A stretch of 59,809 bases of DNA from an uncultured archaeon. GTDB taxonomy: Archaea; Nanohalarchaeota; Nanosalinia; Nanosalinales; Nanosalinaceae. Position numbers and translations under genes: made by a program. Every line of letters begins with the position of its first letter. Position 1 is the first letter of the stretch. Of the stretch, positions 1-59,809 are shown in pieces. The stretch lies in contig CAZVPZ010000001.1 in the NCBI GenBank assembly GCA_964629245.1, positions 1 to 59,809 on the forward strand. Direction: 5' to 3'. The notes beneath the pieces were generated by a model. The model was given only the letters and a program-made list of their open reading frames with translations, was not told where the DNA came from and did no database searches.

Positions 1-994
1 CCGCCTCCGCGGGAAGCGCCTCCTGCATCAGCTCTCCCAGGTCGACCCGGCCGGACTGGCACCGCGCCGATATATTGACCTCATCGTCTCCTGTCTGTGC
101 GACGATGTGGATCCACTCGGGCGTCTTCGCGGACATGTTGGTGGCGATGCTGGATGTTATGTGGAAGTCGCTCTCTATCCCGAAGAAGATTATCATCTTT
201 TCCCGGTCTATCTCCCTGTCCTCCTCGTAGTCCTCGACGGCGCGGTTGAACTCATCCTGCATCTCGAGGTAGACCTCGTAGATCTTCCTGTAGGCTTCCT
301 GTGCCTCTAGCTCCTTCAGGTCGCTGGAAGCCATCAGGGCCTCGTAGGCCAGCTCTGCAAAGTGCGCTGAATCCCTGTACGGCTTGATGTTGAGAACCGA
401 TGAGTACCGACCGTACTCGCAGTTCTTCGCCAGCTGCTGCTGTTCAAGTTCCTCAGGCAGGTAGGCCTCGTAGTCCTCCTTGAGCTTCTCGAAGAGTTCC
501 GGACACGAGTCGACGCCGAAGTCCTGTATAACTCCGAGCCCCGCGATCCACCGCAGGTCGTCCGCCATACCGAACTCGGAGGCGATGTCGAGGCATATCT
601 TGCTGCAGGGTATGTAGACCTCTCCGTCCTCCGTCCGCGGGTTCACGAACGCAACATCTGGCTCCCGGTCGAAGTTGTGGTGGTCGACCACCAGTACATC
701 CGCGTATCTCTCGTCCAGCTCCTCCAGCTCTTCCGCTCCAAGGTTGAAGTCTAGAACTATCAGCCTGTCTGCGCCCTCCAGCAGTTCGCGGTCCTCTTCG
801 CCCAGGTGGTAGGCCCGCTTCGAGGGTATCCTGACCTCGTCTGCTGGCGTACCCCTAAGATGTTCGAGAAGCTTGGAGATTATAGCAGCTGACGCGCTGC
901 CGTCCATATCCCAGTGGTGGACTACGACCACTTTCTCTTCCGGTTTTATTTCTTCAAGGAAACCTGTAGCTGGTTTCAGGAGTTCTGAATCCAT
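1..994 (-). CDS. DHH-family phosphoesterase, RecJ/GAN-like; C-terminal end runs off the left edge
   Basis: Absent from the ORF track because it is open at the edge. Own translation from ATG 994: MDSELLKPATGFLEEIKPEEKVVVVHHWDMDGSASAAII...RLIVLDFN...VLVVDHHNFD. DHH motifs are present (HxxDxDG, DxN, DHH). The frame stays open to base 1. Confidence 0.8.
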   Translation of the reverse strand, partial: MDSELLKPATGFLEEIKPEEKVVVVHHWDMDGSASAAIISKLLEHLRGTPADEVRIPSKRAYHLGEEDRELLEGADRLIVLDFNLGAEELEELDERYADVLVVDHHNFDREPDVAFVNPRTEDGEVYIPCSKICLDIASEFGMADDLRWIAGLGVIQDFGVDSCPELFEKLKEDYEAYLPEELEQQQLAKNCEYGRYSSVLNIKPYRDSAHFAELAYEALMASSDLKELEAQEAYRKIYEVYLEMQDEFNRAVEDYEEDREIDREKMIIFFGIESDFHITSSIATNMSAKTPEWIHIVAQTGDDEVNISARCQSGRVDLGELMQEALPAEA

Positions 995-1003
995 AGTATA
1001 GTT

Positions 1004-4000
1004 TTAGCCGGAGGTACGGGAAAAACTGAACTCGACCTCGCTGCTCTCGAACTCGACCTCTCCTCTGTTTTCAAGGTGTTCGCCCCCGTACTCGATGCGG
1101 GAGAGGTTGATACGCCTCTTGAGGACGTCCTCTCCCTGTTTTATATCTTCGATGTCTCCTTTCAGCACGAGCTCGACTTCTTCTCCGACATCGAGACCTG
1201 CTTCCTTCCTCTCCTGCTGGATGGCTCTCCCTACCTCATTCACGAGCGCCTCACGTATCAGCTCTTCTGTTCTCTCTGTGTCGATGTACACCGCACCCTG
1301 GGAGAACTCTTCGCCCTCCCGGCCTTCCGGCACGAAGGTCCTGACATCGAACATATCCGGTGCGAGCGAGAAGCCTTCCAGCTCTACTTTTCCATCACTT
1401 TCCACTTTTTCTGCCACCTCTGACGCGTCAGCTTCTGCCAGCGCTTTTTCCACTCTGGATACGTCATCCCCGAGTTCAGGTCCTGCGTTGGCGTAATCGA
1501 GCTTGACCTCGTAGTCGAGCTCCACCTTCTGGAAATCCACTTCCTTCGCGTTCAATCTCTCCTCCATCAGTTCTTCCAGGTCCTCGACTGCCTGCCTGAC
1601 CTCGGCGTTCCCGCTGACCGTGACCTTCTTCACAGGGTGACGCAGCTTGATGCCTTCTTCCTGCCTCAGCCTCGCAACTGTTTCTTCGACCTCCTGGAAT
1701 ATCGACATGTCGCGTTCGAGGCCGCGGTCGACCATCCCTTCATCGACCTCCGGGTAGTCCTCCATGTGGATGGAGTCGTTGCCGGTCCAGAGGTACTCCG
1801 CGAGGTAGGGCGTAAACGGAGATATCGCCTTCAGCAGCTCGGTGGTGACGTACCGCAAGGTCCACTCTGCCGCCTGCCTGTCGCCGCCCTCGTAGCCGGG
1901 TCGGAGGCGGTCGCGTATCATCTGTATGTAGGACCGGGAGAGGTCGTTCTTGGTGAAATTTTCTATCGCGGCCGCGGCCCTGTAGGCGCTGTATTCCGGC
2001 TCCGTGGAGGCATCGCGGACCTCCTCTATCATCGAATTCAGCCGGGATATAATCCACCGGTCCTCCAGTTCCAGGCTCTCCGGTTTTTCAACGTCCGACG
2101 TGTAGGTGTCCCGGTAGTTGTAGGCGTTCCATAATATATTCATGAAGTCCAGGTTCTCGTCCATCTCATCCCACCGGAAGCTCCAGTCCTCGCTGGGATC
2201 CTTCGAGAGTATGTAGAACCTGAGTATGTCGCGGCCGTACTTCTCGATAGCCTCCTGCGGGGAGACCACGATGCCCTTTGACTTGGACATCTCCCTTCCT
2301 TCCAGCATGACCTTGCCGTGGTAGATAACGCTGTCGAACGGTCTCTGCTCGAAGGTCATCATAGAGGTTATGAACTGGCTGTTCCACCACCCCCTTATCT
2401 GGTCGAATCCTTCGAGTTCGAGGTCTACCGGGCCCTCTTCCTCGAAACTGAAGTCGAGCCGGGGGTTCCTCAGCGAGGCCCACGGCGCGACACCGGAATC
2501 GAACCAGACATCCAGGACATCCGGAATCCTTGACATCTTCCCACCGCACTCTCCGCACTCCAGCTCCACCTGGTCGATGTAAGGCCGGTGGAGGTCGTCC
2601 GGTACCTCGGGAAGCTCGGAGCGGTCGCCTATAACCTTCGTATTGTCGCATCCCTCGCATTCCCAGATGGGCAGTGGTATACCCCAGTAACGCTGGCGCG
2701 ACACCGGCCAGTCGCCCAGCTGTTCCAGCCACTCGTGGAACTTCTGTCCGGCCCAGTCCGGAACCCAGTTCACCTCGTCGTTCGCATCAAGTAAATCGTC
2801 GCGGAACTGTGTAGCACCGAAGAACCACTGCGGCACCGCTAACTGCAGAAGTGGTGTGTCGCACCGCCAGCACTTGGGGTACTCGTGGTGCACACTTCCC
2901 GAATGCAGTAGGGCGCCTGCTTGGTAGAGGTCTTCCTTTATCTCCTCGTCAGCATCCTTCACGTACATGCCCTCGTACTTGCCCGCTGTCTCGTCGTACT
3001 CTCCCTTGAGGTCGACAGGATTCAATAGCTCCAGGCCCTCTTCCTGACCCATCTCGTAGTCTTCTTTACCGTGTCCTGGAGCAGTGTGGACCAGGCCGGT
3101 TCCGGATTCCAGGTCGACGTATCTCTCGGACAGTACCACGCGCCTCTCCACGTCTTCCTGTAGCGGGACGTGTTCCTCCAGCGGGTTGCTGTACTTTACG
3201 CCCTCAAGCTCACCCCCTTTGACCTTTTCGATTACATCGTAGTCCTCTACCTTGAACTCCTCCATCAGGTCTTCCACCAGAGCGGACGCGATCCAGACCT
3301 TCCTGCCGTCGAACTCCACCAGCGAGTACTCGTAGTCCGGGTTGACCATGATGCCGGTGTTGGATGGCAGAGTCCAGGGCGTCGTGGTCCATATCAGTAG
3401 TTCCTCTTCGCTGTTGTCTATCGGAAACGCGACGTATACCTCGGGGTCTTCAAGCCGTGTGTACTCTATCTCGTTGTAGGCCACCGCGGTCTCGCACCGG
3501 GAGCAGACGTGGACGCTGTACCGGTCCTTGTAGAGATACCCCTTCTCGTATGCCCGCTTGAATGTGGTCCATGCGCCCTCGATGTAGTAGTCGTGGTAGG
3601 TGATGTAGGGGTTCTCCCATGTCATCCAGACCCCCATGTCGTTGAAGTCCTGGTTCATCTCCTTGATGTGCATGTCGACGAACTGCTTGCATCTCGCCAC
3701 GAAATTGTCGACTCCGAAGTCCTCTATATCCTGCTTTTTCTCGAATCCCTCCTCTTCCTCCACCTTGTTCTCGATGGGGAGGCCGTGGACATCGTATCCG
3801 GGCTGTGCGTGCACGTCAAAACCCAGCTTCCTGTGGAACCGGAGGTAGTAGTCCTTGAGTATCTTGTTCATCCCTGTTCCCATGTGGATGGAGCCGGTAG
3901 CGTAGGGAGGGCCGTCGAGAAAGTAAAAGCGTTCTTCGCCATCATTCCTGTCCAGCACTTTTCCCCTCGTTTCGTTTTCCTGCCAGTGCTGTTGGACCTC

Positions 4001-4033
4001 CTCTTCTATTTCATCAGGGGTATACTCAGTCAT
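1004..4033 (-). CDS. ileS: Isoleucyl-tRNA synthetase
   Basis: 1009 aa. Class I HIGH region (SIHMGTG), KMSKS (EMSKSKG), CP1 editing-size insertion and Zn-Cys pairs. Confidence 0.95.
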   Translation of the reverse strand: MTEYTPDEIEEEVQQHWQENETRGKVLDRNDGEERFYFLDGPPYATGSIHMGTGMNKILKDYYLRFHRKLGFDVHAQPGYDVHGLPIENKVEEEEGFEKKQDIEDFGVDNFVARCKQFVDMHIKEMNQDFNDMGVWMTWENPYITYHDYYIEGAWTTFKRAYEKGYLYKDRYSVHVCSRCETAVAYNEIEYTRLEDPEVYVAFPIDNSEEELLIWTTTPWTLPSNTGIMVNPDYEYSLVEFDGRKVWIASALVEDLMEEFKVEDYDVIEKVKGGELEGVKYSNPLEEHVPLQEDVERRVVLSERYVDLESGTGLVHTAPGHGKEDYEMGQEEGLELLNPVDLKGEYDETAGKYEGMYVKDADEEIKEDLYQAGALLHSGSVHHEYPKCWRCDTPLLQLAVPQWFFGATQFRDDLLDANDEVNWVPDWAGQKFHEWLEQLGDWPVSRQRYWGIPLPIWECEGCDNTKVIGDRSELPEVPDDLHRPYIDQVELECGECGGKMSRIPDVLDVWFDSGVAPWASLRNPRLDFSFEEEGPVDLELEGFDQIRGWWNSQFITSMMTFEQRPFDSVIYHGKVMLEGREMSKSKGIVVSPQEAIEKYGRDILRFYILSKDPSEDWSFRWDEMDENLDFMNILWNAYNYRDTYTSDVEKPESLELEDRWIISRLNSMIEEVRDASTEPEYSAYRAAAAIENFTKNDLSRSYIQMIRDRLRPGYEGGDRQAAEWTLRYVTTELLKAISPFTPYLAEYLWTGNDSIHMEDYPEVDEGMVDRGLERDMSIFQEVEETVARLRQEEGIKLRHPVKKVTVSGNAEVRQAVEDLEELMEERLNAKEVDFQKVELDYEVKLDYANAGPELGDDVSRVEKALAEADASEVAEKVESDGKVELEGFSLAPDMFDVRTFVPEGREGEEFSQGAVYIDTERTEELIREALVNEVGRAIQQERKEAGLDVGEEVELVLKGDIEDIKQGEDVLKRRINLSRIEYGGEHLENRGEVEFESSEVEFSFSRTSG

Positions 4034-4095
4034 ACTCGCTCACTCGCTTCTGAAAGTTAAAAGGGTTGTTGCCCCTACAGTCCAGAACCAGTATT

Positions 4096-4144
4096 TGTAA
4101 TACAAAATACTGGATTATGCCGATATATGGGGGAGATGTATTAC
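4096..4144. promoter_or_regulatory. Conserved intergenic motif: TGTAATACAAA, 27 nt to ATATATGG, then 13 nt to ATGTATTAC
   Basis: The same three blocks with the same spacing recur at 19713-19760. The GTAWTAC core is palindromic. Here it sits inside a larger palindrome, CCAGTATTTGTAATACAAAATACTGG. Confidence 0.45.
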
Positions 4145-4154
4145 AAAAACGGGT

Positions 4155-4859
4155 CTATCTCCACTCGTAGCTCTTGCCGTCCCAGTGACCGCTCCTGTTC
4201 CGACCCCCTTCTTCATCTGCCGATTCTTCTTCCTGTTCGTCGTCCCGCTTTTCGGGTTCTTCCGGTTCCTCCTCTTCCTCTCCGTCACCGCTTTCTTCCG
4301 GTTCCGGTATTTCCTCTTCCTTCCCAGTTCTTCCGCCGCCGAGACCTCCTTCGAGGAGTTTGTCCGCGATACTTCCCTCGGTGAACCCCTGGCCGGCGGG
4401 ATGTGCTTCCCTCTTTCCCCCCGCTACTGTGGATGCGTCCGACATAGCCTGCTGGATATCGTCCAGCTGTTCCCTCAGCGCCTCCTTCTGGGGGAAGATT
4501 GCACCTGTCGGGGTGCCCGCGTTCTCCTCCCCCTTGAACCGGGGGAAGACCTGGATATATGCATGGGGCAGCATCTGGCCTCCAGCCTCCTCCACGTTTA
4601 CAGTTATTGATACGCCGTCCGCGTCGAGCCCGTTCTTGGCCTTCTCCGCTACCTCACGGGCCAGCTTCATCGCCTCCTGCCATTCCTCTTTCGAGAAATC
4701 CAGTACGCTTTCTGTGTGCTCCTTCGGTACGATCATGGTGTGGCCCTTCGCACGGGGATTGACCTCGAGCCAGGCGTAGAAACTGTCTGTCTCACCCACC
4801 GTGTAGAGCTGGTCGGGATTCGCTATCAGCTGGCAGAAAGGACACTGTTCGTCGGCCAT
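4155..4859 (-). CDS. HIT (histidine triad) family protein with long acidic C-terminal tail
   Basis: N-terminal CPFC, GHTMIVPKEH and a degenerate histidine triad (LPHAYIQVFP). The C-terminal 90 aa are E/D-rich. Confidence 0.8.
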   Translation of the reverse strand: MADEQCPFCQLIANPDQLYTVGETDSFYAWLEVNPRAKGHTMIVPKEHTESVLDFSKEEWQEAMKLAREVAEKAKNGLDADGVSITVNVEEAGGQMLPHAYIQVFPRFKGEENAGTPTGAIFPQKEALREQLDDIQQAMSDASTVAGGKREAHPAGQGFTEGSIADKLLEGGLGGGRTGKEEEIPEPEESGDGEEEEEPEEPEKRDDEQEEESADEEGGRNRSGHWDGKSYEWR

Positions 4860-4935
4860 GTAAAGGATTTGCCCGGCAACGCCTTTATAAAAGTGGGCGG
4901 TGATTGGTGGTTACAAGATTTGCAGGTGCATTTTC

Positions 4936-5310
4936 ATGTCTGAAGACGAATTTGACGACGATTTTGAACAGGATTTCGAAGACGACTTCGAAGAAACCCC
5001 AGAGGAAGAGGTAGAGCTTGAGGATGAAGTCGAGGAGGAAGACGATTTCGAGACGGAGACCCAGGACGACTTTGACGACGAGTTCGAGGAAGAAAGCGAT
5101 GATGAAGGCTCCGGAGAGGACTTCGACAAGCCCGTCGCAGAGGGCGACGTGGTGGAGCTCGAGATCCAAGACCTCGGAAGCAAGGGCGATGGCATCGCGA
5201 GAGTCGAGGGATTCGTGATTTTCGTGCCCGGCGGAGAGGTCGACGAGACCTATGATGTCGAGATCACCTCTGTGGGAAGGAAGTTCGCCTTTGGAGAGAT
5301 AGTGGACTGA
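4936..5310 (+). CDS. TRAM-domain protein with acidic N-terminal region
   Basis: The C-terminus (VELEIQDLGSKGDGIARVEGFVIFVPGGEVDETYDVEITSV) is TRAM-like. The ATG at 4936 is preferred over the track start at 4900. Confidence 0.8.
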   Translation: MSEDEFDDDFEQDFEDDFEETPEEEVELEDEVEEEDDFETETQDDFDDEFEEESDDEGSGEDFDKPVAEGDVVELEIQDLGSKGDGIARVEGFVIFVPGGEVDETYDVEITSVGRKFAFGEIVD

Positions 5311-5358
5311 GAACGCCGCTATCCAAGCTTTTTATCTTTTCTACTTTTCATTTCTATC

Positions 5359-5931
5359 ATGGATTATCAGGACATCGCGCTCGCCGTGATTCTGCTCTCA
5401 AGTCTCCTGGGTCTGTACCTCGCCCTGAATCCGATGGTCTTGGTAGATGCGATGGAGGAGCAGCATGACCACGGCAGTCATCCCCACGGTAACGAATCTG
5501 AGGGCTTCGTTTACGGCTCGGATCACGACCACGCTCTCTTCTACCTGGTGGTCAACGGCACCGAGATGGAGTTCTCCAAGCCCGAGTATCAGCTCGCTGC
5601 CTCCTACGTCCACCTGGAGAACAACAACTCTCATATCGTCCACAAGCACTCTGTCGGCGTCACCTGGGAAGACTTTTTCGAAACCATAAACGTCTCGATC
5701 AACTATACCAGGGAAGGGCTCTGTGTGGATGCGAGGGGGAAGAAGTACTGCGGCAACGGCACTGTATCTCTGGACGGTAAAATCCAGCCAGATATCGGGA
5801 CCGAGATACAGCAGGGCGCGAACATGATCATAGCTATAGGAAACCGGTCGGAGCAGACGCTTGAGAGGTACCGGGGCAGACAGCTACCGAGACATTACAA
5901 GCCGTCTGGGACTCGTGGAAGGAGGATATGA
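5359..5931 (+). CDS. Membrane-anchored His-rich hypothetical protein
   Basis: N-terminal transmembrane anchor followed by His clusters (HDHGSHPHG, HIVHKH) and a Cys pair. Confidence 0.65.
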   Translation: MDYQDIALAVILLSSLLGLYLALNPMVLVDAMEEQHDHGSHPHGNESEGFVYGSDHDHALFYLVVNGTEMEFSKPEYQLAASYVHLENNNSHIVHKHSVGVTWEDFFETINVSINYTREGLCVDARGKKYCGNGTVSLDGKIQPDIGTEIQQGANMIIAIGNRSEQTLERYRGRQLPRHYKPSGTRGRRI

Positions 5932-7067
5932 AGATGAAGAATCTGCTGGTACGTTACAGCGATATAGGTACGAAATCCCGCTATGTCAGGAACCAGATGA
6001 CGGCGGTCCTGAGACAGCGGGTGGAAGACAGGCTTGAATACGAGGATATAGACTACGAGAAGGTGTCAGGTGGACACGGCAGGATAATCGTGGAATCCGG
6101 GAAGACGATGGAAGCTGCGGAGGTCCTCTCAGAGGTTCCGGGCGTCGCCTCCGCTTCTCCCGCAGTCAAGACTGATGCCGCGATGGACGCGATAAAGAAG
6201 GCTTCCCTCGAATTCGATTACGGTGGAAGTTTCGGAGTTGATGCAAGGAGGGCGGGAGAGCATCCTTTCAGCAGTAAAGATGTCGAGGAAGAGGTTGGAG
6301 CGGTGGTAGAGGAATCGGAAGAGATAGAGGTCGACCTCGATGATCCTGACACTTGGCTGGGCGTGGAGGTAAGGTTCGGCGACGCCTACCTGTACACGGA
6401 TACCTTTGAAGGGCCGGGCGGCCTTCCGGTTGGCACGCAGGGCAGGCTCACGGCTCTGATAAGTGGAGGTATAGACTCTCCGGTTGCCGCCTACCAGGTC
6501 ATGAAGAGAGGTTGCGATGTTCTGCCGGTCTACTTCTACAACAGGCCAATAGCGGCGGAGGACCACTGGCTTCGCTTCCGGGCCGGGGTGGAAAAACTCA
6601 GGCGGTTTCATCCTTCCAAGACCTGGGAGGTCTACCGGGTAGATATGGAGGAGGTCAACAACGAGCTCATGGAGGTGGAGAGGGGAAGGATGTTGCTCCA
6701 CCGGATTGCCATGTTCCGCGTGGCAGGGAGAATCGCGGAGAGCGAGGGCTTACCGGGTATAGTCACTGGCGAGGCAATCGGCCAGAAATCCTCGCAGACG
6801 CCGTCTAACCTCGCGGCCACGTCTTCGGAGGTAGATAGACCGGTTTTCAGGCCCCTGCTTGAGTGGAACAAGCAGGAGATAGTTGAGAAGGCGAAGCAGA
6901 TAGGAACTTACGAGGATGCCTCTATAGCGTCTGCCTGCAGCACGATGGCACCGGATAACCCTGCGACGGAGATGAAGCCCGAGGACCTGGGAGAACTCAA
7001 GCGGAAGGTGGCTATAGACCGTCTCGTGGAGCAGGCCTGGGATTCTGCGGAGAAACTAAATCTGTAG
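5928..7067 (+). CDS. thiI: tRNA 4-thiouridine synthase ThiI (THUMP + PP-loop, no rhodanese domain)
   Basis: PP-loop SGGIDSPVAA and an N-terminal ferredoxin-like/THUMP region. The start overlaps the upstream stop (ATGA). Confidence 0.9.
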   Translation: MKMKNLLVRYSDIGTKSRYVRNQMTAVLRQRVEDRLEYEDIDYEKVSGGHGRIIVESGKTMEAAEVLSEVPGVASASPAVKTDAAMDAIKKASLEFDYGGSFGVDARRAGEHPFSSKDVEEEVGAVVEESEEIEVDLDDPDTWLGVEVRFGDAYLYTDTFEGPGGLPVGTQGRLTALISGGIDSPVAAYQVMKRGCDVLPVYFYNRPIAAEDHWLRFRAGVEKLRRFHPSKTWEVYRVDMEEVNNELMEVERGRMLLHRIAMFRVAGRIAESEGLPGIVTGEAIGQKSSQTPSNLAATSSEVDRPVFRPLLEWNKQEIVEKAKQIGTYEDASIASACSTMAPDNPATEMKPEDLGELKRKVAIDRLVEQAWDSAEKLNL

Positions 7068-7108
7068 CACCGAAAAGGTTATATACCCTGCACTGATTCT
7101 GAAAGGTT

Positions 7109-7411
7109 ATGACTCTGAAAGAGAGGAAAGAAGAGGCTGAGGCGATTCTTGACTCGGCGGAAATGCTGCTGGAAACTTTCGGAGGGGCTGGAGGTATCGC
7201 CAACAAGCTCCAGAAGAAGATAACGGAGCTGGAGGAAGAGCTACAGGACCCCGAGTCTGAGCAGAAGCTTAGCCAGCTTATATCGGATATAAAGGAGCTT
7301 ATGGACCAGCTCCAGGACCAGCCGATGGAGGAAGGACCCGAAGATGAGATGGGGATTGGTCCCGAGGACGAGATAGGAAGGGGTCCAGAAGACGATGTTC
7401 CGCCATTCTAG
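7109..7411 (+). CDS. Small acidic coiled-coil protein
   Basis: 100 aa and E/D/Q-rich. It shares its style with the 44250-44886 pair. Confidence 0.6.
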   Translation: MTLKERKEEAEAILDSAEMLLETFGGAGGIANKLQKKITELEEELQDPESEQKLSQLISDIKELMDQLQDQPMEEGPEDEMGIGPEDEIGRGPEDDVPPF

Positions 7412-7451
7412 CTCCGCCAGAGCTTTATAGACTTTCTACCCACTGGTTTCT

Positions 7452-7949
7452 ATGAGGAAGGACCGGATAGAGGTGAAAAGGTTTGGAGGGGATAAGAACG
7501 CTCTCCGCCACTGGAAAGATATAGAGTCGCCCTTCTCTGTGGCCCGCAACACCGTTCTCATAGTTCTGGCCCGCTATACCCCTTTAAAGCTGAAAAATGC
7601 GCTTCTCAGGCTGGCAGGTGTCGATGTGGGCGCCCATGTTTCAATAGGCCTCGATGCGACCTTTGATGTCTTCCGTCCGGATATGATTTCTATCGGTGCG
7701 AACACCACCATCGGGTACAACGCCACAGTTCTGGCCCACGAGACGACCCAGGATGAGTTCCGTGTCGGTAGGGTCGATATCGGGGAGAACGTGCTTATAG
7801 GCGCCAACACGACTGTCCTGCCGGGCGTGGTTATAGGCGACGGCGCCACGGTATCCGCCAACTCTCTGGTGAACCGCGACGTTGAAGAGGGCGAGTTCGT
7901 AGGGGGTGTGCCGGTCAGGAACCTCTCTCCTGAAGATGGAGGTACATGA
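7452..7949 (+). CDS. Hexapeptide-repeat (LbH) acyl/acetyltransferase
   Basis: Repeated [LIV]G-x4 hexapeptides (IGANTTIGYNATV, IGENVLIGANTTVLPGVVIGDGATV). Confidence 0.85.
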   Translation: MRKDRIEVKRFGGDKNALRHWKDIESPFSVARNTVLIVLARYTPLKLKNALLRLAGVDVGAHVSIGLDATFDVFRPDMISIGANTTIGYNATVLAHETTQDEFRVGRVDIGENVLIGANTTVLPGVVIGDGATVSANSLVNRDVEEGEFVGGVPVRNLSPEDGGT

Positions 7950-8511
7950 GGGCCGCACTTAACGCCGTGAGGCCGAAGGCGGAGGCCATCGCAGGGCTTA
8001 CAGGGTGGTCGTGTGGCGCGTAGATCCGGGTGTGCAGGTCGAGGAAGTAGTCAAGCAAGTCGTTGACCACGAACCAGGATGCGGCGAGTCCGAGGTGCCT
8101 GAAGTCGAAATCTGTGTAGTCGAGCACCAGGAACGCCTGCAGGAACATCAGTAGATGCGAGAAAAGCAGGAAAAGGTACATCGGAAGCGGGTTGGAACTG
8201 AAGAAGGTATCGAAGTAGAACAACAAGATGAAGACGGTCCACAGGCCGTACTTGATGTTAGCGATTGCTGCGAGAGCGTCTAGCAACCCGGATTTTCGAT
8301 TCTGGATGTAAAAGAAGAGTGAGGAGGCGATGAGGAGTGTAGCGAGAGGGGAGTCGGCCACGAAGATCCACAGGTGTGGTGCGGTTGCGGCGAACTGTTC
8401 CCTGTAGTAGTAGAAGCCGAAAGCTGTTCCCGCGAGGTTGACAGTTATTATCGCGGCCGCGAACCTGGAGAGTGAGAGTTCTCTGAGCTTCTCCGGCAGT
8501 ATCTGGACCAT
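7915..8511 (-). CDS. Multi-pass membrane protein (DUF1405-like)
   Basis: 198 aa with 5-6 hydrophobic helices. The family assignment is from memory only. There is a 35-nt convergent overlap with the acetyltransferase. Confidence 0.65.
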   Translation of the reverse strand: MVQILPEKLRELSLSRFAAAIITVNLAGTAFGFYYYREQFAATAPHLWIFVADSPLATLLIASSLFFYIQNRKSGLLDALAAIANIKYGLWTVFILLFYFDTFFSSNPLPMYLFLLFSHLLMFLQAFLVLDYTDFDFRHLGLAASWFVVNDLLDYFLDLHTRIYAPHDHPVSPAMASAFGLTALSAALMYLHLQERGS

Positions 8512-8518
8512 GTAGAAC

Positions 8519-9454
8519 TTATTTCCGGCGGCTTTTTTCTATCTCTTCCTCAAGACCGAGTCCCTCTACGAGGTTCTGGTAGCCCTTCCTCACGGTTACC
8601 TCGGTCACCCCTACTGCCGCTGCGATCTCCTGCTGGGTGACTTCCTCCCCTTCCAGCTTTGAGGCTAGGTAGAGCGCTGCCGCCACTATCCCGTCGGGAC
8701 TCCTTCCTGCTAGAAGTTCCTCTTCGCGGGCGTTCTCTATCAGCCTCCTTGCCCGTGCCTGTGTCTCTCCTTTCATACCTATCTGGGATCCGAAACGCGG
8801 TATGAAATCCTCGGGGTTGACGGGAACTATGCGGAGGTCAAGCTCTCTCGCAACGTAGCGATAGGTCTTGCCGAGTTCTCTCTCGGTTACGCCGGCTTCG
8901 TCCGCGATTTCTGACATAGTCCTGGGAACGCCGTGGTTTCTCGCGGTGACGTAGATCAGTGACGCGGCGATGTGCTCTATCCGCCTTCCCTTGACAACGC
9001 CCTGCTCTAGTGCCTTTTCATACAGCCTTCCTGCTTCTTCGAGAACTGAATTCGGAAGTTTGAGCATCGCGACGAGCCTTTCCATCTCTCCCAGGGCGAA
9101 CTTCATACGTCGCTGGCGGGACTCGTCCAGCCGTCTCTGCCATTTCTTCATCCTGTAGTACTGTCCGCGCTTGCTGGGTGAGACTCCTCTAAGGCTACCG
9201 CCCCCTATCTCGGTTGAAAGCCCGCGGTCGGCCTTGGTATAGGTTATAGGGGCGCCTGTACGCTTTATCTTCTCCCTCTCCTCGGAGGTGAAGGCCCTCT
9301 GTTCCGGGGCGGACTCCTCTATCATCTCCTCTTCTATGACTGTGCCGCATTCCCTGCAGAGCAATTCGGCTCTCTCAGTGTTCCTCCTGAAGGAGGTGGA
9401 ACCGCACACGGGGCATTCAAGCCCTTTTTCGTCGTTTTCCTCAGAATCTGGCAT
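8519..9454 (-). CDS. tfb: Transcription initiation factor IIB (TFB)
   Basis: N-terminal Zn ribbon (CPVCGS...CRECG) followed by two cyclin-fold repeats. Confidence 0.95.
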   Translation of the reverse strand: MPDSEENDEKGLECPVCGSTSFRRNTERAELLCRECGTVIEEEMIEESAPEQRAFTSEEREKIKRTGAPITYTKADRGLSTEIGGGSLRGVSPSKRGQYYRMKKWQRRLDESRQRRMKFALGEMERLVAMLKLPNSVLEEAGRLYEKALEQGVVKGRRIEHIAASLIYVTARNHGVPRTMSEIADEAGVTERELGKTYRYVARELDLRIVPVNPEDFIPRFGSQIGMKGETQARARRLIENAREEELLAGRSPDGIVAAALYLASKLEGEEVTQQEIAAAVGVTEVTVRKGYQNLVEGLGLEEEIEKSRRK

Positions 9455-9549
9455 TTTCCCTACCCGATCAATCTCAAATGAACCCCAAACTTCTTATCTC
9501 TTTCGCTTACCACCGGGAAACTGCCTCTGAACCGTGAAAACTTACTGCG

Positions 9550-10095
9550 CTAGCCTAGGAGGTATTTGAGTCCAGGGTTCTTCCTGACGAGTTCGGTATC
9601 CTCCAGGTACTCGTCGAGCCCCACTATCCTGCCGGCGCCGAAAGCCCCGAGACCGAACAGCAGTATGGCGTAGACAATGTGGTCGTCCACTACCCAGCCA
9701 TGCGCCAGGGGAAGTCCCTGCATAAGCCCGCCTTCAAGGCTGGAAGCCCAGAAAAGCATCATCATCACTGCAGACCAGAAGGCACTGGACCTGACCAGCA
9801 GGCCCAGCAGTAGCCCGAGCCCGGTCAGTGTAAGGCCCCACATCACAAGGGCGTCGACCATGGGTATACCGGCCATTATCGCCCAGGCGTCCACGAACGG
9901 GTTGCCAGCCGGCACGTTCTGGAGGTATCCGGCAGCGGTCCAGGAAGGATCCAAGAGCTTTTCAACACCGGCCTGGAAGAGTATCCAGCCCATCACGATA
10001 CGTAGGGACAGGATGGAGTAGCCGACCCAGTGATCGGAGTATTCGAACGAGACATCTCTTCCGAATATCTCTGTACGAAGCTCTTGATCTGACAT
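9550..10095 (-). CDS. DoxX-family membrane protein
   Basis: 181 aa, 4 TM, with LRIVMGWILFQAGVEKL typical of DoxX/DoxD. Confidence 0.75.
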   Translation of the reverse strand: MSDQELRTEIFGRDVSFEYSDHWVGYSILSLRIVMGWILFQAGVEKLLDPSWTAAGYLQNVPAGNPFVDAWAIMAGIPMVDALVMWGLTLTGLGLLLGLLVRSSAFWSAVMMMLFWASSLEGGLMQGLPLAHGWVVDDHIVYAILLFGLGAFGAGRIVGLDEYLEDTELVRKNPGLKYLLG

Positions 10096-10217
10096 AACTC
10101 AACTAACCGCCTGCTTCCTTATAAAGGTATTCTGCCCGCTGAAGGGTTTAGGCAGGCCTAAAAGGCCTTCTTGGTTCGCTACCAAGATTAATAAACAAGA
10201 CCTCATGAACTGTTTGT

Positions 10218-10733
10218 ATGGATAGAGGCACCGTTCTAAAACTTATCCTTGTCCTGTCGGTAATCGGGCTCGGGGTGGCTGGCTACCAGACCTACGAGCA
10301 CTACTACCTTGAGTCCGCGATTTGCGACCTGAGCAGCACTTTTTCCTGCTCCGCGGTCACCGGTTCGGAGTACGGGGAGTTTCCGCCCGGTTCCGGCGTG
10401 GCGACAGCCGCACTTGGAATGATCTGGTGGCTTGGAGTCATCTTCCTGACCAACGATCTGCGTAGGGGTGAAAACCGTTTTGAAGACGAGGAGTTCTATC
10501 TCTTCGGATGGCTGGCCTTCGGAATACTGTTCATGCTCTACCTTCTGGCGGTCGAGCTATACCTACTGCCACAACAGACCGGGGAGCTCATAATATGTCC
10601 GTTCTGCACTATTCAGCACTTCCTCATGACGCTGATATTCCTTATGTCTTTCAGCCTGCTGGAGAAACCGGTCGGGAGCTACCTTGGGAATGTTTTCTAC
10701 ACGGAGGTGGATGAAAGTGGCGAAGAAGCTTGA
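10218..10733 (+). CDS. Vitamin K epoxide reductase (VKOR) family protein
   Basis: Loop Cys pair C-x7-C followed by a Ser-rich segment (CDLSSTFSCSAVTGSEYG), plus an in-membrane CxxC (ICPFCTIQH). Four TM helices. Confidence 0.85.
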   Translation: MDRGTVLKLILVLSVIGLGVAGYQTYEHYYLESAICDLSSTFSCSAVTGSEYGEFPPGSGVATAALGMIWWLGVIFLTNDLRRGENRFEDEEFYLFGWLAFGILFMLYLLAVELYLLPQQTGELIICPFCTIQHFLMTLIFLMSFSLLEKPVGSYLGNVFYTEVDESGEEA

Positions 10734-11238
10734 TCCAAAACCGTTCTTCTTCCTCGGTATAGTGGCTGTTATAGCGGTAGGAGCGTGGTTCATACTCGGG
10801 ACAGGCGGTAGCAACCAGAACTACTACGATTTCGCTTCCTGTCTCGCGGATGAGGGGGCTACGATGTACGGTTTCGACGCGTGTCCGCACTGCAACAGGC
10901 AGAAAAGTATAATCGGACAGGATGCGTTTAAGAAAAACCTGACTGACAGGGGATATTATGTCGAATGCAGGCCGGAATCGGAGGCCGGTGAACAGCTTGG
11001 AGACCGGGCGGACAGGATTTCATCGGTTGAACCGTTGAGCCCGGAGGACACGCAGGGGGAGGCCTGTGAGGTAAATGTAGGACAGGGGACCCCCACATGG
11101 GTAATAAACGGTGAGAAATATGTCGGAGAGCAGAGCCTTGTCACCCTTTCCGAGGCAACCGGATGCGCCCTGCCGGCGGGATATCAGGAGTCTGGCGATG
11201 TAGGAGGATTCACTCCGGAGGAGAACAACAGTGGCTGA
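10711..11238 (+). CDS. Membrane-anchored thioredoxin-like protein (VKOR partner domain)
   Basis: TM anchor, CPHC and GTPTWVINGEKYVGEQSL. These match the Trx-like domain that is fused to VKOR in cyanobacteria. The ATG at 10711 overlaps the VKOR 3' end by 23 nt. Confidence 0.8.
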   Translation: MKVAKKLDPKPFFFLGIVAVIAVGAWFILGTGGSNQNYYDFASCLADEGATMYGFDACPHCNRQKSIIGQDAFKKNLTDRGYYVECRPESEAGEQLGDRADRISSVEPLSPEDTQGEACEVNVGQGTPTWVINGEKYVGEQSLVTLSEATGCALPAGYQESGDVGGFTPEENNSG

Positions 11239-12103
11239 GTTCGCATTCACACTGCCGATTCTGGGTACGCTGGCCTTCCAAGAGCTTGCGCTACCTGCCG
11301 TTGTTCTTGGAGCGGCTATCGACTCGGTCAACCCATGCGCCTTCGGCGTACTGATCTTCCTGATGACCTACCTGACGAAAGTATTTGACAGGAAGAGCAC
11401 CGTACTGATTGGAGGTCTCCTGTATACATCAGCGGTCTATATCACTTACTTCCTCGCAGGTCTGGGACTTCTCAGCGCGGTCCAGAACCCGGCGATATCC
11501 TACTGGTTCTACTGGGTCGCGACCTTCGTGGCGTTCTCGGCTGCGGCTTTCGAGATAAAGGATTTCTTCTGGTACGGCCGCGGCGTATCGATGGACATGT
11601 CGATTATCCCAGGTTCTGCGGACAGGATCAAGATGTGGACCCAGAAGATGCAGAAAATCTCGAAAGAGCGGCCCAGAACAGCTCTCGCGATGACTCTTCC
11701 CATAGGATTCGGGGCAGCAGCCTTCGAACTTCCGTGCACGGGCCAGGTCTACTTCGCTATACTCGGGCTCATCAACGCTTCCGGTGCAGGACCGGAGACA
11801 TGGGTCCCATGGCTACTACTTTACAACTTCATATTCGTCGCACCCCTGCTGGTCATAACTGCTCTGATGTACGTTGGGATGTCCTCCGACAGGCTCGAAA
11901 GATGGAGGAAGAAGAACCGCCGCTACATGAGGCTCCTGATGGGGCTGTTCCTATACACACTCGGGGCATTCCTGCTCTACTTCACCTTCAACCAGTTCCC
12001 TGTCAAGGTGGCCGCCACCAGCGGCAGGGTAGCGACCTTCCTGCTGTTCGCATCCCAGATAAGCATAGTCGGCTACGTACTCTACAAGGGATACGTGGAG
12101 TGA
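11231..12103 (+). CDS. CcdA/DsbD-family thiol-disulfide transporter (membrane)
   Basis: Two conserved membrane Cys motifs (DSVNPCAFGVL and ELPCTGQVY). GTG start with an 8-nt overlap with the upstream gene. Confidence 0.8.
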   Translation: MAEFAFTLPILGTLAFQELALPAVVLGAAIDSVNPCAFGVLIFLMTYLTKVFDRKSTVLIGGLLYTSAVYITYFLAGLGLLSAVQNPAISYWFYWVATFVAFSAAAFEIKDFFWYGRGVSMDMSIIPGSADRIKMWTQKMQKISKERPRTALAMTLPIGFGAAAFELPCTGQVYFAILGLINASGAGPETWVPWLLLYNFIFVAPLLVITALMYVGMSSDRLERWRKKNRRYMRLLMGLFLYTLGAFLLYFTFNQFPVKVAATSGRVATFLLFASQISIVGYVLYKGYVE

Positions 12104-12140
12104 AGGAATGATTGAAAAGCGTTCGAGAGTATCCTGACTT

Positions 12141-12566
12141 ATGTACGAGAAGATCCTCATACCGACCGATGGCAGCAAGGGAGCGGAGGTAGCGGTCGAA
12201 CACGCCCTTGAAATCGCTGACAGGTTCGATGCGGAAGTCCACACCCTTTACGTGGTAGATGTCCGTGTCAACCGGGTCTCGGACATATTCTCCGATATGC
12301 TGGGAGAGTTCGAGGAAGTGGGTGAAAACGCTACAGCTGCCATCGAGGAGAGGATAGAAGAAGCCGACCTCGACGCGGTAACCGAAGTAGTCAGGGGTAT
12401 CCCCTCGCGTTCCATCAGGGAGTACGCTGAGGAGAACAGTATCGACCTGATCGTCATGGGAACCCACGGCAACACCGGCCTCGACCGGTTGCTCCTCGGA
12501 AGCACCACGGAGAAGGTGCTCAGGACTTCTGAGGTGCCGGTGATGACTGTAAGACGTGAGGAGTGA
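12141..12566 (+). CDS. Universal stress protein (UspA family)
   Basis: 141 aa with ILIPTDGS...LIVMGTHG..G..R.LLGSTTEKV. Confidence 0.9.
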   Translation: MYEKILIPTDGSKGAEVAVEHALEIADRFDAEVHTLYVVDVRVNRVSDIFSDMLGEFEEVGENATAAIEERIEEADLDAVTEVVRGIPSRSIREYAEENSIDLIVMGTHGNTGLDRLLLGSTTEKVLRTSEVPVMTVRREE

Positions 12567-12681
12567 GATGGCCGGGGTTATCCCGGGTTCATTACTTTCG
12601 ATACTAGCGGCTATGATTTTCGGATAAGGGTTGGAAATTTTTACCAAAGCAAAATTAAAGAAGTCCTTTCAGAGGGGTAGT

Positions 12682-13776
12682 ATGAAACCGGGTTCCGGGA
12701 CCAGTACGATACTCCTTGTCCTGGTACTGGCCTCGGTTTTCATCCCTGCCGCATCCGCACAGGGGGGACAGGAAGAGAAGTGCCTCGCATTCTTCTATTC
12801 CCCATCCTGTCCCCATTGCGATGCGGTCGAACGCTACCTTGACGACGCACGCCAGGACCACGATATCAAGGTCGAGAAGTACGCCGCATCCGAGGAGCCG
12901 GAGAAGTTCGCGAGGTATCTGGAGGAGTTCGAGGTCCCCCCGAACAGGAGAGGTGCGGTCCCCGCGGTGTTTATCGATGGTGAGTACGCTGTCGGCTCTG
13001 AGAACTCCATAGGCCTGCTGGAACGGAAGTTCAACCAGGAAGGTACGATAGAATGCCCTTTAACCGATGAAAAAAGCAGTCCTGCGACGGTCGCAGGTAT
13101 CACGGGACTGGCCCTTGTGGACGCCGTCAACCCGTGTGCCCTTGTAGTACTCCTTATACTCCTCACCTCTATCCTCAGCCGCCGCCCTGAGAGGAAGACG
13201 GAGGCCCTGAAGGCCGGGATGGGGTTTTCAGCCGCTATATTTGGGGCCTACTTCGCGATGGGTGTTCTGATAGTACTCGGCTTCAAGTCGGTAGTCTCTG
13301 TCACCCAGATAGATATACAGGGTCTGTACCAGTTGATGGGTGCTTTCGCTGTGGTGGTCGGCCTTCTCAACATGAAGGACTGGATAAGCCACGGCTGGGG
13401 CGGCTTCGCGATGGAGGTACCGTTCTCTTGGAGGCCGAAGATGAAGAAGATTATAAAATCCGCTACATCGGCCAGGGGAGCCCTGGTCGCTGGGGTGATA
13501 GTAAGCCTGTTCCTGTTGCCATGTACGTCGGGTCCATACTTCGTCGCTGGTGGTCTCCTTTCAGGTTACAGCTGGGCCGCTGCGCTTCCCTGGCTCCTGC
13601 TCTACAATGCGGTCTTCATCGCACCGATGGTTGCGATTACGCTGGCGGTCTACGGGGGATTCGCCTCGGTGGAGAACGTGTCAGACTGGCGCGAAGAAAA
13701 CATAGAGAGGCTTCACCTGTTCGCAGGTATTATACTCGTAGCACTTGGCCTCGCGCTCTTGCTCGGGCTGGTATAG
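12682..13776 (+). CDS. Secreted Trx-like domain fused to a CcdA/DsbD-like membrane domain
   Basis: Signal peptide, FYSPSCPHC, then VDAVNPCALVVL and LLPCTSGPYF. The ATG at 12682 follows a GAGGGG and is preferred over the track TTG at 12631. Confidence 0.8.
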   Translation: MKPGSGTSTILLVLVLASVFIPAASAQGGQEEKCLAFFYSPSCPHCDAVERYLDDARQDHDIKVEKYAASEEPEKFARYLEEFEVPPNRRGAVPAVFIDGEYAVGSENSIGLLERKFNQEGTIECPLTDEKSSPATVAGITGLALVDAVNPCALVVLLILLTSILSRRPERKTEALKAGMGFSAAIFGAYFAMGVLIVLGFKSVVSVTQIDIQGLYQLMGAFAVVVGLLNMKDWISHGWGGFAMEVPFSWRPKMKKIIKSATSARGALVAGVIVSLFLLPCTSGPYFVAGGLLSGYSWAAALPWLLLYNAVFIAPMVAITLAVYGGFASVENVSDWREENIERLHLFAGIILVALGLALLLGLV

Positions 13777-13874
13777 GAAACGCCTGCGCCCGGATTGTGA
13801 ACGGAACTGATGTCAGTTCCATCAACAGGCCGGGTTCAAAGAACCCGGCATTGCGCAGTATTAGCGTAACAATA

Positions 13875-14031
13875 CGCCGGCGCCCGGATTTGAACCGGGG
13901 AGGGCCGTCACAGCCCAGCAGATATCTCGTTGTTCCAGGGCGTTTCATCATCGTGGCGTTCAGCCACTCGTGCACATCTGCTTGGCAACAGCTCGAATCT
14001 GCCGCGTTCAGCCAGACTCCGCCACGCCGGC
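13875..14031 (-). tRNA. tRNA-Ser(CGA) with a 68-nt intron at 37/38
   Basis: Hand fold: acceptor GCCGGCG/CGCCGGC, anticodon stem GCAGA/UCUGC, loop UUCGAG[intron]A. Long variable arm GGGCU..GGCCC, T arm CCCGG-UUCAAAU-CCGGG, discriminator G. Confidence 0.85.
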
Positions 14032-14094
14032 TTGGTGTATGAAAAGGGATGTGCCTGAAGTTTTTATTTAGTTGTATGCACGAAACTAACTCGT

Positions 14095-14772
14095 ATGGAA
14101 TACGGTTCGGTCATCTTCGACATGGACGGCGTCGTCCTTAAGTTCGACGGCGGTAACGACTTCAAGTGGAAATACGACGCGGTCAGGGACGCGCTCAGGC
14201 AGCTGGAGGTGGACCCAGGAGAGATGTCGCGGCTTGATCTTGACGCCTTTATGGGGGATCAGGGAGTCGAGAAATGTGTCGAGGCCTGTGAAAAGCAGGG
14301 TATCGATCCCGCCGAGACATGGGAGATGATAGCTGAGAAAACCACGAGGGCGCGGGTGCAGATGATGAAAAATGGTACTTTCCAGTTATACCCGGATGCG
14401 GGGAACGCGATAGAGGTCCTCCGGGAGGACGAGGTAGAACTGGGCCTTATCAGTAACGCGCCGGAGATGGCTGTAGAGGCGACAGTTAATTTCTACGAAC
14501 TGAAGTGCCACCTTGAATTTTTCCGCGGTATAACCAGCTTCAGAGATCTTTTCTCGAGGAAGCCGCATCCCGACCACCTCGAGTTCGCGAAGGCCGAGCT
14601 GAGGAGAACTCCCTTTCTCTACGTTGGTGACGTAGAATCCGACATCATCGCCGCCAGAGACGCCGGTATCGATTCTGTCTGGGTGAAGAGGAATGGCGGC
14701 GCGATGGACGTGAAACCTGATTACGAGATTGAAAGCCTGGACCGTCTAGTGGGGATAGTTGAGGAAGGATGA
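14095..14772 (+). CDS. HAD-superfamily hydrolase
   Basis: Motif I VIFDMDGVV and motif IV GDVESDI. Confidence 0.85.
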   Translation: MEYGSVIFDMDGVVLKFDGGNDFKWKYDAVRDALRQLEVDPGEMSRLDLDAFMGDQGVEKCVEACEKQGIDPAETWEMIAEKTTRARVQMMKNGTFQLYPDAGNAIEVLREDEVELGLISNAPEMAVEATVNFYELKCHLEFFRGITSFRDLFSRKPHPDHLEFAKAELRRTPFLYVGDVESDIIAARDAGIDSVWVKRNGGAMDVKPDYEIESLDRLVGIVEEG

Positions 14773-15425
14773 GATACGACGCCGTCATATTCGACAAGGA
14801 CGGCGTACTCTTGGACTCTCTTTCAGGAGGATACAAGTACGCCAACCGGATACGTGTTGAGGAACTCCGGAAGCGGGGAATCGAGACTGATGAAGAGGAG
14901 GCAAGGACTATCGTTCGGGCAAGCCACCGCAGAGAGCTTGAAAGGTTCATGGATGAAAAAGGCCTGTCATGGAAGGAAGTTGAAGAAATCGAGAAGAGGA
15001 TAGCCGCCATAAAGAACAGGAAGATAGAGGAAGGAGAGATACGGCTTTTTCCTGGTATCGAGAACCTGCTGGAGAGCATCGATGCTTCCAAGTCCGTGGT
15101 CAGTAATGCTCCCTGGAGGAACACCTGTTTCACCATGTTCTACTTCGGGATAGGCAGGTATTTCGAGAGGGTGGAATCGCCGTCCCTGGACGACCTGAAG
15201 ACCTACCTCAGGCTGAAAAAGCCGAACCCCGTTATGGTGGCGCGTGTCATAGAGTCTATGGAGGTAGAAAACCCTCTGATGGTGGGTGACAGCCAGGACG
15301 ATATAGAAGTGGCGCACAACACAGGGATTGATTCATGCCTTGTCCACAGGCGAAACGATTTTGAGGCAGAGCCGACGTACGAGATAGAGAGTATCGAAGA
15401 TCTGCCGCGGATACTTGACTCCTGA
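14769..15425 (+). CDS. HAD-superfamily hydrolase (tandem paralog)
   Basis: VIFDKDGVLLDS and VGDSQDDI. ATGA overlap with the upstream HAD gene. Confidence 0.85.
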   Translation: MRYDAVIFDKDGVLLDSLSGGYKYANRIRVEELRKRGIETDEEEARTIVRASHRRELERFMDEKGLSWKEVEEIEKRIAAIKNRKIEEGEIRLFPGIENLLESIDASKSVVSNAPWRNTCFTMFYFGIGRYFERVESPSLDDLKTYLRLKKPNPVMVARVIESMEVENPLMVGDSQDDIEVAHNTGIDSCLVHRRNDFEAEPTYEIESIEDLPRILDS

Positions 15426-15455
15426 CTTAAAAATCTGCAGCTCCAACCCGCTAAC

Positions 15456-16430
15456 ATGTCCCACGACGAGGAATGCTCGAAATGCGGCGATGAAGCCGTT
15501 ATCTTCCGCGAATACGAGGGCCGGGGGCTCTGCGAGAAACACTTTTCTATAGCCATAAATAAACAGGTAAAGCGCACCATAAGGAAGGGCGAGCTGGTCG
15601 AATCAGGTGATACTGTGGCCTTAGGGCTCTCAGGTGGGAAGGATTCGGCTGTCCTGCTTGACCAGCTGGTTGAGATATTCGGCGAGAGACCTGACATCGA
15701 TATAGTGGCGGTAGCGGTTCACGAGGGGATAGACGAGTACCGCGAGAAGTCGATCGGCGCGGCGGAGGAACTCTGCGACGAGCTCGGGGTAGAACTACAG
15801 GTAGGTAGATACGACGACTACTACGACCTCAAGATGGACGATGTCGCGGGCGCGGGAGCGCGCGGCAACTGCACCTACTGCGGCATCATGAGACGCGATC
15901 TCCTGAACCGTCTCGCCAGGCAGGTCGAAGCGGACAAGATAGCTATCGGCCACAATCTGGATGACGAGGCCCAGGCCATAATGATGAACTACATCAAGGG
16001 CGACAGCAAGCGCCTTGCAAGGATAGGCTCCCGGACTGACGCGGTATCCCACGACAAGTTCGTGCCCCGCATCAAGCCCCTGATCGACTGCATGGAGAAG
16101 GAGATAGCACTCTATTCACGCATCCACGACCTCGGGGTCATAGACCGCTGTCCACACGTCCGGGAGTCGACGTTGCGTCCCATGGTGAAGAGCTTCCTGA
16201 ACAGGCTGGAGTCGGAGATGCCGGGCACAAAGCACTCAATCGTTTCCCAGGGAAGGAGGATATCCAAGCTCGTGGAACAGGATGTGGAATGGCAGGACAA
16301 CCAGCTGAGAGAGTGCGAGGAATGCGGTGAGCCCTGTTCGAGCGATGTGTGCAGGAAGTGCCAGCTGCTTGCGGATATCAAGCAGGCGGCTGAAACAAGT
16401 GAGGAGCATGACTACAGGGTGGAAAGCTAG
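15456..16430 (+). CDS. PP-loop tRNA 2-thiolation enzyme (NcsA/Ctu1/TtuA family)
   Basis: SGGKDS PP-loop, N- and C-terminal Zn fingers (CSKCG..CEKH; CEECGEPC..CRKC) and CTYCG cluster ligands. Confidence 0.85.
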   Translation: MSHDEECSKCGDEAVIFREYEGRGLCEKHFSIAINKQVKRTIRKGELVESGDTVALGLSGGKDSAVLLDQLVEIFGERPDIDIVAVAVHEGIDEYREKSIGAAEELCDELGVELQVGRYDDYYDLKMDDVAGAGARGNCTYCGIMRRDLLNRLARQVEADKIAIGHNLDDEAQAIMMNYIKGDSKRLARIGSRTDAVSHDKFVPRIKPLIDCMEKEIALYSRIHDLGVIDRCPHVRESTLRPMVKSFLNRLESEMPGTKHSIVSQGRRISKLVEQDVEWQDNQLRECEECGEPCSSDVCRKCQLLADIKQAAETSEEHDYRVES

Positions 16431-16432
16431 GG

Positions 16433-16864
16433 TTATCTCGTGACTTCGACAGTTACCTCTTTTTCGTCAAGCGGATTCTTCTTCGTGGCCTGACTGGAGT
16501 TGAAAACTCTCAGCTTCAGGGCCTTGGAGCCGGAGTCAAGGCTTCCGAGGGCATCGGGACGGCCTGTAACTATGACGGTCTTTTTCCTTGTCAGCCCGCC
16601 GCTGGGTGCGTCACCCATGAAGTAGACGTACTGGGCCCGGTTGGCAAGTGAATCGTTCACCCGTGCTATATCTATCTCGGTGATGGCTACCGTGAAAGAA
16701 CCCGGCCGGTCGTAGTTGTTCCGGACCTGGAAAGTGAGTTCCGCGGAGCTGTTGCCTTCAAGGGATATCTTGTCTGTCGACATGACTATCTCGGGCGAAC
16801 TGTCGACGCATCCGGATGCGGCAACTACAACGGCGAGGGCCAGTATAGCTTTGGAGCGCTCCAT
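16433..16864 (-). CDS. Putative lipoprotein, function unknown
   Basis: Signal peptide with a lipobox-like AASGC; beta-rich. Confidence 0.65.
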   Translation of the reverse strand: MERSKAILALAVVVAASGCVDSSPEIVMSTDKISLEGNSSAELTFQVRNNYDRPGSFTVAITEIDIARVNDSLANRAQYVYFMGDAPSGGLTRKKTVIVTGRPDALGSLDSGSKALKLRVFNSSQATKKNPLDEKEVTVEVTR

Positions 16865-16962
16865 AAACAGTAATGGGGTGAATCTATTGTTAAATGGTTC
16901 TCAAATCTTGCGGCCACACCAAATTTAAGCCCTTGGATGATACCTAGTAATAACTGGTAGAT

Positions 16963-17925
16963 ATGAAAGCTATAATACTCGCAGGGGGTCACGCGACCCG
17001 GCTCTGGCCGATAACGAAGGACCGGGCTAAACCGCTCCTCCCTCTGGCGGACAGGCCGATAATAGACTACATGATGGAGGAACTCGACGGCGGGGTCGAC
17101 GATATCATAGTCTCGACTAACGAGAAATTCGCGGATGACTTCGAGGACTACGTCGACTTCTTCGACAGGGATGCGCAGGTGGTAGTCGAGAACCAGGACA
17201 GTGAGGAGGAGAAACCCGGGACGATAGGAGCTATAATCAACCTTATAGAGAAGGAGGATATAGACGACGATCTGCTCGTCGTTGGAGGAGACAACTACTT
17301 CGGCTTCAGCTTCCACGACCTGCTTGATTTCTGCCGTGAAAGGGATGGACCGGTCAATGTGGTCTACGACGTCAAGGACTACGAGATGGCTTCCAGCTTC
17401 GGCATAGTCGATGTCGAAGAGGACTGTATCACAGGATTTGAGGAGAAGCCGGATGAACCGCCTTCGACGCTCGCATCCACTGCCTGCTATTACTTCCCGC
17501 AGGAACATGTCTCGCTCTTCCACGAGTACGAGGAGCATTTCCGCGACAGCGACATACCCGCGGACCGGTACCTCGACGAGCCCGGCCGTCTGATCGAATG
17601 GGCGCACGAACAGGTGGAGATGTACGCCTTCCGCTTCAGCGGTGACTGGTTCGACATAGGGACGCAGGAAGGTTACCTTCAGGCGCAGCGGGCGGTCATG
17701 GAGGAAAACATCATACACGGCACCACGGAGAACTGCGACATAGGCGAGAACGTCATGGTGATGAAGGACGCCGAACTGGAGGAGGTCAAGATAGAGAACA
17801 GCATAGTTTTCCCTGGAGCGAAGGTGAGGGATTCCGAGGTAAGAGATTCGCTGATCGACAAGAACTCGGATATAGAAGGGGCGGATCTCAGCGGCGCTAT
17901 TATCGGCGCCCACACCACTCTTTAA
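16963..17925 (+). CDS. Sugar-1-phosphate nucleotidyltransferase
   Basis: MKAIILAGGHATRLWPITKDRAKPLLP signature, with a C-terminal LbH-like tail. Confidence 0.9.
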   Translation: MKAIILAGGHATRLWPITKDRAKPLLPLADRPIIDYMMEELDGGVDDIIVSTNEKFADDFEDYVDFFDRDAQVVVENQDSEEEKPGTIGAIINLIEKEDIDDDLLVVGGDNYFGFSFHDLLDFCRERDGPVNVVYDVKDYEMASSFGIVDVEEDCITGFEEKPDEPPSTLASTACYYFPQEHVSLFHEYEEHFRDSDIPADRYLDEPGRLIEWAHEQVEMYAFRFSGDWFDIGTQEGYLQAQRAVMEENIIHGTTENCDIGENVMVMKDAELEEVKIENSIVFPGAKVRDSEVRDSLIDKNSDIEGADLSGAIIGAHTTL

Positions 17926-17931
17926 TCCCTA

Positions 17932-18795
17932 TCAGGGTGCACCGAACCGCGATTCTGTTCCAGGCATCCCGTTAGTGCCCGTACCCATCGATGCGGCCGA
18001 GGGGAATTCTTGAGGCGGTGTCGCGGCAGAGTTGTCTGATTCTCCGTAGTTAACATCCCTGTAGTCGTCGAAGTAGAAGCCCCCGTCGGGGTCGAGGTCC
18101 TCGTAAAGGTTCTCCAGTTCTCCAAGGCCGTACCGTTCATCCAGAGCCTCGAGGTATTCTTCAACTTCATCACCTATCACCAGTAGCTCGTACTCTGTGC
18201 TGCCTAGCTCTACCTGATGGTAGAGGAAATCCTCGCCGATTTCCAGGCGACCTTCAAGCCCGTAGATGTCGCTCTCCTGTCCCAGGATTGTCTCGTAGGC
18301 TTCCACGTCAAACTCCTCGTCAAGGTCCAGACCTTCGCGCTCCAGCGCTTTCTCGAATTCTCTTGTCTCGTAGGGGTAGAAGTACCTCCCGGCTATCTCA
18401 CCGTTATCTACTATCTTGTTTGCAAGGGCCTGTGTCATACCTTCGACCTCTCTCCTGTCGCCCCGGGTCATCACCTCGTCGAGCCTCTGACTGAGCTCGT
18501 CCGAGATGCCGTACTGTCCCTGGAGCTTCTTGCCGAAGTCGCCGTTGAACTGCTGGCTGTGCAGCACTTCGTGTACGAGAGCGTTCTCAAGGGTCCGGTC
18601 GGCGTACCGTCCGAGATAGCGGTCGACCACGAGATGGGTATCGCCTGTTCCCGAACCGTGTATATCCTGCTGGGTCATCGCCGCAGTCTCATCCGGCAGG
18701 CCCTGTACGTGGACGTAGTCGAACTCGTGTTCCAGGCCGTACTTCTTCTCTATATCTTCAAGTACGTCCCAGACCACGTTTTCCCTGTTGACCAT
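17932..18795 (-). CDS. Acidic hypothetical protein with an HExxH motif
   Basis: 287 aa containing LVHEVLHSQQF. It starts 2 nt after the htpX stop, so it is probably co-transcribed. Confidence 0.6.
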   Translation of the reverse strand: MVNRENVVWDVLEDIEKKYGLEHEFDYVHVQGLPDETAAMTQQDIHGSGTGDTHLVVDRYLGRYADRTLENALVHEVLHSQQFNGDFGKKLQGQYGISDELSQRLDEVMTRGDRREVEGMTQALANKIVDNGEIAGRYFYPYETREFEKALEREGLDLDEEFDVEAYETILGQESDIYGLEGRLEIGEDFLYHQVELGSTEYELLVIGDEVEEYLEALDERYGLGELENLYEDLDPDGGFYFDDYRDVNYGESDNSAATPPQEFPSAASMGTGTNGMPGTESRFGAP

Positions 18796-18796
18796 T

Positions 18797-19660
18797 TTAC
18801 TCCACCCTCGTATTGCCTATGTTTTCGAGTCTTTCCTCCAGTGGCGGGTGTGTCGAGAAGTATTTCGTGAGTTTCTCTCCGGAGAACGGGTTCTCGATGA
18901 ACAGGCTCGCACCGGCTTCCTGGATTCTCGAGGCATGGTAGCCGGACCTCTCGTTTGTCCGGTGTATCTTCTCCAGCGCGGAGCCGAGGTGTTCTCCCTG
19001 GCCGTGTATCCGGACCGCATCCGAATCCGCCCGGAACTCCATCTTCCTCGATATCGCGAGACGGATAATCGTGGCTATTACCGGTGTCACTATCATGAAG
19101 GCAAGAGCACCGACAGCATCCCCCATATCCTCGTCGCCACCGAACATGGCTCCCCAGAACGCCAGTTCTGCCATCACAGCGACCGCTCCCGCCATCGTCG
19201 CTACCACGGCGTTTATCAGGGTGTCCCGGTTCTTGATATGGGCTATCTCGTGTGCGAGGACTCCTGCCACCTCTTCTCGATCTAGATTGTCCATAAACCC
19301 GTCTGTGACGCATACCACTCCTTTCTCCGGTGATCTCCCGGTGGCGAAGGCGTTGGGCGCCTCCATAGAGTTCCTGTATATCTTCGGCTTTGGGATGCCG
19401 GCGTTTCCCGCAAGTTCTTCAACGGTGCGGTGCAGGCCGGGGTTTTCCTCCTCAGTCACTTCTTCTGCACCGTACACCCTCAGTACTATCCTGTCGGAGA
19501 ACCAGTAGCTCAGGAAGTTCATCGCTCCTGCGAGTACAAGTGCGACCGCCATGCCGCCGGTTCCGCCGATGAGGTATCCTGCGCCCAGGAATATGCCTGT
19601 CAGGAGGGTCAGCAGGCCGAATACCTTGGCGTTCGTCTTGAGTCCGCGTGCGGTTACCAT
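18797..19660 (-). CDS. htpX: M48 zinc metalloprotease HtpX
   Basis: HEIAHIKNRD, 4 TM and a C-terminal THPP..RI. Confidence 0.9.
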   Translation of the reverse strand: MVTARGLKTNAKVFGLLTLLTGIFLGAGYLIGGTGGMAVALVLAGAMNFLSYWFSDRIVLRVYGAEEVTEEENPGLHRTVEELAGNAGIPKPKIYRNSMEAPNAFATGRSPEKGVVCVTDGFMDNLDREEVAGVLAHEIAHIKNRDTLINAVVATMAGAVAVMAELAFWGAMFGGDEDMGDAVGALAFMIVTPVIATIIRLAISRKMEFRADSDAVRIHGQGEHLGSALEKIHRTNERSGYHASRIQEAGASLFIENPFSGEKLTKYFSTHPPLEERLENIGNTRVE

Positions 19661-19712
19661 CCCGGTCTTTAACTGGCTGTTAACCTTAATAACATCTGGG
19701 AAAAAATCAAAC

Positions 19713-19760
19713 TGTAATACAAATTCGCGTTATATTCATATATATGGTTCTATGTAATAC
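19713..19760. promoter_or_regulatory. Second copy of the TGTAATACAAA / ATATATGG / ATGTAATAC motif
   Basis: Same blocks and spacing (27 and 12 nt) as at 4096-4144. It lies between the stop of the 19763-20953 gene and the htpX start. Confidence 0.45.
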
Positions 19761-19762
19761 GG

Positions 19763-20953
19763 CTATCCGGTTTTCTCCAGGAGTTCGTCTATGTCGCGGT
19801 GGAACCTCCAGTTCTTGCCCGGTGCTTCTTCCACCGGTATCCATACGGGTTCTCCCTCCCAGCTACCTTCGGGTTCTATCTCGGGGTTAAGTATCTCGGC
19901 GCTGAAGATGATTTCCGGCCCGCCGACAGGATTGATGTCTTCCTTGAGCGGCGCCTCTATCTCGATTCCATAGCCCGTCTCCTCCCTGACCTCCCTTACG
20001 GCGGTCTCCTCAAACCGCTCTCCCCGTTTCAGCGTTCCTCCTGGCAGGAGGTGGAAGTCTCCGTTGTGGAGAGCGAGAAGCTCTCCGTCCCTGACGATCA
20101 CCACCGCGGCAGTCGGTGGAGCCCAGAAAACCTTCCCGAACAGCTTTGCGAAGAGTGACTGGCCGTGCCACTGGAGCCAAGAAAAAGGGTGCATGGTGCG
20201 CTTTCCGGGTTCCGGAGACCTGAGAAGGGAGGTGGGCCGGGCCTGCAGTCCCTTCTCTAGGTACAGGAGGACAGACGAGATGAGGTAGCCGATTATAAAG
20301 AGGTAGGTAAGGTGCGAGAGGATAAGTTTGCTGTCGACCGGTTTAGCCGCCTCTAGGCTTTCTGCGAATTCAGGGTCCAGGTACCGGGGTGTACCGAAAG
20401 TGGTTCTTTTAACCCTGTTCAGATAGCTCTCCGAGACGGTGAGGTTGTTTTCTGACGCGAATTCAGAAAGCAGCTGGTTCCGGTCGGGATGTAGCAGTTC
20501 CTCGGCTTCCTGTTTTTCGATGTAGAGACTGCATCCCGCCCCTGGAAAGGCGTCGCTGTTGCTCTCAAGCCCCATGTAGCAGGGGGCAGGGTACCGTGGA
20601 TCGACCGGTTTCAGGCTTACAGCTACAAGGCTGGCGAATATTATCTCGGGCTGGCCTTTCAGGATGACGGTATCTTGGTTGTCTCTGGGCACATCGTTCA
20701 GAATCCTTTGCATCTTATCAAACTTGCCCGTCTGGTTGGTCTCGTAGAACCTCTGGACGAGCAGGTCCTGTGCCACCACGTACTTCCTGATTTCTGCACC
20801 CCTTTCGAGATTTTTTTCGGCTAGGGGGGCGTGTGCCTGGAAGATCAGGATACTTGAAAGCGATACCAGTACCAGTATGAAGGGCAGCGGGAGCTTCCAG
20901 TGCGAGTAGGAGAGGAACTTCACCAGCTCTTTCTTCAGGATCTCGGGGTCCAT
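19763..20953 (-). CDS. Membrane protein with an extracytoplasmic loop domain fused to a C-terminal NUDIX hydrolase
   Basis: Two TM helices flank a loop of about 190 aa. The C-terminus carries a Nudix box (GGTLKRGERFEETAVREVREETG). Confidence 0.75.
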   Translation of the reverse strand: MDPEILKKELVKFLSYSHWKLPLPFILVLVSLSSILIFQAHAPLAEKNLERGAEIRKYVVAQDLLVQRFYETNQTGKFDKMQRILNDVPRDNQDTVILKGQPEIIFASLVAVSLKPVDPRYPAPCYMGLESNSDAFPGAGCSLYIEKQEAEELLHPDRNQLLSEFASENNLTVSESYLNRVKRTTFGTPRYLDPEFAESLEAAKPVDSKLILSHLTYLFIIGYLISSVLLYLEKGLQARPTSLLRSPEPGKRTMHPFSWLQWHGQSLFAKLFGKVFWAPPTAAVVIVRDGELLALHNGDFHLLPGGTLKRGERFEETAVREVREETGYGIEIEAPLKEDINPVGGPEIIFSAEILNPEIEPEGSWEGEPVWIPVEEAPGKNWRFHRDIDELLEKTG

Positions 20954-21000
20954 GGAGACTTTTTCCCCGCGTCCTGATTTAAAATGGAAGGAGAAAAATA

Positions 21001-21116
21001 GTCTGGCAGCGTCCGCACGCTCCCGCCGGAAGGCAGTACTAATGCGATCGCTGAGGGACTTTACTTCCGTGTTCGGAATGGGTACGGGTGTTGCCCCCTC
21101 GCTGTGGCCGCCAGTA
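21001..21116 (-). rRNA. 5S rRNA (ends within about 5 nt)
   Basis: The minus strand reads CUGGCGGCCACAGCGAGGGGGCAACACCCGUACCCAUUCCGAACACGGAAGUAAAGUCCC...GCUGCCAG. The universally conserved CCGAACACGGAAG block is present. Helix I closes as CUGGCGGC/GCUGCCAG. Confidence 0.9.
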
Positions 21117-21138
21117 TTTCTGGAAATCCGGGTGAATT

Positions 21139-21146
21139 CTTTTAAA
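21139..21146 (-). promoter_or_regulatory. TATA box (TTTAAAAG) for 5S rRNA
   Basis: It lies 24 nt upstream of the inferred 5S 5' end on the minus strand. Confidence 0.6.
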
Positions 21147-21194
21147 TCCTTCAGATGGGCTGGAGTTAAATACCGGTCCTCTCAATTAAACCGT

Positions 21195-21437
21195 ATGAAA
21201 ATGCTTTCTTTCGTCCTCAAGATGGAGAAATCCCGGCTTCTGGATATCGCGACCGTCGCAGTTCTCCTGATGGATGTCCTGATAATCTACGGGAGCCTGG
21301 GCTGGAAACAGCGCTACGTTTTCGGGTTCAGCCTCGATCCCGGCATACTCGCGGTCCAGCTCACTGTATTGATGATAGCCGTTTACGGCCTTGAAACAGT
21401 CTACGACTCGATGAAGAGTGGCAGCGGTTACCGCTAG
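21195..21437 (+). CDS. Possible small 2-TM membrane protein
   Basis: This is the C-terminal part of track ORF 20952-21437; the 5' part of that ORF overlaps the 5S rRNA antisense. The call rests on hydrophobicity only. Confidence 0.3.
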   Translation: MKMLSFVLKMEKSRLLDIATVAVLLMDVLIIYGSLGWKQRYVFGFSLDPGILAVQLTVLMIAVYGLETVYDSMKSGSGYR

Positions 21438-21877
21438 TCCCAGTCCCGGGAAAGGATTTCTTTTAGCTCTTTTGCCCGTCCCTTCGGTATCCGGGAGGAG
21501 ACGAGTTCGTCCTTGTAGAAGCCGCAACCTATTACGCGGTGCTGGAACCTGAGAGCGACGTATCCCTTTGTCAGCCCAGTTACTTCTATCATGTCACCGT
21601 TCAGGAGGTCTTCCAGTTCGCGGCGGTCGAGGTCCACGACGTTTTTCTCCAGCCTGTCGCCCACCAGCTGCAGACCGTAGGTGGTTGGCTTGAGCCCGAT
21701 CTTCATCTGTCTTATGAACCGGATGCCGTAGGTCTCCGCCTCCAGTTCTGTCTCCATCTCCGGTGACGTTATCCAGATGTCGCCGTTTACCTCTCTCAGG
21801 GTGAAGGCTGTCTCCTCTCTCCCGATGTCGAACCGCTCCTCCAGGTATTCCCAGGCCTCATCCACGGAACCTGGCAA
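21434..21877 (-). CDS. PUA-like RNA-binding domain protein (RsmF C-terminal-domain-like)
   Basis: GYVALRFQHRVIGCGFYKDELVSSRIPKGRAKEL resembles the C-terminal domain normally fused to NSUN/RsmF methyltransferases. Confidence 0.6.
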   Translation of the reverse strand: MPGSVDEAWEYLEERFDIGREETAFTLREVNGDIWITSPEMETELEAETYGIRFIRQMKIGLKPTTYGLQLVGDRLEKNVVDLDRRELEDLLNGDMIEVTGLTKGYVALRFQHRVIGCGFYKDELVSSRIPKGRAKELKEILSRDWD

Positions 21878-22730
21878 TGTATATCACCCCGGATTTCAGA
21901 TGGGGAGGGTAAACCCTGACGGTTTTTTCCATCTCGTCGCTGTAGCTCCTGTCCTGAAAATTTTTGACGCCTTTTTCGTGGTCAACAGGCGGCCTGAGTT
22001 CTTCAAGCTCCAGCTTGGTCTCCGCCTGGGCGTGTTCCACTACCTCCTCGTTCTCCTCTGGTGCCAGGGTGCAGGTCGAGTAGACGATGACTCCGCCGGG
22101 CTTAAGGAGCTTGGAGGCTTTCTCAACGAGCTGTTTCTGTAGCTCCGCCAGGCCCTCTATTTCGTCAATGTCGGCGGCCTCGAAGTTCCTGCGTGTCCTG
22201 TCTCCCTCGCCGCTGCAGGGAGCGTCAACAAGGATGCGATCGTACTTCTCCTCGGGTAGCTGTCGACCGTCATAGTTAGTGGCCGCGATGCATGCCGCGC
22301 CAGTCCTGTAGATATTTGAGTGAAGGCTCTTCATCCTCTTCGAGGAAGAATCGTTTGCCACCAATGTGCCCTGATTGTCTATCCGGGAAGCTATCTGTGT
22401 TGCCTTGCCTCCCGGTGCGGCGCACATGTCGAGTATCTTCTCGTTCCTGCGGGGGTTCAGGGCTTCGACCGGTAACGCGGCTGATTCCTCCTGTACGTAG
22501 TATTCTCCGCGCCAGTGCATGGTCGTCTTCCCCGGCAGTTCTTCACCGTGCAATCGATAGATATCCGGGTTCCAGTCGGACCGTTCAACTATGTTGAAAC
22601 GGTCGTCCAGCCTCGGCTCGAAGTTCACGGCAGACTTGATCCTGTTCTTCCTTATCGTGGTCCTGGGATCGCTTTCACACGCTTCCTGGAATGCTTCCCA
22701 GTCCTCGATTATCTCCCTGTAGCGTTCCAT
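21858..22730 (-). CDS. NOL1/NOP2/Sun-family RNA cytosine-C5 methyltransferase
   Basis: DMCAAPGGKATQIA (SAM binding), VDAPCSGEG and YSTCTL catalytic Cys motifs. Confidence 0.9.
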   Translation of the reverse strand: MERYREIIEDWEAFQEACESDPRTTIRKNRIKSAVNFEPRLDDRFNIVERSDWNPDIYRLHGEELPGKTTMHWRGEYYVQEESAALPVEALNPRRNEKILDMCAAPGGKATQIASRIDNQGTLVANDSSSKRMKSLHSNIYRTGAACIAATNYDGRQLPEEKYDRILVDAPCSGEGDRTRRNFEAADIDEIEGLAELQKQLVEKASKLLKPGGVIVYSTCTLAPEENEEVVEHAQAETKLELEELRPPVDHEKGVKNFQDRSYSDEMEKTVRVYPPHLKSGVIYIARFRG

Positions 22731-22757
22731 GTGTGGTTTGAACCTGCTGACTCTTTT

Positions 22758-23324
22758 CTATATATCCTTCAGCGTCTTCTGCCCGCTCTCCTCCTTCCCG
22801 AATGCTTTACGCAGGTCTTTCTCTAGCTCTGGTCGCTTGGAGTTGTCGTAGAGAGTGGCGGCGGGATGGAACGTTGGCATTATCTTTCTCCCGTTTCTCG
22901 AAAATATCCTGCCGTGGATGGAGGTGATGCCTTTTCTGGTCCCGAGAAGCTGTCGGGATGCGAAGTTCCCGAGCGGGATGATTATCTCTGGGTCGACATC
23001 CTCTATCTCCATATCGAGCAGAGGTCGCCAGGCGTCTATCTCGTCTTTCCGGGGGTCGCGGTTCTCGGGTGGCCTGACCTTGACAAGGTTGGTTATATAG
23101 AGGTCGCTTCGCTCCACACCCATCTCTTCTAGTATCTCGTCCAGCTTTTCTCCCGCCCTGCCAACAAAGGGCTCTCCCTCCTCGACCTCGTTGGCTCCCG
23201 GCGCTTCCCCCACGAGCATGAAACGAGCATCCTTGGGGCCTGTTGGGGGTACGAAACGGTCTTCCAGGAAGTAACGGGTTTCCAGGTTATCGAAGAAGTC
23301 GCTGTACCGTTCCCTGAAGTCCAT
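22758..23324 (-). CDS. Uracil-DNA glycosylase, family 4-like, cysteine-free
   Basis: GEAPG..E...G.PFVGRAG motif A and HPAA motif B. The whole 188-aa sequence contains no Cys. Confidence 0.8.
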   Translation of the reverse strand: MDFRERYSDFFDNLETRYFLEDRFVPPTGPKDARFMLVGEAPGANEVEEGEPFVGRAGEKLDEILEEMGVERSDLYITNLVKVRPPENRDPRKDEIDAWRPLLDMEIEDVDPEIIIPLGNFASRQLLGTRKGITSIHGRIFSRNGRKIMPTFHPAATLYDNSKRPELEKDLRKAFGKEESGQKTLKDI

Positions 23325-23327
23325 GGC

Positions 23328-23558
23328 TCAGATTGCGCCCCTGATCTGGTTGGTGCCTTCCCTTTTGTTCCTCTTCGCCCAGAAAAGGAGGCCTACACCT
23401 AGTAATGCGGAGGGAACCGCCACTATCAGTCTTCCGGCAAACGTCACGTCCTGGACCTCGACTATCAGCGCCCCGATTGCAAAGATGATAAGGGCGATCC
23501 CCAGGAGGAGGCCGATAAGGTACTTTACACCGCTTGTTATCGAGACGAGCAGTTCCAC
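23328..23558 (-). CDS. Possible small 2-TM protein upstream of the UDG gene
   Basis: An in-frame GTG lies at 23558. The track ORF N-terminus (to 23705) runs through the tRNA-Tyr and its trailer, so it was trimmed. Confidence 0.3.
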   Translation of the reverse strand: MELLVSITSGVKYLIGLLLGIALIIFAIGALIVEVQDVTFAGRLIVAVPSALLGVGLLFWAKRNKREGTNQIRGAI

Positions 23559-23596
23559 GGGGAAGAATAGGGGGTGGAGTGATTTAAAACTAAATA

Positions 23597-23660
23597 TCCC
23601 GGCTCCAGGATTTGAACCCCGACGAAGATCGCAGATTTTCTGGAGGATATCAAATCGGGG
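23597..23660 (-). repeat. tRNA-Tyr trailer module ending in a second exact copy of the tRNA's last 22 nt
   Basis: 23597-23618 is identical to 23676-23697 (TCCCGGCTCCAGGATTTGAACC on the plus strand). It is preceded by a hairpin and a GATTTGA block homologous to the 25701-25769 module. Confidence 0.8.
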
Positions 23661-23675
23661 GGGAAGAAACGAATT

Positions 23676-23749
23676 TCCCGGCTCCAGGATTTGAACCTGG
23701 GACAAGTCGATCTACAGTCGACCGCTCTGCCAGACTGAGCTAAGCCGGG
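23676..23749 (-). tRNA. tRNA-Tyr(GUA)
   Basis: CCCGGCU-UA-GCUC..GAGC-G-GUCGA-CUGUAGA-UCGAC-UUGUC-CCAGG-UUCAAAU-CCUGG-AGCCGGG-A. The C1-G72 pair is typical of archaeal tRNA-Tyr. Confidence 0.92.
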
Positions 23750-23800
23750 AAAGACTTTCAGGCTTGACCGGTTAGCTCTTTGAGAAGCATCGGCTTCGTT

Positions 23801-23816
23801 CTGAGCTAGGCCGGGA
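23801..23816 (-). repeat. Copy of tRNA-Tyr positions -1 to +15 in the 5' leader
   Basis: CTGAGCTAGGCCGGGA versus CTGAGCTAAGCCGGGA (23735-23750), 15 of 16 identical. Confidence 0.75.
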
Positions 23817-23855
23817 GACCTGAAAACGACAGTATGAGACTGAGTGGTGAAGTTT

Positions 23856-25238
23856 TTAAGTGGATTCCTCAGGCTTGAATTCGGTGTTTATCTTTTCGCT
23901 GGTGGCTATCCTCTTGCCATCGACCTCGAGTTCGGCCCTTGGAAGGGTTATCCCCCCCTCGACCTCTACAATCGGTTTTATGCGGTACTCGAATACCCTC
24001 TGGTCGCCGGGCTCCAGTTCCTCTATTTCCCATGAAAGCCTTGTGCCGTTGTTTGTCTTCCTCACGACTGGTTTAGCCATCGAGAATTCTCTTTCCACGG
24101 ACGCTATATCAGGTATGAATTCCTTCACCTCGACATCTTTCAGGCTCCGGTTGGAGATGTTTTCAACCCCGAGGAAGACCTTCACACCGTTCTCATCTAC
24201 CTTGACACTCTTGGTGAAAAGGGCGGTTCTCTGTAGCGCCTTGAGGCCGGTCAGTCCAATGATGAGCATCACCAGGGCCACGCCAGGGATCCAGTAGTTG
24301 AAGGTATAGCTTATGATAGCGTCCTCTCCAGGCGAGGACTGGAATTTCCAGATGTACATCGTATCGCCACCGACCTGGATCTCTCTATCCGGTTTCTCCT
24401 CGAAAGCGACAATCGGCTTCAGGTAGGAGGGTATGGTCTCGTTCAGGGTTATGTTGGTCCTGACGTTACCCTGGTTTTCGGCCTTTATCTGTTTGGTATA
24501 GATGAATATCTTGTTCTTCACGCTCTCTGACCTCTGTATCCTTCTCTCCGAGCCGACCCGGATGGTCCTCGAGAAAGACTCTACCGTCTCATTGTTCTGG
24601 AAGACCTCAACTACCAGTTCTTTTTCCTCCGGGCCAGCATCCTCCGGTATCTTGAGCTGGAACTGGAATCTCACCTTGTCTCCCGAGTCCAGCGACATCC
24701 TGAGTTTCCTCCCATCTCGGACTGATTTCTCCTCCATAAGGCTTGCCGCCACCCTGTAATCCCGGAGTGAACGGGCCGCGGTGTTGTAGATAGAGGTGGT
24801 CGCCTCCACGGTTTCGCCGGGCATGTAATCCGTCCGGTTGAGGGATACCGATCTGATATTTAGGTCGAACTCTCTGTCTATCGAGAAGTAATCGTGGAGT
24901 TTCCTTGATTTCTCTGTTCCCGAGGCGCGGACGAAGACATCGAAACCGTAGTTCTGCTGTATCGCGTCTCTTGGAGGGGTTACTGTTATGCTGAAGTTTT
25001 CTTTCTCGCCCTGCTCAATCGTCTTTGCACCTTCAGAGTAGAACCAGGAGGACTGCCGGCTGGATATAGATACACTGAAGGCGTGGTCCTGTGTCAGGTT
25101 GTTCTTGACCTGGACACGGAACTCACCGGCATCGTTGGAGTTGGCTGACCTGTCCACCGCGTAGATGGATGCAGTGAAGCCCGACGCCTGTCCCACTATG
25201 AGGATGAAAAACACGGCCAGCAGGATATGTCTCTTCAT
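23856..25238 (-). CDS. Large exported/membrane protein with CARDB/DUF11-like beta-sandwich repeats
   Basis: Signal peptide and repeated V.V.N.G-type strands, with one TM near residue 320. The C-terminal domain is VENISNRSLKDVEVKEFIP... Confidence 0.7.
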   Translation of the reverse strand: MKRHILLAVFFILIVGQASGFTASIYAVDRSANSNDAGEFRVQVKNNLTQDHAFSVSISSRQSSWFYSEGAKTIEQGEKENFSITVTPPRDAIQQNYGFDVFVRASGTEKSRKLHDYFSIDREFDLNIRSVSLNRTDYMPGETVEATTSIYNTAARSLRDYRVAASLMEEKSVRDGRKLRMSLDSGDKVRFQFQLKIPEDAGPEEKELVVEVFQNNETVESFSRTIRVGSERRIQRSESVKNKIFIYTKQIKAENQGNVRTNITLNETIPSYLKPIVAFEEKPDREIQVGGDTMYIWKFQSSPGEDAIISYTFNYWIPGVALVMLIIGLTGLKALQRTALFTKSVKVDENGVKVFLGVENISNRSLKDVEVKEFIPDIASVEREFSMAKPVVRKTNNGTRLSWEIEELEPGDQRVFEYRIKPIVEVEGGITLPRAELEVDGKRIATSEKINTEFKPEEST

Positions 25239-25273
25239 GTTCTAAAATGGTCCTTCAGAATATTTAAAACCGG

Positions 25274-25675
25274 TCAGGAGTTTTTCTTCCCTGCTTTGAT
25301 CTCCAGCACGTATCCAAACGGGTCTTCAATGTAGAATGCGGGTGAGCGACCTTCCGAACCGAGTGGCGTCCCTTCTCTCATGATTTCGATATCGTTACGG
25401 TCGAGCAGCTGTTTTATCTTTTCGATATCTGCCTCAACCAGTACACAGAAGTGGTCGAGGTTTTTCCCGGAAGGCCTCTCGAAATCCGGCTTCGGCCGCA
25501 CGTTTATCACGGAGCTTGGTCCCAGCCGGAAGAAGAAAGATGTCCGGTCACCGTTCCTGTAATCTTCCAGCATCTCTGGCTGGAAGCCAAGGACACCGTG
25601 ATAGAATTCGACTGCCTCTTCTATCCCTTCTTCAGGGATTCTGATGTTGATGTGGTCTATCCGCCGTGCCTCCAT
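25274..25675 (-). CDS. VOC / glyoxalase-bleomycin resistance family protein
   Basis: IDHINIRIPEEGIEEAVEFYHGVLGF, 133 aa. Confidence 0.85.
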   Translation of the reverse strand: MEARRIDHINIRIPEEGIEEAVEFYHGVLGFQPEMLEDYRNGDRTSFFFRLGPSSVINVRPKPDFERPSGKNLDHFCVLVEADIEKIKQLLDRNDIEIMREGTPLGSEGRSPAFYIEDPFGYVLEIKAGKKNS

Positions 25676-25700
25676 GGGAAAGATATCTTTTCGAAGAATA

Positions 25701-25769
25701 AAATCCTATGGCAGGGCCGGGATTTGAACCCCGCGAAAATCATAGATTTTCTGAGGTTATCAAATCCTA
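25701..25769 (-). repeat. tRNA-Pro(CGG) trailer module ending in a second copy of the tRNA 3' end plus trailer (31 nt)
   Basis: 25701-25731 is identical to 25762-25792 (AAATCCTATGGCAGGGCCGGGATTTGAACCC). The internal 48 nt match the tRNA-Tyr module at 43 of 50 aligned positions (hand alignment). Confidence 0.8.
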
Positions 25770-25842
25770 TGGCAGGGCCGGGATTTGAACCCGGGTCCAC
25801 ACGTCCCGAACGTGCGATGATAGTCCCCTACACTACCCCGCC
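25770..25842 (-). tRNA. tRNA-Pro(CGG)
   Basis: GGCGGGG..GCACG-UUCGGGA-CGUGU..CCGGG-UUCAAAU-CCCGG-CCCUGCC-A. Confidence 0.9.
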
Positions 25843-25895
25843 AAAATCGTTCTACGATTTTGTTCGGGCCGAGAAAAACCTCTGGAGGTTTTCGG

Positions 25896-25905
25896 CCCCG
25901 CCAAA
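25896..25905 (-). repeat. Copy of tRNA-Pro(CGG) 5' end plus 3 leader nt (UUUGGCGGGG)
   Basis: CCCCGCCAAA also occurs at 25836-25845. The copy is followed on the minus strand by a long hairpin GGGCCGAAAACCUC-CA-GAGGUUUUUCUCGGCCC. Confidence 0.6.
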
Positions 25906-25969
25906 CTGCTGGCTTCTAGATAGGGAGTGGTGGAAAACTGTTTTAGTTTTTGGAGTAGAAACCGGGTTT

Positions 25970-26299
25970 ATGCACTGTCCACCGAAGATAAGGGAGCTTT
26001 TGAAGGTGCTTTACGACCTTTCAGGTTCCGAGGCGGAGCTTCTCTACTACCTTTGCGATAGTGAAGCACGGACCACGGAGATAGCCGAAGATATCGGTAA
26101 GGACCGTTCTACCGTCCAGCGCTACCTGTCCAAACTCCGGGCCACCGGGCTGGTCGAGAGGGAGAGCCGTGTTGAAGGCGGGAAGAGAGGCCGCTATTAC
26201 GTCTACAGTGTCCCTGATAAGGAGGAGATGAAGCGGAAGATACAGGAACGCCTTGACGAGTGGGAGGACGAACGTATCGAAGAACTCAGAGAGATGTAG
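25970..26299 (+). CDS. Winged-helix (ArsR/TrmB-like) transcriptional regulator
   Basis: EAELLYYLCDSEARTTEIAEDIGKDRSTVQRYLSKLRATGLVER. Only the last 109 aa of the 282-aa track ORF are plausible. Confidence 0.8.
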   Translation: MHCPPKIRELLKVLYDLSGSEAELLYYLCDSEARTTEIAEDIGKDRSTVQRYLSKLRATGLVERESRVEGGKRGRYYVYSVPDKEEMKRKIQERLDEWEDERIEELREM

Positions 26300-26356
26300 T
26301 TTATTTGTTCAACAAACTTACACAAATTTATAAGCGTTGCGATTCAGTTATGAACC

Positions 26357-26653
26357 ATGACATCAGACATAGAGGTCTTCACGACACCCAGCTGTCCTTA
26401 CTGTGTAAAACTCAAGCGGTGGCTTGATGAGGAAGGATACGAATACCGGGAGTACGACGTGTCAGAGAACCGTGAAAAGGCCGTAGAGATGATCCAGATG
26501 ACCGGCCAGAGGGGGGTTCCACAGACAATCATCAACGGGAAGAAAACAGTCCTTGGATTCCAGCCGGAGAAGATCGAGGAGATACTGGCCGAAGATACAA
26601 AAGAGGATCGAAAAAAGAACCGTGTTGAAGAACTGGAACAGGAAGATGAGTAA
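26357..26653 (+). CDS. Glutaredoxin-like protein
   Basis: TTPSCPYCVKLKRWL and GVPQTIING. Confidence 0.85.
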   Translation: MTSDIEVFTTPSCPYCVKLKRWLDEEGYEYREYDVSENREKAVEMIQMTGQRGVPQTIINGKKTVLGFQPEKIEEILAEDTKEDRKKNRVEELEQEDE

Positions 26654-26975
26654 GGACGTCACAGTCGAGGTCTTCTACTCGCCTACCTGTCAGAACTGCC
26701 CGCCCCAAAAACAGCTGGTCAGGAAATTTGAGTCGGATGATGTGAAGGTCCGGTTGACCGATGTTTCGGTGGAGAACCGAAGAGCAAAGAAACACGGCGT
26801 ACGGGCGGTTCCGACCACGGTAGTCGACGGCCCTCAACTGGATGGAAAGGTAGGTTTCCGCGGTCTTACCTCAGAGGAAAGGCTGGAAACAGCGGTAAAG
26901 GCCGCGAAGGGAGAGCTGCCTCCCGAAGAGCTAGAGAAGGAAGGAATAATAGGGAAAGTAAAAAATCTTTTATGA
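26646..26975 (+). CDS. Small thioredoxin-fold protein
   Basis: VFYSPTCQNCPPQK and RAVPTTVV. The ATG at 26646 overlaps the upstream stop. Confidence 0.8.
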   Translation: MSKDVTVEVFYSPTCQNCPPQKQLVRKFESDDVKVRLTDVSVENRRAKKHGVRAVPTTVVDGPQLDGKVGFRGLTSEERLETAVKAAKGELPPEELEKEGIIGKVKNLL

Positions 26976-27010
26976 GATCCTTGATTCTGGAAGAAAGCGT
27001 CTAGAGAGAT

Positions 27011-27211
27011 CTAGACCTCCTGGACGTCTACCGCTCTTGGACCTTTGTCAGACTCCTCTGTCTCGAACTCGACCTCGGTCCCTTCCTCTATCTCGTCGCC
27101 TTCCAGTTCGCTTTCGTGGAAGAAAACATCGTCGTCTTCGTCCTCGCTCTCGATGAAGCCGTAACGCTTCTTGTTGTGGAAGAACTTTACAGTACCTTGC
27201 AAGAAAAACAC
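27011..27211 (-). CDS. Cold-shock domain protein
   Basis: GTVKFFHNKKRYGFIE..DVFFH. Start is GTG at 27211 or TTG at 27202. Confidence 0.85.
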   Translation of the reverse strand: MFFLQGTVKFFHNKKRYGFIESEDEDDDVFFHESELEGDEIEEGTEVEFETEESDKGPRAVDVQEV

Positions 27212-27288
27212 CTCCGCTGTATTTCAAATTTTGATGGATAGCTTTAAATCAGCGAGCAATTATTATTAATCGGCTCCAACTATACTCT

Positions 27289-28086
27289 ATGTTCTTCGTC
27301 GGCATCGACCTGGCCTGGTCCGACAGCAACCCTACTGGACTGGCGCTGATAGAGGGCGGCCGGGAATCTGGTTCGCTTGTTTCAACTGAACTGGTGGAGA
27401 CTGATGAGGAGATAGTTGGCTGGGTAGAGGAGAAAGTGGCCGGGAGCGAGGCAGTGTTGGCGGTTGATGCTCCCCTGACAGTTCCGAACGAGACGGGCAG
27501 GAGGCCCGCCGAGGAAGTTGTTGGCAAGCTTTTCAGCAGGTATGACGCGGGGGCCCATCCCGCGAACCGGAACCGCCTGAGCCAGTGGAGCGGAAGGGTC
27601 CGGGGAGAGGACATCGTGGAAAAACTGGGAGAGAAGGGGTTCCACCACGATCCCTATCTTGATCTCCACGAGGAGTGCAGGAAAATCGTTGAAGTCTACC
27701 CTCATCCCGCGATGGTGACGATTTTTGACCTGGAACGTATCCTGAGATACAAGAAAAAGCCTGGCAGGAACTACGACTTTCTCTGGGGAGAGTTCGAGAG
27801 ATACCAGGAGAACATCAGAGGGCTAAGCGAAGAGGAGCCCTCCCTGTCGAAACCTGACTTGGCGGAGAAAGATGTCCAAGGACTTAGGGGTAGCGGGCTG
27901 AAGGAGTACGAGGATAAATTGGACGCGCTTTTCTGCGCCTACACCGGTTACTATTACTGGGCCAACCCGGACAGGTGCGAGGTTCTGGGAACTGAGGAGG
28001 GCGGCTACATCCTGACGCCCCTCAAGCCGGAGATGGAAGAGAAGCTGGAGGAGATACGGTCGCAGAAGGATTTGGGTTCTTTCTGA
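27289..28086 (+). CDS. DUF429-family (RNase H-fold) protein
   Basis: N-terminal FVGIDLAWS; 265 aa. The family assignment is from memory. Confidence 0.7.
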   Translation: MFFVGIDLAWSDSNPTGLALIEGGRESGSLVSTELVETDEEIVGWVEEKVAGSEAVLAVDAPLTVPNETGRRPAEEVVGKLFSRYDAGAHPANRNRLSQWSGRVRGEDIVEKLGEKGFHHDPYLDLHEECRKIVEVYPHPAMVTIFDLERILRYKKKPGRNYDFLWGEFERYQENIRGLSEEEPSLSKPDLAEKDVQGLRGSGLKEYEDKLDALFCAYTGYYYWANPDRCEVLGTEEGGYILTPLKPEMEEKLEEIRSQKDLGSF

Positions 28087-28112
28087 AAAAGCGATGGCGG
28101 GACCCGGGTTCG
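28083..28112 (-). repeat. Degenerate third copy of the tRNA-Pro(UGG) 3' end plus trailer
   Basis: CTGAAAAAGCGATGGCGGGACCCGGGTTCG versus CTGAAAGCGATGGCAGGGCCCGGATTTG (29014-29041). About 24 of 28 positions match, with a 2-nt indel. Confidence 0.55.
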
Positions 28113-28117
28113 CTTCC

Positions 28118-28804
28118 TCAAGGTATTCTTAGTTCAATTTCTTTCTTTAGGTGCATCAGTACAAGTGCGGGTGCATTCTTGATGAAATCCCATACTGCTC
28201 TAAATCCTGAATCCCTGAGGACCTTAATGAATCCCTTTTTCTTGGTGAAAAAGACTGGTCGACCAGCATAATGGTCTCTTTGATAATACTGGTCCTCATC
28301 TCTTTTTTCAACAATTTCTTTCACTTTCTTGGTGTTGTTCCAGTCTCCTCTCATCACTACCGTTCCTTCCGGATTGATTATATGTATTGAGTTGGGCATT
28401 CCTCCATACTTTCTGTGGGCTGTTCCTTCAATATCATCCACTAATACATTGCGTTCTATATCATAGTCTTCTGCAAACTCTCTGGCTCTGTCAAGTTTAT
28501 CTTGAAATGACTCATGAGCATCGTAGTTTTCTCCAGGATGAGCTTCTCTAGTGTACAGTAAGATGAACTCTACATCTTCGAACTTTTCCTGCAGTTTATC
28601 CATTGCTTGAACTTTTGAGTCTGTGATCGGGCAGGTGATACTGCCTGTTTCAAGGACCACCCAGTCTCCTTCGAAGTCCGATAGCTTGACTTTATTTCCT
28701 TCCAGACTGGTTGCTTCAAAGTCAGGTGCCTCATCTCCCGGTTCAGGTCCTCCGAATTCCTTAAAGTCGTAGTATTCAGGTCCAAAATGACGGTAGTTAT
28801 ACAT
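28118..28804 (-). CDS. Thioredoxin-fold peroxiredoxin/deiodinase-like protein on low-GC DNA
   Basis: DFEATSLEGNKVKLSDFEGDWVVLETGSITCP is an AhpC/TSA-like entry motif. Three 60-nt lines counted gave 35-45% GC, against about 67% in one line of the neighbouring gene. Confidence 0.75.
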   Translation of the reverse strand: MYNYRHFGPEYYDFKEFGGPEPGDEAPDFEATSLEGNKVKLSDFEGDWVVLETGSITCPITDSKVQAMDKLQEKFEDVEFILLYTREAHPGENYDAHESFQDKLDRAREFAEDYDIERNVLVDDIEGTAHRKYGGMPNSIHIINPEGTVVMRGDWNNTKKVKEIVEKRDEDQYYQRDHYAGRPVFFTKKKGFIKVLRDSGFRAVWDFIKNAPALVLMHLKKEIELRIP

Positions 28805-28926
28805 AAATTAGATGAGATATGGCAGAAATAAATATTTCCACATCGTCGGCAGTTTCGGAATTTCTATAAAATCAGGGTATATGCAATTGGCAGTTTGAAA
28901 ACTACGTCGAAGTTTTCTTGACCTAC

Positions 28927-28946
28927 AAAATTCTGGAAAGAATTTT
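28927..28946 (-). terminator. Hairpin plus U-tract after the tRNA-Pro(UGG) trailer module
   Basis: The minus strand reads AAAAUUCU-UUCC-AGAAUUUU directly after the second CCCUGCCA. Confidence 0.4.
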
Positions 28947-29022
28947 GGCAGGGCCCGGATTTGAACTTGAAGACAGGTCTTCGGCTGCTTCAAATCGCGG
29001 GCATATGCATCGCTGAAAGCGA
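28946..29022 (-). repeat. tRNA-Pro(UGG) trailer module ending in a second copy of the tRNA's last 21 nt
   Basis: 28946-28966 is identical to 29023-29043 (TGGCAGGGCCCGGATTTGAAC). The internal hairpin is GAAGAC/GUCUUC, with a GATTTGA block. Confidence 0.8.
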
Positions 29023-29095
29023 TGGCAGGGCCCGGATTTGAACCGGGGTCCATGCCTCCCAAAGGCACGATGATAGTCCACTACACCACCCCGCC
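29023..29095 (-). tRNA. tRNA-Pro(UGG)
   Basis: GGCGGGG..GUGCC-UUUGGGA-GGCAU..CCCGG-UUCAAAU-CCGGG-CCCUGCC-A. Confidence 0.9.
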
Positions 29096-29247
29096 AAGTG
29101 TTACGCTACTTGAACGCAACAAGCCATTCAACGGAATGGCTTCCAGATAGGGGTTCTGGAACGTATATTCTTGTCCGGTAGAAGGCTTTTAAACTAACTC
29201 GGTGGTAGCCTGAGGGATTTTAAAATCAGGATGCGCTTTTTCTTTTA

Positions 29248-30303
29248 ATGGATGACAAGGTAGTTGTTCTCGGGGCCGGCTTCGGCGGCCTCAATACCGC
29301 GATCAGGATTGCCCGGAGAGGACATGAGGTAAAAATTATCGACAGTAGCCGCTACCACGAGTTCACGCCAGGATTGATTGATGTCTATAGGGATAGAGTC
29401 TCCGAGGACCGCCTCAAGCTTGACATCGAAAGCTTTCTTCAGGGCATTTCAGTAGAATTCTCCCGGGAACACGTCGATGGTATATACCCGGAGCGGAACG
29501 TCGTTGAGACCGGGGGGAGGAGGCACGAGTATGACCAGCTCGTATTGGCCCTTGGGAGTGAACCCCATCCCCACGGAGTGGATATAAGGGATGCGGGTAT
29601 ACCTTACAGCCTCGAGCGCACAAAAGCTATAGTAGAAGACCTGGAGGAAGGAGACTCCGTGGCGGTCGTGGGTGGAGGTTATGTCGGCGTGGAGATAGCT
29701 ACAGAACTTGGCTGTCGGGGTATAGACGTTTCCGTTGTTGAAAGGTCCACGCGGCCGCTACCGGACAGTAATGAGAGGAGCAGCAAGCTTGCACTTGACT
29801 ACCTGAACCGGAAAGAGATCAATTTCCGGGGTGGCAAGGAGGTGGTAGGTGTTTCGGGGAGGGAGGTGAGTTTCCAGGATGGAACCACTATGGAGGCCGA
29901 TACAGTTCTCTGGGCGGCGGGTATCCGTACACCGAAAGTTGTCAGGGAGTCCTTCGGGGTCGGAGAAAAGGGTATCCCTGTCAACGCCGGCCTCGCCTCA
30001 GAGGAATACCCGAATGTCTTCGCGGTGGGTGACTGCGCCAAGAATGGTTGTGCGAAGACTGCTCGGAACGCCATGAGGGAGGCGGCGACGGTGGCGGAGA
30101 ATATTGATAGGTCGGAAGACCAGGAGCTTGCGCGTTTCAACAAGAAGACATACCCTGTCGTCATCAGCCTCGGTGACACCGGCATCTTCACCAAGGGAGA
30201 GTTTGCCTACCGGCACCCTCTTGTCCGGAGACTGAAGGACATTATAAGGATGCGTTACTGGTACCTGCTCCGGAAACTGAAGTGGAAAAACCGGTTTTCG
30301 TGA
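29248..30303 (+). CDS. Type II NADH dehydrogenase-like FAD-dependent oxidoreductase
   Basis: VVVLGAGFGGL and VVGGGYVGVE dinucleotide folds, plus GDCA. Confidence 0.8.
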   Translation: MDDKVVVLGAGFGGLNTAIRIARRGHEVKIIDSSRYHEFTPGLIDVYRDRVSEDRLKLDIESFLQGISVEFSREHVDGIYPERNVVETGGRRHEYDQLVLALGSEPHPHGVDIRDAGIPYSLERTKAIVEDLEEGDSVAVVGGGYVGVEIATELGCRGIDVSVVERSTRPLPDSNERSSKLALDYLNRKEINFRGGKEVVGVSGREVSFQDGTTMEADTVLWAAGIRTPKVVRESFGVGEKGIPVNAGLASEEYPNVFAVGDCAKNGCAKTARNAMREAATVAENIDRSEDQELARFNKKTYPVVISLGDTGIFTKGEFAYRHPLVRRLKDIIRMRYWYLLRKLKWKNRFS

Positions 30304-30309
30304 ACCGGT

Positions 30310-30756
30310 CTATTCAACGACCACAGTTCCGCCGTCGCCTGGTGCGACGTGGTTGTGGTAGCTCCAGGTCCCGACTTGGTTGAATGTAAACGTGTAGGTG
30401 TTCCCTCTCCCGCACTGATCGAAAGCGTTGTTTCCTCCCCCGTTGCAGTGTTCACGTAGGGAAGTTCCCGCGTAGTTTGTGTGGGTGGGGTGCTCGTCCG
30501 ACGCCACCCACATACCGCCGCTGGCCTCGTCCACCCATCGGACGGTCTCTCCCTCGTTGATGGTTGCCTGGGAAGGCCGGAATCCTTGGTCGGTGTAGGT
30601 GACGGTCGTTGCTCCGCCGCCGGAACCATCGCTTGAACCTGTATCAGTCGGACTCTGGTCCTGGTTGCCTGTGTTGCTTTCGGGGGCTGTACTAGAGCAT
30701 CCTGATGCCACCACAACCAGTACAAGTAGACCGAGAACTATTTTTCTCATATCCAC
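30310..30756 (-). CDS. Secreted cupredoxin-fold lipoprotein
   Basis: Lipobox VASGC, then a beta-sandwich with EGETVRW..H.TH....C......C...YTFTF...G.W.YH.H. Confidence 0.55.
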   Translation of the reverse strand: MDMRKIVLGLLVLVVVASGCSSTAPESNTGNQDQSPTDTGSSDGSGGGATTVTYTDQGFRPSQATINEGETVRWVDEASGGMWVASDEHPTHTNYAGTSLREHCNGGGNNAFDQCGRGNTYTFTFNQVGTWSYHNHVAPGDGGTVVVE

Positions 30757-30868
30757 CCTTTCTGGTGAGAGATTTAAGGCTCTTTTGCAGGAGTTACTCT
30801 AAGGTAATCCGGGGCTGAGTTGCGGGTTATCTTACAGCTTAAAAAACCAGAGTCGGGTAAAAGTCTTT

Positions 30869-32791
30869 ATGGTCCGGCAGATAGCGCTCGGCAACGGCTC
30901 CCTCCTCGTCAACCTCGACTCTTCTCTGCAGCTGCGGGACCTGTACTTCCCCTATGCGGGGCAGGAAAACCACGTTCTCGGCGAGGAGCACCGTATCGGT
31001 GTACACGCGGATGGTTTCTCCTGGATTGAGGACTGGGATACCGAGCCGCGTTACATGGATGAGACCATAGTCACAGAGTCGACGGCGAGGAACGATATCG
31101 AGGGCCTGGAGATGGAGTTCAGGAGCTGCGTTCACTGCGACAGCAACGTCTTCCTCAGGGAGATAGAGGTCAGCAACAGCCGGGAGGAGCCGAGGACGGT
31201 CGAACTGTTCTTCGAGCAGAAGTTCGACCTCTACGGATCAGGGATGGCCGATACCTGCATTTTCCGGCCCGAGGAGAACGGTCTGGCCCACTACAAGAAC
31301 AGGAGGTACGTCATGGTAGATGTCAAGAAGGCGGGAGGCTCTTCTCACGACTACAGCCAGTACGGCATCTACCGAGGCGATTCAGGAGGTGATATCGCAT
31401 CCGGCGGACTGAACGGTTCGCCTGTCGCGCAGGGTGATGTCTGTTCCGTGATAAGTATAGAGGTCGATCTCGAACCAAAGGGATCGGAAACTGTATATTA
31501 CTGGATCAACACCGGCAAGAACTTCGACCAGGTAAGGCGGCTAAACCGGCATGTCGAGGACAGGATAGAGAACTACTTCGACCAGACTGCGATGTGCTGG
31601 CGCGGCTTCCTAGGCTCGCTAGACTGCGACACTTCCAACCTGAGCGACCACGTGGAACGACAGCTGAAGCGGTCTATCCTCGTGATGAGGAGCCAGACCA
31701 ACGATAACGGTGCTATAACTGCGGCTAACGATTCCACGAACCTTGAGTTCAATCAGGACAAGTACGGCTATGTCTGGCCTAGAGATGCCGCATTAGTTGC
31801 GGCAGTGATGGCCCGGGCAGGCTATTCTGAACTCGTGAGGCCTTTCTTCGACTTCGCGGAGGAAGTTATCAAGGAAGAGGGTTACATGCTTCATAAGTAC
31901 AACCCGAACCGCTCCCTGGGGAGCTCTTGGCATCCCTGGGTGGGTGAGGACGGTGAACGTGAACTTCCCATCCAGGAAGACGAGACCGCGCTTGTGATCT
32001 GGGCGCTGAAGAAGTACTATGAGGTCACGGGCGAGAGGGCGATCCTGGAGGAGAAATGGAGTGGCTTGGTGAAACCTGCAGCTGACTTCATGTCCGACTA
32101 TTTTGACGAAGAGCTCTCACTTCCGAAGCCAAGCCACGACCTCTGGGAGGAACGCCGGTACATATCCGCCTTCACAGTGGCGGCTGTATACGCAGGGCTG
32201 AAAGCCGCCTCCGAGATAGCCATGGAGCTGGAGAAGGACGGTTCAGGGTACGAGGAGAGGGCGGCAGAGATAAAGGAGGAAGGACTCCAGCACCTCCGGT
32301 CTGGGGAGGAACGGCGGTACGGCCGCGGCATAGAGGAAGGCGAACTCGATGATTCCGTGGGCTCGGAGATATTTTTCCTGATGAAGTTCGGCCTGGTTGA
32401 CGGCGACGACGAGTACTTCAGGAACACTATGGCTGCGGTCATGCATGACCTGTCGCCGGACACAGAGGTCGGAGGCATCGCCCGGTACCAGGGCGACCAC
32501 TATCACAGTGCCACCGACGACTTCGATCGTGTCCCTGGCAACCCGTGGATAATATGCACTCTCTGGGTCGCACAGTACCTGATACAGATCGCTTCAACCC
32601 CCAAGGAACTGGAGGAGGCTCAGGAGTACATGCACTGGACATGCGAGAACTCGCTTGAAACCGGCTTGCTTCCCGAACAGGTCGACCCTTTCACCGGGAA
32701 GGGAAAATCGGTAGCGCCGCTCACCTGGTCCCATACTACATTTATTGAAACCGCCCTGATGTATTCGAACAGGAAGGAGGAACTGTCATGA
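30869..32791 (+). CDS. Glycoside hydrolase family 15 (glucoamylase/trehalase-like)
   Basis: YGYVWPRDAA and an (alpha/alpha)6 C-terminal domain; 640 aa. Confidence 0.9.
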   Translation: MVRQIALGNGSLLVNLDSSLQLRDLYFPYAGQENHVLGEEHRIGVHADGFSWIEDWDTEPRYMDETIVTESTARNDIEGLEMEFRSCVHCDSNVFLREIEVSNSREEPRTVELFFEQKFDLYGSGMADTCIFRPEENGLAHYKNRRYVMVDVKKAGGSSHDYSQYGIYRGDSGGDIASGGLNGSPVAQGDVCSVISIEVDLEPKGSETVYYWINTGKNFDQVRRLNRHVEDRIENYFDQTAMCWRGFLGSLDCDTSNLSDHVERQLKRSILVMRSQTNDNGAITAANDSTNLEFNQDKYGYVWPRDAALVAAVMARAGYSELVRPFFDFAEEVIKEEGYMLHKYNPNRSLGSSWHPWVGEDGERELPIQEDETALVIWALKKYYEVTGERAILEEKWSGLVKPAADFMSDYFDEELSLPKPSHDLWEERRYISAFTVAAVYAGLKAASEIAMELEKDGSGYEERAAEIKEEGLQHLRSGEERRYGRGIEEGELDDSVGSEIFFLMKFGLVDGDDEYFRNTMAAVMHDLSPDTEVGGIARYQGDHYHSATDDFDRVPGNPWIICTLWVAQYLIQIASTPKELEEAQEYMHWTCENSLETGLLPEQVDPFTGKGKSVAPLTWSHTTFIETALMYSNRKEELS

Positions 32792-33816
32792 AGGCGCTTG
32801 TCGCAGAAGGGACCGGGAAAGCATCGGTCGAAGACATAGAGAAGCCGGTCGAGGGAACCATAGTAAGGACCCTCCGAGTCGGGATAGATGGGACTGACCG
32901 GGAGGTGCTGGAAGAGGCAGAGGAACGGTTCCCGGACGGCGAGGACAGCATCGTGATGGGTCACGAGGTCATGGGAAGGGTCGTCGAGTCCGACACTCTG
33001 GAAGAGGGCACTCTGGTAGTGCCGACAGTGAGGAGACCGACATGCAACTGCCGGCACGCGTTGAACGGAAGACCTGACTTCTGTCCTGTCGGCCACTACG
33101 TCGAGCGCGGGGTCACGGGTGCCCACGGTTTCTGTGCCGAGTTCTTTGCGGAAGACAACCCCGATTACCTGGTGCCCATCCCGAACAGGCTGGAACAGAT
33201 AGGAGTGCTCGTAGAGCCTACAAGTATAGTCGACAAGGCGGTGACCGAGGCGTTCAAAGTCCAGCAGAGGATGGAGTGGTCACCTGAGAACGCTCTCGTT
33301 CTCGGCGCGGGGTCGATAGGCCTGCTTGGGTCGATGTTGCTGAGGAAAAGAGGGCTTGAAGTGACGGCTATAGACATCGTCAACCGCGACCACCCGAAAG
33401 CGCGTATACTCGATGATATAGGGGCTGAATACGTTGACAACCGTGAAACCGATATCGACGAGCTTGGAGAGTTCGATATCATTATGGAGTCCTCTGGAGT
33501 GTCGGAGCAGGTCTTCAGGGGGATGGGCGCTCTGGACGAGAACGGTATCCTTGTCTCTCTCGGGCTTCCCCTTGAAGAGTCGGCGACCGCCGAGGTCCCG
33601 GTGGCGAAGCTCCACGAGGAACTCGTTCTACGGAACAAGACCGTCATAGGGTCGGTGAACAGTTCGGTACCGCACTTTGAGCACGCGATAGACCACCTCC
33701 AGTACTTCCAGAATAACTTTCCGGTGGAGGACATCCTCGACCTTCAGGCCGGGTTGGAAAACTGGGAGCGAACGTTTGAAGGTCCAGAGATCAAAGGGGA
33801 GATAGTTTTCGAGTGA
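32788..33816 (+). CDS. Glucose 1-dehydrogenase (MDR zinc-dehydrogenase family)
   Basis: TLRVGIDGTDREVL and GHEVMGRV. ATGA overlap with the GH15 gene. Confidence 0.8.
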   Translation: MKALVAEGTGKASVEDIEKPVEGTIVRTLRVGIDGTDREVLEEAEERFPDGEDSIVMGHEVMGRVVESDTLEEGTLVVPTVRRPTCNCRHALNGRPDFCPVGHYVERGVTGAHGFCAEFFAEDNPDYLVPIPNRLEQIGVLVEPTSIVDKAVTEAFKVQQRMEWSPENALVLGAGSIGLLGSMLLRKRGLEVTAIDIVNRDHPKARILDDIGAEYVDNRETDIDELGEFDIIMESSGVSEQVFRGMGALDENGILVSLGLPLEESATAEVPVAKLHEELVLRNKTVIGSVNSSVPHFEHAIDHLQYFQNNFPVEDILDLQAGLENWERTFEGPEIKGEIVFE

Positions 33817-33820
33817 TACT

Positions 33821-34489
33821 ATGGAGATGCCCTCTGTTACCTCCGAACAGATGGCTGAGGCGGACCGTATCGTCTCCGAGGAGTACAGCATAACAGTAGC
33901 GAGGATGATGGAGAACGCGGGCTACCAGCTCGCGGATTTTATCCGGAGAAAATTCGGGCCAGACGACTCTATCACGGTATCTGTAGGAAAGGGAAACAAC
34001 GGTGGAGACGGACTGGCGGCGGCAAGGAGGCTGCATCTCTGGGGTTTCGATGTCTCTGTCAACCTCGCGACCCGTGAACTCGATGGCATCCGGAGGGAAG
34101 AACTGGAGATACTTGAGGGCCTCGGCGTCGAGGTGAAGGTTCAGGAGTTTTCAGGGGCGGACGTGGTACTGGACGCGATGATAGGTTATAACCTTGAAGG
34201 AGAACTGAGACCGCCGTTCGACTCCATGGTTGAAGACATAAACAGTTCCGGTGCAGAGATAGTCAGCATCGATATCCCGAGCGGTGTCAACCCTGACACT
34301 GGAGAGATGGTAGGTGAGGCTGTCGACCCCGATCACGTTGTCACCCTGGCGCTCCCGAAGCAAGGTCTCCGCCAGGTCGATGCCGAGATCTGGATAGCGG
34401 ATATATCGATCCCCCCGGAGGTCTACGAAAGATTTGGCGTAGATGTCTCTGGACTGTTCACGGAGGATTCTCTGGTCAGGTGGGGCTAG
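33821..34489 (+). CDS. nnrE: NAD(P)H-hydrate epimerase (YjeF N-terminal domain)
   Basis: GKGNNGGDGLAAARRL. Confidence 0.85.
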   Translation: MEMPSVTSEQMAEADRIVSEEYSITVARMMENAGYQLADFIRRKFGPDDSITVSVGKGNNGGDGLAAARRLHLWGFDVSVNLATRELDGIRREELEILEGLGVEVKVQEFSGADVVLDAMIGYNLEGELRPPFDSMVEDINSSGAEIVSIDIPSGVNPDTGEMVGEAVDPDHVVTLALPKQGLRQVDAEIWIADISIPPEVYERFGVDVSGLFTEDSLVRWG

Positions 34490-34893
34490 ATATCGAAGAC
34501 GTCGAGTCCCGTTCTCTCCTCCAGAGTGTGAGAGAGCTCAGTCTCCCCCTTTACGATAACTATCTCGAACGTGCCGGAGACCCTTGCGCTTGAGCAGTGT
34601 CCGCCTATACTGGAGAAGTCGCGCTTCCCGAGCTGGATGTGGGCGTGTATCTTGTCCGGACCGATGTTGCCCGCGAACGATGTCACCTCGAACTGGCCCT
34701 CGAATTCGCGCTCTAGGTAGTCCTGTTCGTCCACGTCGTAGTGGCCAAGTGTCACCCGATCCACCGCACCTATCGCGGTGAAAAACCCGCTGTCGATGTT
34801 TTCCTCCTCTCGTATCTCCGCCAGCGAATCCATGACTTGGTCGCCGGGGTCAAGCCGCGCAACGATGATGTCGCCCTCGTCTACGTATTCCAT
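34486..34893 (-). CDS. PPC (DUF296) domain protein
   Basis: ARLDPGD.V...L......I.SG...AIGAV..V.LG and HAHI. Confidence 0.75.
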   Translation of the reverse strand: MEYVDEGDIIVARLDPGDQVMDSLAEIREEENIDSGFFTAIGAVDRVTLGHYDVDEQDYLEREFEGQFEVTSFAGNIGPDKIHAHIQLGKRDFSSIGGHCSSARVSGTFEIVIVKGETELSHTLEERTGLDVFDI

Positions 34894-34943
34894 TTCAGCT
34901 CACCGTGAACAGGATGTCCGCGAACGCTTTATACTGTTTCGCT

Positions 34944-35915
34944 TCAGATTTTTTCCAGCCGACTCTTGTCCCGCCCCTCTTCGATATAATCGTCCTCCCC
35001 GAAGGGATGACCGCCGAAGCCGTGACGCATGAGAGCTATGGCCCGGTAGGCCTGGCTCTGCTCCCCGCGTGACTTGAAGAGTTCGTTCACCGACTGGGAG
35101 ATAACCGGTATCGGCGTCTCCGAGTTCATGGCCTCCTGGACCAGCCAGTTGACCTCGCCGGTGTCCTCGATGTAGTTCGGTATCTGCTCGAAGTCCGGGT
35201 TTTCCTGGCTCCTGAGTCCTTCTTCCATAAGCTCGACCAGCCAGGACCGGATGACTGAACCGTTAGACCAGTTGTGGAAAAGGTCCGCGAGATCTTCCTC
35301 GTCGATATCGAAATCTCCTCCTGCACCGTCCTTCAGGAGTTCGACGCCTTCACCTATAGCCTGCAGCATCCCGAACTCTATACCGTTATGCACCAGTTTA
35401 ACGAAATGACCGGTGCCGGGTTCGCCGATGTGGAGGAATCCTCCTTCCACCGAGAGTTTTTCGAGGATTGGTGCTGCGAGTTCCACCGCGTCTTCTCTAC
35501 CTCCGACCATAAAGCAGGCGCCGTTTCTCGCGCCCTCCCAGCCCCCGGAGGTCCCGCAGTCGATGAACCGTATATCTTCTCCCTCCATTTCCTGGTGGCG
35601 CCTCAGTGAATCCCGGAAGAACGAGTTGCCGCCGTCCATCACGACGTCTCCCTCACTCAGGTGCGGGACAAGATCTCCGAGAACGGTGTCGATAAGCTCA
35701 CCAGCGGGGAGCGATAGGTAGATAACTCTCGGCGGCTCTAGCTCGTCGGTGAATGTCTCGTAGCTTTCCACCTTCACGACTCCTTCCTTCTCCAGCTCCG
35801 GCTTTTCAGCAGGATCTTTACCGACCACGTGTATGTCTTTTTCTACAGCCTGCTTCGCGAGATTTCCGCCTATTTTACCGAGTCCAATTATACCGAATTC
35901 CAGCTTATCTGACAT
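34944..35915 (-). CDS. gnd: 6-phosphogluconate dehydrogenase, short NAD-type (GndA/YqeC-like)
   Basis: FGIIGLGKIGGNLA Rossmann fold, GTSGG and HNGIEFG. Confidence 0.85.
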   Translation of the reverse strand: MSDKLEFGIIGLGKIGGNLAKQAVEKDIHVVGKDPAEKPELEKEGVVKVESYETFTDELEPPRVIYLSLPAGELIDTVLGDLVPHLSEGDVVMDGGNSFFRDSLRRHQEMEGEDIRFIDCGTSGGWEGARNGACFMVGGREDAVELAAPILEKLSVEGGFLHIGEPGTGHFVKLVHNGIEFGMLQAIGEGVELLKDGAGGDFDIDEEDLADLFHNWSNGSVIRSWLVELMEEGLRSQENPDFEQIPNYIEDTGEVNWLVQEAMNSETPIPVISQSVNELFKSRGEQSQAYRAIALMRHGFGGHPFGEDDYIEEGRDKSRLEKI

Positions 35916-36044
35916 GCAGACAACTGGGCGCCACCAGAATTTAAAGCCGGGATTACGATGAGGTTATCTAGCGGATTTCCGGAACGTAACAACGTTACGG
36001 CCCGGTTGTCTCAGAGTTAAATCCCGCCCGTCCACAGGTTATGC

Positions 36045-36281
36045 ATGATAGAGATCGAGTACTGTGAGCCATGCGGCGAGTTCGATCAGGCGGAGATAGT
36101 CGAGAATCGGCTGCTTAAGGAGCTGGGAATCGGATTGGAGGATGTCCGGCTGGTCTCCTGCGACAGGTGCGTATTCAACGTCAGCATCGACGGGGAGACT
36201 GTGCACAGCCAGCAGAGCCATCTCCACGATGTGGGGACTGTGGTCGACACTGTCAGGGAGCACGTCGATTCAGGGGTCTAG
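36045..36281 (+). CDS. Rdx-family (SelW/SelT-like) CxxC protein
   Basis: IEIEYCEPCGEF...; 78 aa. Cys, not Sec. Confidence 0.75.
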   Translation: MIEIEYCEPCGEFDQAEIVENRLLKELGIGLEDVRLVSCDRCVFNVSIDGETVHSQQSHLHDVGTVVDTVREHVDSGV

Positions 36282-36898
36282 TCCCGGATAAGCACCGCCC
36301 GGGCCGGACTCCCATCGGCCTCTATCTTCAGCGGGAAACCTGAGAAGATGTACTCTCCCGGCTCAGCATCCCGGAGGTCCAGGCCCTCGAAGACGGTCAT
36401 CCGCTGGTTTGCGAGCCGGTGGGCCTCCCCTGCCTCATCTCCACCTTCGAACTCCACGAGGCTGAGATAGTCTATACCGACTGTCCTGACGCCGTTCTCC
36501 ACCAGGTACTTCACGCCGTCGAGCGTGAGATGCGCAAAGTCCTCCCGGAAACTGTCGTACCCTTTCAACGAGTTCTCAGTCTTGAGAAGTACGATACCGT
36601 GCTCCAGGCTTTTTCCCTCCAGATCATCTCTGCCTATGGCGCTTCCCGCGTCTTGGAGGTCGATGACCTGGCAGGGACCGTAGAATCCCTCAAGATCCAT
36701 CTCCGCGATGCTCTTCCCGTCCTTGAAAACATGCGCGGGGGCATCGACGTGCGTCCCGGTGTGGCTGCCGAGTTCCAGTTCGGACTCTGTGGTCGACTCT
36801 TCAGGCAGGGAGCGGTACTCCTCTATCTGGGGTGCGGGATTCCCGGGATAGACGGGCATGTCTTCCTTTATCTTCATCGAGATGTCGATTAAATCCAT
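36278..36898 (-). CDS. Cyclase-family protein / kynurenine formamidase-like
   Basis: GSHTGTHVDAPAH. Confidence 0.85.
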   Translation of the reverse strand: MDLIDISMKIKEDMPVYPGNPAPQIEEYRSLPEESTTESELELGSHTGTHVDAPAHVFKDGKSIAEMDLEGFYGPCQVIDLQDAGSAIGRDDLEGKSLEHGIVLLKTENSLKGYDSFREDFAHLTLDGVKYLVENGVRTVGIDYLSLVEFEGGDEAGEAHRLANQRMTVFEGLDLRDAEPGEYIFSGFPLKIEADGSPARAVLIRD

Positions 36899-36977
36899 AC
36901 AGATGGTTTCTGGAGCGGTTTAATTAAACTGGTGTGCCCCGGTTAATTAAACGCGGAAATCCAACATAGTTTCAAAA

Positions 36978-37952
36978 ATGGGGCTGCTGGACGATCTCCT
37001 GAGCGAGGAGACTTACTTCGCACTTTTCCTTGTACCGGTTTTCATCCTGGCAGTCATGTCACTGTTCCCTGCCCCTGCATCCCACTGGATGGAGTTCCTC
37101 TGGGTTTTCCCTCTGGCTATAGGATTTGCCCTCGTCGCCAACACCCTCGGTGTCAGTGGTGCCGTGCTCTTTGTCCCGTTCTTCGTCCTCTTCCTGCCGA
37201 TAGTAGACGCAGCTATACCTGTTGAACGCGCTATCAAGGCGGGGCTGATAACTGAGTTCTTCGGTATCACGAGTTCTTCGCTGGCTTTCATGCGTTTCGG
37301 TCTCGACGACCGGACGCTGGCTTGGACTACTTTCAAGGGTGTGCTGGCCTTCATTGTTGCAGGTTCTGTCATCTCCTTCATGGTGCCCGCGGCACTCCTC
37401 TACTTCTTCGTGGCTGGTGCAACGGTTATGTCATCTTACCTGCTCCTACACGAGGAGAGGAAACAGGCGAAGCTGGAAGCGTTTGGAGAGGAGATAGGAC
37501 GGCATAAGAAGGGTAGCCGGGAGAACGTCACAAAGGAGGATATCGAGGGCCAGGTCTACAGGTATTCCCGGGAAGGTTACGGCAGGAGGTTCAGGCTGTT
37601 CAGCCTCGGAGGTCTCTCACAGGGCATTTCCGGGGCGGGAATCGGCGAGCTGGGGGTCGTGGCGATGATCGAGACAGGTGTGCCCCTCCACGTTGCGATA
37701 GGGACGACGCATCTAGTGGTGGCGATGACCTCGCTGATAGCATCAGGCATCCACTTGGCCGGTGCCGCGGTCACTGGAGCAGGTGTGCCGTGGAACCTTC
37801 TCGTGGTCACCGTTCCCGGGGTCGTTATAGGGGGCCAGATGGCGCCTTACGTGGCCGCGAGGATAAAGACCCACTTCTTCGAGGAGGCCGCGGCAATTGT
37901 TTTCTTGTTTGCGGCGGCCGCACTGACCTTCGTGGGAGTCACCCTGCTCTGA
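36978..37952 (+). CDS. TauE/SafE (DUF81) anion exporter family membrane protein
   Basis: GVSGAVLFVPFF in the N-half and GAGIGELGVV in the C-half repeat. Confidence 0.8.
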   Translation: MGLLDDLLSEETYFALFLVPVFILAVMSLFPAPASHWMEFLWVFPLAIGFALVANTLGVSGAVLFVPFFVLFLPIVDAAIPVERAIKAGLITEFFGITSSSLAFMRFGLDDRTLAWTTFKGVLAFIVAGSVISFMVPAALLYFFVAGATVMSSYLLLHEERKQAKLEAFGEEIGRHKKGSRENVTKEDIEGQVYRYSREGYGRRFRLFSLGGLSQGISGAGIGELGVVAMIETGVPLHVAIGTTHLVVAMTSLIASGIHLAGAAVTGAGVPWNLLVVTVPGVVIGGQMAPYVAARIKTHFFEEAAAIVFLFAAAALTFVGVTLL

Positions 37953-38024
37953 CCGTTGTAAGTTACAGGTGGTAACTAGGTTTCTATAGGTAATCATATA
38001 AGAGTTCTTGGCAAGCTTCTTTCC

Positions 38025-38387
38025 ATGGAATCAGTAGAGAAGATGCCTGTCTGGTGTGCGGGTGAAGAATGGTGCCCTATCACCGCGACCGCCGATCTCA
38101 TAGGGAAGAAATGGCACCCCGTAATAATCCACAGGCTTCTTGTGAAGGAGGCGCTCGGTTTCAACGCCCTGAAGCAGGAGGTCGATGGTGTCTCAAGCAA
38201 GGTCCTCTCGGAGAGCCTCGACGACCTCCAGCAGAAGAAGCTGGTGGAGAGGGAGATAATAAACGAGAAGCCGGTCCGCGTGGAATACCGACTGACGGAG
38301 CGCGGCGGGTCGCTGGAGCCTGTTATCATGTCGATGAAGGATTGGGCGGACGAGTACCTGACATCTCCCGCGGTTTCGGGAGAGTAA
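38025..38387 (+). CDS. HxlR-family winged-helix regulator
   Basis: CPI....LIGKKWHPVIIHRL......F.ALK..V.GVS.KVLSESL..L....LVER..........VEY.LTERG. Confidence 0.9.
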   Translation: MESVEKMPVWCAGEEWCPITATADLIGKKWHPVIIHRLLVKEALGFNALKQEVDGVSSKVLSESLDDLQQKKLVEREIINEKPVRVEYRLTERGGSLEPVIMSMKDWADEYLTSPAVSGE

Positions 38388-38424
38388 CTGGGGATTCAAA
38401 AACCTCGCTGGACAATCAATCTCT

Positions 38425-38694
38425 ATGACCCTCTACGAGTTCTACGGGGAGGAATGCCCCCACTGCCAGAAGATGGCCCCGAAGGTCGAGAAACTGGAGG
38501 AAGAGGAAGGAGTCGAAGTAGAGCAGCTCGAGGTCTGGCACGATGAGGGAAACGCGGATAGGTTCCGCGAACTCGACGATGGGAAATGCGGCGGCGTACC
38601 GTTCTTCATAAACACCGAGAGCGACCAGTGGATGTGCGGAGAGACGGATTACGACACTCTGGTGGCCTGGGCCAGGGGAGAGGAAGTCAGCTGA
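38425..38694 (+). CDS. Small thioredoxin-like protein
   Basis: YGEECPHCQKMAP and GGVPFF. Confidence 0.8.
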   Translation: MTLYEFYGEECPHCQKMAPKVEKLEEEEGVEVEQLEVWHDEGNADRFRELDDGKCGGVPFFINTESDQWMCGETDYDTLVAWARGEEVS

Positions 38695-38711
38695 CAAGGA
38701 GGTGACAACCA

Positions 38712-38807
38712 ATGGGAGACGACGACAAGGTCTGCAGGGCATGCGGAGCAAGCTTTGACACTGATGAGGAGATGAAGGAGCACGCCGAGAAAGAACACGG
38801 TGCTTAA
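38712..38807 (+). CDS. 31-aa C2H2 zinc-finger micro-protein
   Basis: Not in the track because it is under 60 aa. MGDDDKVCRACGASFDTDEEMKEHAEKEHGA fits C-x2-C-x12-H-x4-H. It is tightly spaced between the Trx-like gene and the oxidoreductase gene. Confidence 0.55.
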   Translation: MGDDDKVCRACGASFDTDEEMKEHAEKEHGA

Positions 38808-38859
38808 ACCCTTTTATCCTTTTTAATATCTCTAACGAATCCTATACAGGGTCTCAGGG

Positions 38860-40221
38860 ATGAAAGAGTTCGATGCTATAGTTGTCGGTGCGGGCTCCGG
38901 GCTGGATATCGCCTCTGGCTACGCATCGCATGGCAAGCAAGTTGCGGTGGTGGAACCGGGCCCTCTTGGAGGAACCTGCCTCAACCGCGGATGTATACCT
39001 TCAAAGATGCTTATACACCACGCGGATGTAGCCTCCACTATAAAGGATTCTGGCAGGTTCCATATAGATGCGGAGCTGAACAGCGTCGATTTCTCCAGGA
39101 TAGTCGAGGAGGTGAACGAGACGGTATCTAGCGATGCGGAGCACATCGAGGACGCAGTTAGGGACTCGGACAACCACACGCTCTACAAGACAGAGGCGGA
39201 GTTCGTCGACGAGAAGGTCCTTGATGTCGATGGCGAGAAGATAACCGCGGACACTATATTCGTGGCGGCTGGAACGCGCCCGATGGTGCCGCCGGTAGAG
39301 GGGTTGGAGAGCGTTGACTACCTGACCAGCAAGACCGCGCTCGAACTGGAGGAACAGCCCGATGAACTAGTGGTAATAGGGGGCGGCTACATCGCGGTGG
39401 AGCTGGCCCACTTCTACAGCGCGCTCGGGACCGACGTAACGATAATCGAGATGGCGGACTCCCTGGTTAGCAGAGAGGACCGTGAGGTATCGCAAAAGTT
39501 CACGGAGCTGGCCTCTGAGAGATACGATGTCAACCTCGGGCTCAAAGCGTCGAAGGTAGAGGAGGTCGGCGAGAAGGTGAAGGTGACCGCGGAGGATGAG
39601 AACAGCAACAAGCATTCCTTCGCCGGCCACGACCTACTGGTCGCGGCGGGAAGAGTGCCGAACACTGACCGCCTCAAGGTCGAGAATGCTGGGATAGAAA
39701 CGGATGAGCGCGGCTTCGTGGAGACGGATGAGCACCTCCGGACGAATGTTGACGGCATCTACGCTATAGGAGATATCGCGGGCAACTGGATGTTCAAGCA
39801 CTCTGCCAACCTCGAGGCGGAACACGCATTCAGGAACGCGATGACCGGTGATGAGCACCCTGTCGACTACACCGCGATGCCCCACGCCATCTTCTCCTCG
39901 CCCCAGATCTCTGGCGTAGGCAAGACGGAGCAGGAGCTCGAGATGGAGGGTGCTGACTACGCGGTCGGGGCCTATAACTACGAGAACACAGGGATGGGGC
40001 TGGCGCTGAAGGAGGAAGACGGCTTCGTCAAGGTGCTTGCAGACCCTGAAACCCGGGAGGTACTGGGTTGCCACATCATCGGGCCCCATGCCTCGAGCAT
40101 CATCCATGAAGTGCTGGTGGCGATGAAGTCCGGCTCTGGAACTGTCGATGACATCACCGATACTGTCCACATACACCCGGCTCTCAACGAGGTAGTCCAG
40201 CGCGCCTTCAGGAACGTCTAG
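38860..40221 (+). CDS. Class I pyridine nucleotide-disulfide oxidoreductase (dihydrolipoyl dehydrogenase / glutathione-reductase family)
   Basis: GAGSG, the redox-active GGTCLNRGCIPSK, a second GGGYIAVE fold and a C-terminal HIHPALNE dimer-interface motif. Confidence 0.85.
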   Translation: MKEFDAIVVGAGSGLDIASGYASHGKQVAVVEPGPLGGTCLNRGCIPSKMLIHHADVASTIKDSGRFHIDAELNSVDFSRIVEEVNETVSSDAEHIEDAVRDSDNHTLYKTEAEFVDEKVLDVDGEKITADTIFVAAGTRPMVPPVEGLESVDYLTSKTALELEEQPDELVVIGGGYIAVELAHFYSALGTDVTIIEMADSLVSREDREVSQKFTELASERYDVNLGLKASKVEEVGEKVKVTAEDENSNKHSFAGHDLLVAAGRVPNTDRLKVENAGIETDERGFVETDEHLRTNVDGIYAIGDIAGNWMFKHSANLEAEHAFRNAMTGDEHPVDYTAMPHAIFSSPQISGVGKTEQELEMEGADYAVGAYNYENTGMGLALKEEDGFVKVLADPETREVLGCHIIGPHASSIIHEVLVAMKSGSGTVDDITDTVHIHPALNEVVQRAFRNV

Positions 40222-40775
40222 CGGGTGTAGTCGGCCTCGGCCATGCCCTGAGCTAGCAAATGACCCTCCATGGCGGATTCCAGCTCTCTTTTGCTGGCGC
40301 CCGCTTGTAGGTCGAGCACAGTCTCCAGGGCGTAAACCTTGAAGCGGTAGGTATGTGTCCCGCTGGGCGGCTTGGGTCCGCCGTAACCTATGTCTCCGAA
40401 ATCGTTCTCGCCCTGACGTGCGCCGTTCTCCAGCTCCGGGTCCTCCGGCAGACCCTCTGGCAGGCTGGAGTTGACTGGGATGTTCCAGACCACCCAGTGA
40501 ACCCAGGTCTGTCCAGGTGCATCAGGATCGTCCATTATAAGGGCTATCGACTCGGTTCCCTCCGGCACATCGCCGAATTTTACTCTGGGAGAAACGTCTC
40601 TCCCGTATTTTGAATACCTGTCGGGGATCGTGTTTTCGAAGGGAAGTTCGACTTTCATTTCGGACACGTTCCTGTAATTTGGCCCCGAGTCATAACTATC
40701 TAACCCTGCACAGCCTGAGGCCGTGGCCACAGCTACCAGCACCGCTGAAAGCTGAAAGGCGCGTCCCATATGCAT
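40218..40775 (-). CDS. PEBP (YbhB/YbcL) family lipoprotein
   Basis: The ATG at 40775 gives MHMGRAFQLSAVLVAVATASGC (lipobox). DDPDAPGQTWVHWVVWNIP is also present. Confidence 0.8.
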   Translation of the reverse strand: MHMGRAFQLSAVLVAVATASGCAGLDSYDSGPNYRNVSEMKVELPFENTIPDRYSKYGRDVSPRVKFGDVPEGTESIALIMDDPDAPGQTWVHWVVWNIPVNSSLPEGLPEDPELENGARQGENDFGDIGYGGPKPPSGTHTYRFKVYALETVLDLQAGASKRELESAMEGHLLAQGMAEADYTR

Positions 40776-40863
40776 TATAGTGTCTTTGACGGAAAAGAAG
40801 GTTACCCATGACTTATCATCATATTTTTTAATATAGGAGGATAGTAAAATCATAGAGCTTTCT

Positions 40864-41184
40864 ATGGAAACTATCACCACTGAAGAACTTGCGGCGAAGA
40901 TTGAAGGAAAAGATGACTTTGTGCTGGTAGATGTACTTGGCGAAGATCATTTCGCCGAGGAGCACCTGCCGGGCGCCGTCAACATCCCCTTGGACACTAT
41001 AGCGGAAGAGGCAACGAAACAGTTCGACCGCGACCAGGAGATAGTGGTCTACTGCGCCTCGGAATCCTGCCAGGCCAGCCCGAAAGCAGCGGAGAAGCTG
41101 GAGGCCATGGGTTTCGAGAACGTTAAAGACTACGAGCCTGGCGTCAAGGGCTGGAAGCAGGCGGGTCACGACATAGAGGCCTGA
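40864..41184 (+). CDS. Single-domain rhodanese
   Basis: VVYCASESCQAS active-site loop. Confidence 0.85.
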   Translation: METITTEELAAKIEGKDDFVLVDVLGEDHFAEEHLPGAVNIPLDTIAEEATKQFDRDQEIVVYCASESCQASPKAAEKLEAMGFENVKDYEPGVKGWKQAGHDIEA

Positions 41185-41559
41185 TCATTCAAGGAGTTCT
41201 ACTCTCACCTTCGTGCCGCTCTCGATCTCCCTCAGGCGCTGGTGGTCCTCTACCATCCCAAAAGGGTTGACAGGAGATGCGGCTCTGGGCTCGTCGCCGT
41301 CGCTCGCCGGCGTCGGACCCCAGAAGATGCATAGAGCGTTACCCCTCGGCCAGTACGCAACTGCTCCCCGAGGCACCTCCTCGTACGCTGCTTCCTCATC
41401 CTCGTTCACCGGTATCTTGAAGTAGAGCTCCTCTCCCCACCTGTTCGCGTGCCCCTCCACAGGCAGCGCGTTTTTCACCGCCCGCCATGTCCTCGGGTTC
41501 TCACCTGTCCACGACGCCTCGAGTTCGATATCGTTGATGGTGATGATCAGGTTCGCCAT
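41185..41559 (-). CDS. Cyclophilin-like fold protein (TM1367/PF04126-like)
   Basis: MANLIITINDIELEASW.....T......LP......RWGEELYF. The track N-terminus was trimmed to the ATG at 41559. Confidence 0.6.
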   Translation of the reverse strand: MANLIITINDIELEASWTGENPRTWRAVKNALPVEGHANRWGEELYFKIPVNEDEEAAYEEVPRGAVAYWPRGNALCIFWGPTPASDGDEPRAASPVNPFGMVEDHQRLREIESGTKVRVELLE

Positions 41560-41609
41560 ACTGAAGGATGGTCTTACAGGAATAAAAAAATCAAGAGGAA
41601 AGGTGATTT

Positions 41610-41975
41610 TCACCGGCTGGAGGTTCTCTGGATATCCGGTACTGGCTCGGACAGCCCTCTACTTCTGTGGCCGTAGCCCAGTCCCTGGAAGCCCGGTGAT
41701 TTCTTCATTACGTCCGTGTCCCTGTCCAATCGACCCTGAAGTGAGTATCCAACTGGTTTATCAGGGCCATCTAGATCGCTGCCGCCGGGACAGATGACCT
41801 GGACAGGATAGCTCTCTGCAATAACGCAGTCCTCCCTTTCAGGAGGTTCAAGGCCGTCTCCGGGTGCAGGTGCCACAGGTGGGACTCCTGGCCGGTTCAT
41901 TGGAGGAGGCTGGTGGGCCATCCCCAGACCTGCCAGCAGCACTGCAACCGCGGCCAGCACTGTTGTTCTTTTCAT
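41610..41975 (-). CDS. Secreted Pro-rich hypothetical protein
   Basis: Signal peptide MKRTTVLAAVAVLLAGLGMA. Confidence 0.5.
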   Translation of the reverse strand: MKRTTVLAAVAVLLAGLGMAHQPPPMNRPGVPPVAPAPGDGLEPPEREDCVIAESYPVQVICPGGSDLDGPDKPVGYSLQGRLDRDTDVMKKSPGFQGLGYGHRSRGLSEPVPDIQRTSSR

Positions 41976-42138
41976 GGTAAGAAGCCTAAGAACGAACACC
42001 TTTTTAAACAGGCCATAGGATGTTCGCCGAGAAACGAACGAAGAAGCCCTTTAGAGCAGTTCTGGAGAGTCAAGATAAAGCCTCTTTCTGGGATAGGAAG
42101 GCGGGTTCGTATCCTACGAGCGAACCCTCATTGATAAG

Positions 42139-42342
42139 AGCCCCGAGTGGGATTTGAACCCACGACCTGCCCCTCTCTTACGCCAGAGCGGTTCGACTTG
42201 GAGGTCGCCTGCACTCCATTCTCGCTCCGCTCGAATCCGTAATCATGTTCTGAAAGCCATGCTTTGCATGGGTTGACATGATCGAACTTTGTGAAGTTCG
42301 CGATACAAGGGGGCCGCTCTAGCCAAGCTGAGCCATCGAGGC
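42139..42342 (-). tRNA. tRNA-Thr(UGU) with an intron of about 129 nt at 37/38
   Basis: GCCUCGA-UG-GCUC..GAGC-G-GCCCC-CUUGUA[intron]A-GGGGC-AGGUC-GUGGG-UUCAAAU-CCCAC-UCGGGGC-U. Confidence 0.85.
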
Positions 42343-42417
42343 CTCTGGTATTGTTTAAGCCTGGTCGAACAGTTAAATATGGTTAGATTTTAATGGATGT
42401 AACTCTTCCTTTCCTCC

Positions 42418-43386
42418 ATGGACTGGGATTACAGGATAACCTCCGACTTCGAGGACCTGAAACAGTGGGATCTGGAGGGTGAGAGACTTGCGATGGGTTT
42501 CCGGCCGAGCGGGGAGTTGCATGTGGGAAACCTGCTCACTATCGGTTACGCCGCCGTTATATCCGACTGGCTGAAGCTGGAGCTCGATCTGAGCTGCTGC
42601 GACACTGACTGGAGCGCCCATATCCACGGCCACCACTTCCCGGAGAACAACCGCGTGATGCGCCTTTTCTTCAACCGGGCCTGCCCCTGCGGCGAGCATG
42701 AGAACATTGCAGAGCACCGCGTAGCCGAAATTCGGCCGTTCCTAGATGGTCTGGAGCAGGCGCTTGATATGGAGATAGATGTCAACTATCTCTCGGATTT
42801 CCAGGGCGACAACGGCTACGTCGACGCGCTCAGGACGGTGCTCAAGAAGATGGGGCCGCTAGACGAGGTCTTCGGAGGTGGTTTCCGGAGGCGGTACATC
42901 AGCCCCGTGGTGAACGTCTGTCTCGAGTGCGGCTACTCCCACGCCAAGGGCGCATCTTACTCTCCCGGCACTGACGAGCTTGTTTTCCCTTGCCACAACC
43001 CGGAGTGCTCCACCTACTTCGCCTCCGGCCCACTGACCGGTGAGATAGGGGTATACTACCTCGTGGACCCGGTTAGAGATGCGTGGCGTGGCGCCGCTGT
43101 CCACGTCTTCGGCGGTGATTACCGGGACGCGGAGAAGGAGATGAAGACGCCGAAGATCCAGAAGGTGGCGGAGATAACGGAACTCGCGACAGGGGGGACG
43201 CCGGCGTACTTCCTCGCGCCGCTTATAGCGGACGAAGAGGGAAAGCCGCTCAGCAAGTCGAAGGGAACTGGCAGGACTGTTGCGGACATTGACGATCTCG
43301 AGCAGTACGGCTGGGAGGTAGGGAGACAGGTCTCCGAGTGGCTGCTCGAGGAGAAGAAATACGTTTCCGAGTCGGAGCTAGTCTAG
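42418..43386 (+). CDS. Class I lysyl-tRNA synthetase-like catalytic core without an anticodon-binding domain
   Basis: HIGH variant PSGELHVGN, KMSKS variant KPLSKSKG 40 aa from the C-terminus, a Zn-type insertion CLEC...CHNPEC and FGGDYRD (compare GKDH). Confidence 0.7.
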   Translation: MDWDYRITSDFEDLKQWDLEGERLAMGFRPSGELHVGNLLTIGYAAVISDWLKLELDLSCCDTDWSAHIHGHHFPENNRVMRLFFNRACPCGEHENIAEHRVAEIRPFLDGLEQALDMEIDVNYLSDFQGDNGYVDALRTVLKKMGPLDEVFGGGFRRRYISPVVNVCLECGYSHAKGASYSPGTDELVFPCHNPECSTYFASGPLTGEIGVYYLVDPVRDAWRGAAVHVFGGDYRDAEKEMKTPKIQKVAEITELATGGTPAYFLAPLIADEEGKPLSKSKGTGRTVADIDDLEQYGWEVGRQVSEWLLEEKKYVSESELV

Positions 43387-43673
43387 AGGTCGTTGGGGTC
43401 GGGAGCCCTATCCTTTATATCTCGCTTCTTCTTGTCCTTGATCCTGTAAACGTTTACCGAGCGCTCGCACTCGTCACATTCGATCCACCACGGTCGCTGG
43501 CCGAGTTCTTCCGTTCCCTCGGTGGTCTCGCCGCAGTAGGGACAGGTCATCTGGTAGTGGTACTTCTCCATGTCGTAGGAGAACATCTTCAGGCGGCCTT
43601 CTTTCTCTCCCTCGTCGTTTTCAAGTTCCCTGTTCGTGACGTATTCCGCCCGGTCAAAGTCGATCTCTTTCAT
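43383..43673 (-). CDS. Zn-ribbon hypothetical protein
   Basis: CPYCG...CDEC. The ATG at 43673 is used because the track N-terminus overlaps the next gene. Confidence 0.55.
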   Translation of the reverse strand: MKEIDFDRAEYVTNRELENDEGEKEGRLKMFSYDMEKYHYQMTCPYCGETTEGTEELGQRPWWIECDECERSVNVYRIKDKKKRDIKDRAPDPNDL

Positions 43674-43708
43674 ACTATCATAGTTTTCAGGGGTCAGGTT
43701 TAAGTTTT

Positions 43709-44188
43709 TCAGGTCAGCATCTCGCGGTAAATCGTCTCGACTTTTTCCTCCGGTACCTCGACCTCGATTTTCGCCAGTCCTTCCGCCTCGAACGTCGCCT
43801 TTTCTATCTCCAGGAAGTCTTTTGGCGAGGAGAACTTGAGGTGTTTGATATCGGGGTTGTACTTCTTGAGCTGTCGCAGGTCCCACTCACGGGAGGTGTC
43901 GAGTATCCTGAGGTCGTAGCCCTCCACTGTCGCGAGCAGGGCGGTGACCGCATCCTTCCTGGTTTCCAGCCTGGCGTAGGCCTGCTCCTGGACAGGGTGT
44001 CCTTTGAGGCCGGGGTGTTCTTTCCCCTCGTAGCTGTAGCTCTCGATGCCGGGAACCTTTGAAAGAAGTTCCGGGTTCTCTGTCTCGACCGTTATCAGGT
44101 CTCCCTCCCTCCTGACGCTTTCCACCCTTTCCTCCAGGTTTTCCGCAAGTTTCTCCCGGTCTCCCGAGGCTTTTACCTCGACCTTCAT
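43709..44188 (-). CDS. Hypothetical protein; N-terminus weakly resembles the ThiI-type ferredoxin-like domain
   Basis: 159 aa. ...ITVETENPELLSKVPGIESYS resembles the NFLD of THUMP proteins. Weak. Confidence 0.55.
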   Translation of the reverse strand: MKVEVKASGDREKLAENLEERVESVRREGDLITVETENPELLSKVPGIESYSYEGKEHPGLKGHPVQEQAYARLETRKDAVTALLATVEGYDLRILDTSREWDLRQLKKYNPDIKHLKFSSPKDFLEIEKATFEAEGLAKIEVEVPEEKVETIYREMLT

Positions 44189-44249
44189 CCGTTGAAACCA
44201 TTGGGTGGCGAAAGCTTTTATTTCAGGTTTCTACAACCCTTTACTACAG

Positions 44250-44564
44250 ATGGCACTTTTCGACAGGGATGATGAGGACCCTGAAGAGGTCCGGATAAGA
44301 CAGCCCGAGGAAGAGGAGTCTAGTGAGGGAAAGCTGAAGCAGGAGGCAGAGGCAAGACTGACGGACAGACAGGAAGAGAAAAAGGAAAAGGAGTCGTCGA
44401 GTTCTCCGGGCATCGGGAGCTCGCTACCGGGAATGAGCTCGGGAAGTAGCGGTAGCGGCGTGGAACTTCAGGATATATATGACCAGAACGAGAAGATAAT
44501 AGGACTGCTGGAGGACATAAGGTCGGAACTTGATACCGGAGGTGGCGGAAATCAGCTATTATGA
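44250..44564 (+). CDS. Small acidic coiled-coil protein A
   Basis: Starts at ATG 44250 (MALFDRDDEDPEE). The C-terminus is LQDIYDQNEKIIGLLEDIRSEL. Confidence 0.6.
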   Translation: MALFDRDDEDPEEVRIRQPEEEESSEGKLKQEAEARLTDRQEEKKEKESSSSPGIGSSLPGMSSGSSGSGVELQDIYDQNEKIIGLLEDIRSELDTGGGGNQLL

Positions 44565-44568
44565 TAAC

Positions 44569-44886
44569 GTGAAGGATGACGTGAAGGACCAGAACACAGG
44601 TGAAAAGGCGAATTTCGATGCTCTCCGGAAGGCCGCCGAGGAATCGTCTGAGGACGACAAAGAGGGCGATGATACCGAGATAGAGGTACTTGAGGACGGT
44701 CTGAAAAGGGCGCGTGAAAAGGTCGAGGATTCCCAGCAGCCGTCACTAGGCGAGGGTCAAGAGTCCCGGCAGTCCACGGAATCGGGCGCGGCAGGTGCAG
44801 GTCCAGCTGCTCTGGAGCAGAAGCTGGACAGGATTATAGAGCAGAACGAGCGTATGATAGATATCCTTGAGAGCTTCCGGGGTTAG
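44569..44886 (+). CDS. Small acidic coiled-coil protein B (tandem paralog)
   Basis: The GTG at 44569 lies just after the upstream stop. The C-terminus is LEQKLDRIIEQNERMIDILESF. Confidence 0.55.
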   Translation: MKDDVKDQNTGEKANFDALRKAAEESSEDDKEGDDTEIEVLEDGLKRAREKVEDSQQPSLGEGQESRQSTESGAAGAGPAALEQKLDRIIEQNERMIDILESFRG

Positions 44887-44914
44887 CTCTTCCACTGTTT
44901 TGTTCTGAGCGTTT

Positions 44915-45190
44915 CTAGACCACTTCGACAGCTATCTTTCTCCTTCCCTCGTCGGTGGTCTCCATCTCTTCCTTCAGCTTGATTTCCAGCTTCAGCTGCT
45001 TGGAGGTGTTGCCCTCGAAGAACTCGAGTTCGACCGTGTTGTCCCTCGTTGGTTCGATTTCCACTTCTTCGCGGCCCTTGAAGCTGAGGCCTACGTCTCC
45101 CTCCCGTATCTTCTCCGAGAAGCTTTGAAGGAAGTTTGCCAGTTCCTCGTTCGAGAATTCAAAGTCGAGATCAACTTCTTCCGTTGCCAT
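44915..45190 (-). CDS. amphi-Trp-domain-like small protein
   Basis: 91 aa with an ...EELANFLQSFSEKIREG... pattern, then an alternating beta segment. Confidence 0.55.
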   Translation of the reverse strand: MATEEVDLDFEFSNEELANFLQSFSEKIREGDVGLSFKGREEVEIEPTRDNTVELEFFEGNTSKQLKLEIKLKEEMETTDEGRRKIAVEVV

Positions 45191-45224
45191 TGTTTAATGG
45201 TTGGTCTGAAATGTTTTATTTGTT

Positions 45225-45509
45225 TTATTCCTCGTCACCGGACTCCTCTTCCTCTTCCCGCTCTTTTTCGAGCTTCATGGAGATGAAGTGATCCTTCTCC
45301 TCAAGTTCCCTGATGGATTCGATGGCGAAGAAGTAGGCTGTCGCCACCATTATCATGCCAAGGAATCCCGGGCTGAGGTCGACCATGTCGACGAGGGGCA
45401 GAAGGGTTGAAAGCACAAGAAAGAGGCCCAGAACCAGTAGCGTGAATGATACCGCGACCTCTTGTTCGACTGTAAGCTTCTTGAATCCGAACCTGTCTTT
45501 TTCTGCCAT
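45225..45509 (-). CDS. Small 2-TM membrane protein with acidic tail
   Basis: Two hydrophobic helices and a C-terminal EEEEESGDEE. Confidence 0.6.
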   Translation of the reverse strand: MAEKDRFGFKKLTVEQEVAVSFTLLVLGLFLVLSTLLPLVDMVDLSPGFLGMIMVATAYFFAIESIRELEEKDHFISMKLEKEREEEEESGDEE

Positions 45510-45510
45510 C

Positions 45511-45885
45511 TTAATCGAGCTCCTTTGGGTCTAGCTGGGCGGTTTCAGGGTTGAAGGCGGATGGGAGGTGTATGTGGTAGGTTCCCTCCCGCTTCTGTAT
45601 CACGAGCGGTATCTCCTTCAGCAGTCTCGAGACGTTTATGTTGTAGACGCCTTCTTCCTGCACCCTTATAGAGTCTAAATCGAACTCGAATTTAATGTTT
45701 TCCCTTTCATCCACGCCTTCTACTATCATCTCTTCCATCTTCGAGGTGACTTCTTCCTGCTCCTCTTCCGTCATCTCGTCGTCCTTCTCGTACATGAAGA
45801 GTGAGGAGCCGCACTCACAGCCCTCGATGAGTTCCTCTGAGTCGTCTTCGTAGACCTTTCCGCAGTTCATACACCTGTGTGGCAT
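45511..45885 (-). CDS. Zn-ribbon protein of the GTPase/DUF2073 operon
   Basis: MPHRCMNCGKVYEDDSEELIEGCECGS. Confidence 0.7.
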   Translation of the reverse strand: MPHRCMNCGKVYEDDSEELIEGCECGSSLFMYEKDDEMTEEEQEEVTSKMEEMIVEGVDERENIKFEFDLDSIRVQEEGVYNINVSRLLKEIPLVIQKREGTYHIHLPSAFNPETAQLDPKELD

Positions 45886-45892
45886 AGCTGAA

Positions 45893-46291
45893 TCACTTCT
45901 TTTTCCCGTTGTCTTCTTCCAGTTTTGCGAGGAACGATACAGAGTCGCGCTCCTCCTTTATCTTCTCCATCACCCGTGAGTTGCCGACTATAGTCAGACC
46001 GCGCCTATACTGTTCGTTGAGGAACTTGTTGTAGAGGAAGCTCTTCGCCTTCTGGAAACGCGTGGAACCAGCGTCGAAACCCATGAACTCCACTCCTGGG
46101 AAGTCCTCGTCGACCTCATCAACAGCTGTCTCGATGAGTTCGCGCTTCTCCTCCGGGGTCCAGGCTTCCTCGAGCACTAGAACGGCGTTGTCCTTCACCT
46201 TTTCCAGCACGAGGTCGAGTTTATCCGCGAACTCGTTTTCAGCCAGCTTTTCCCTGGAAAGAAACTCTATAGTGACCCCGTCATCTGTCAT
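45893..46291 (-). CDS. DUF2073-like protein
   Basis: 132 aa, abutting the GTPase stop with a 0-nt gap. The family assignment is from memory. Confidence 0.6.
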   Translation of the reverse strand: MTDDGVTIEFLSREKLAENEFADKLDLVLEKVKDNAVLVLEEAWTPEEKRELIETAVDEVDEDFPGVEFMGFDAGSTRFQKAKSFLYNKFLNEQYRRGLTIVGNSRVMEKIKEERDSVSFLAKLEEDNGKKK

Positions 46292-46927
46292 CTAGGTTAA
46301 CCTTGCGACTATTTCCTCATAAAGTTTGTCAATGTTTTCACCCTCTTTCGCACTGATCTCGATAACAGGGTGCTGAGGGAAGGCGTCCCGAACTCTCGAG
46401 GGATCGGAGTCTTCGAGGTCTATCTTGTTCGCCACGACGAGGATAGGGATATCCTTGGCCTCCAGGTTGCCGATTATGGTGACGTTTACCTGAGTGTACG
46501 GATCTTCCGTCGAGTCGAAGATAACAAGGCAGGCATCGACATCGTCAAGATACTTGATAGCCTCCACTATACCCTTCGTGGCCTCTTTCGCTCTTCCCTT
46601 GGCGTCCTCTTCCTCGAGCCCGTGCTCTGTGAAGTCCTTGAAGTCGACGTTTGTAGAAATCCCTGGCATGTCGAGGAGGTTGAGTTCAAGTTCCTTGCCG
46701 TTCGCGTCCAGAGTGACGCGCTCCTTCTTCTCGACCATCCGGGTCTCGTGCGGTATCTCGGATACTTCGCTCATCTCATCTCCTGTAAGGTCCAGTGCTA
46801 TCTGGTTCGCAAGCGTTGATTTACCCGCGTTTGGAGGCCCGTAAATCCCTATGCTTTTGCTTCCCGTTTCTGAACTACCGAAGAGGTCGCTGAAGAGTTT
46901 CTTCAACCTGCCTATCAATTTTGACAC
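46292..46927 (-). CDS. Small Era/Arf-like GTPase
   Basis: G1 GPPNAGKST, G3 DMPG, G4 NKID. GTG start. Confidence 0.85.
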   Translation of the reverse strand: MSKLIGRLKKLFSDLFGSSETGSKSIGIYGPPNAGKSTLANQIALDLTGDEMSEVSEIPHETRMVEKKERVTLDANGKELELNLLDMPGISTNVDFKDFTEHGLEEEDAKGRAKEATKGIVEAIKYLDDVDACLVIFDSTEDPYTQVNVTIIGNLEAKDIPILVVANKIDLEDSDPSRVRDAFPQHPVIEISAKEGENIDKLYEEIVARLT

Positions 46928-47014
46928 CAGTCAATAATAAAAGCGGCTCACAGATATAAAAACCATTTCCCGGGATGGAACAGAATTAAAGCCTCGGGGT
47001 GGCCAACGCTAAAC

Positions 47015-47449
47015 ATGAAGACGGAAAAAGGGGTTATAGCGGTAGTCTACAAGGAGTCAGGTCTCAGCAATCGCTACCTGGTTCTACACCGGATAAAGAA
47101 CTGGGAGGGGTGGGAACTTCTGAAAGGCCATCTGGAGGACGGGAATTATGAGGAGACCGTCCGCATAGAGCTGGAGGAGGAAGCTGGCATCTCCCCGGGT
47201 GATATAGAGGATATAGAAGAGATGGGTGAAGAGGTCAGCTGGGAGTACGAGCGCGACGGTGAGGAGCGAAGTAAGCAGTACAGGGCCTACCGGGTGAAGG
47301 TTGGTAGCGATGTGACCGCAGATGTCTCCGATAACCCGCATGATGAACACGACCAGGCTTTTTTCCTCGGATTCAAGGACGCGAGAACACTTCTCCACTA
47401 CGACGACAACGTCGAGCTGCTTGAGGAAGCGGAGTCCCGCACCGGATGA
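47015..47449 (+). CDS. NUDIX hydrolase
   Basis: GHLEDGNYEETVRIELEEEAGI. Confidence 0.85.
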   Translation: MKTEKGVIAVVYKESGLSNRYLVLHRIKNWEGWELLKGHLEDGNYEETVRIELEEEAGISPGDIEDIEEMGEEVSWEYERDGEERSKQYRAYRVKVGSDVTADVSDNPHDEHDQAFFLGFKDARTLLHYDDNVELLEEAESRTG

Positions 47450-47486
47450 ACCGATTTAAAACTTGGAGGATATTTTGGTTCGTAGG

Positions 47487-47738
47487 ATGACAGAACCAGA
47501 ACAGATGCTGGAACTTTACCAGTTCGAGGGCTGTCCCTTCTGCTCGAAAGTTCGCCAGAAACTGACTGACCTGGAGATAGATTTCATCGCCCGCCAGGTA
47601 GGGCCGAAGGGCCACCGTGAACGCGTCGAGGGGGTATCTGGCCAGACGGGTGTACCGGTCCTTGTGGATCCCAATACAGACATCGTGATGCCGGAGAGCG
47701 ACGACATCGTCGAATACCTGGAAGAGCAGTACGGCTAG
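47487..47738 (+). CDS. Glutaredoxin / GST-N-terminal-like protein
   Basis: LELYQFEGCPFCSKVRQKL and GVPVLVD. The ATG at 47487 follows an AGGA. Confidence 0.8.
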   Translation: MTEPEQMLELYQFEGCPFCSKVRQKLTDLEIDFIARQVGPKGHRERVEGVSGQTGVPVLVDPNTDIVMPESDDIVEYLEEQYG

Positions 47739-48064
47739 AGGTTACCCGAAAGATAGTGGTAGAGTTCTTCCTCAGTATATTTTTCTTCGAGAGGGCCCTG
47801 CTCAAGTCTGCCATCCGCGTTCAGAAATAGACTCATTCCCCAACTGGCGTTTGCTTCCTCTCCCCCGATATCATAGTATTCTACCAATGCCTCAATGAAA
47901 TCTTGGCTGGCTGACACGCGATTGCCCTTCCTTCCATTGGGTAAATTAGCGGCCTTATAGAAATCTTCGTAAGCCTCATAAACCTCCTTAAAATCTTCAT
48001 CAGGGCTGCTACACCACGGCCATTCGATATCAGGTAACCATGTGTTCAGCCTCATGATTAACAA
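47735..48064 (-). CDS. Hypothetical protein on lower-GC DNA next to tRNA-Ile
   Basis: 109 aa with no recognised motif. Sampled lines gave 35-52% GC. Confidence 0.5.
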   Translation of the reverse strand: MLIMRLNTWLPDIEWPWCSSPDEDFKEVYEAYEDFYKAANLPNGRKGNRVSASQDFIEALVEYYDIGGEEANASWGMSLFLNADGRLEQGPLEEKYTEEELYHYLSGNL

Positions 48065-48149
48065 GAAACAGGAGAACTTTTTTAGTTTAATTAGTTATTT
48101 GTCGATAACAACGTGAGCCTGGTTTGTCAGCAGGATAGGAAATAGGCGA

Positions 48150-48299
48150 TGGACCGGCCCGGATTTGAACCGGGGATCTCCACGTATCCAAGTTCGGGGG
48201 ACTGATTTCCGGAAGCCATGCATACCATGGCTTGACGCGTGCTAACTCCGCGTCAGGAGTTATCAGCGTGGCGCTCTAACCTGGCTAAGCTACCGGTCC
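48150..48299 (-). tRNA. tRNA-Ile(GAU) with a 75-nt intron at 37/38
   Basis: GGACCGG-UA-GCUU..GAGC-G-CCACG-CUGAUA[intron]A-CGUGG-AGAUC-CCCGG-UUCAAAU-CCGGG-CCGGUCC-A. Confidence 0.85.
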
Positions 48300-48405
48300 C
48301 AGTTTTGAACGGGGCGCTGGCACGTAACCCAGTTTGGGGGTGAAAGTATTTTTAATCCCTCTGTCTCCGATTTCTTTTTCAACGACCTCAACGGAACATC
48401 TCTTT

Positions 48406-48891
48406 ATGGGAATAACTGGGGAGCACCGCGAGGACGTTGAAGAGGTCCAGGAATCCCTTGAGAGGAAGGTCATGGGTGAGAGCTTCCTTGACGTGAAGAG
48501 CGCCCTGGACAATGTACTGCCTTTCATGCTGCTTTTGCTCGGGTTCATAATACTGTTCAACTTCCTCCTCCCGGTAACACCCAGGATGGAGCAGTGGATA
48601 GTCTACGGCAACTGGGTTGTCCTGATTTACTTCGCTATCCGGGTCGGGGTCGAGTTCAAGCTCGCGAGTTCGGACCGCGAGTTCGTGCGCCAGCACTGGC
48701 TCGACCTGCTGATGCTGGTACCTGTCTTCTCCCTCTTCCGCGAGGTCAGGATGGCCCGGGCGCTCGAACAGGTTGGGCTTCTTTCAGCATCAGAGGACAT
48801 CATGACGGGTTCTGCTACTTTCCGCAGTACTGGTCTGGCGGCCAGGCTCACCAAGATATCCCGGATGATAAAGAGGAGTGTCGGGTTCTGA
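48406..48891 (+). CDS. Voltage-sensor-domain-like membrane protein lacking a pore domain
   Basis: Three hydrophobic helices, HWLDLLMLVPVF (S3-like), then a basic periodic segment RSTGLAARLTKISRMIKR. The ORF ends there. Confidence 0.5.
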   Translation: MGITGEHREDVEEVQESLERKVMGESFLDVKSALDNVLPFMLLLLGFIILFNFLLPVTPRMEQWIVYGNWVVLIYFAIRVGVEFKLASSDREFVRQHWLDLLMLVPVFSLFREVRMARALEQVGLLSASEDIMTGSATFRSTGLAARLTKISRMIKRSVGF

Positions 48892-48950
48892 TCGGAGCTA
48901 ATTGCTGGAAGCAGGAACTGGATTTTCTGGGGATTAAACTGGTAGCAGTT

Positions 48951-49024
48951 TGGGCCCGACGGGATTTGAACCCGCGACTCTCGGCTTAAAAGGCCGATGC
49001 TCTGCCAGACTGAGCTACGGGCCC
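48951..49024 (-). tRNA. tRNA-Lys(UUU)
   Basis: GGGCCCG-UA-GCUC..GAGC-A-UCGGC-CUUUUAA-GCCGA-GAGUC-GCGGG-UUCAAAU-CCCGU-CGGGCCC-A. Confidence 0.92.
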
Positions 49025-49097
49025 CGGTCTCGATGTGATATAATAGTCGAGTTTAGAAGTTAGGCTTATCAAACTGTCAGCGAGGTTGAGTTTCGAA

Positions 49098-49649
49098 TTA
49101 GTGTTCTTTCTCGCGATAAGTCCACGATCCAGCTTCATCCCTCATCTCGTAGATCAGCCCTATTTCCTGTCCAATAGTAACTAGCCAGCGGTAATCACTT
49201 CCTTCTTCCTGCCAGCCATCGACGAAATCGAATCCAGATTCTTGCAGAGCTTCCCTGTGCTCTTGGATGTATCTATCGTTCTTGAGGACCAGCTGTCCTC
49301 CGACCTGATCTTGGTTTATATCGTGGTAAACCTCTTCCATCTCAGGCACGGGAGGATTCGCTCCTTCCGGTATCTCCAGGACCACAGGGATGCCGTATTC
49401 CCGGGTCAGTTTATCGATTTTTTCGTCCCTGGCAGCCACCGCCCCAAAGATAGCTCTTCCCAGCAAATCGTAATTCCCGACAGAAACCAGCTGTGATTCT
49501 GGATTAGCTTCTATTTCGGTCCGCAATCTCTCGGCTGCCTTCTCCCGGGTCAATTTCTGGGAATTATCTATATGTGGTGATTCTTCCAGCTCTTCATCTG
49601 TGACATCGCCGCTTGCAACACTTTTCAGAAGCTGATCAACATCTTCCAC
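49098..49649 (-). CDS. Hypothetical acidic protein
   Basis: 183 aa with no motif recognised. Confidence 0.55.
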   Translation of the reverse strand: MEDVDQLLKSVASGDVTDEELEESPHIDNSQKLTREKAAERLRTEIEANPESQLVSVGNYDLLGRAIFGAVAARDEKIDKLTREYGIPVVLEIPEGANPPVPEMEEVYHDINQDQVGGQLVLKNDRYIQEHREALQESGFDFVDGWQEEGSDYRWLVTIGQEIGLIYEMRDEAGSWTYREKEH

Positions 49650-49674
49650 GAGACCTGTAGGGATTCAAAAATAT

Positions 49675-49836
49675 TTATTCCTTCCGGGGCTTGGCCGTGT
49701 TGAAATCGTTCCGTTTCGAGGTCTTGCCGAAACCGCAGGAGGCACATACCTTCTTCCTCAGGTGGAAGGCTTTCTTGCCGCATCTCCTGCACTTGCCGTG
49801 GGTCTTCTTGTTCCTTTTCCCCTTGTTGAGCCCCAT
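49675..49836 (-). CDS. rpl37e: Ribosomal protein L37e
   Basis: Not in the track (53 aa). [53 protein letters not shown]. It lies downstream of LSm, as in many archaea. Confidence 0.9.
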
Positions 49837-49873
49837 GTTCTGTCACCTGCGTTCGCGGTCCTGATAAACTGGT

Positions 49874-50107
49874 CTACTCCGGGCTTACCACTATGACGTT
49901 GTCCCCTCGGACAAGAAGCTTGCCGTAGTCGGTCATACTGTCGTCGTTCTTCACCGAGGCGTCTTCCAGCCACATGTTGAGGTGGAGGTCGAAAGCCTTG
50001 AGCCTACCTGTAACCGTAGAACCGTTTTTGAGTTTGGCGATCACTCGATCTTCCTTTGCTTTATCCAGTACGTCTAGTGGTCTTTTGCCTTGAGAGTCGT
50101 CTCCCAT
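49874..50107 (-). CDS. Sm-like archaeal protein (LSm/SmAP)
   Basis: Sm1 (VIAKLKNGSTVTGRLKAFDLHLNMWL) and Sm2 (LLVRGDNVIVV). Confidence 0.9.
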   Translation of the reverse strand: MGDDSQGKRPLDVLDKAKEDRVIAKLKNGSTVTGRLKAFDLHLNMWLEDASVKNDDSMTDYGKLLVRGDNVIVVSPE

Positions 50108-50247
50108 AATTCAGGACACCTGTATCCCTGCAATGCAGGTACAAGATATTTAAACCTACTGAGTTTCCGCTTTGCAGCGGTCTCATAGCCACTTCTAGGA
50201 ACCGGCGCGGCAACCATATTTAAAAGTTCGACTCCGGTTGAAACTGT

Positions 50248-50625
50248 ATGGCAGTCTGGCACGAAAGGTCGCTCAGGAAGAAGACCGGTGGAAGGACGCG
50301 GCCCTACCGGAAGTCCAGGAAATACGATCTCGGTTCGAAGTTCTCCGAGACCGAGGTGGGAGAACACCGGATTGAGAATAGACGTACCCGGGGTGGCAAC
50401 CAGAAGAATGTCGTGAAGAGAGCGGAAGAAGTCAACCTCTCGGTAAACGGCGATGTCAAGAGGACAGAGATAGAGTCGGTGGAAGACAACCCGGCTAATC
50501 CCAACTACATCCGCCGGTCGCTCCTAACCAGGGGGGCGGTCATATCCACTCCTGAGGGAGAGGCTGTGATAACCTCGCGGCCCGGTCAGGACGGCGTTGT
50601 CAACGCGAAGCTAGTGGACAAATAG
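50248..50625 (+). CDS. rps8e: Ribosomal protein S8e
   Basis: MAVWHERSLRKKTGGR...; 125 aa. TATA ATATTTAAAAG lies about 21 nt upstream of the ATG. Confidence 0.9.
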   Translation: MAVWHERSLRKKTGGRTRPYRKSRKYDLGSKFSETEVGEHRIENRRTRGGNQKNVVKRAEEVNLSVNGDVKRTEIESVEDNPANPNYIRRSLLTRGAVISTPEGEAVITSRPGQDGVVNAKLVDK

Positions 50626-50655
50626 GTTTTTACTTCTGGAGCACAAAAACCCTTT

Positions 50656-51102
50656 ATGGTCTACGAGAACCCCGAAAAAGATGCGCTGTACACTATCTTC
50701 GACGGCGACGTGGCTGAACTAGCGGACCGCCTCACCTCTTTCTGTAACAGCATCTACGGCGAGAAGTGCGAGTTCTACACGGTTTCAATCGAGAGGAACA
50801 GGGATGGCGGGTCCTGGAAACTCCACGAATTCCCGAATTTCGATGGGAGAGCTGTAAAAGCCATCAAGAACCATCTCAGCGCGAGGAGGGACCAGGTCAG
50901 GGTGCAGCTGGGTGGCGAGGATGAAGATTACCGGCTGGAGTTCCTAGTCTGCCCTGCACGGAACACAGAAAGCCTTGCAAGGTACGTTGAGAGGGAACAC
51001 CAGGAAGAGTTCGACCAAGACGCGCTCGTGGTGCTGGCAGTCCTAAGGTCGGGAGAGGGTTTCGAGGAACAGAGAGAGTTCATGGAGAATATAGAGAAAT
51101 AA
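50656..51102 (+). CDS. Hypothetical protein
   Basis: 148 aa with no motif recognised. Confidence 0.55.
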   Translation: MVYENPEKDALYTIFDGDVAELADRLTSFCNSIYGEKCEFYTVSIERNRDGGSWKLHEFPNFDGRAVKAIKNHLSARRDQVRVQLGGEDEDYRLEFLVCPARNTESLARYVEREHQEEFDQDALVVLAVLRSGEGFEEQREFMENIEK

Positions 51103-51119
51103 AAAGGGGGAAACGCCGA

Positions 51120-51245
51120 TCACTCCACGAGCCGCCTGAAAGCGCTCAAGAACGCTCGTGAAACTCTAAACGGCAGAAAAGAACGCCTTGGCTCGAACTC
51201 CACTGGGATCTGGTGGCCAGCGTCGTCCGCAAAGTCGGTGTCCAT
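51120..51245 (-). CDS. Possible 41-aa ORF
   Basis: MDTDFADDAGHQIPVEFEPRRSFLPFRVSRAFLSAFRRLVE, preceded by AGGGGAG. It competes with the origin interpretation. Confidence 0.2.
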   Translation of the reverse strand: MDTDFADDAGHQIPVEFEPRRSFLPFRVSRAFLSAFRRLVE

Positions 51246-51399
51246 CAAGTAACACTCCCCTTAGGAAATCTTTTATACCCCTTCATTTAAACGTCTGTTG
51301 ATTTGGCGTAGAACAGCCATAGCCGTGCTCTCAGGGTTCTTTTCGGCAACGGATGCCTCTTGCAGAGCCTGTCTCTCCCGCCACGGAAGCAGGTGGAGT
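51122..51399. other. Candidate replication-origin-like region next to orc1/cdc6
   Basis: ACTCCAC heptamer at 51122 and 51197 (plus strand) and inverted at 51393-51399. The 51197 copy reads CTCCACTGGGA, which is ORB-core-like. An AT-rich stretch (about 51255-51300) lies between the opposed copies. Confidence 0.3.
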
Positions 51400-51428
51400 T
51401 TTCCCTCGTACCTGTCAATCATCGACAT
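51273..51428 (-). CDS. Possible 51-aa ORF (leaderless-type promoter spacing)
   Basis: MSMIDRYEGKLHLLPWRERQALQEASVAEKNPESTAMAVLRQINRRLNEGV. TTTATAAA lies 23 nt upstream of the ATG. Confidence 0.3.
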   Translation of the reverse strand: MSMIDRYEGKLHLLPWRERQALQEASVAEKNPESTAMAVLRQINRRLNEGV

Positions 51429-51493
51429 GTCGATTAGTTGTCGGAGCCCGGTTTATAAACAATCGAAGACCCTTCCGGTAGTTCCGCGAATCC

Positions 51494-52513
51494 TCAGTCC
51501 TGGAGGCTGTACTTCCTCCAGCGGCCCTTTCCCTCGGCTTCGATCAGCCGGTAGTGGTCCATCTTCTGGAGGTACTTCCTCAGTGTGCGCTCCACCTTCG
51601 GCTCGTCAACTCTTTCCCTGTACTTCTCGTAGAGTTCGCCAGGTTTCACCTTTTCCTCCTCCCTTATGATGTCGTATAGGGCCTTCTGGTGTGGGTTCAG
51701 CTTGTCAACCGACTTCGACTTGTCCTCTTCCTCGGCCTCTGGAAGCGCATCCTCGACCACCTCCTGCGTTATATTCTCCATCTCCTGCCCTTCCGCCTCT
51801 TCCGCGGCTATCCTCAGTGCGTTCAGTGCAACCCTCGCATCACCTTCCGCCCTGTTGGCGATACGGTGGAGGAGGGAGGTCTCGACAGCCTCCTTCCTGA
51901 GACCCCATTCCCGCCGGTCCTCCAGGATGTCGACCAGTTCTTCCCTTGAGTATGCGGGGAAATGTATCTCCCTTGTTCCCTGTAGCGACGAGCGTATCCG
52001 ATCGTCAACGTCGTAGAGAGCGGTCTCCTTGTTCGCTATCATTATCAGTGCTGCCTGTTCCTCCCTGGCGAAGTCGTAAAGGATGCGTTCCTCCTCTATC
52101 TGGTCGACTTCGTCGAGTATGATTATGCTCGGCCGTTTCGATATCTTTTCCCGGAACTTGTCCACCAGCTCGTCTGTCGGAGTCCCGGTCCGGTGTATAA
52201 GGTTGACGCCGAGGTCTCGCAGCAGGTTGTAGTAGACCTTGAACCTGGAGGGATAACGCCAGCAGTTCACGCGACCAGAAACCACCTCGGAGGAGTAGCG
52301 CTGGAGTTCATCGACCACGTACTGTGCCATCGTGGTCTTCCCGGTCCCGGGAGGTCCGTACAAAAGCATGTTCCGGGGCGAGTCGTCCTCCAGCAGCGGC
52401 TCGAGGTTTCGCTTTATCTCCTGTATCTGGGAGTCCCTGTGGACCATCCGCTTCGGCAGGAAGCCTTCCCGGAGTACCCGGGCGTCCTCTATTATAGTGT
52501 TGCGCTTTCTCAC
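51494..52513 (-). CDS. cdc6: Orc1/Cdc6 replication initiator
   Basis: Walker A GPPGTGKT, Walker B IIILDEVD and a C-terminal winged helix. Confidence 0.95.
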   Translation of the reverse strand: MRKRNTIIEDARVLREGFLPKRMVHRDSQIQEIKRNLEPLLEDDSPRNMLLYGPPGTGKTTMAQYVVDELQRYSSEVVSGRVNCWRYPSRFKVYYNLLRDLGVNLIHRTGTPTDELVDKFREKISKRPSIIILDEVDQIEEERILYDFAREEQAALIMIANKETALYDVDDRIRSSLQGTREIHFPAYSREELVDILEDRREWGLRKEAVETSLLHRIANRAEGDARVALNALRIAAEEAEGQEMENITQEVVEDALPEAEEEDKSKSVDKLNPHQKALYDIIREEEKVKPGELYEKYRERVDEPKVERTLRKYLQKMDHYRLIEAEGKGRWRKYSLQD

Positions 52514-52551
52514 GGAACAATAATTATTCCGCTACTTTAAAAGTCCGGAAC

Positions 52552-52935
52552 ATGGTGTTCCGTGAGTTCCGGTATAACAAATTTCATATACAGCCGTCAG
52601 AAACCCTAGATATGGTAAGCATCATATTTTACCAGATAAGCATAGGACTCGGGGGCATATTCACGTCCGCGTTCTTCCTCTACCTTCTCAGCATCAACCC
52701 CGGCTGGGAGTGGAGGGTCGTCGCCTACAAGTTCACGGGCGCCCTCACGCTCTACTCGGTTATGATGTTCACCCAGGTGATAGAAGAGACGTGGGACCCC
52801 ATACATTTCGCGGGCTACACGCTTCCTTCGCTCCAGATAATATTCCAAGCGCTCGTGTTCGGCTTCCTTGTCGCAGGGCTCTGGGACATCTGGATCGGAA
52901 ACCGAGAGATAGGAGGGGAGAACCAAGGATTGTAA
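52552..52935 (+). CDS. Small multi-pass membrane protein
   Basis: 127 aa with 3-4 hydrophobic helices. Confidence 0.55.
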   Translation: MVFREFRYNKFHIQPSETLDMVSIIFYQISIGLGGIFTSAFFLYLLSINPGWEWRVVAYKFTGALTLYSVMMFTQVIEETWDPIHFAGYTLPSLQIIFQALVFGFLVAGLWDIWIGNREIGGENQGL

Positions 52936-52992
52936 TGCGAGCGTATTGCAGAATATCTATAAAATCCCTAAGAGGTTTATTTGTATTACCGT

Positions 52993-54078
52993 CTAGATGT
53001 GGCGCAGGTTGAGTTCAAGGACGTCCTCGTCCATCAGTTCGTGACCCTTCCCGACTTCCTGCCGAGGGAAAGCCGCGCTATCTCCTGTCACGCGGGCGGC
53101 CTTGAACCGGTCCTTCATATCGCCCGGCAGGTCGTCCAACGCGTCTTCCACCGTCGCACCCTCCCGCAGTATGAGTGGTTCGTCCTTGTCTGCCTCTTCT
53201 CCCTTCTCCTTCAGGTATACCCTTATGAGTCCCATCCTTTCGAAGATGAGTTCCCGGAGTTCGTCCAGGTTCTCACCGGTTTCGGCGGAGACAACCATGT
53301 CGTACTCCTGCTCAAGTTTTTCACGCCTTTCGTCATCGACGAGGTCGGCCTTGTTCACGATAATTATCCCCGGGACGTACTTCCGGTTGTCCATGAGCGC
53401 GTCGATGAACCTGTCGAGACCGACTTCCTCGCGTATAACCACGTCGGCGTTCACGTAACCGTTCTCCTGCATCAGCGCCTCTATAGTTGACTCGTCGATT
53501 TCAAGGTCGACTGTGGTGGAAACGCTGATGCCTCCCCGACCTTTCTTCTCTATCTTGACATCGGGCCGCTCTTGGTTGATGCGGATGCCCGAGTCGTAGA
53601 GCTCGTCCATTATCTTGCTGTACCGCATCTCTTCAGAGTCGAGAACCACCAGCACGAGATCCGCATTCCTGACAACGCTCAGGACCTGTTTACCGTCGCC
53701 CCTTCCCTCTGCCGCACCTCCTATCAGGCCGGGGACGTCAAGTATCTGAATGTTAGCGCCCCTGTACTGCATCATCCCGGGCTCGACATCGAGTGTCGTG
53801 AACTCGTACTCTCCCACCTCGCTTTCAGCGTTCGTCAGCGCGTTCAGGAGTGTTGACTTCCCTACAGAGGGGAACCCTACGAGTGCGACTGTGGCGTCTC
53901 CGTGCTTCTTGACCGCGTAGCCGGAGGTGTCTCCTGTACCCTTCGCTTTCTTCTCCTTCTCGTCATTCAGCTTGGATATCTGGGACTTCAGTCTGGCGCG
54001 CTCCTTCTCGGTCGCCTTGTTCACCGGCGTCTTCTCAAGCTTCTCCTCCAGTTCGGCTATACGGTCTTCGATGCCCAT
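52993..54078 (-). CDS. DRG/Rbg1-type OBG-family GTPase with a TGS domain
   Basis: VALVGFPSVGKSTLLN, DVPGLI, NKADL and a C-terminal TGS-like segment. Confidence 0.9.
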   Translation of the reverse strand: MGIEDRIAELEEKLEKTPVNKATEKERARLKSQISKLNDEKEKKAKGTGDTSGYAVKKHGDATVALVGFPSVGKSTLLNALTNAESEVGEYEFTTLDVEPGMMQYRGANIQILDVPGLIGGAAEGRGDGKQVLSVVRNADLVLVVLDSEEMRYSKIMDELYDSGIRINQERPDVKIEKKGRGGISVSTTVDLEIDESTIEALMQENGYVNADVVIREEVGLDRFIDALMDNRKYVPGIIIVNKADLVDDERREKLEQEYDMVVSAETGENLDELRELIFERMGLIRVYLKEKGEEADKDEPLILREGATVEDALDDLPGDMKDRFKAARVTGDSAAFPRQEVGKGHELMDEDVLELNLRHI

Positions 54079-54154
54079 ACTGGCTCAGTAATTGTAACCC
54101 AGATTTAAAATACAGCTTATGCTAGAAACCCTGGCGGGCAGAGAGCGCTGGAGG

Positions 54155-54451
54155 TCATTCAACGGTCTCTATGTTGCCGTCCCTGCTGATGTTCAGCTGG
54201 ATGCCGTCGCCCCATTCGCGGACGTAAGCTCCAGTGATGTGGACCTCCGCGCCTTCCTCCACCGCCTTTATCTCCTCTTCCCAGAGGGTAAGGTCGATGT
54301 CGCCGGTGTCGTCCTCGAACGTGCAGGTGGTGATCTTCTTCTGGCCGTACTTGGTGGAAACGGCGCGTGGACGTGGTAGCTCGGTTATCTTGCCCGTGAT
54401 TTCGACATCGTCGTCTTCTGGGCCAAGTTCCTCGACAGTCATCTCAGTCAT
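54155..54451 (-). CDS. Single OB-fold ssDNA/RNA-binding protein (RPA/SSB-like)
   Basis: ITGKITEL...TFEDDTGDIDLTLWEEE...V.ITGAYVREW.G.IQLNI. The ATG at 54451 is preferred. Confidence 0.75.
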   Translation of the reverse strand: MTEMTVEELGPEDDDVEITGKITELPRPRAVSTKYGQKKITTCTFEDDTGDIDLTLWEEEIKAVEEGAEVHITGAYVREWGDGIQLNISRDGNIETVE

Positions 54452-54546
54452 CCATAACCACTGAGGCTGAATACCCCGTCTAACTTTAAAAGATTTCCGA
54501 CTAGGCGTCCGCAAACCCTTTCATAGCCACCGTTAAACATCTATAC

Positions 54547-55443
54547 ATGAAACTGCCCTGGAAGAGTGGTGAGGAAGAACTCCGCGAGAGGATAGAGGAA
54601 CTCGAGGAGGAGAAGCAAGAACTCGAGCAGAGGTACGAGGCCGAGAGCAAGAGGCGCTCTGATCTGGCCCGGAAGAAACAGGAGGCCGAGGAGGAGCTGA
54701 ACCGGCTGAGGGACCGGCTCAGGTCTGAAAAGCAGGAGAACGAGGAGGAAGGCGAGCAGGTCGGTGACTCCTCCGAATCGGTGTCCTTTGACCGAGGCTA
54801 CCGCATCCTCCAGAAACTCTCTTCGGTGGAATCGCCGGAGAGGGACATGGTGACGGTATATTCCCCCGGCAAGGTCTCGAAGATAGACGACTTCCAGGGC
54901 CTGAAGAACGCGGTCTCTGCATCCAACATGGAGTTCCTGTCGGGCAAGGAATCCTTCATCGGCTTCCTGGACGAGGATTTCTTCTCTGCAGCGCTCAAGA
55001 CTAGACCGTTCTTCCAGCCGGGATGGTATCTCGCGACTTCCTTCGACCTGAAAGATGCGCTTGACTTCATAGAGGCGGAGAAGACCTGGGCGCTGGTTTC
55101 CGCTGGCGAGACCCGGATATACAGGGAAGCAGCGGGCGAGACCGAACAAGTCGAACGCTTAAAGTCCCGCGTCGACAGCAGGCAGTCGAAAGGAGGTTTC
55201 TCGCAGGACCGTTTTGAGAGGAAGCGGGAGGAGCAGATCGATGAGCATCTTGACGAGGTGGAGGGAGAACTGGGGAATTACGAAGATGTCTATCTCCTCG
55301 GTGAAAGGGCGCTGTGCAAGAAGCTTTCCGGTGAACACCTCGGCGGTTTCGACCCCAACCGGAAGCTCAGGGATGCGCTTTATAACTTTTCGGTGACACA
55401 AAATCCTAGAGATGAGAACGGTAACGTGGGAACAGGCGGCTGA
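54547..55443 (+). CDS. aeRF1-superfamily, Vms1/VLRF1-like putative peptidyl-tRNA hydrolase with an N-terminal coiled coil
   Basis: RQSKGGFSQDRFERKREEQ aligns to the GGQ-loop region of eRF1/Vms1-type domains. Confidence 0.6.
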   Translation: MKLPWKSGEEELRERIEELEEEKQELEQRYEAESKRRSDLARKKQEAEEELNRLRDRLRSEKQENEEEGEQVGDSSESVSFDRGYRILQKLSSVESPERDMVTVYSPGKVSKIDDFQGLKNAVSASNMEFLSGKESFIGFLDEDFFSAALKTRPFFQPGWYLATSFDLKDALDFIEAEKTWALVSAGETRIYREAAGETEQVERLKSRVDSRQSKGGFSQDRFERKREEQIDEHLDEVEGELGNYEDVYLLGERALCKKLSGEHLGGFDPNRKLRDALYNFSVTQNPRDENGNVGTGG

Positions 55444-55939
55444 GGCCGACGACGCGACGCTCCTCCTTGAGACGGGTGTCTTCGAGAAGCCCTACGACAC
55501 TATCCCTGGAGGCTCCCTAGAAGGGGAGAAGGTTGCCTACATCGACGGCCTGAACGATACGAGAGACGTCTTCGACTATTTCGAGGATTCCGGTGTCACC
55601 GATTTCAGCTACCTCGGACTCAGCCAGGACGCCATAAGGAAGGACAGGTACTCGGACCGGGAAAACGTGAAGTTCCTTGAACCAAGTGACCTGACAGGAA
55701 TCGGCATACACGGTTACGCTCCTTCTGGCCACTCGGCCCGTAACGGTGACGACATCTCGATTTTCGCGGGAACCGCGGTCGTCGAGAACTGGCCCGGCAC
55801 GGAGGGAAACCTTGACAGGTTCTACGACCAGGTCTCCAAGACTGAAGGGGTCAACGTGATGCACATCACTTCTGCCAACCCGAAGGACGGGGAAGGCAGT
55901 TTCCGGCTCGAACGTTTCGTCGACGCCCGCCTCGAATAA
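55412..55939 (+). CDS. Hypothetical protein overlapping the VLRF1-like gene by 32 nt
   Basis: 175 aa with no motif recognised. Confidence 0.5.
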   Translation: MRTVTWEQAAEADDATLLLETGVFEKPYDTIPGGSLEGEKVAYIDGLNDTRDVFDYFEDSGVTDFSYLGLSQDAIRKDRYSDRENVKFLEPSDLTGIGIHGYAPSGHSARNGDDISIFAGTAVVENWPGTEGNLDRFYDQVSKTEGVNVMHITSANPKDGEGSFRLERFVDARLE

Positions 55940-55978
55940 GAGTGAACAAGTTTTAATTCTCGGCCTGAAACCTAAACC

Positions 55979-56662
55979 GTGGACGTAAGAAAACTCAACC
56001 AGGCGTTGAGAGAACAATACGGCGAGCCTCCGCAGCCTTCTGAACAGTCAGGAATCGACTACCTGATAGAGACCATACTCTCCCAGAACACCAACGACGT
56101 GAACCGGGATAAGGCATTCAAGAAGCTGAAGCAGGGGTATGGCGGCGATTACGCCGCTATAGAGAACGCCGATACCGACGAGTTGGTTGAGACCATCCGT
56201 GTCGCAGGGCTCGGTCCGACGAAGGCGGAGAGGATCCAGGAAGCACTGGAAATCATCCGTGAGGAAGCGGGAGAGTACAGCTTGGAGTTCGTCGAGGAGA
56301 TGGACGTTGATGAGGCGAAGGACTGGCTGACCGCTATCCCTGGCGTAGGTCCGAAAACCGCGGCTATAATCCTGTGCTTTCACTTCCGCAAGCCTGTCAT
56401 ACCGGTTGACACCCACGTTCACCGGGTGTCGAAGCGTCTAGGTCTGATACCCGAGAAAGCGGGCAGGAAAAAGGCGCACGACATACTGGAGGAAAAGGTG
56501 CCAGACGATATCAAGTACGAGTTCCACCGGTTATTGATTACGCACGGTAGGGAGACATGCACCGCAAGGAACCCTGACTGCGAGAACTGCGTGCTGAGAT
56601 CCGACTGCAAATACTATAAAGAATTTGTTGAAGGGGATCGCTCCCCCAGCGAGTTCGGATGA
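55979..56662 (+). CDS. nth: Endonuclease III (HhH-GPD with 4Fe-4S)
   Basis: HhH IPGVGPKTA, catalytic VDTH and C-x6-C-x2-C-x5-C (CTARNPDCENCVLRSDC). GTG start. Confidence 0.9.
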   Translation: MDVRKLNQALREQYGEPPQPSEQSGIDYLIETILSQNTNDVNRDKAFKKLKQGYGGDYAAIENADTDELVETIRVAGLGPTKAERIQEALEIIREEAGEYSLEFVEEMDVDEAKDWLTAIPGVGPKTAAIILCFHFRKPVIPVDTHVHRVSKRLGLIPEKAGRKKAHDILEEKVPDDIKYEFHRLLITHGRETCTARNPDCENCVLRSDCKYYKEFVEGDRSPSEFG

Positions 56663-56663
56663 C

Positions 56664-56897
56664 TTACTCTTCGTCGTGATCGTGGTCGTGTCCAGGAGCG
56701 CCTTCCATCTCGCCCTGCCGCTCTTCCATCTCTTCAACGATTTCCTGGGCCTTCTCGTTGATTGTCTCTTCGTCGATCACGTCGTTTTCATCCAGTACGG
56801 CGAGCAACGAGTGAAGCGTGAGCTCCAGGTTGCCTAGCCTGTTCTGCATGATTTGCATCATCTGCTGCGCGTTCATCTGCTGTGGTTCGTCAGCCAT
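56664..56897 (-). CDS. Small acidic Q/M-rich protein
   Basis: The ATG at 56897 gives MADEPQQMNAQQMMQIMQNRL. The C-terminus is HDHDHDEE. Confidence 0.5.
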   Translation of the reverse strand: MADEPQQMNAQQMMQIMQNRLGNLELTLHSLLAVLDENDVIDEETINEKAQEIVEEMEERQGEMEGAPGHDHDHDEE

Positions 56898-57026
56898 TGT
56901 AAACACCTGAAAAGAAGATCGCAGGATGTCATCCTGCCATCCCTGCACCTTAGACAGGGACGGGGTAGAAACTTTTATAAAAGAAGTTGTATCTGTCCCC
57001 CAGAAAGTCGGTCGCGGTTCCAGCTA

Positions 57027-57332
57027 TCAGGGGAAAGAGTTACTCCTGCCGCTCGCGACCTTGTGGATTCCAAACCCGATGATTACGGCGAACAGGTAGT
57101 AGAAAGCAACCTGGCCCGCAGTACTCAGCGGGGTGCCGCCGATGTTTCCCAGGATGCTGCCGAGATTTGTCGCGCTGTAGACGATGTTCACCGGCAGCGC
57201 GACCAGTGCCAGGTAGGGAACATCAACGAACCTCGTCCCGACGCCTGCAACCACAAGCAACGCGAAGATTATCAGGGTCGGCTTCGACTTCAGCAGGCTG
57301 TACTTGTTCTGGCCGAATCCGTTCATATACAC
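57027..57332 (-). CDS. Small 3-TM membrane protein
   Basis: Hydrophobicity only. Confidence 0.5.
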   Translation of the reverse strand: MYMNGFGQNKYSLLKSKPTLIIFALLVVAGVGTRFVDVPYLALVALPVNIVYSATNLGSILGNIGGTPLSTAGQVAFYYLFAVIIGFGIHKVASGRSNSFP

Positions 57333-57373
57333 CAGAATTCTGTCTACCCGTTAATATGTCTTTCCTCTGACGC

Positions 57374-57784
57374 CTAAAGTGGAGTTCTTGCACCACACGC
57401 CTGGCATTTGAGTATCTCGACGCCTTTCTCCTTGATTATCTCGGTGTCGGGCCTGGAACATTCGGGACAGAAAACGAAGTCCTCGGCGTAATGCTTGAAC
57501 TTGGCCTGGACGCTACCCCTCCGGAACTCACCGTTCAGGACCAGCTCCTTGCCTTCGACGTGCCCCGCCGTCCCCAGCTCGTTCTGGATGTACTTGGATA
57601 GGTGCTTCGCGTCCCGGTTGTATTTCTCCACGAACTCCGAGAAGTTGGTCACGATGGTCTTGTTACCCTCCTTCCGGGTGTCAACCACCGGTACTTCGAA
57701 CCTCTCCTCACTCTCAAGATCCTCCGGCACTTCCTCAAGCCCGCGCTCCAGCAGCTCGTCGTAATCAGAATCAGTCATAGACAA
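57374..57784 (-). CDS. eif2b: Translation initiation factor aIF-2 beta
   Basis: C-terminal Zn ribbon CPECSRPDT...CQACGA and a conserved central domain. Confidence 0.9.
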   Translation of the reverse strand: MSMTDSDYDELLERGLEEVPEDLESEERFEVPVVDTRKEGNKTIVTNFSEFVEKYNRDAKHLSKYIQNELGTAGHVEGKELVLNGEFRRGSVQAKFKHYAEDFVFCPECSRPDTEIIKEKGVEILKCQACGARTPL

Positions 57785-57803
57785 TAAACAGACGGGAAGA
57801 TTC

Positions 57804-58182
57804 TTAACTGCGGTGGATTTGATCTACACCTTTATCTCCTTTTAAAATCGAATGAGCTCTTCTCCAAGTTATGTACGAGTATATCCCGAGCAGAGTCGCG
57901 ATTGTCAAAATCACTACAAGGGCATAAAGTGTTAGTTCTGAACTTTGTATCACTCTGAGAGCTGATTCGCCCATCTTTGCAGTGGTATTCTTTCTAAGTG
58001 ATGAGTTTATACTCTCCATCTGAGCTACCGACAAGGTCGTTCTTAACAGGTCTAGGCTCGTAGAGATAGTTAAACCATAGATTGAAGCGAAAACACCAGA
58101 ACCAATAAACAGGCCGCTATAAAGTGGCTAGAATTTTTGCTTTATCTCTTAAGGACTCCGAAATTTCCTTATCATCAGCCAT
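57804..58182 (-). pseudogene. Possible frameshifted small membrane-protein gene in an AT-rich islet
   Basis: The ATG at 58182 opens a 37-codon frame (MADDKEISESLRDKSKNSSH...). The track ORF 57804-58034 is open upstream to 58125 in the -1 frame (..LYSGLFIGSGVFASIYGLTI..). The two frames overlap. Confidence 0.3.
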
Positions 58183-58188
58183 CGGATT

Positions 58189-58929
58189 CTACAGCTTTTT
58201 TATCTTGCCGGGTTTGGGTTCGTAGAAGGTTCCTTCGCTGAGGAGGGAGTTGATGGTGTTTTCGAGCTGGTCTTCGGGCGCGTCGAGTTCCTCTATCAGG
58301 TCGGAGTAGTCCGCACCTTCATCCTCGTCCAGTTTCTCGACCGCTTCTATGACCTTGCGTTCCAGGTTCTCGTGTTCTTCATCCGTGGTGTCGAACTGTT
58401 CGCCGAACGACTGCAGTAGCGCATCCACCTCCTCCTCGTCCAGCTTGCCGGCCATCTCTTTCTCTATGTCTTCCCGGGATTTGCCGCTGTCTTTCAGCTG
58501 TTTCACGCTGTCGCGGATGGATTTCCACTCCTCCTCGGTCTTCCGGTTCCTGAGCTGGTGGAGAAGCTCGTGCTTGACGTCCCGCTTGATGGTTATCTCG
58601 GGATTCATGTAGATCTCCCCCTGGTACTCCCGGACCTTGCCCACCGCTTCAACGATGTCACCCTGCTCGAACTCCTCGATGGCGTCGAGCTCGTTGAAGA
58701 ATTTCAGTTGGACGGTGTCGGTGCCGTCGTCAATCGTTAGCGAGCCATAGGTCTCATCATCGTTCACGAACGTGTCGACCACAGTCCCGACAATCCTGGC
58801 GCGGGACATCCTTCGTCCGTCAGGTGTCAAAAGGTAGTTGGGGGTGAAACCCTCCTTCTGGAAGTACTTGCCCGAGTTGAGTTCTTCTGCCGTAGTGAAC
58901 TTCGCGGTCTGTCTCTTCTGCTGTGGCAT
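58189..58929 (-). CDS. RPA32/Stn1-like OB-fold protein with a C-terminal winged helix
   Basis: OB core RIVGTVVDTF...GSLTIDDGTDTVQLKFF...GDIVEAVGKVREYQGEIYM, an acidic linker and a wH tail. Confidence 0.7.
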   Translation of the reverse strand: MPQQKRQTAKFTTAEELNSGKYFQKEGFTPNYLLTPDGRRMSRARIVGTVVDTFVNDDETYGSLTIDDGTDTVQLKFFNELDAIEEFEQGDIVEAVGKVREYQGEIYMNPEITIKRDVKHELLHQLRNRKTEEEWKSIRDSVKQLKDSGKSREDIEKEMAGKLDEEEVDALLQSFGEQFDTTDEEHENLERKVIEAVEKLDEDEGADYSDLIEELDAPEDQLENTINSLLSEGTFYEPKPGKIKKL

Positions 58930-58960
58930 GGTAATATTCTCGAGTCAAAGTCTTTTGTAT

Positions 58961-59809
58961 CTATACCTGCTGGATGTGGCCGCTCTGGGGCTCCCATAGC
59001 TCGCCCTCTCTCCGTAGTCGATCTATTATCTCCTCGGCCTTGTCGCGAGAGATGCCCTGCTCCTCCGCGGTCTGGAGGACCTCCTGTATCTCTACCGGCT
59101 GGTCGTCGCCTCCGTGGCTCCTGATTATCTTCTTAATGCTCTGCAACCTGTTGCGCTGCGAGGAGGACACTCCTGATTCAATCATGTCGATGTCGTAGTC
59201 TCCGGTTTCTGGATCCACGCCTACCTGTTTCAGGCAGTAGGTGAGTATGTCGATGGCGCGCTGTGCGTCCTTCTCCCTGACCTCGTCCTGGAGGTGTGCA
59301 CGTGCAGATGCCTCCGCGACCCGGACGAGAGCCTCGAGCTGTCTCGCGGTTATCGGGACGCTCTGTCCTGCCTCGTCGCTCCCGCTCGAACGCATCCCGA
59401 CATAGAACTCCTGGATGCGGTCGGCCGCTTTCTGGGTTAGCTGGGGCTGGACGTTCTTCTTGGCGTAGGCGATGTATTTGCGGAGTACGTCCTGGCTGAG
59501 CTCTCCCTTGGTCTCCTCAGGGTTTATGTGGTTCTTCAGCACCTGTTCGGAGAGACGCTGGTCCTTCTCCTCGTCCGGCTCGTCCTTCACCGGGAAGATA
59601 AAATCGAAACGGGAGAGCAGCGTGTCGCCTATGTTTATCTGCTGCGGGATGGGCTCGTACGGGTCGAACCTCCCGAGCTTGGGATTGCCCGCGGCGAGTA
59701 TCGCTGTCTGGGCGTTAAGCGTGGCCTGGATGTTTGCCTTCGACACGGAAATCTGCTGCTGTTCCATCGCCTCGTGCAGTGAGGAGCGGTCCTCCTTGCT
59801 CATCTTGTC
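58961..59809 (-). CDS. mcm: MCM helicase, C-terminal part (N-terminus beyond the right edge)
   Basis: DKMSKEDRSSLHEAMEQQQISVSKANIQATLNAQTAILAAGNP (sensor/arginine-finger region) and a C-terminal wH. The frame is open to base 59809. Confidence 0.9.
   Translation of the reverse strand, partial: DKMSKEDRSSLHEAMEQQQISVSKANIQATLNAQTAILAAGNPKLGRFDPYEPIPQQINIGDTLLSRFDFIFPVKDEPDEEKDQRLSEQVLKNHINPEETKGELSQDVLRKYIAYAKKNVQPQLTQKAADRIQEFYVGMRSSGSDEAGQSVPITARQLEALVRVAEASARAHLQDEVREKDAQRAIDILTYCLKQVGVDPETGDYDIDMIESGVSSSQRNRLQSIKKIIRSHGGDDQPVEIQEVLQTAEEQGISRDKAEEIIDRLRREGELWEPQSGHIQQV

Follow-up and report, generated by a model that had tools for sequence, protein, structure and literature searches.

At positions 42418..43386 on the + strand of the archaeal DNA analyzed here (59,809 nucleotides, hereafter the window), a 322-aa ORF with an ATG start carries the motifs of a class I lysyl-tRNA synthetase (LysRS-I) and ends soon after the last of them. 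The question is what such a protein might be: a minimal LysRS, the product of half of a LysRS gene that has been split, or a paralog that has acquired another role. A sequence-only reading had proposed a truncated LysRS-I-like core without an anticodon-binding domain, likely a neofunctionalized paralog, and the coordinates and length that it gave for the ORF are exact.

The catalytic core and its motifs

The ORF product matched PF01921 with 37.7 bits (cutoff 27; E 1.5e-9), and the match spans positions 21-296 of the 360-position profile. When it was aligned with canonical LysRS-I by hhalign, the probability was 99.5% (E 2.7e-23) and only canonical residues ~7-305 were aligned. Against PDB sequences, neither a single-sequence nor a profile search gave more than generic class I signals (E 0.1-1). 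The AF2 model of the protein (pLDDT 88, pTM 0.88) is a predicted Rossmann fold, and its best Foldseek match was 1irx_A (E 9.6e-12, TM-score 0.67 on the query), followed by GluRS and CysRS at E ~1e-7; the best 50 structural matches listed were all class I enzymes. 1IRX was also the best match of P0121, a non-halophilic relative that is 28% identical, and for both proteins the GluRS, CysRS and TyrRS folds were 3-4 orders of magnitude behind it. The Pfam, hhalign and Foldseek results together identify the protein as LysRS-I-derived.

Canonical LysRS-I (LysK, 1IRX, TIGR00467, K04566, subclass Id) and the short protein share the predicted Rossmann fold (Foldseek E ~1e-11, TMq 0.64-0.67), the order of landmarks (PSGxxHxGN, AEH segment, Cys/His knuckle, xGxD[HY], KMSKS-type loop) and near-identical residue numbering over the first 40 and last 60 residues of the domain. 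The landmark motifs recognized earlier are all present, each opposite the correct canonical element in the profile-profile alignment: PSGELHVGN (aa 30-38) opposite PSGYVHVGN of 1IRX (30-38), CPCGEHENIAEH opposite PWGCHESYAEH, C168/C171/C192/C197 opposite the Zn-knuckle insertion, FGGDY (231-235) opposite AGKDH (236-240), and PLSKS (277-281) opposite KMSGS (279-283). As in the class I aaRS superfamily generally, the HIGH-type and KMSKS-type motifs are correctly placed. The features are as follows.

42418..43386, + strand: stand-alone class I LysRS-like catalytic (Rossmann) domain, without anticodon-binding domain (Pfam, AlphaFold model, Foldseek, hhalign)
42496..42531, + strand: HIGH-type ATP-binding signature G27-F-R29-P-S-G-E-L-H35-V-G37-N38 (alignment, conservation)
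42538..42540, + strand: T41, opposite canonical Glu41 (alignment, conservation)
42598..42618, + strand: C61-D-T-D-W-S-A67 block, opposite the canonical WDDYD region (alignment, conservation)
42919..43008, + strand: four-Cys knuckle C168/C171/C192/C197, counterpart of the canonical LysRS-I Cys/His knuckle insertion (alignment, conservation)
43054..43080, + strand: Y213-Y-L-V-D-P-V-R-D221, remodelled counterpart of W218-R-V-D-W222-P-M-R-W226 (alignment, conservation)
43099..43122, + strand: V-H229-V-F-G-G-D234-Y235, counterpart of F-E234-P-A-G-K238-D239-H240 (alignment, conservation)
43246..43260, + strand: KMSKS-type loop P277-L-S-K280-S (alignment, conservation)
43261..43383, + strand: 41-aa C-terminal tail, modelled as one helix (294-311) and a short strand (AF2 model, alignment)

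The protein ends 41 aa past the KMSKS-type motif, whereas the canonical enzyme runs on into ~200 aa of tRNA-binding domains; it is ~200 aa shorter, with no domain past the catalytic core. The earlier estimate of a stop ~40 aa after KMSKS and a missing C-terminal ~200 aa agrees with an alignment that ends at residue ~305 of 523 in 1IRX. Sequence profile and predicted fold agree that the ORF product consists of the catalytic core of a class I LysRS and no further domain. By its sequence it is not a LysRS orthologue: it scored 15.9 bits on the equivalog TIGR00467 (cutoff 147.55) and 19.2 bits on NF001968 (cutoff 648), about one-tenth of the cutoffs or less, and is 15-18% identical to 1IRX, whereas P0218, a true LysRS-I, scored 445 bits.

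A conserved short family with an exchanged pocket

The window protein had 158 matches, and every match with a named organism was nanohaloarchaeal; the best 120 of the 158 were 270-345 aa long (nearly all 300-345 aa) and 56-79% identical. The short gene is present in four closed nanohaloarchaeal genomes of ~1 Mb. An exhaustive profile search yielded 107 clusters at 50% identity, mostly of 300-390 aa, and reached canonical-length LysRS-I only at E 1e-5 to 3e-4. A genome scan with alignment A5 as query detected members in Woesearchaeota, Pacearchaeota, Nanoarchaeia, Aenigmatarchaeota and Ca. Asbonarchaeum, and a metagenome scan detected at least seven loci with the short gene. The short length is conserved across the family, which makes it a genuine trait rather than an artefact of truncation, and the family, as delineated by these searches, is DPANN-wide and not specific to the source organism. 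Many members are annotated as 'lysyl-tRNA synthetase class I' in JGI/KEGG-style pipelines and as hypothetical in PGAP. A literature search found no prior description of a short class I LysRS family, which is apparently undescribed.

We compared residue conservation in 181 short members (118 nanohaloarchaeal and 63 distant) with that in 119 canonical enzymes, the latter from a search with the canonical LysRS-I P0218 that returned Methanomassiliicoccales enzymes only. In the short family, H35, D221, G232, D234 and K280 are 100% conserved and G37 is conserved at 97-100%; H35, G37 and K280 are kept at 100% or nearly so over ~25%-identity divergence. The aligned ATP-site residues (H35/G37 of HxGN and K280 of the KMSKS loop) are retained. 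Around the pocket, canonical E41, W218, W222, W226, E234, K238, H240, Y268 and E269 are each 100% conserved in the 119 canonical enzymes, and all nine are replaced in the 181 short members. We take these residues to form the lysine pocket; which of them touch lysine is our assumption, and the conservation pattern alone is measured. The replacements are themselves mostly conserved inside the short family (T/S41, D221, H229, Y235, G/A267-P268, R/K29), and the alignment indicates that the canonical lysine-pocket residues are exchanged for a different, equally conserved set. For example, Glu at position 41 falls from 100% in canonical LysRS-I to 0% in the short family, D221 (100%) occupies the site of canonical W226 (100%), and R29 stands where the canonical enzyme has Ser/Thr. 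H229 and Y235 are family-specific, and D234 is common to both groups. In addition, the C61-A67 block is invariant in Nanohaloarchaea, with D62/D64 near-invariant family-wide, and the four Cys of the knuckle, which is presumably located in the acceptor-side insertion of LysRS-I, are 94-100% conserved.

Some motif variation might point to a catalytically dead pseudo-synthetase with a structural or regulatory role. KMSKS is literal in non-halophilic members, whereas Nanohaloarchaea have PLSKS, with Pro for the first Lys, and distant members have N, T or S at the Asn38 position of HxGN. However, canonical LysRS-I tolerates such variation too (KMSGS in 1IRX, QMHKS in Methanomassiliicoccales), and the conservation of H35, G37, K280 and the full pocket set across the divergent family makes a dead enzyme very improbable.

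Other LysRS genes and the gene neighborhood

Searches by tblastn with the LysRS-I C-terminal domains of 1IRX and P0218 found nothing in the 59.8-kb window or in 26 related loci. The suggestion that the ORF is half of a split LysRS gene is not supported: besides this lack of a C-terminal fragment in the window and the 26 loci, the KO annotations of relatives list other LysRS genes. A split gene is unlikely, with the evidence for other LysRS genes coming from KO annotations of related genomes rather than of the source organism.

These annotations are in Table S4 of PMC9765267, a curated subset that has no msrA, trxB or glutaredoxin entries and in which missing GlyRS, Gat and DHS rows are uninformative. 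For nanohaloarchaeal genomes it lists, at annotation level, distinct LysRS genes of class I, class II or both: K04567 (class II) in 7/20 and K04566 in 14/20, with K04566 present without a class II enzyme in 12/20. The closed genome of LC1Nh (Nanohalobium constans) carries both K04567 and K04566 (_00537, _00523), NHA24 and Nha-CHl each have two separate K04566 loci, and K04566 and K04567 lie 11-15 genes apart (PMC9765267). In the window and in loci L001 and L003, motif scans, Pfam and tblastn detected no LysRS of class II around the short gene; the class II enzyme on L009 is AspRS and not LysRS. The lack of such a LysRS in these loci implies that the K04566 gene tabulated for LC1Nh differs from the short paralog. 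A ProRS-like gene is four genes away from LC1Nh _00523 (Table S4 of PMC9765267), and no ProRS was found within 10 kb of the short paralog.

A genuine minimal LysRS, acting by itself, with a separate tRNA-binding protein in trans, or as one half of a split enzyme, would fit the 'lysyl-tRNA synthetase class I' label of many members, the 12 of 20 genomes with K04566 only, and the tRNA-Lys(UUU) gene located 5.5 kb from the short gene. We nevertheless consider it quite improbable. Scores of 16-19 bits against equivalog cutoffs of 148-648, the replacement of all nine invariant pocket residues, the failure to detect a C-terminal fragment in the window or the 26 related loci, and the hypothetical status of the short proteins in PGAP all argue against it, as do, at annotation level, the distinct K04566 and K04567 genes of LC1Nh besides its short paralog and the paired K04566 loci of NHA24 and Nha-CHl.

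The neighborhood of the short gene varies. In Nanohaloarchaea it is apparently monocistronic, with a variable upstream side; most loci are heterogeneous, their neighbors including integrase, enolase, PAC2, carbamoyltransferase and PRPP synthetase. An intron-containing tRNA upstream of the gene in the window was found by ARAGORN with introns allowed and missed by Rfam. The genes for aIF5B and a PUA protein adjoin the short gene in L005, L010 and the very distant L019. The order GatD-x-short-GatE-AspRS occurs in four loci of Woese-/Pacearchaeota (L007, L008, L009 and L025), whose short proteins are only 42-55% identical, and gatB and proS are also found beside the short gene in these loci. Because translation genes are abundant in small DPANN genomes in any case, the translation and GatDE context is weak evidence.

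It is possible that the core takes part in the indirect Gln/Asn pathway, acting on tRNA-Gln, -Asn or -Asp held by GatDE, GatCAB or AspRS in a transamidosome-like manner. That gatD and gatE enclose the gene, and that aspS (and gatB, proS) are close by, in four loci of such low mutual identity would agree with this role, and the conserved basic R/K29 could bind a side-chain carboxylate. However, the GatDE association is limited to one sublineage, being absent from the nanohaloarchaeal loci and at least 12 others, and the fold is nearer to LysRS-I than to GluRS. Canonical GluRS is also annotated in 20/20 nanohaloarchaeal genomes (Table S4 of PMC9765267), and on balance this role is improbable.

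Possible function and significance

Truncated synthetase paralogs such as YadB, PoxA, HisZ, AsnA and MshC each brought unexpected biochemistry, and to our knowledge class I LysRS is the sole synthetase lineage without a catalogued derivative. GluQRS/YadB, a GluRS core without the anticodon domain, glutamylates queuosine in tRNA-Asp. Its design (4A91) is shared by the short protein, with a ~300-aa class I core, HIGH and KMSKS kept and the anticodon-binding domain lost. The structural match to it has E ~2e-6, GluRS and GluQRS structures being 3-5 orders of magnitude weaker than 1IRX, and a score of 13 bits on TIGR03838 (cutoff 276.7) excludes sequence membership; GluQRS is GluRS-derived and bacterial, whereas the short family is LysRS-I-derived and archaeal (DPANN). 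MshC, the CysRS-like Cys:GlcN-Ins ligase, reuses a class I aaRS domain for ATP-dependent ligation of an amino acid to a non-tRNA acceptor, and CysRS structures are among the weaker fold matches of the short protein; however, MshC has another parent synthetase and serves a defined biosynthetic pathway in actinobacteria, and the short gene has no comparable context. PoxA/EpmA (GenX), the EF-P beta-lysine ligase, is likewise a LysRS-derived core that lost the anticodon-binding domain and gained a non-tRNA acceptor. It is bacterial and of class II (antiparallel beta-sheet), whereas the short protein has a predicted class I fold, and so the two are structurally unrelated. PoxA/EpmA is the only well-known truncated LysRS paralog (PMC9437257), and the statement in the sequence-only reading that no class I LysRS analogue of YadB or PoxA is known is consistent with two catalogues (PMC9437257, PMC11580382).

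The scores below the LysRS equivalog cutoffs, the short length conserved in the family and the remodelled amino-acid pocket all support a likely neofunctionalized paralog, as had been proposed. The short protein probably serves a new function and not the usual charging with lysine. We lean slightly towards the view that it belongs to a conserved DPANN-wide family of stand-alone LysRS-I catalytic-domain paralogs and is neither a housekeeping LysRS nor a split half. In this view it would be an active ATP-dependent enzyme that makes an acyl- or aminoacyl-adenylate and passes the acyl group to an acceptor recognized without anticodon reading. By analogy with GluQRS/YadB, the most likely acceptor would be RNA, either a tRNA or a modified nucleoside within a tRNA. 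Conservation of the acidic D62/D64, candidates for binding the alpha-amine, makes an amino acid the probable activated substrate; this substrate need not be lysine, and may well not be. More speculatively, a cationic side chain could be accommodated by the conserved D221/D234/Y235, and a carboxylate or a phosphate by R/K29. Our best guess is an ATP-dependent aminoacyl ligase that, like GluQRS, acts on a non-canonical acceptor, probably tRNA.

The acceptor might instead lie outside RNA, if the protein is a tRNA-independent ligase that joins an amino acid or other carboxylate to a small molecule, a lipid or a protein, in the manner of MshC and PoxA/EpmA. The loss of all tRNA-body and anticodon-binding domains, the thoroughly changed pocket, the lack of a universal tRNA-related operon partner and the aaRS-paralog precedents catalogued in PMC9437257 favor such an enzyme. 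On the other hand, the knuckle insertion is kept under strong conservation, and the conserved context, where present, consists of tRNA-charging or translation genes. Moreover, a ligase of this kind would find very few biosynthetic pathways to serve in DPANN archaea, and we regard it as unlikely, though still worth considering.

Conservation of the short family is strict in Nanohaloarchaea, and other DPANN lineages carry the family widely; its retention in genomes of ~1 Mb that keep little beyond information processing implies an important function. The label 'lysyl-tRNA synthetase class I' can mask a true absence of LysRS or lead to miscounted aaRS complements in DPANN reconstructions. Since Nanohalobium constans and Nanohalovita haloferacivicina are available as cultivated hosts, the function is directly testable. 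We tentatively suggest that these proteins represent an ancient, DPANN-wide, class Id synthetase-like enzyme for a novel, ATP-dependent aminoacylation, with an RNA or a protein of the translation machinery as acceptor; candidate reactions would be a tRNA nucleoside modification like glutamyl-queuosine or a charging step with GatDE/AspRS. If true, class I LysRS would gain its first functional derivative, and reduced-genome archaea a new pathway specific to them.

Fold and family assignment of the short protein

The gene was taken from the ORF listing:

42418..43386, + strand: short paralog, ATG start, 322 aa

G+C of the window is ~55 % and its encoded proteins are acidic. The protein matches the Pfam class I LysRS family (PF01921; 37.7 bits, E 1.5e-9, cutoff 27 bits) over profile positions 21-296 of 360. 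However, the KMSKS region of the window IleRS (1004-4033, - strand) is enough to bring that protein, too, over this gathering score (28.8 vs 27 bits). The match by itself is therefore no proof of LysRS ancestry, and independent evidence was sought. An AlphaFold2 model (alignment of 39 orthologues; pLDDT 88, pTM 0.88) had as its top PDB match 1IRX, to our knowledge the sole class I LysRS structure (E 9.6e-12, TM 0.67 on query); GluRS, CysRS, GluQRS and TyrRS were weaker fold matches (1e-7 to 1e-5). Profile-profile alignment of the short family (this protein and its ~300-390-aa relatives) with canonical LysRS-I gave a probability of 99.5 % (E 2.7e-23), aligned each motif named in the sequence-only reading with its canonical counterpart, and ended at 1IRX residue ~305 of 523. 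The truncated class I LysRS-like core proposed in that reading was thus confirmed in full, by the profile and structure comparisons it had suggested. Fold, ATP-binding residues and knuckle are kept, whereas the tRNA-body and anticodon domains are absent.

Could the gene be half of a split LysRS, as was also considered? The C-terminal domains of 1IRX and of P0218, a canonical LysRS-I, gave no tblastn match in the window or in 26 related loci searched, which argues against a split; the stop codon is also overlapped by the next gene, which is convergent. No canonical LysRS lies within the 59.8-kb window. A published survey of aaRS genes in 20 nanohaloarchaeal genomes (PMC9765267, Table S4) lists class II LysRS (K04567) in 7/20 and class I (K04566) in 14/20, and both occur in the closed Nanohalobium constans LC1Nh genome (_00537 and _00523, respectively). 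Since _00523 is four genes from the ProRS-like _00519 and the 21-kb locus that surrounds the short paralog of LC1Nh has no ProRS, _00523 is, by annotation and gene neighbours, a different gene. NHA24 and Nha-CHl each have two separate K04566 loci in the same table. HOEBDJDB_00374 and EBDHIBHA_00094 from these genomes are jointly annotated as K04566, MetRS and PheRS-beta, which suggests an OB-fold tRNA-binding domain (B2/EMAP-type) fused to the canonical nanohaloarchaeal LysRS-I; such a fusion is reported for some CPR LysRS (PMC5370408). This case for separate LysRS genes is annotation-level and comes from relatives of the window organism. A minimal or split LysRS is quite unlikely.

Residues of the substrate pocket

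The NCBIfam equivalogs TIGR00467 and NF001968 gave the short paralog 15.9 bits (cutoff 147.55) and 19.2 bits (cutoff 648), compared with 445 bits for a true LysRS-I. We then compared residues between 119 canonical LysRS-I plus 1IRX and 118 nanohaloarchaeal plus 63 distant short-family members.

Canonical LysRS-I residues and their short-family counterparts (window protein numbering)
E41 (100 %): T/S41
W218 (100 %): Y/F214
W222 (100 %): deleted
W226 (100 %): D221 (100 %)
E234 (100 %): H229 (97-100 %)
K238 (100 %): G233
H240 (100 %): Y235 (94-100 %)
Y268 (100 %): G/A267
E269 (100 %): P268
Ser/Thr29: R/K29

In LysRS-I the lysine epsilon-amine is presumably bound by E41 and Y268, with the side chain sandwiched by W218 and H240; the contrast in conservation, as read from the alignments, stands without these roles. 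Equivalog scores far under cutoff and replaced pocket residues together rule out a LysRS orthologue. Retained were G27, P30-S31-G32, H35 (100 %), G37, K280 (100 %), D234 (canonical D239), R220 (canonical K/R225) and the four-Cys knuckle (94-100 %), which are the predicted adenylation machinery and scaffold. With the adenylation residues kept and the canonical pocket residues replaced by conserved ones, the pattern looks like that of an active enzyme that remodelled its specificity pocket, after which purifying selection preserved it. That the protein is instead a pseudo-enzyme is very unlikely.

Distribution of the short family

A search of a 5.8-billion-protein database found 158 relatives. 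The best 120 of these measure 270-345 aa (nearly all 300-345) at 56-79 % identity, and those named to organism among them are all nanohaloarchaeal, which marks the window as part of a nanohaloarchaeal genome. Four closed ~1 Mb genomes carry the gene (Nanohalovita haloferacivicina, Nanosalina VS9-1, Nanohalococcus occultus and Nanohalobium constans). When 1.84 billion 50 %-identity representatives were searched exhaustively with HMMER, the nanohaloarchaeal clade formed one representative, and ~100 more clusters, nearly all of 300-390 aa, were detected at E 1e-48 to 1e-3; canonical-length LysRS-I (495 and 527 aa; Berkelbacteria and an archaeal enzyme) appeared only at 1e-5 to 3e-4. Distant members are non-acidic and mostly have H[LIV]GN and KMSKS in its exact form. 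For one of them, P0121, with 28 % identity to the window protein, the model also had 1IRX as its best match (E 9.5e-12). A scan of GTDB species representatives placed the family in Woesearchaeota, Pacearchaeota, 'Nanoarchaeia', Aenigmatarchaeota and Ca. Asbonarchaeum, so that the distribution, which the sequence-only reading wished to see examined, covers Nanohaloarchaea and several other DPANN lineages. The paralog family is DPANN-wide and widely conserved in reduced genomes, and its short architecture is therefore an ancient feature that has been maintained. This conserved length rules out truncation or an assembly artefact.

A few MAGs in the GTDB scan were labelled Methanosarcinales or Campylobacterales. 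The 'Campylobacterales bacterium' contig (L015) has the gene order and gene sizes of an Aenigmatarchaeota contig (L014) and is thus probably mis-binned. The 'uncultured Methanosarcinales' labels, on TPA MAG contigs (L005/L012, L019-L021), may be unreliable; the annotated one (L005/L012), with aIF5B, r-protein L37ae and prefoldin, resembles a small-genome archaeon.

Gene neighborhood and possible function

Downstream, the window, Nanohalovita and Nanohalobium share one gene order. First comes a convergent ~100-aa Zn-ribbon protein, then a protein of 159 aa, a pair of ~120-aa acidic proteins, Amphi-Trp, a 90-aa protein, OapC, OapB, OapA-like GTPase, NUDIX and glutaredoxin. These genes form a conserved block near the origin (window 43383-52513) and lie mostly on the opposite strand; in the window, Orc1/Cdc6 and then MCM follow glutaredoxin.

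45511-45885: OapC
45893-46291: OapB
46292-46927: OapA-like GTPase
51494-52513: Orc1/Cdc6
58961-59803: MCM

Between the short paralog and OapC are five small acidic ORFs (~100-aa Zn-ribbon, 159, 119, 118 and 94 aa), the last four of which have no Pfam family, and the Amphi-Trp protein (91 aa). The upstream neighbor varies (intron-containing tRNA-Thr in the window, an 85-aa ORF in Nanohalovita, a divergent kinase in Nanohalobium); thus, the gene looks monocistronic in Nanohaloarchaea. Default ARAGORN and Rfam both overlooked three window tRNA genes whose anticodon loops are interrupted by long introns at the canonical position:

42138-42342, - strand: tRNA-Thr(UGU), 129-nt intron, directly upstream of the short paralog
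13875-14031, - strand: tRNA-Ser(CGA), 68-nt intron
48150-48299, - strand: tRNA-Ile(GAU), 75-nt intron

The contig also encodes the tRNA/rRNA modification proteins ThiI (THUMP + PP-loop; 5928-7067, +), a TtuA-like 2-thiouridine synthetase (15456-16430, +) and an RsmB/F-type m5C methyltransferase (21858-22730, -). A DRG-type GTPase (MMR_HSR1 + TGS; 52993-54078, -) and a VLRF1/eRF1-like release-factor-family protein (54547-55443, +) are ~10 kb downstream of the short paralog; DRG GTPase and eRF1 likewise occur a few kb from it in the unrelated L005, perhaps left over from an ancient gene order. Four loci, which represent three distant lineages, have a protein kinase gene of Ser/Thr or RIO/Bud32 type adjoining the short paralog or <=2 genes away; between the L003 (LC1Nh) and L005 kinases, tblastn gave no match at E <= 1e-4.

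L003, 9022-9933, - strand: kinase
L005, 11016-11957, + strand: kinase
L006, 5624-6568, + strand: kinase
L004, 1237-1809, - strand: kinase

Examination of neighborhoods outside Nanohaloarchaea, another proposed check, revealed two recurring contexts. In four Woese-/Pacearchaeota loci the genes run GatD - x - short - GatE - AspRS, GatB and ProRS are close by, and the identity of the short proteins is only 42-55 %. The second context, flanking by aIF5B and a PUA-domain protein, occurs in L005, L010 and L019, the last of them very distant. Neighbors in other loci are unrelated, and a charging factor associated with GatDE/AspRS is unlikely. Overall, the neighborhood leans to tRNA/translation without being decisive.

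Judging from its sequence and fold, the short paralog is best read as a putative ATP-dependent adenylate-forming ligase that would pass an aminoacyl group to an acceptor recognized without the anticodon. By likeness to GluQRS/YadB, this acceptor would most likely be tRNA or a tRNA nucleoside; a tRNA-independent ligase, for which the missing tRNA-body domain leaves room, is possible if somewhat doubtful. The substrate might be other than lysine: speculatively, a cationic side chain would fit D221/D234/Y235, and an anionic group would fit R/K29.

JGI and UniRef name these proteins 'lysyl-tRNA synthetase class I' and PGAP calls them 'hypothetical protein'; full-text literature on LysRS/lysyl-tRNA synthetase with Nanohaloarchaea or DPANN, or on PF01921, yielded no description of the short family. 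The LysRS derivatives in a 2022 review of aaRS paralogs (LysU, PoxA and LysX) are all class II (PMC9437257), and AARS Online (2024) gives LysRS-I a subclass of its own, with a single family (PMC11580382), in agreement with the sequence-only reading, which knew of no class I LysRS analogue. Truncated aaRS-core paralogs are already known; the short family is, as far as we can find, the first to descend from class I LysRS.
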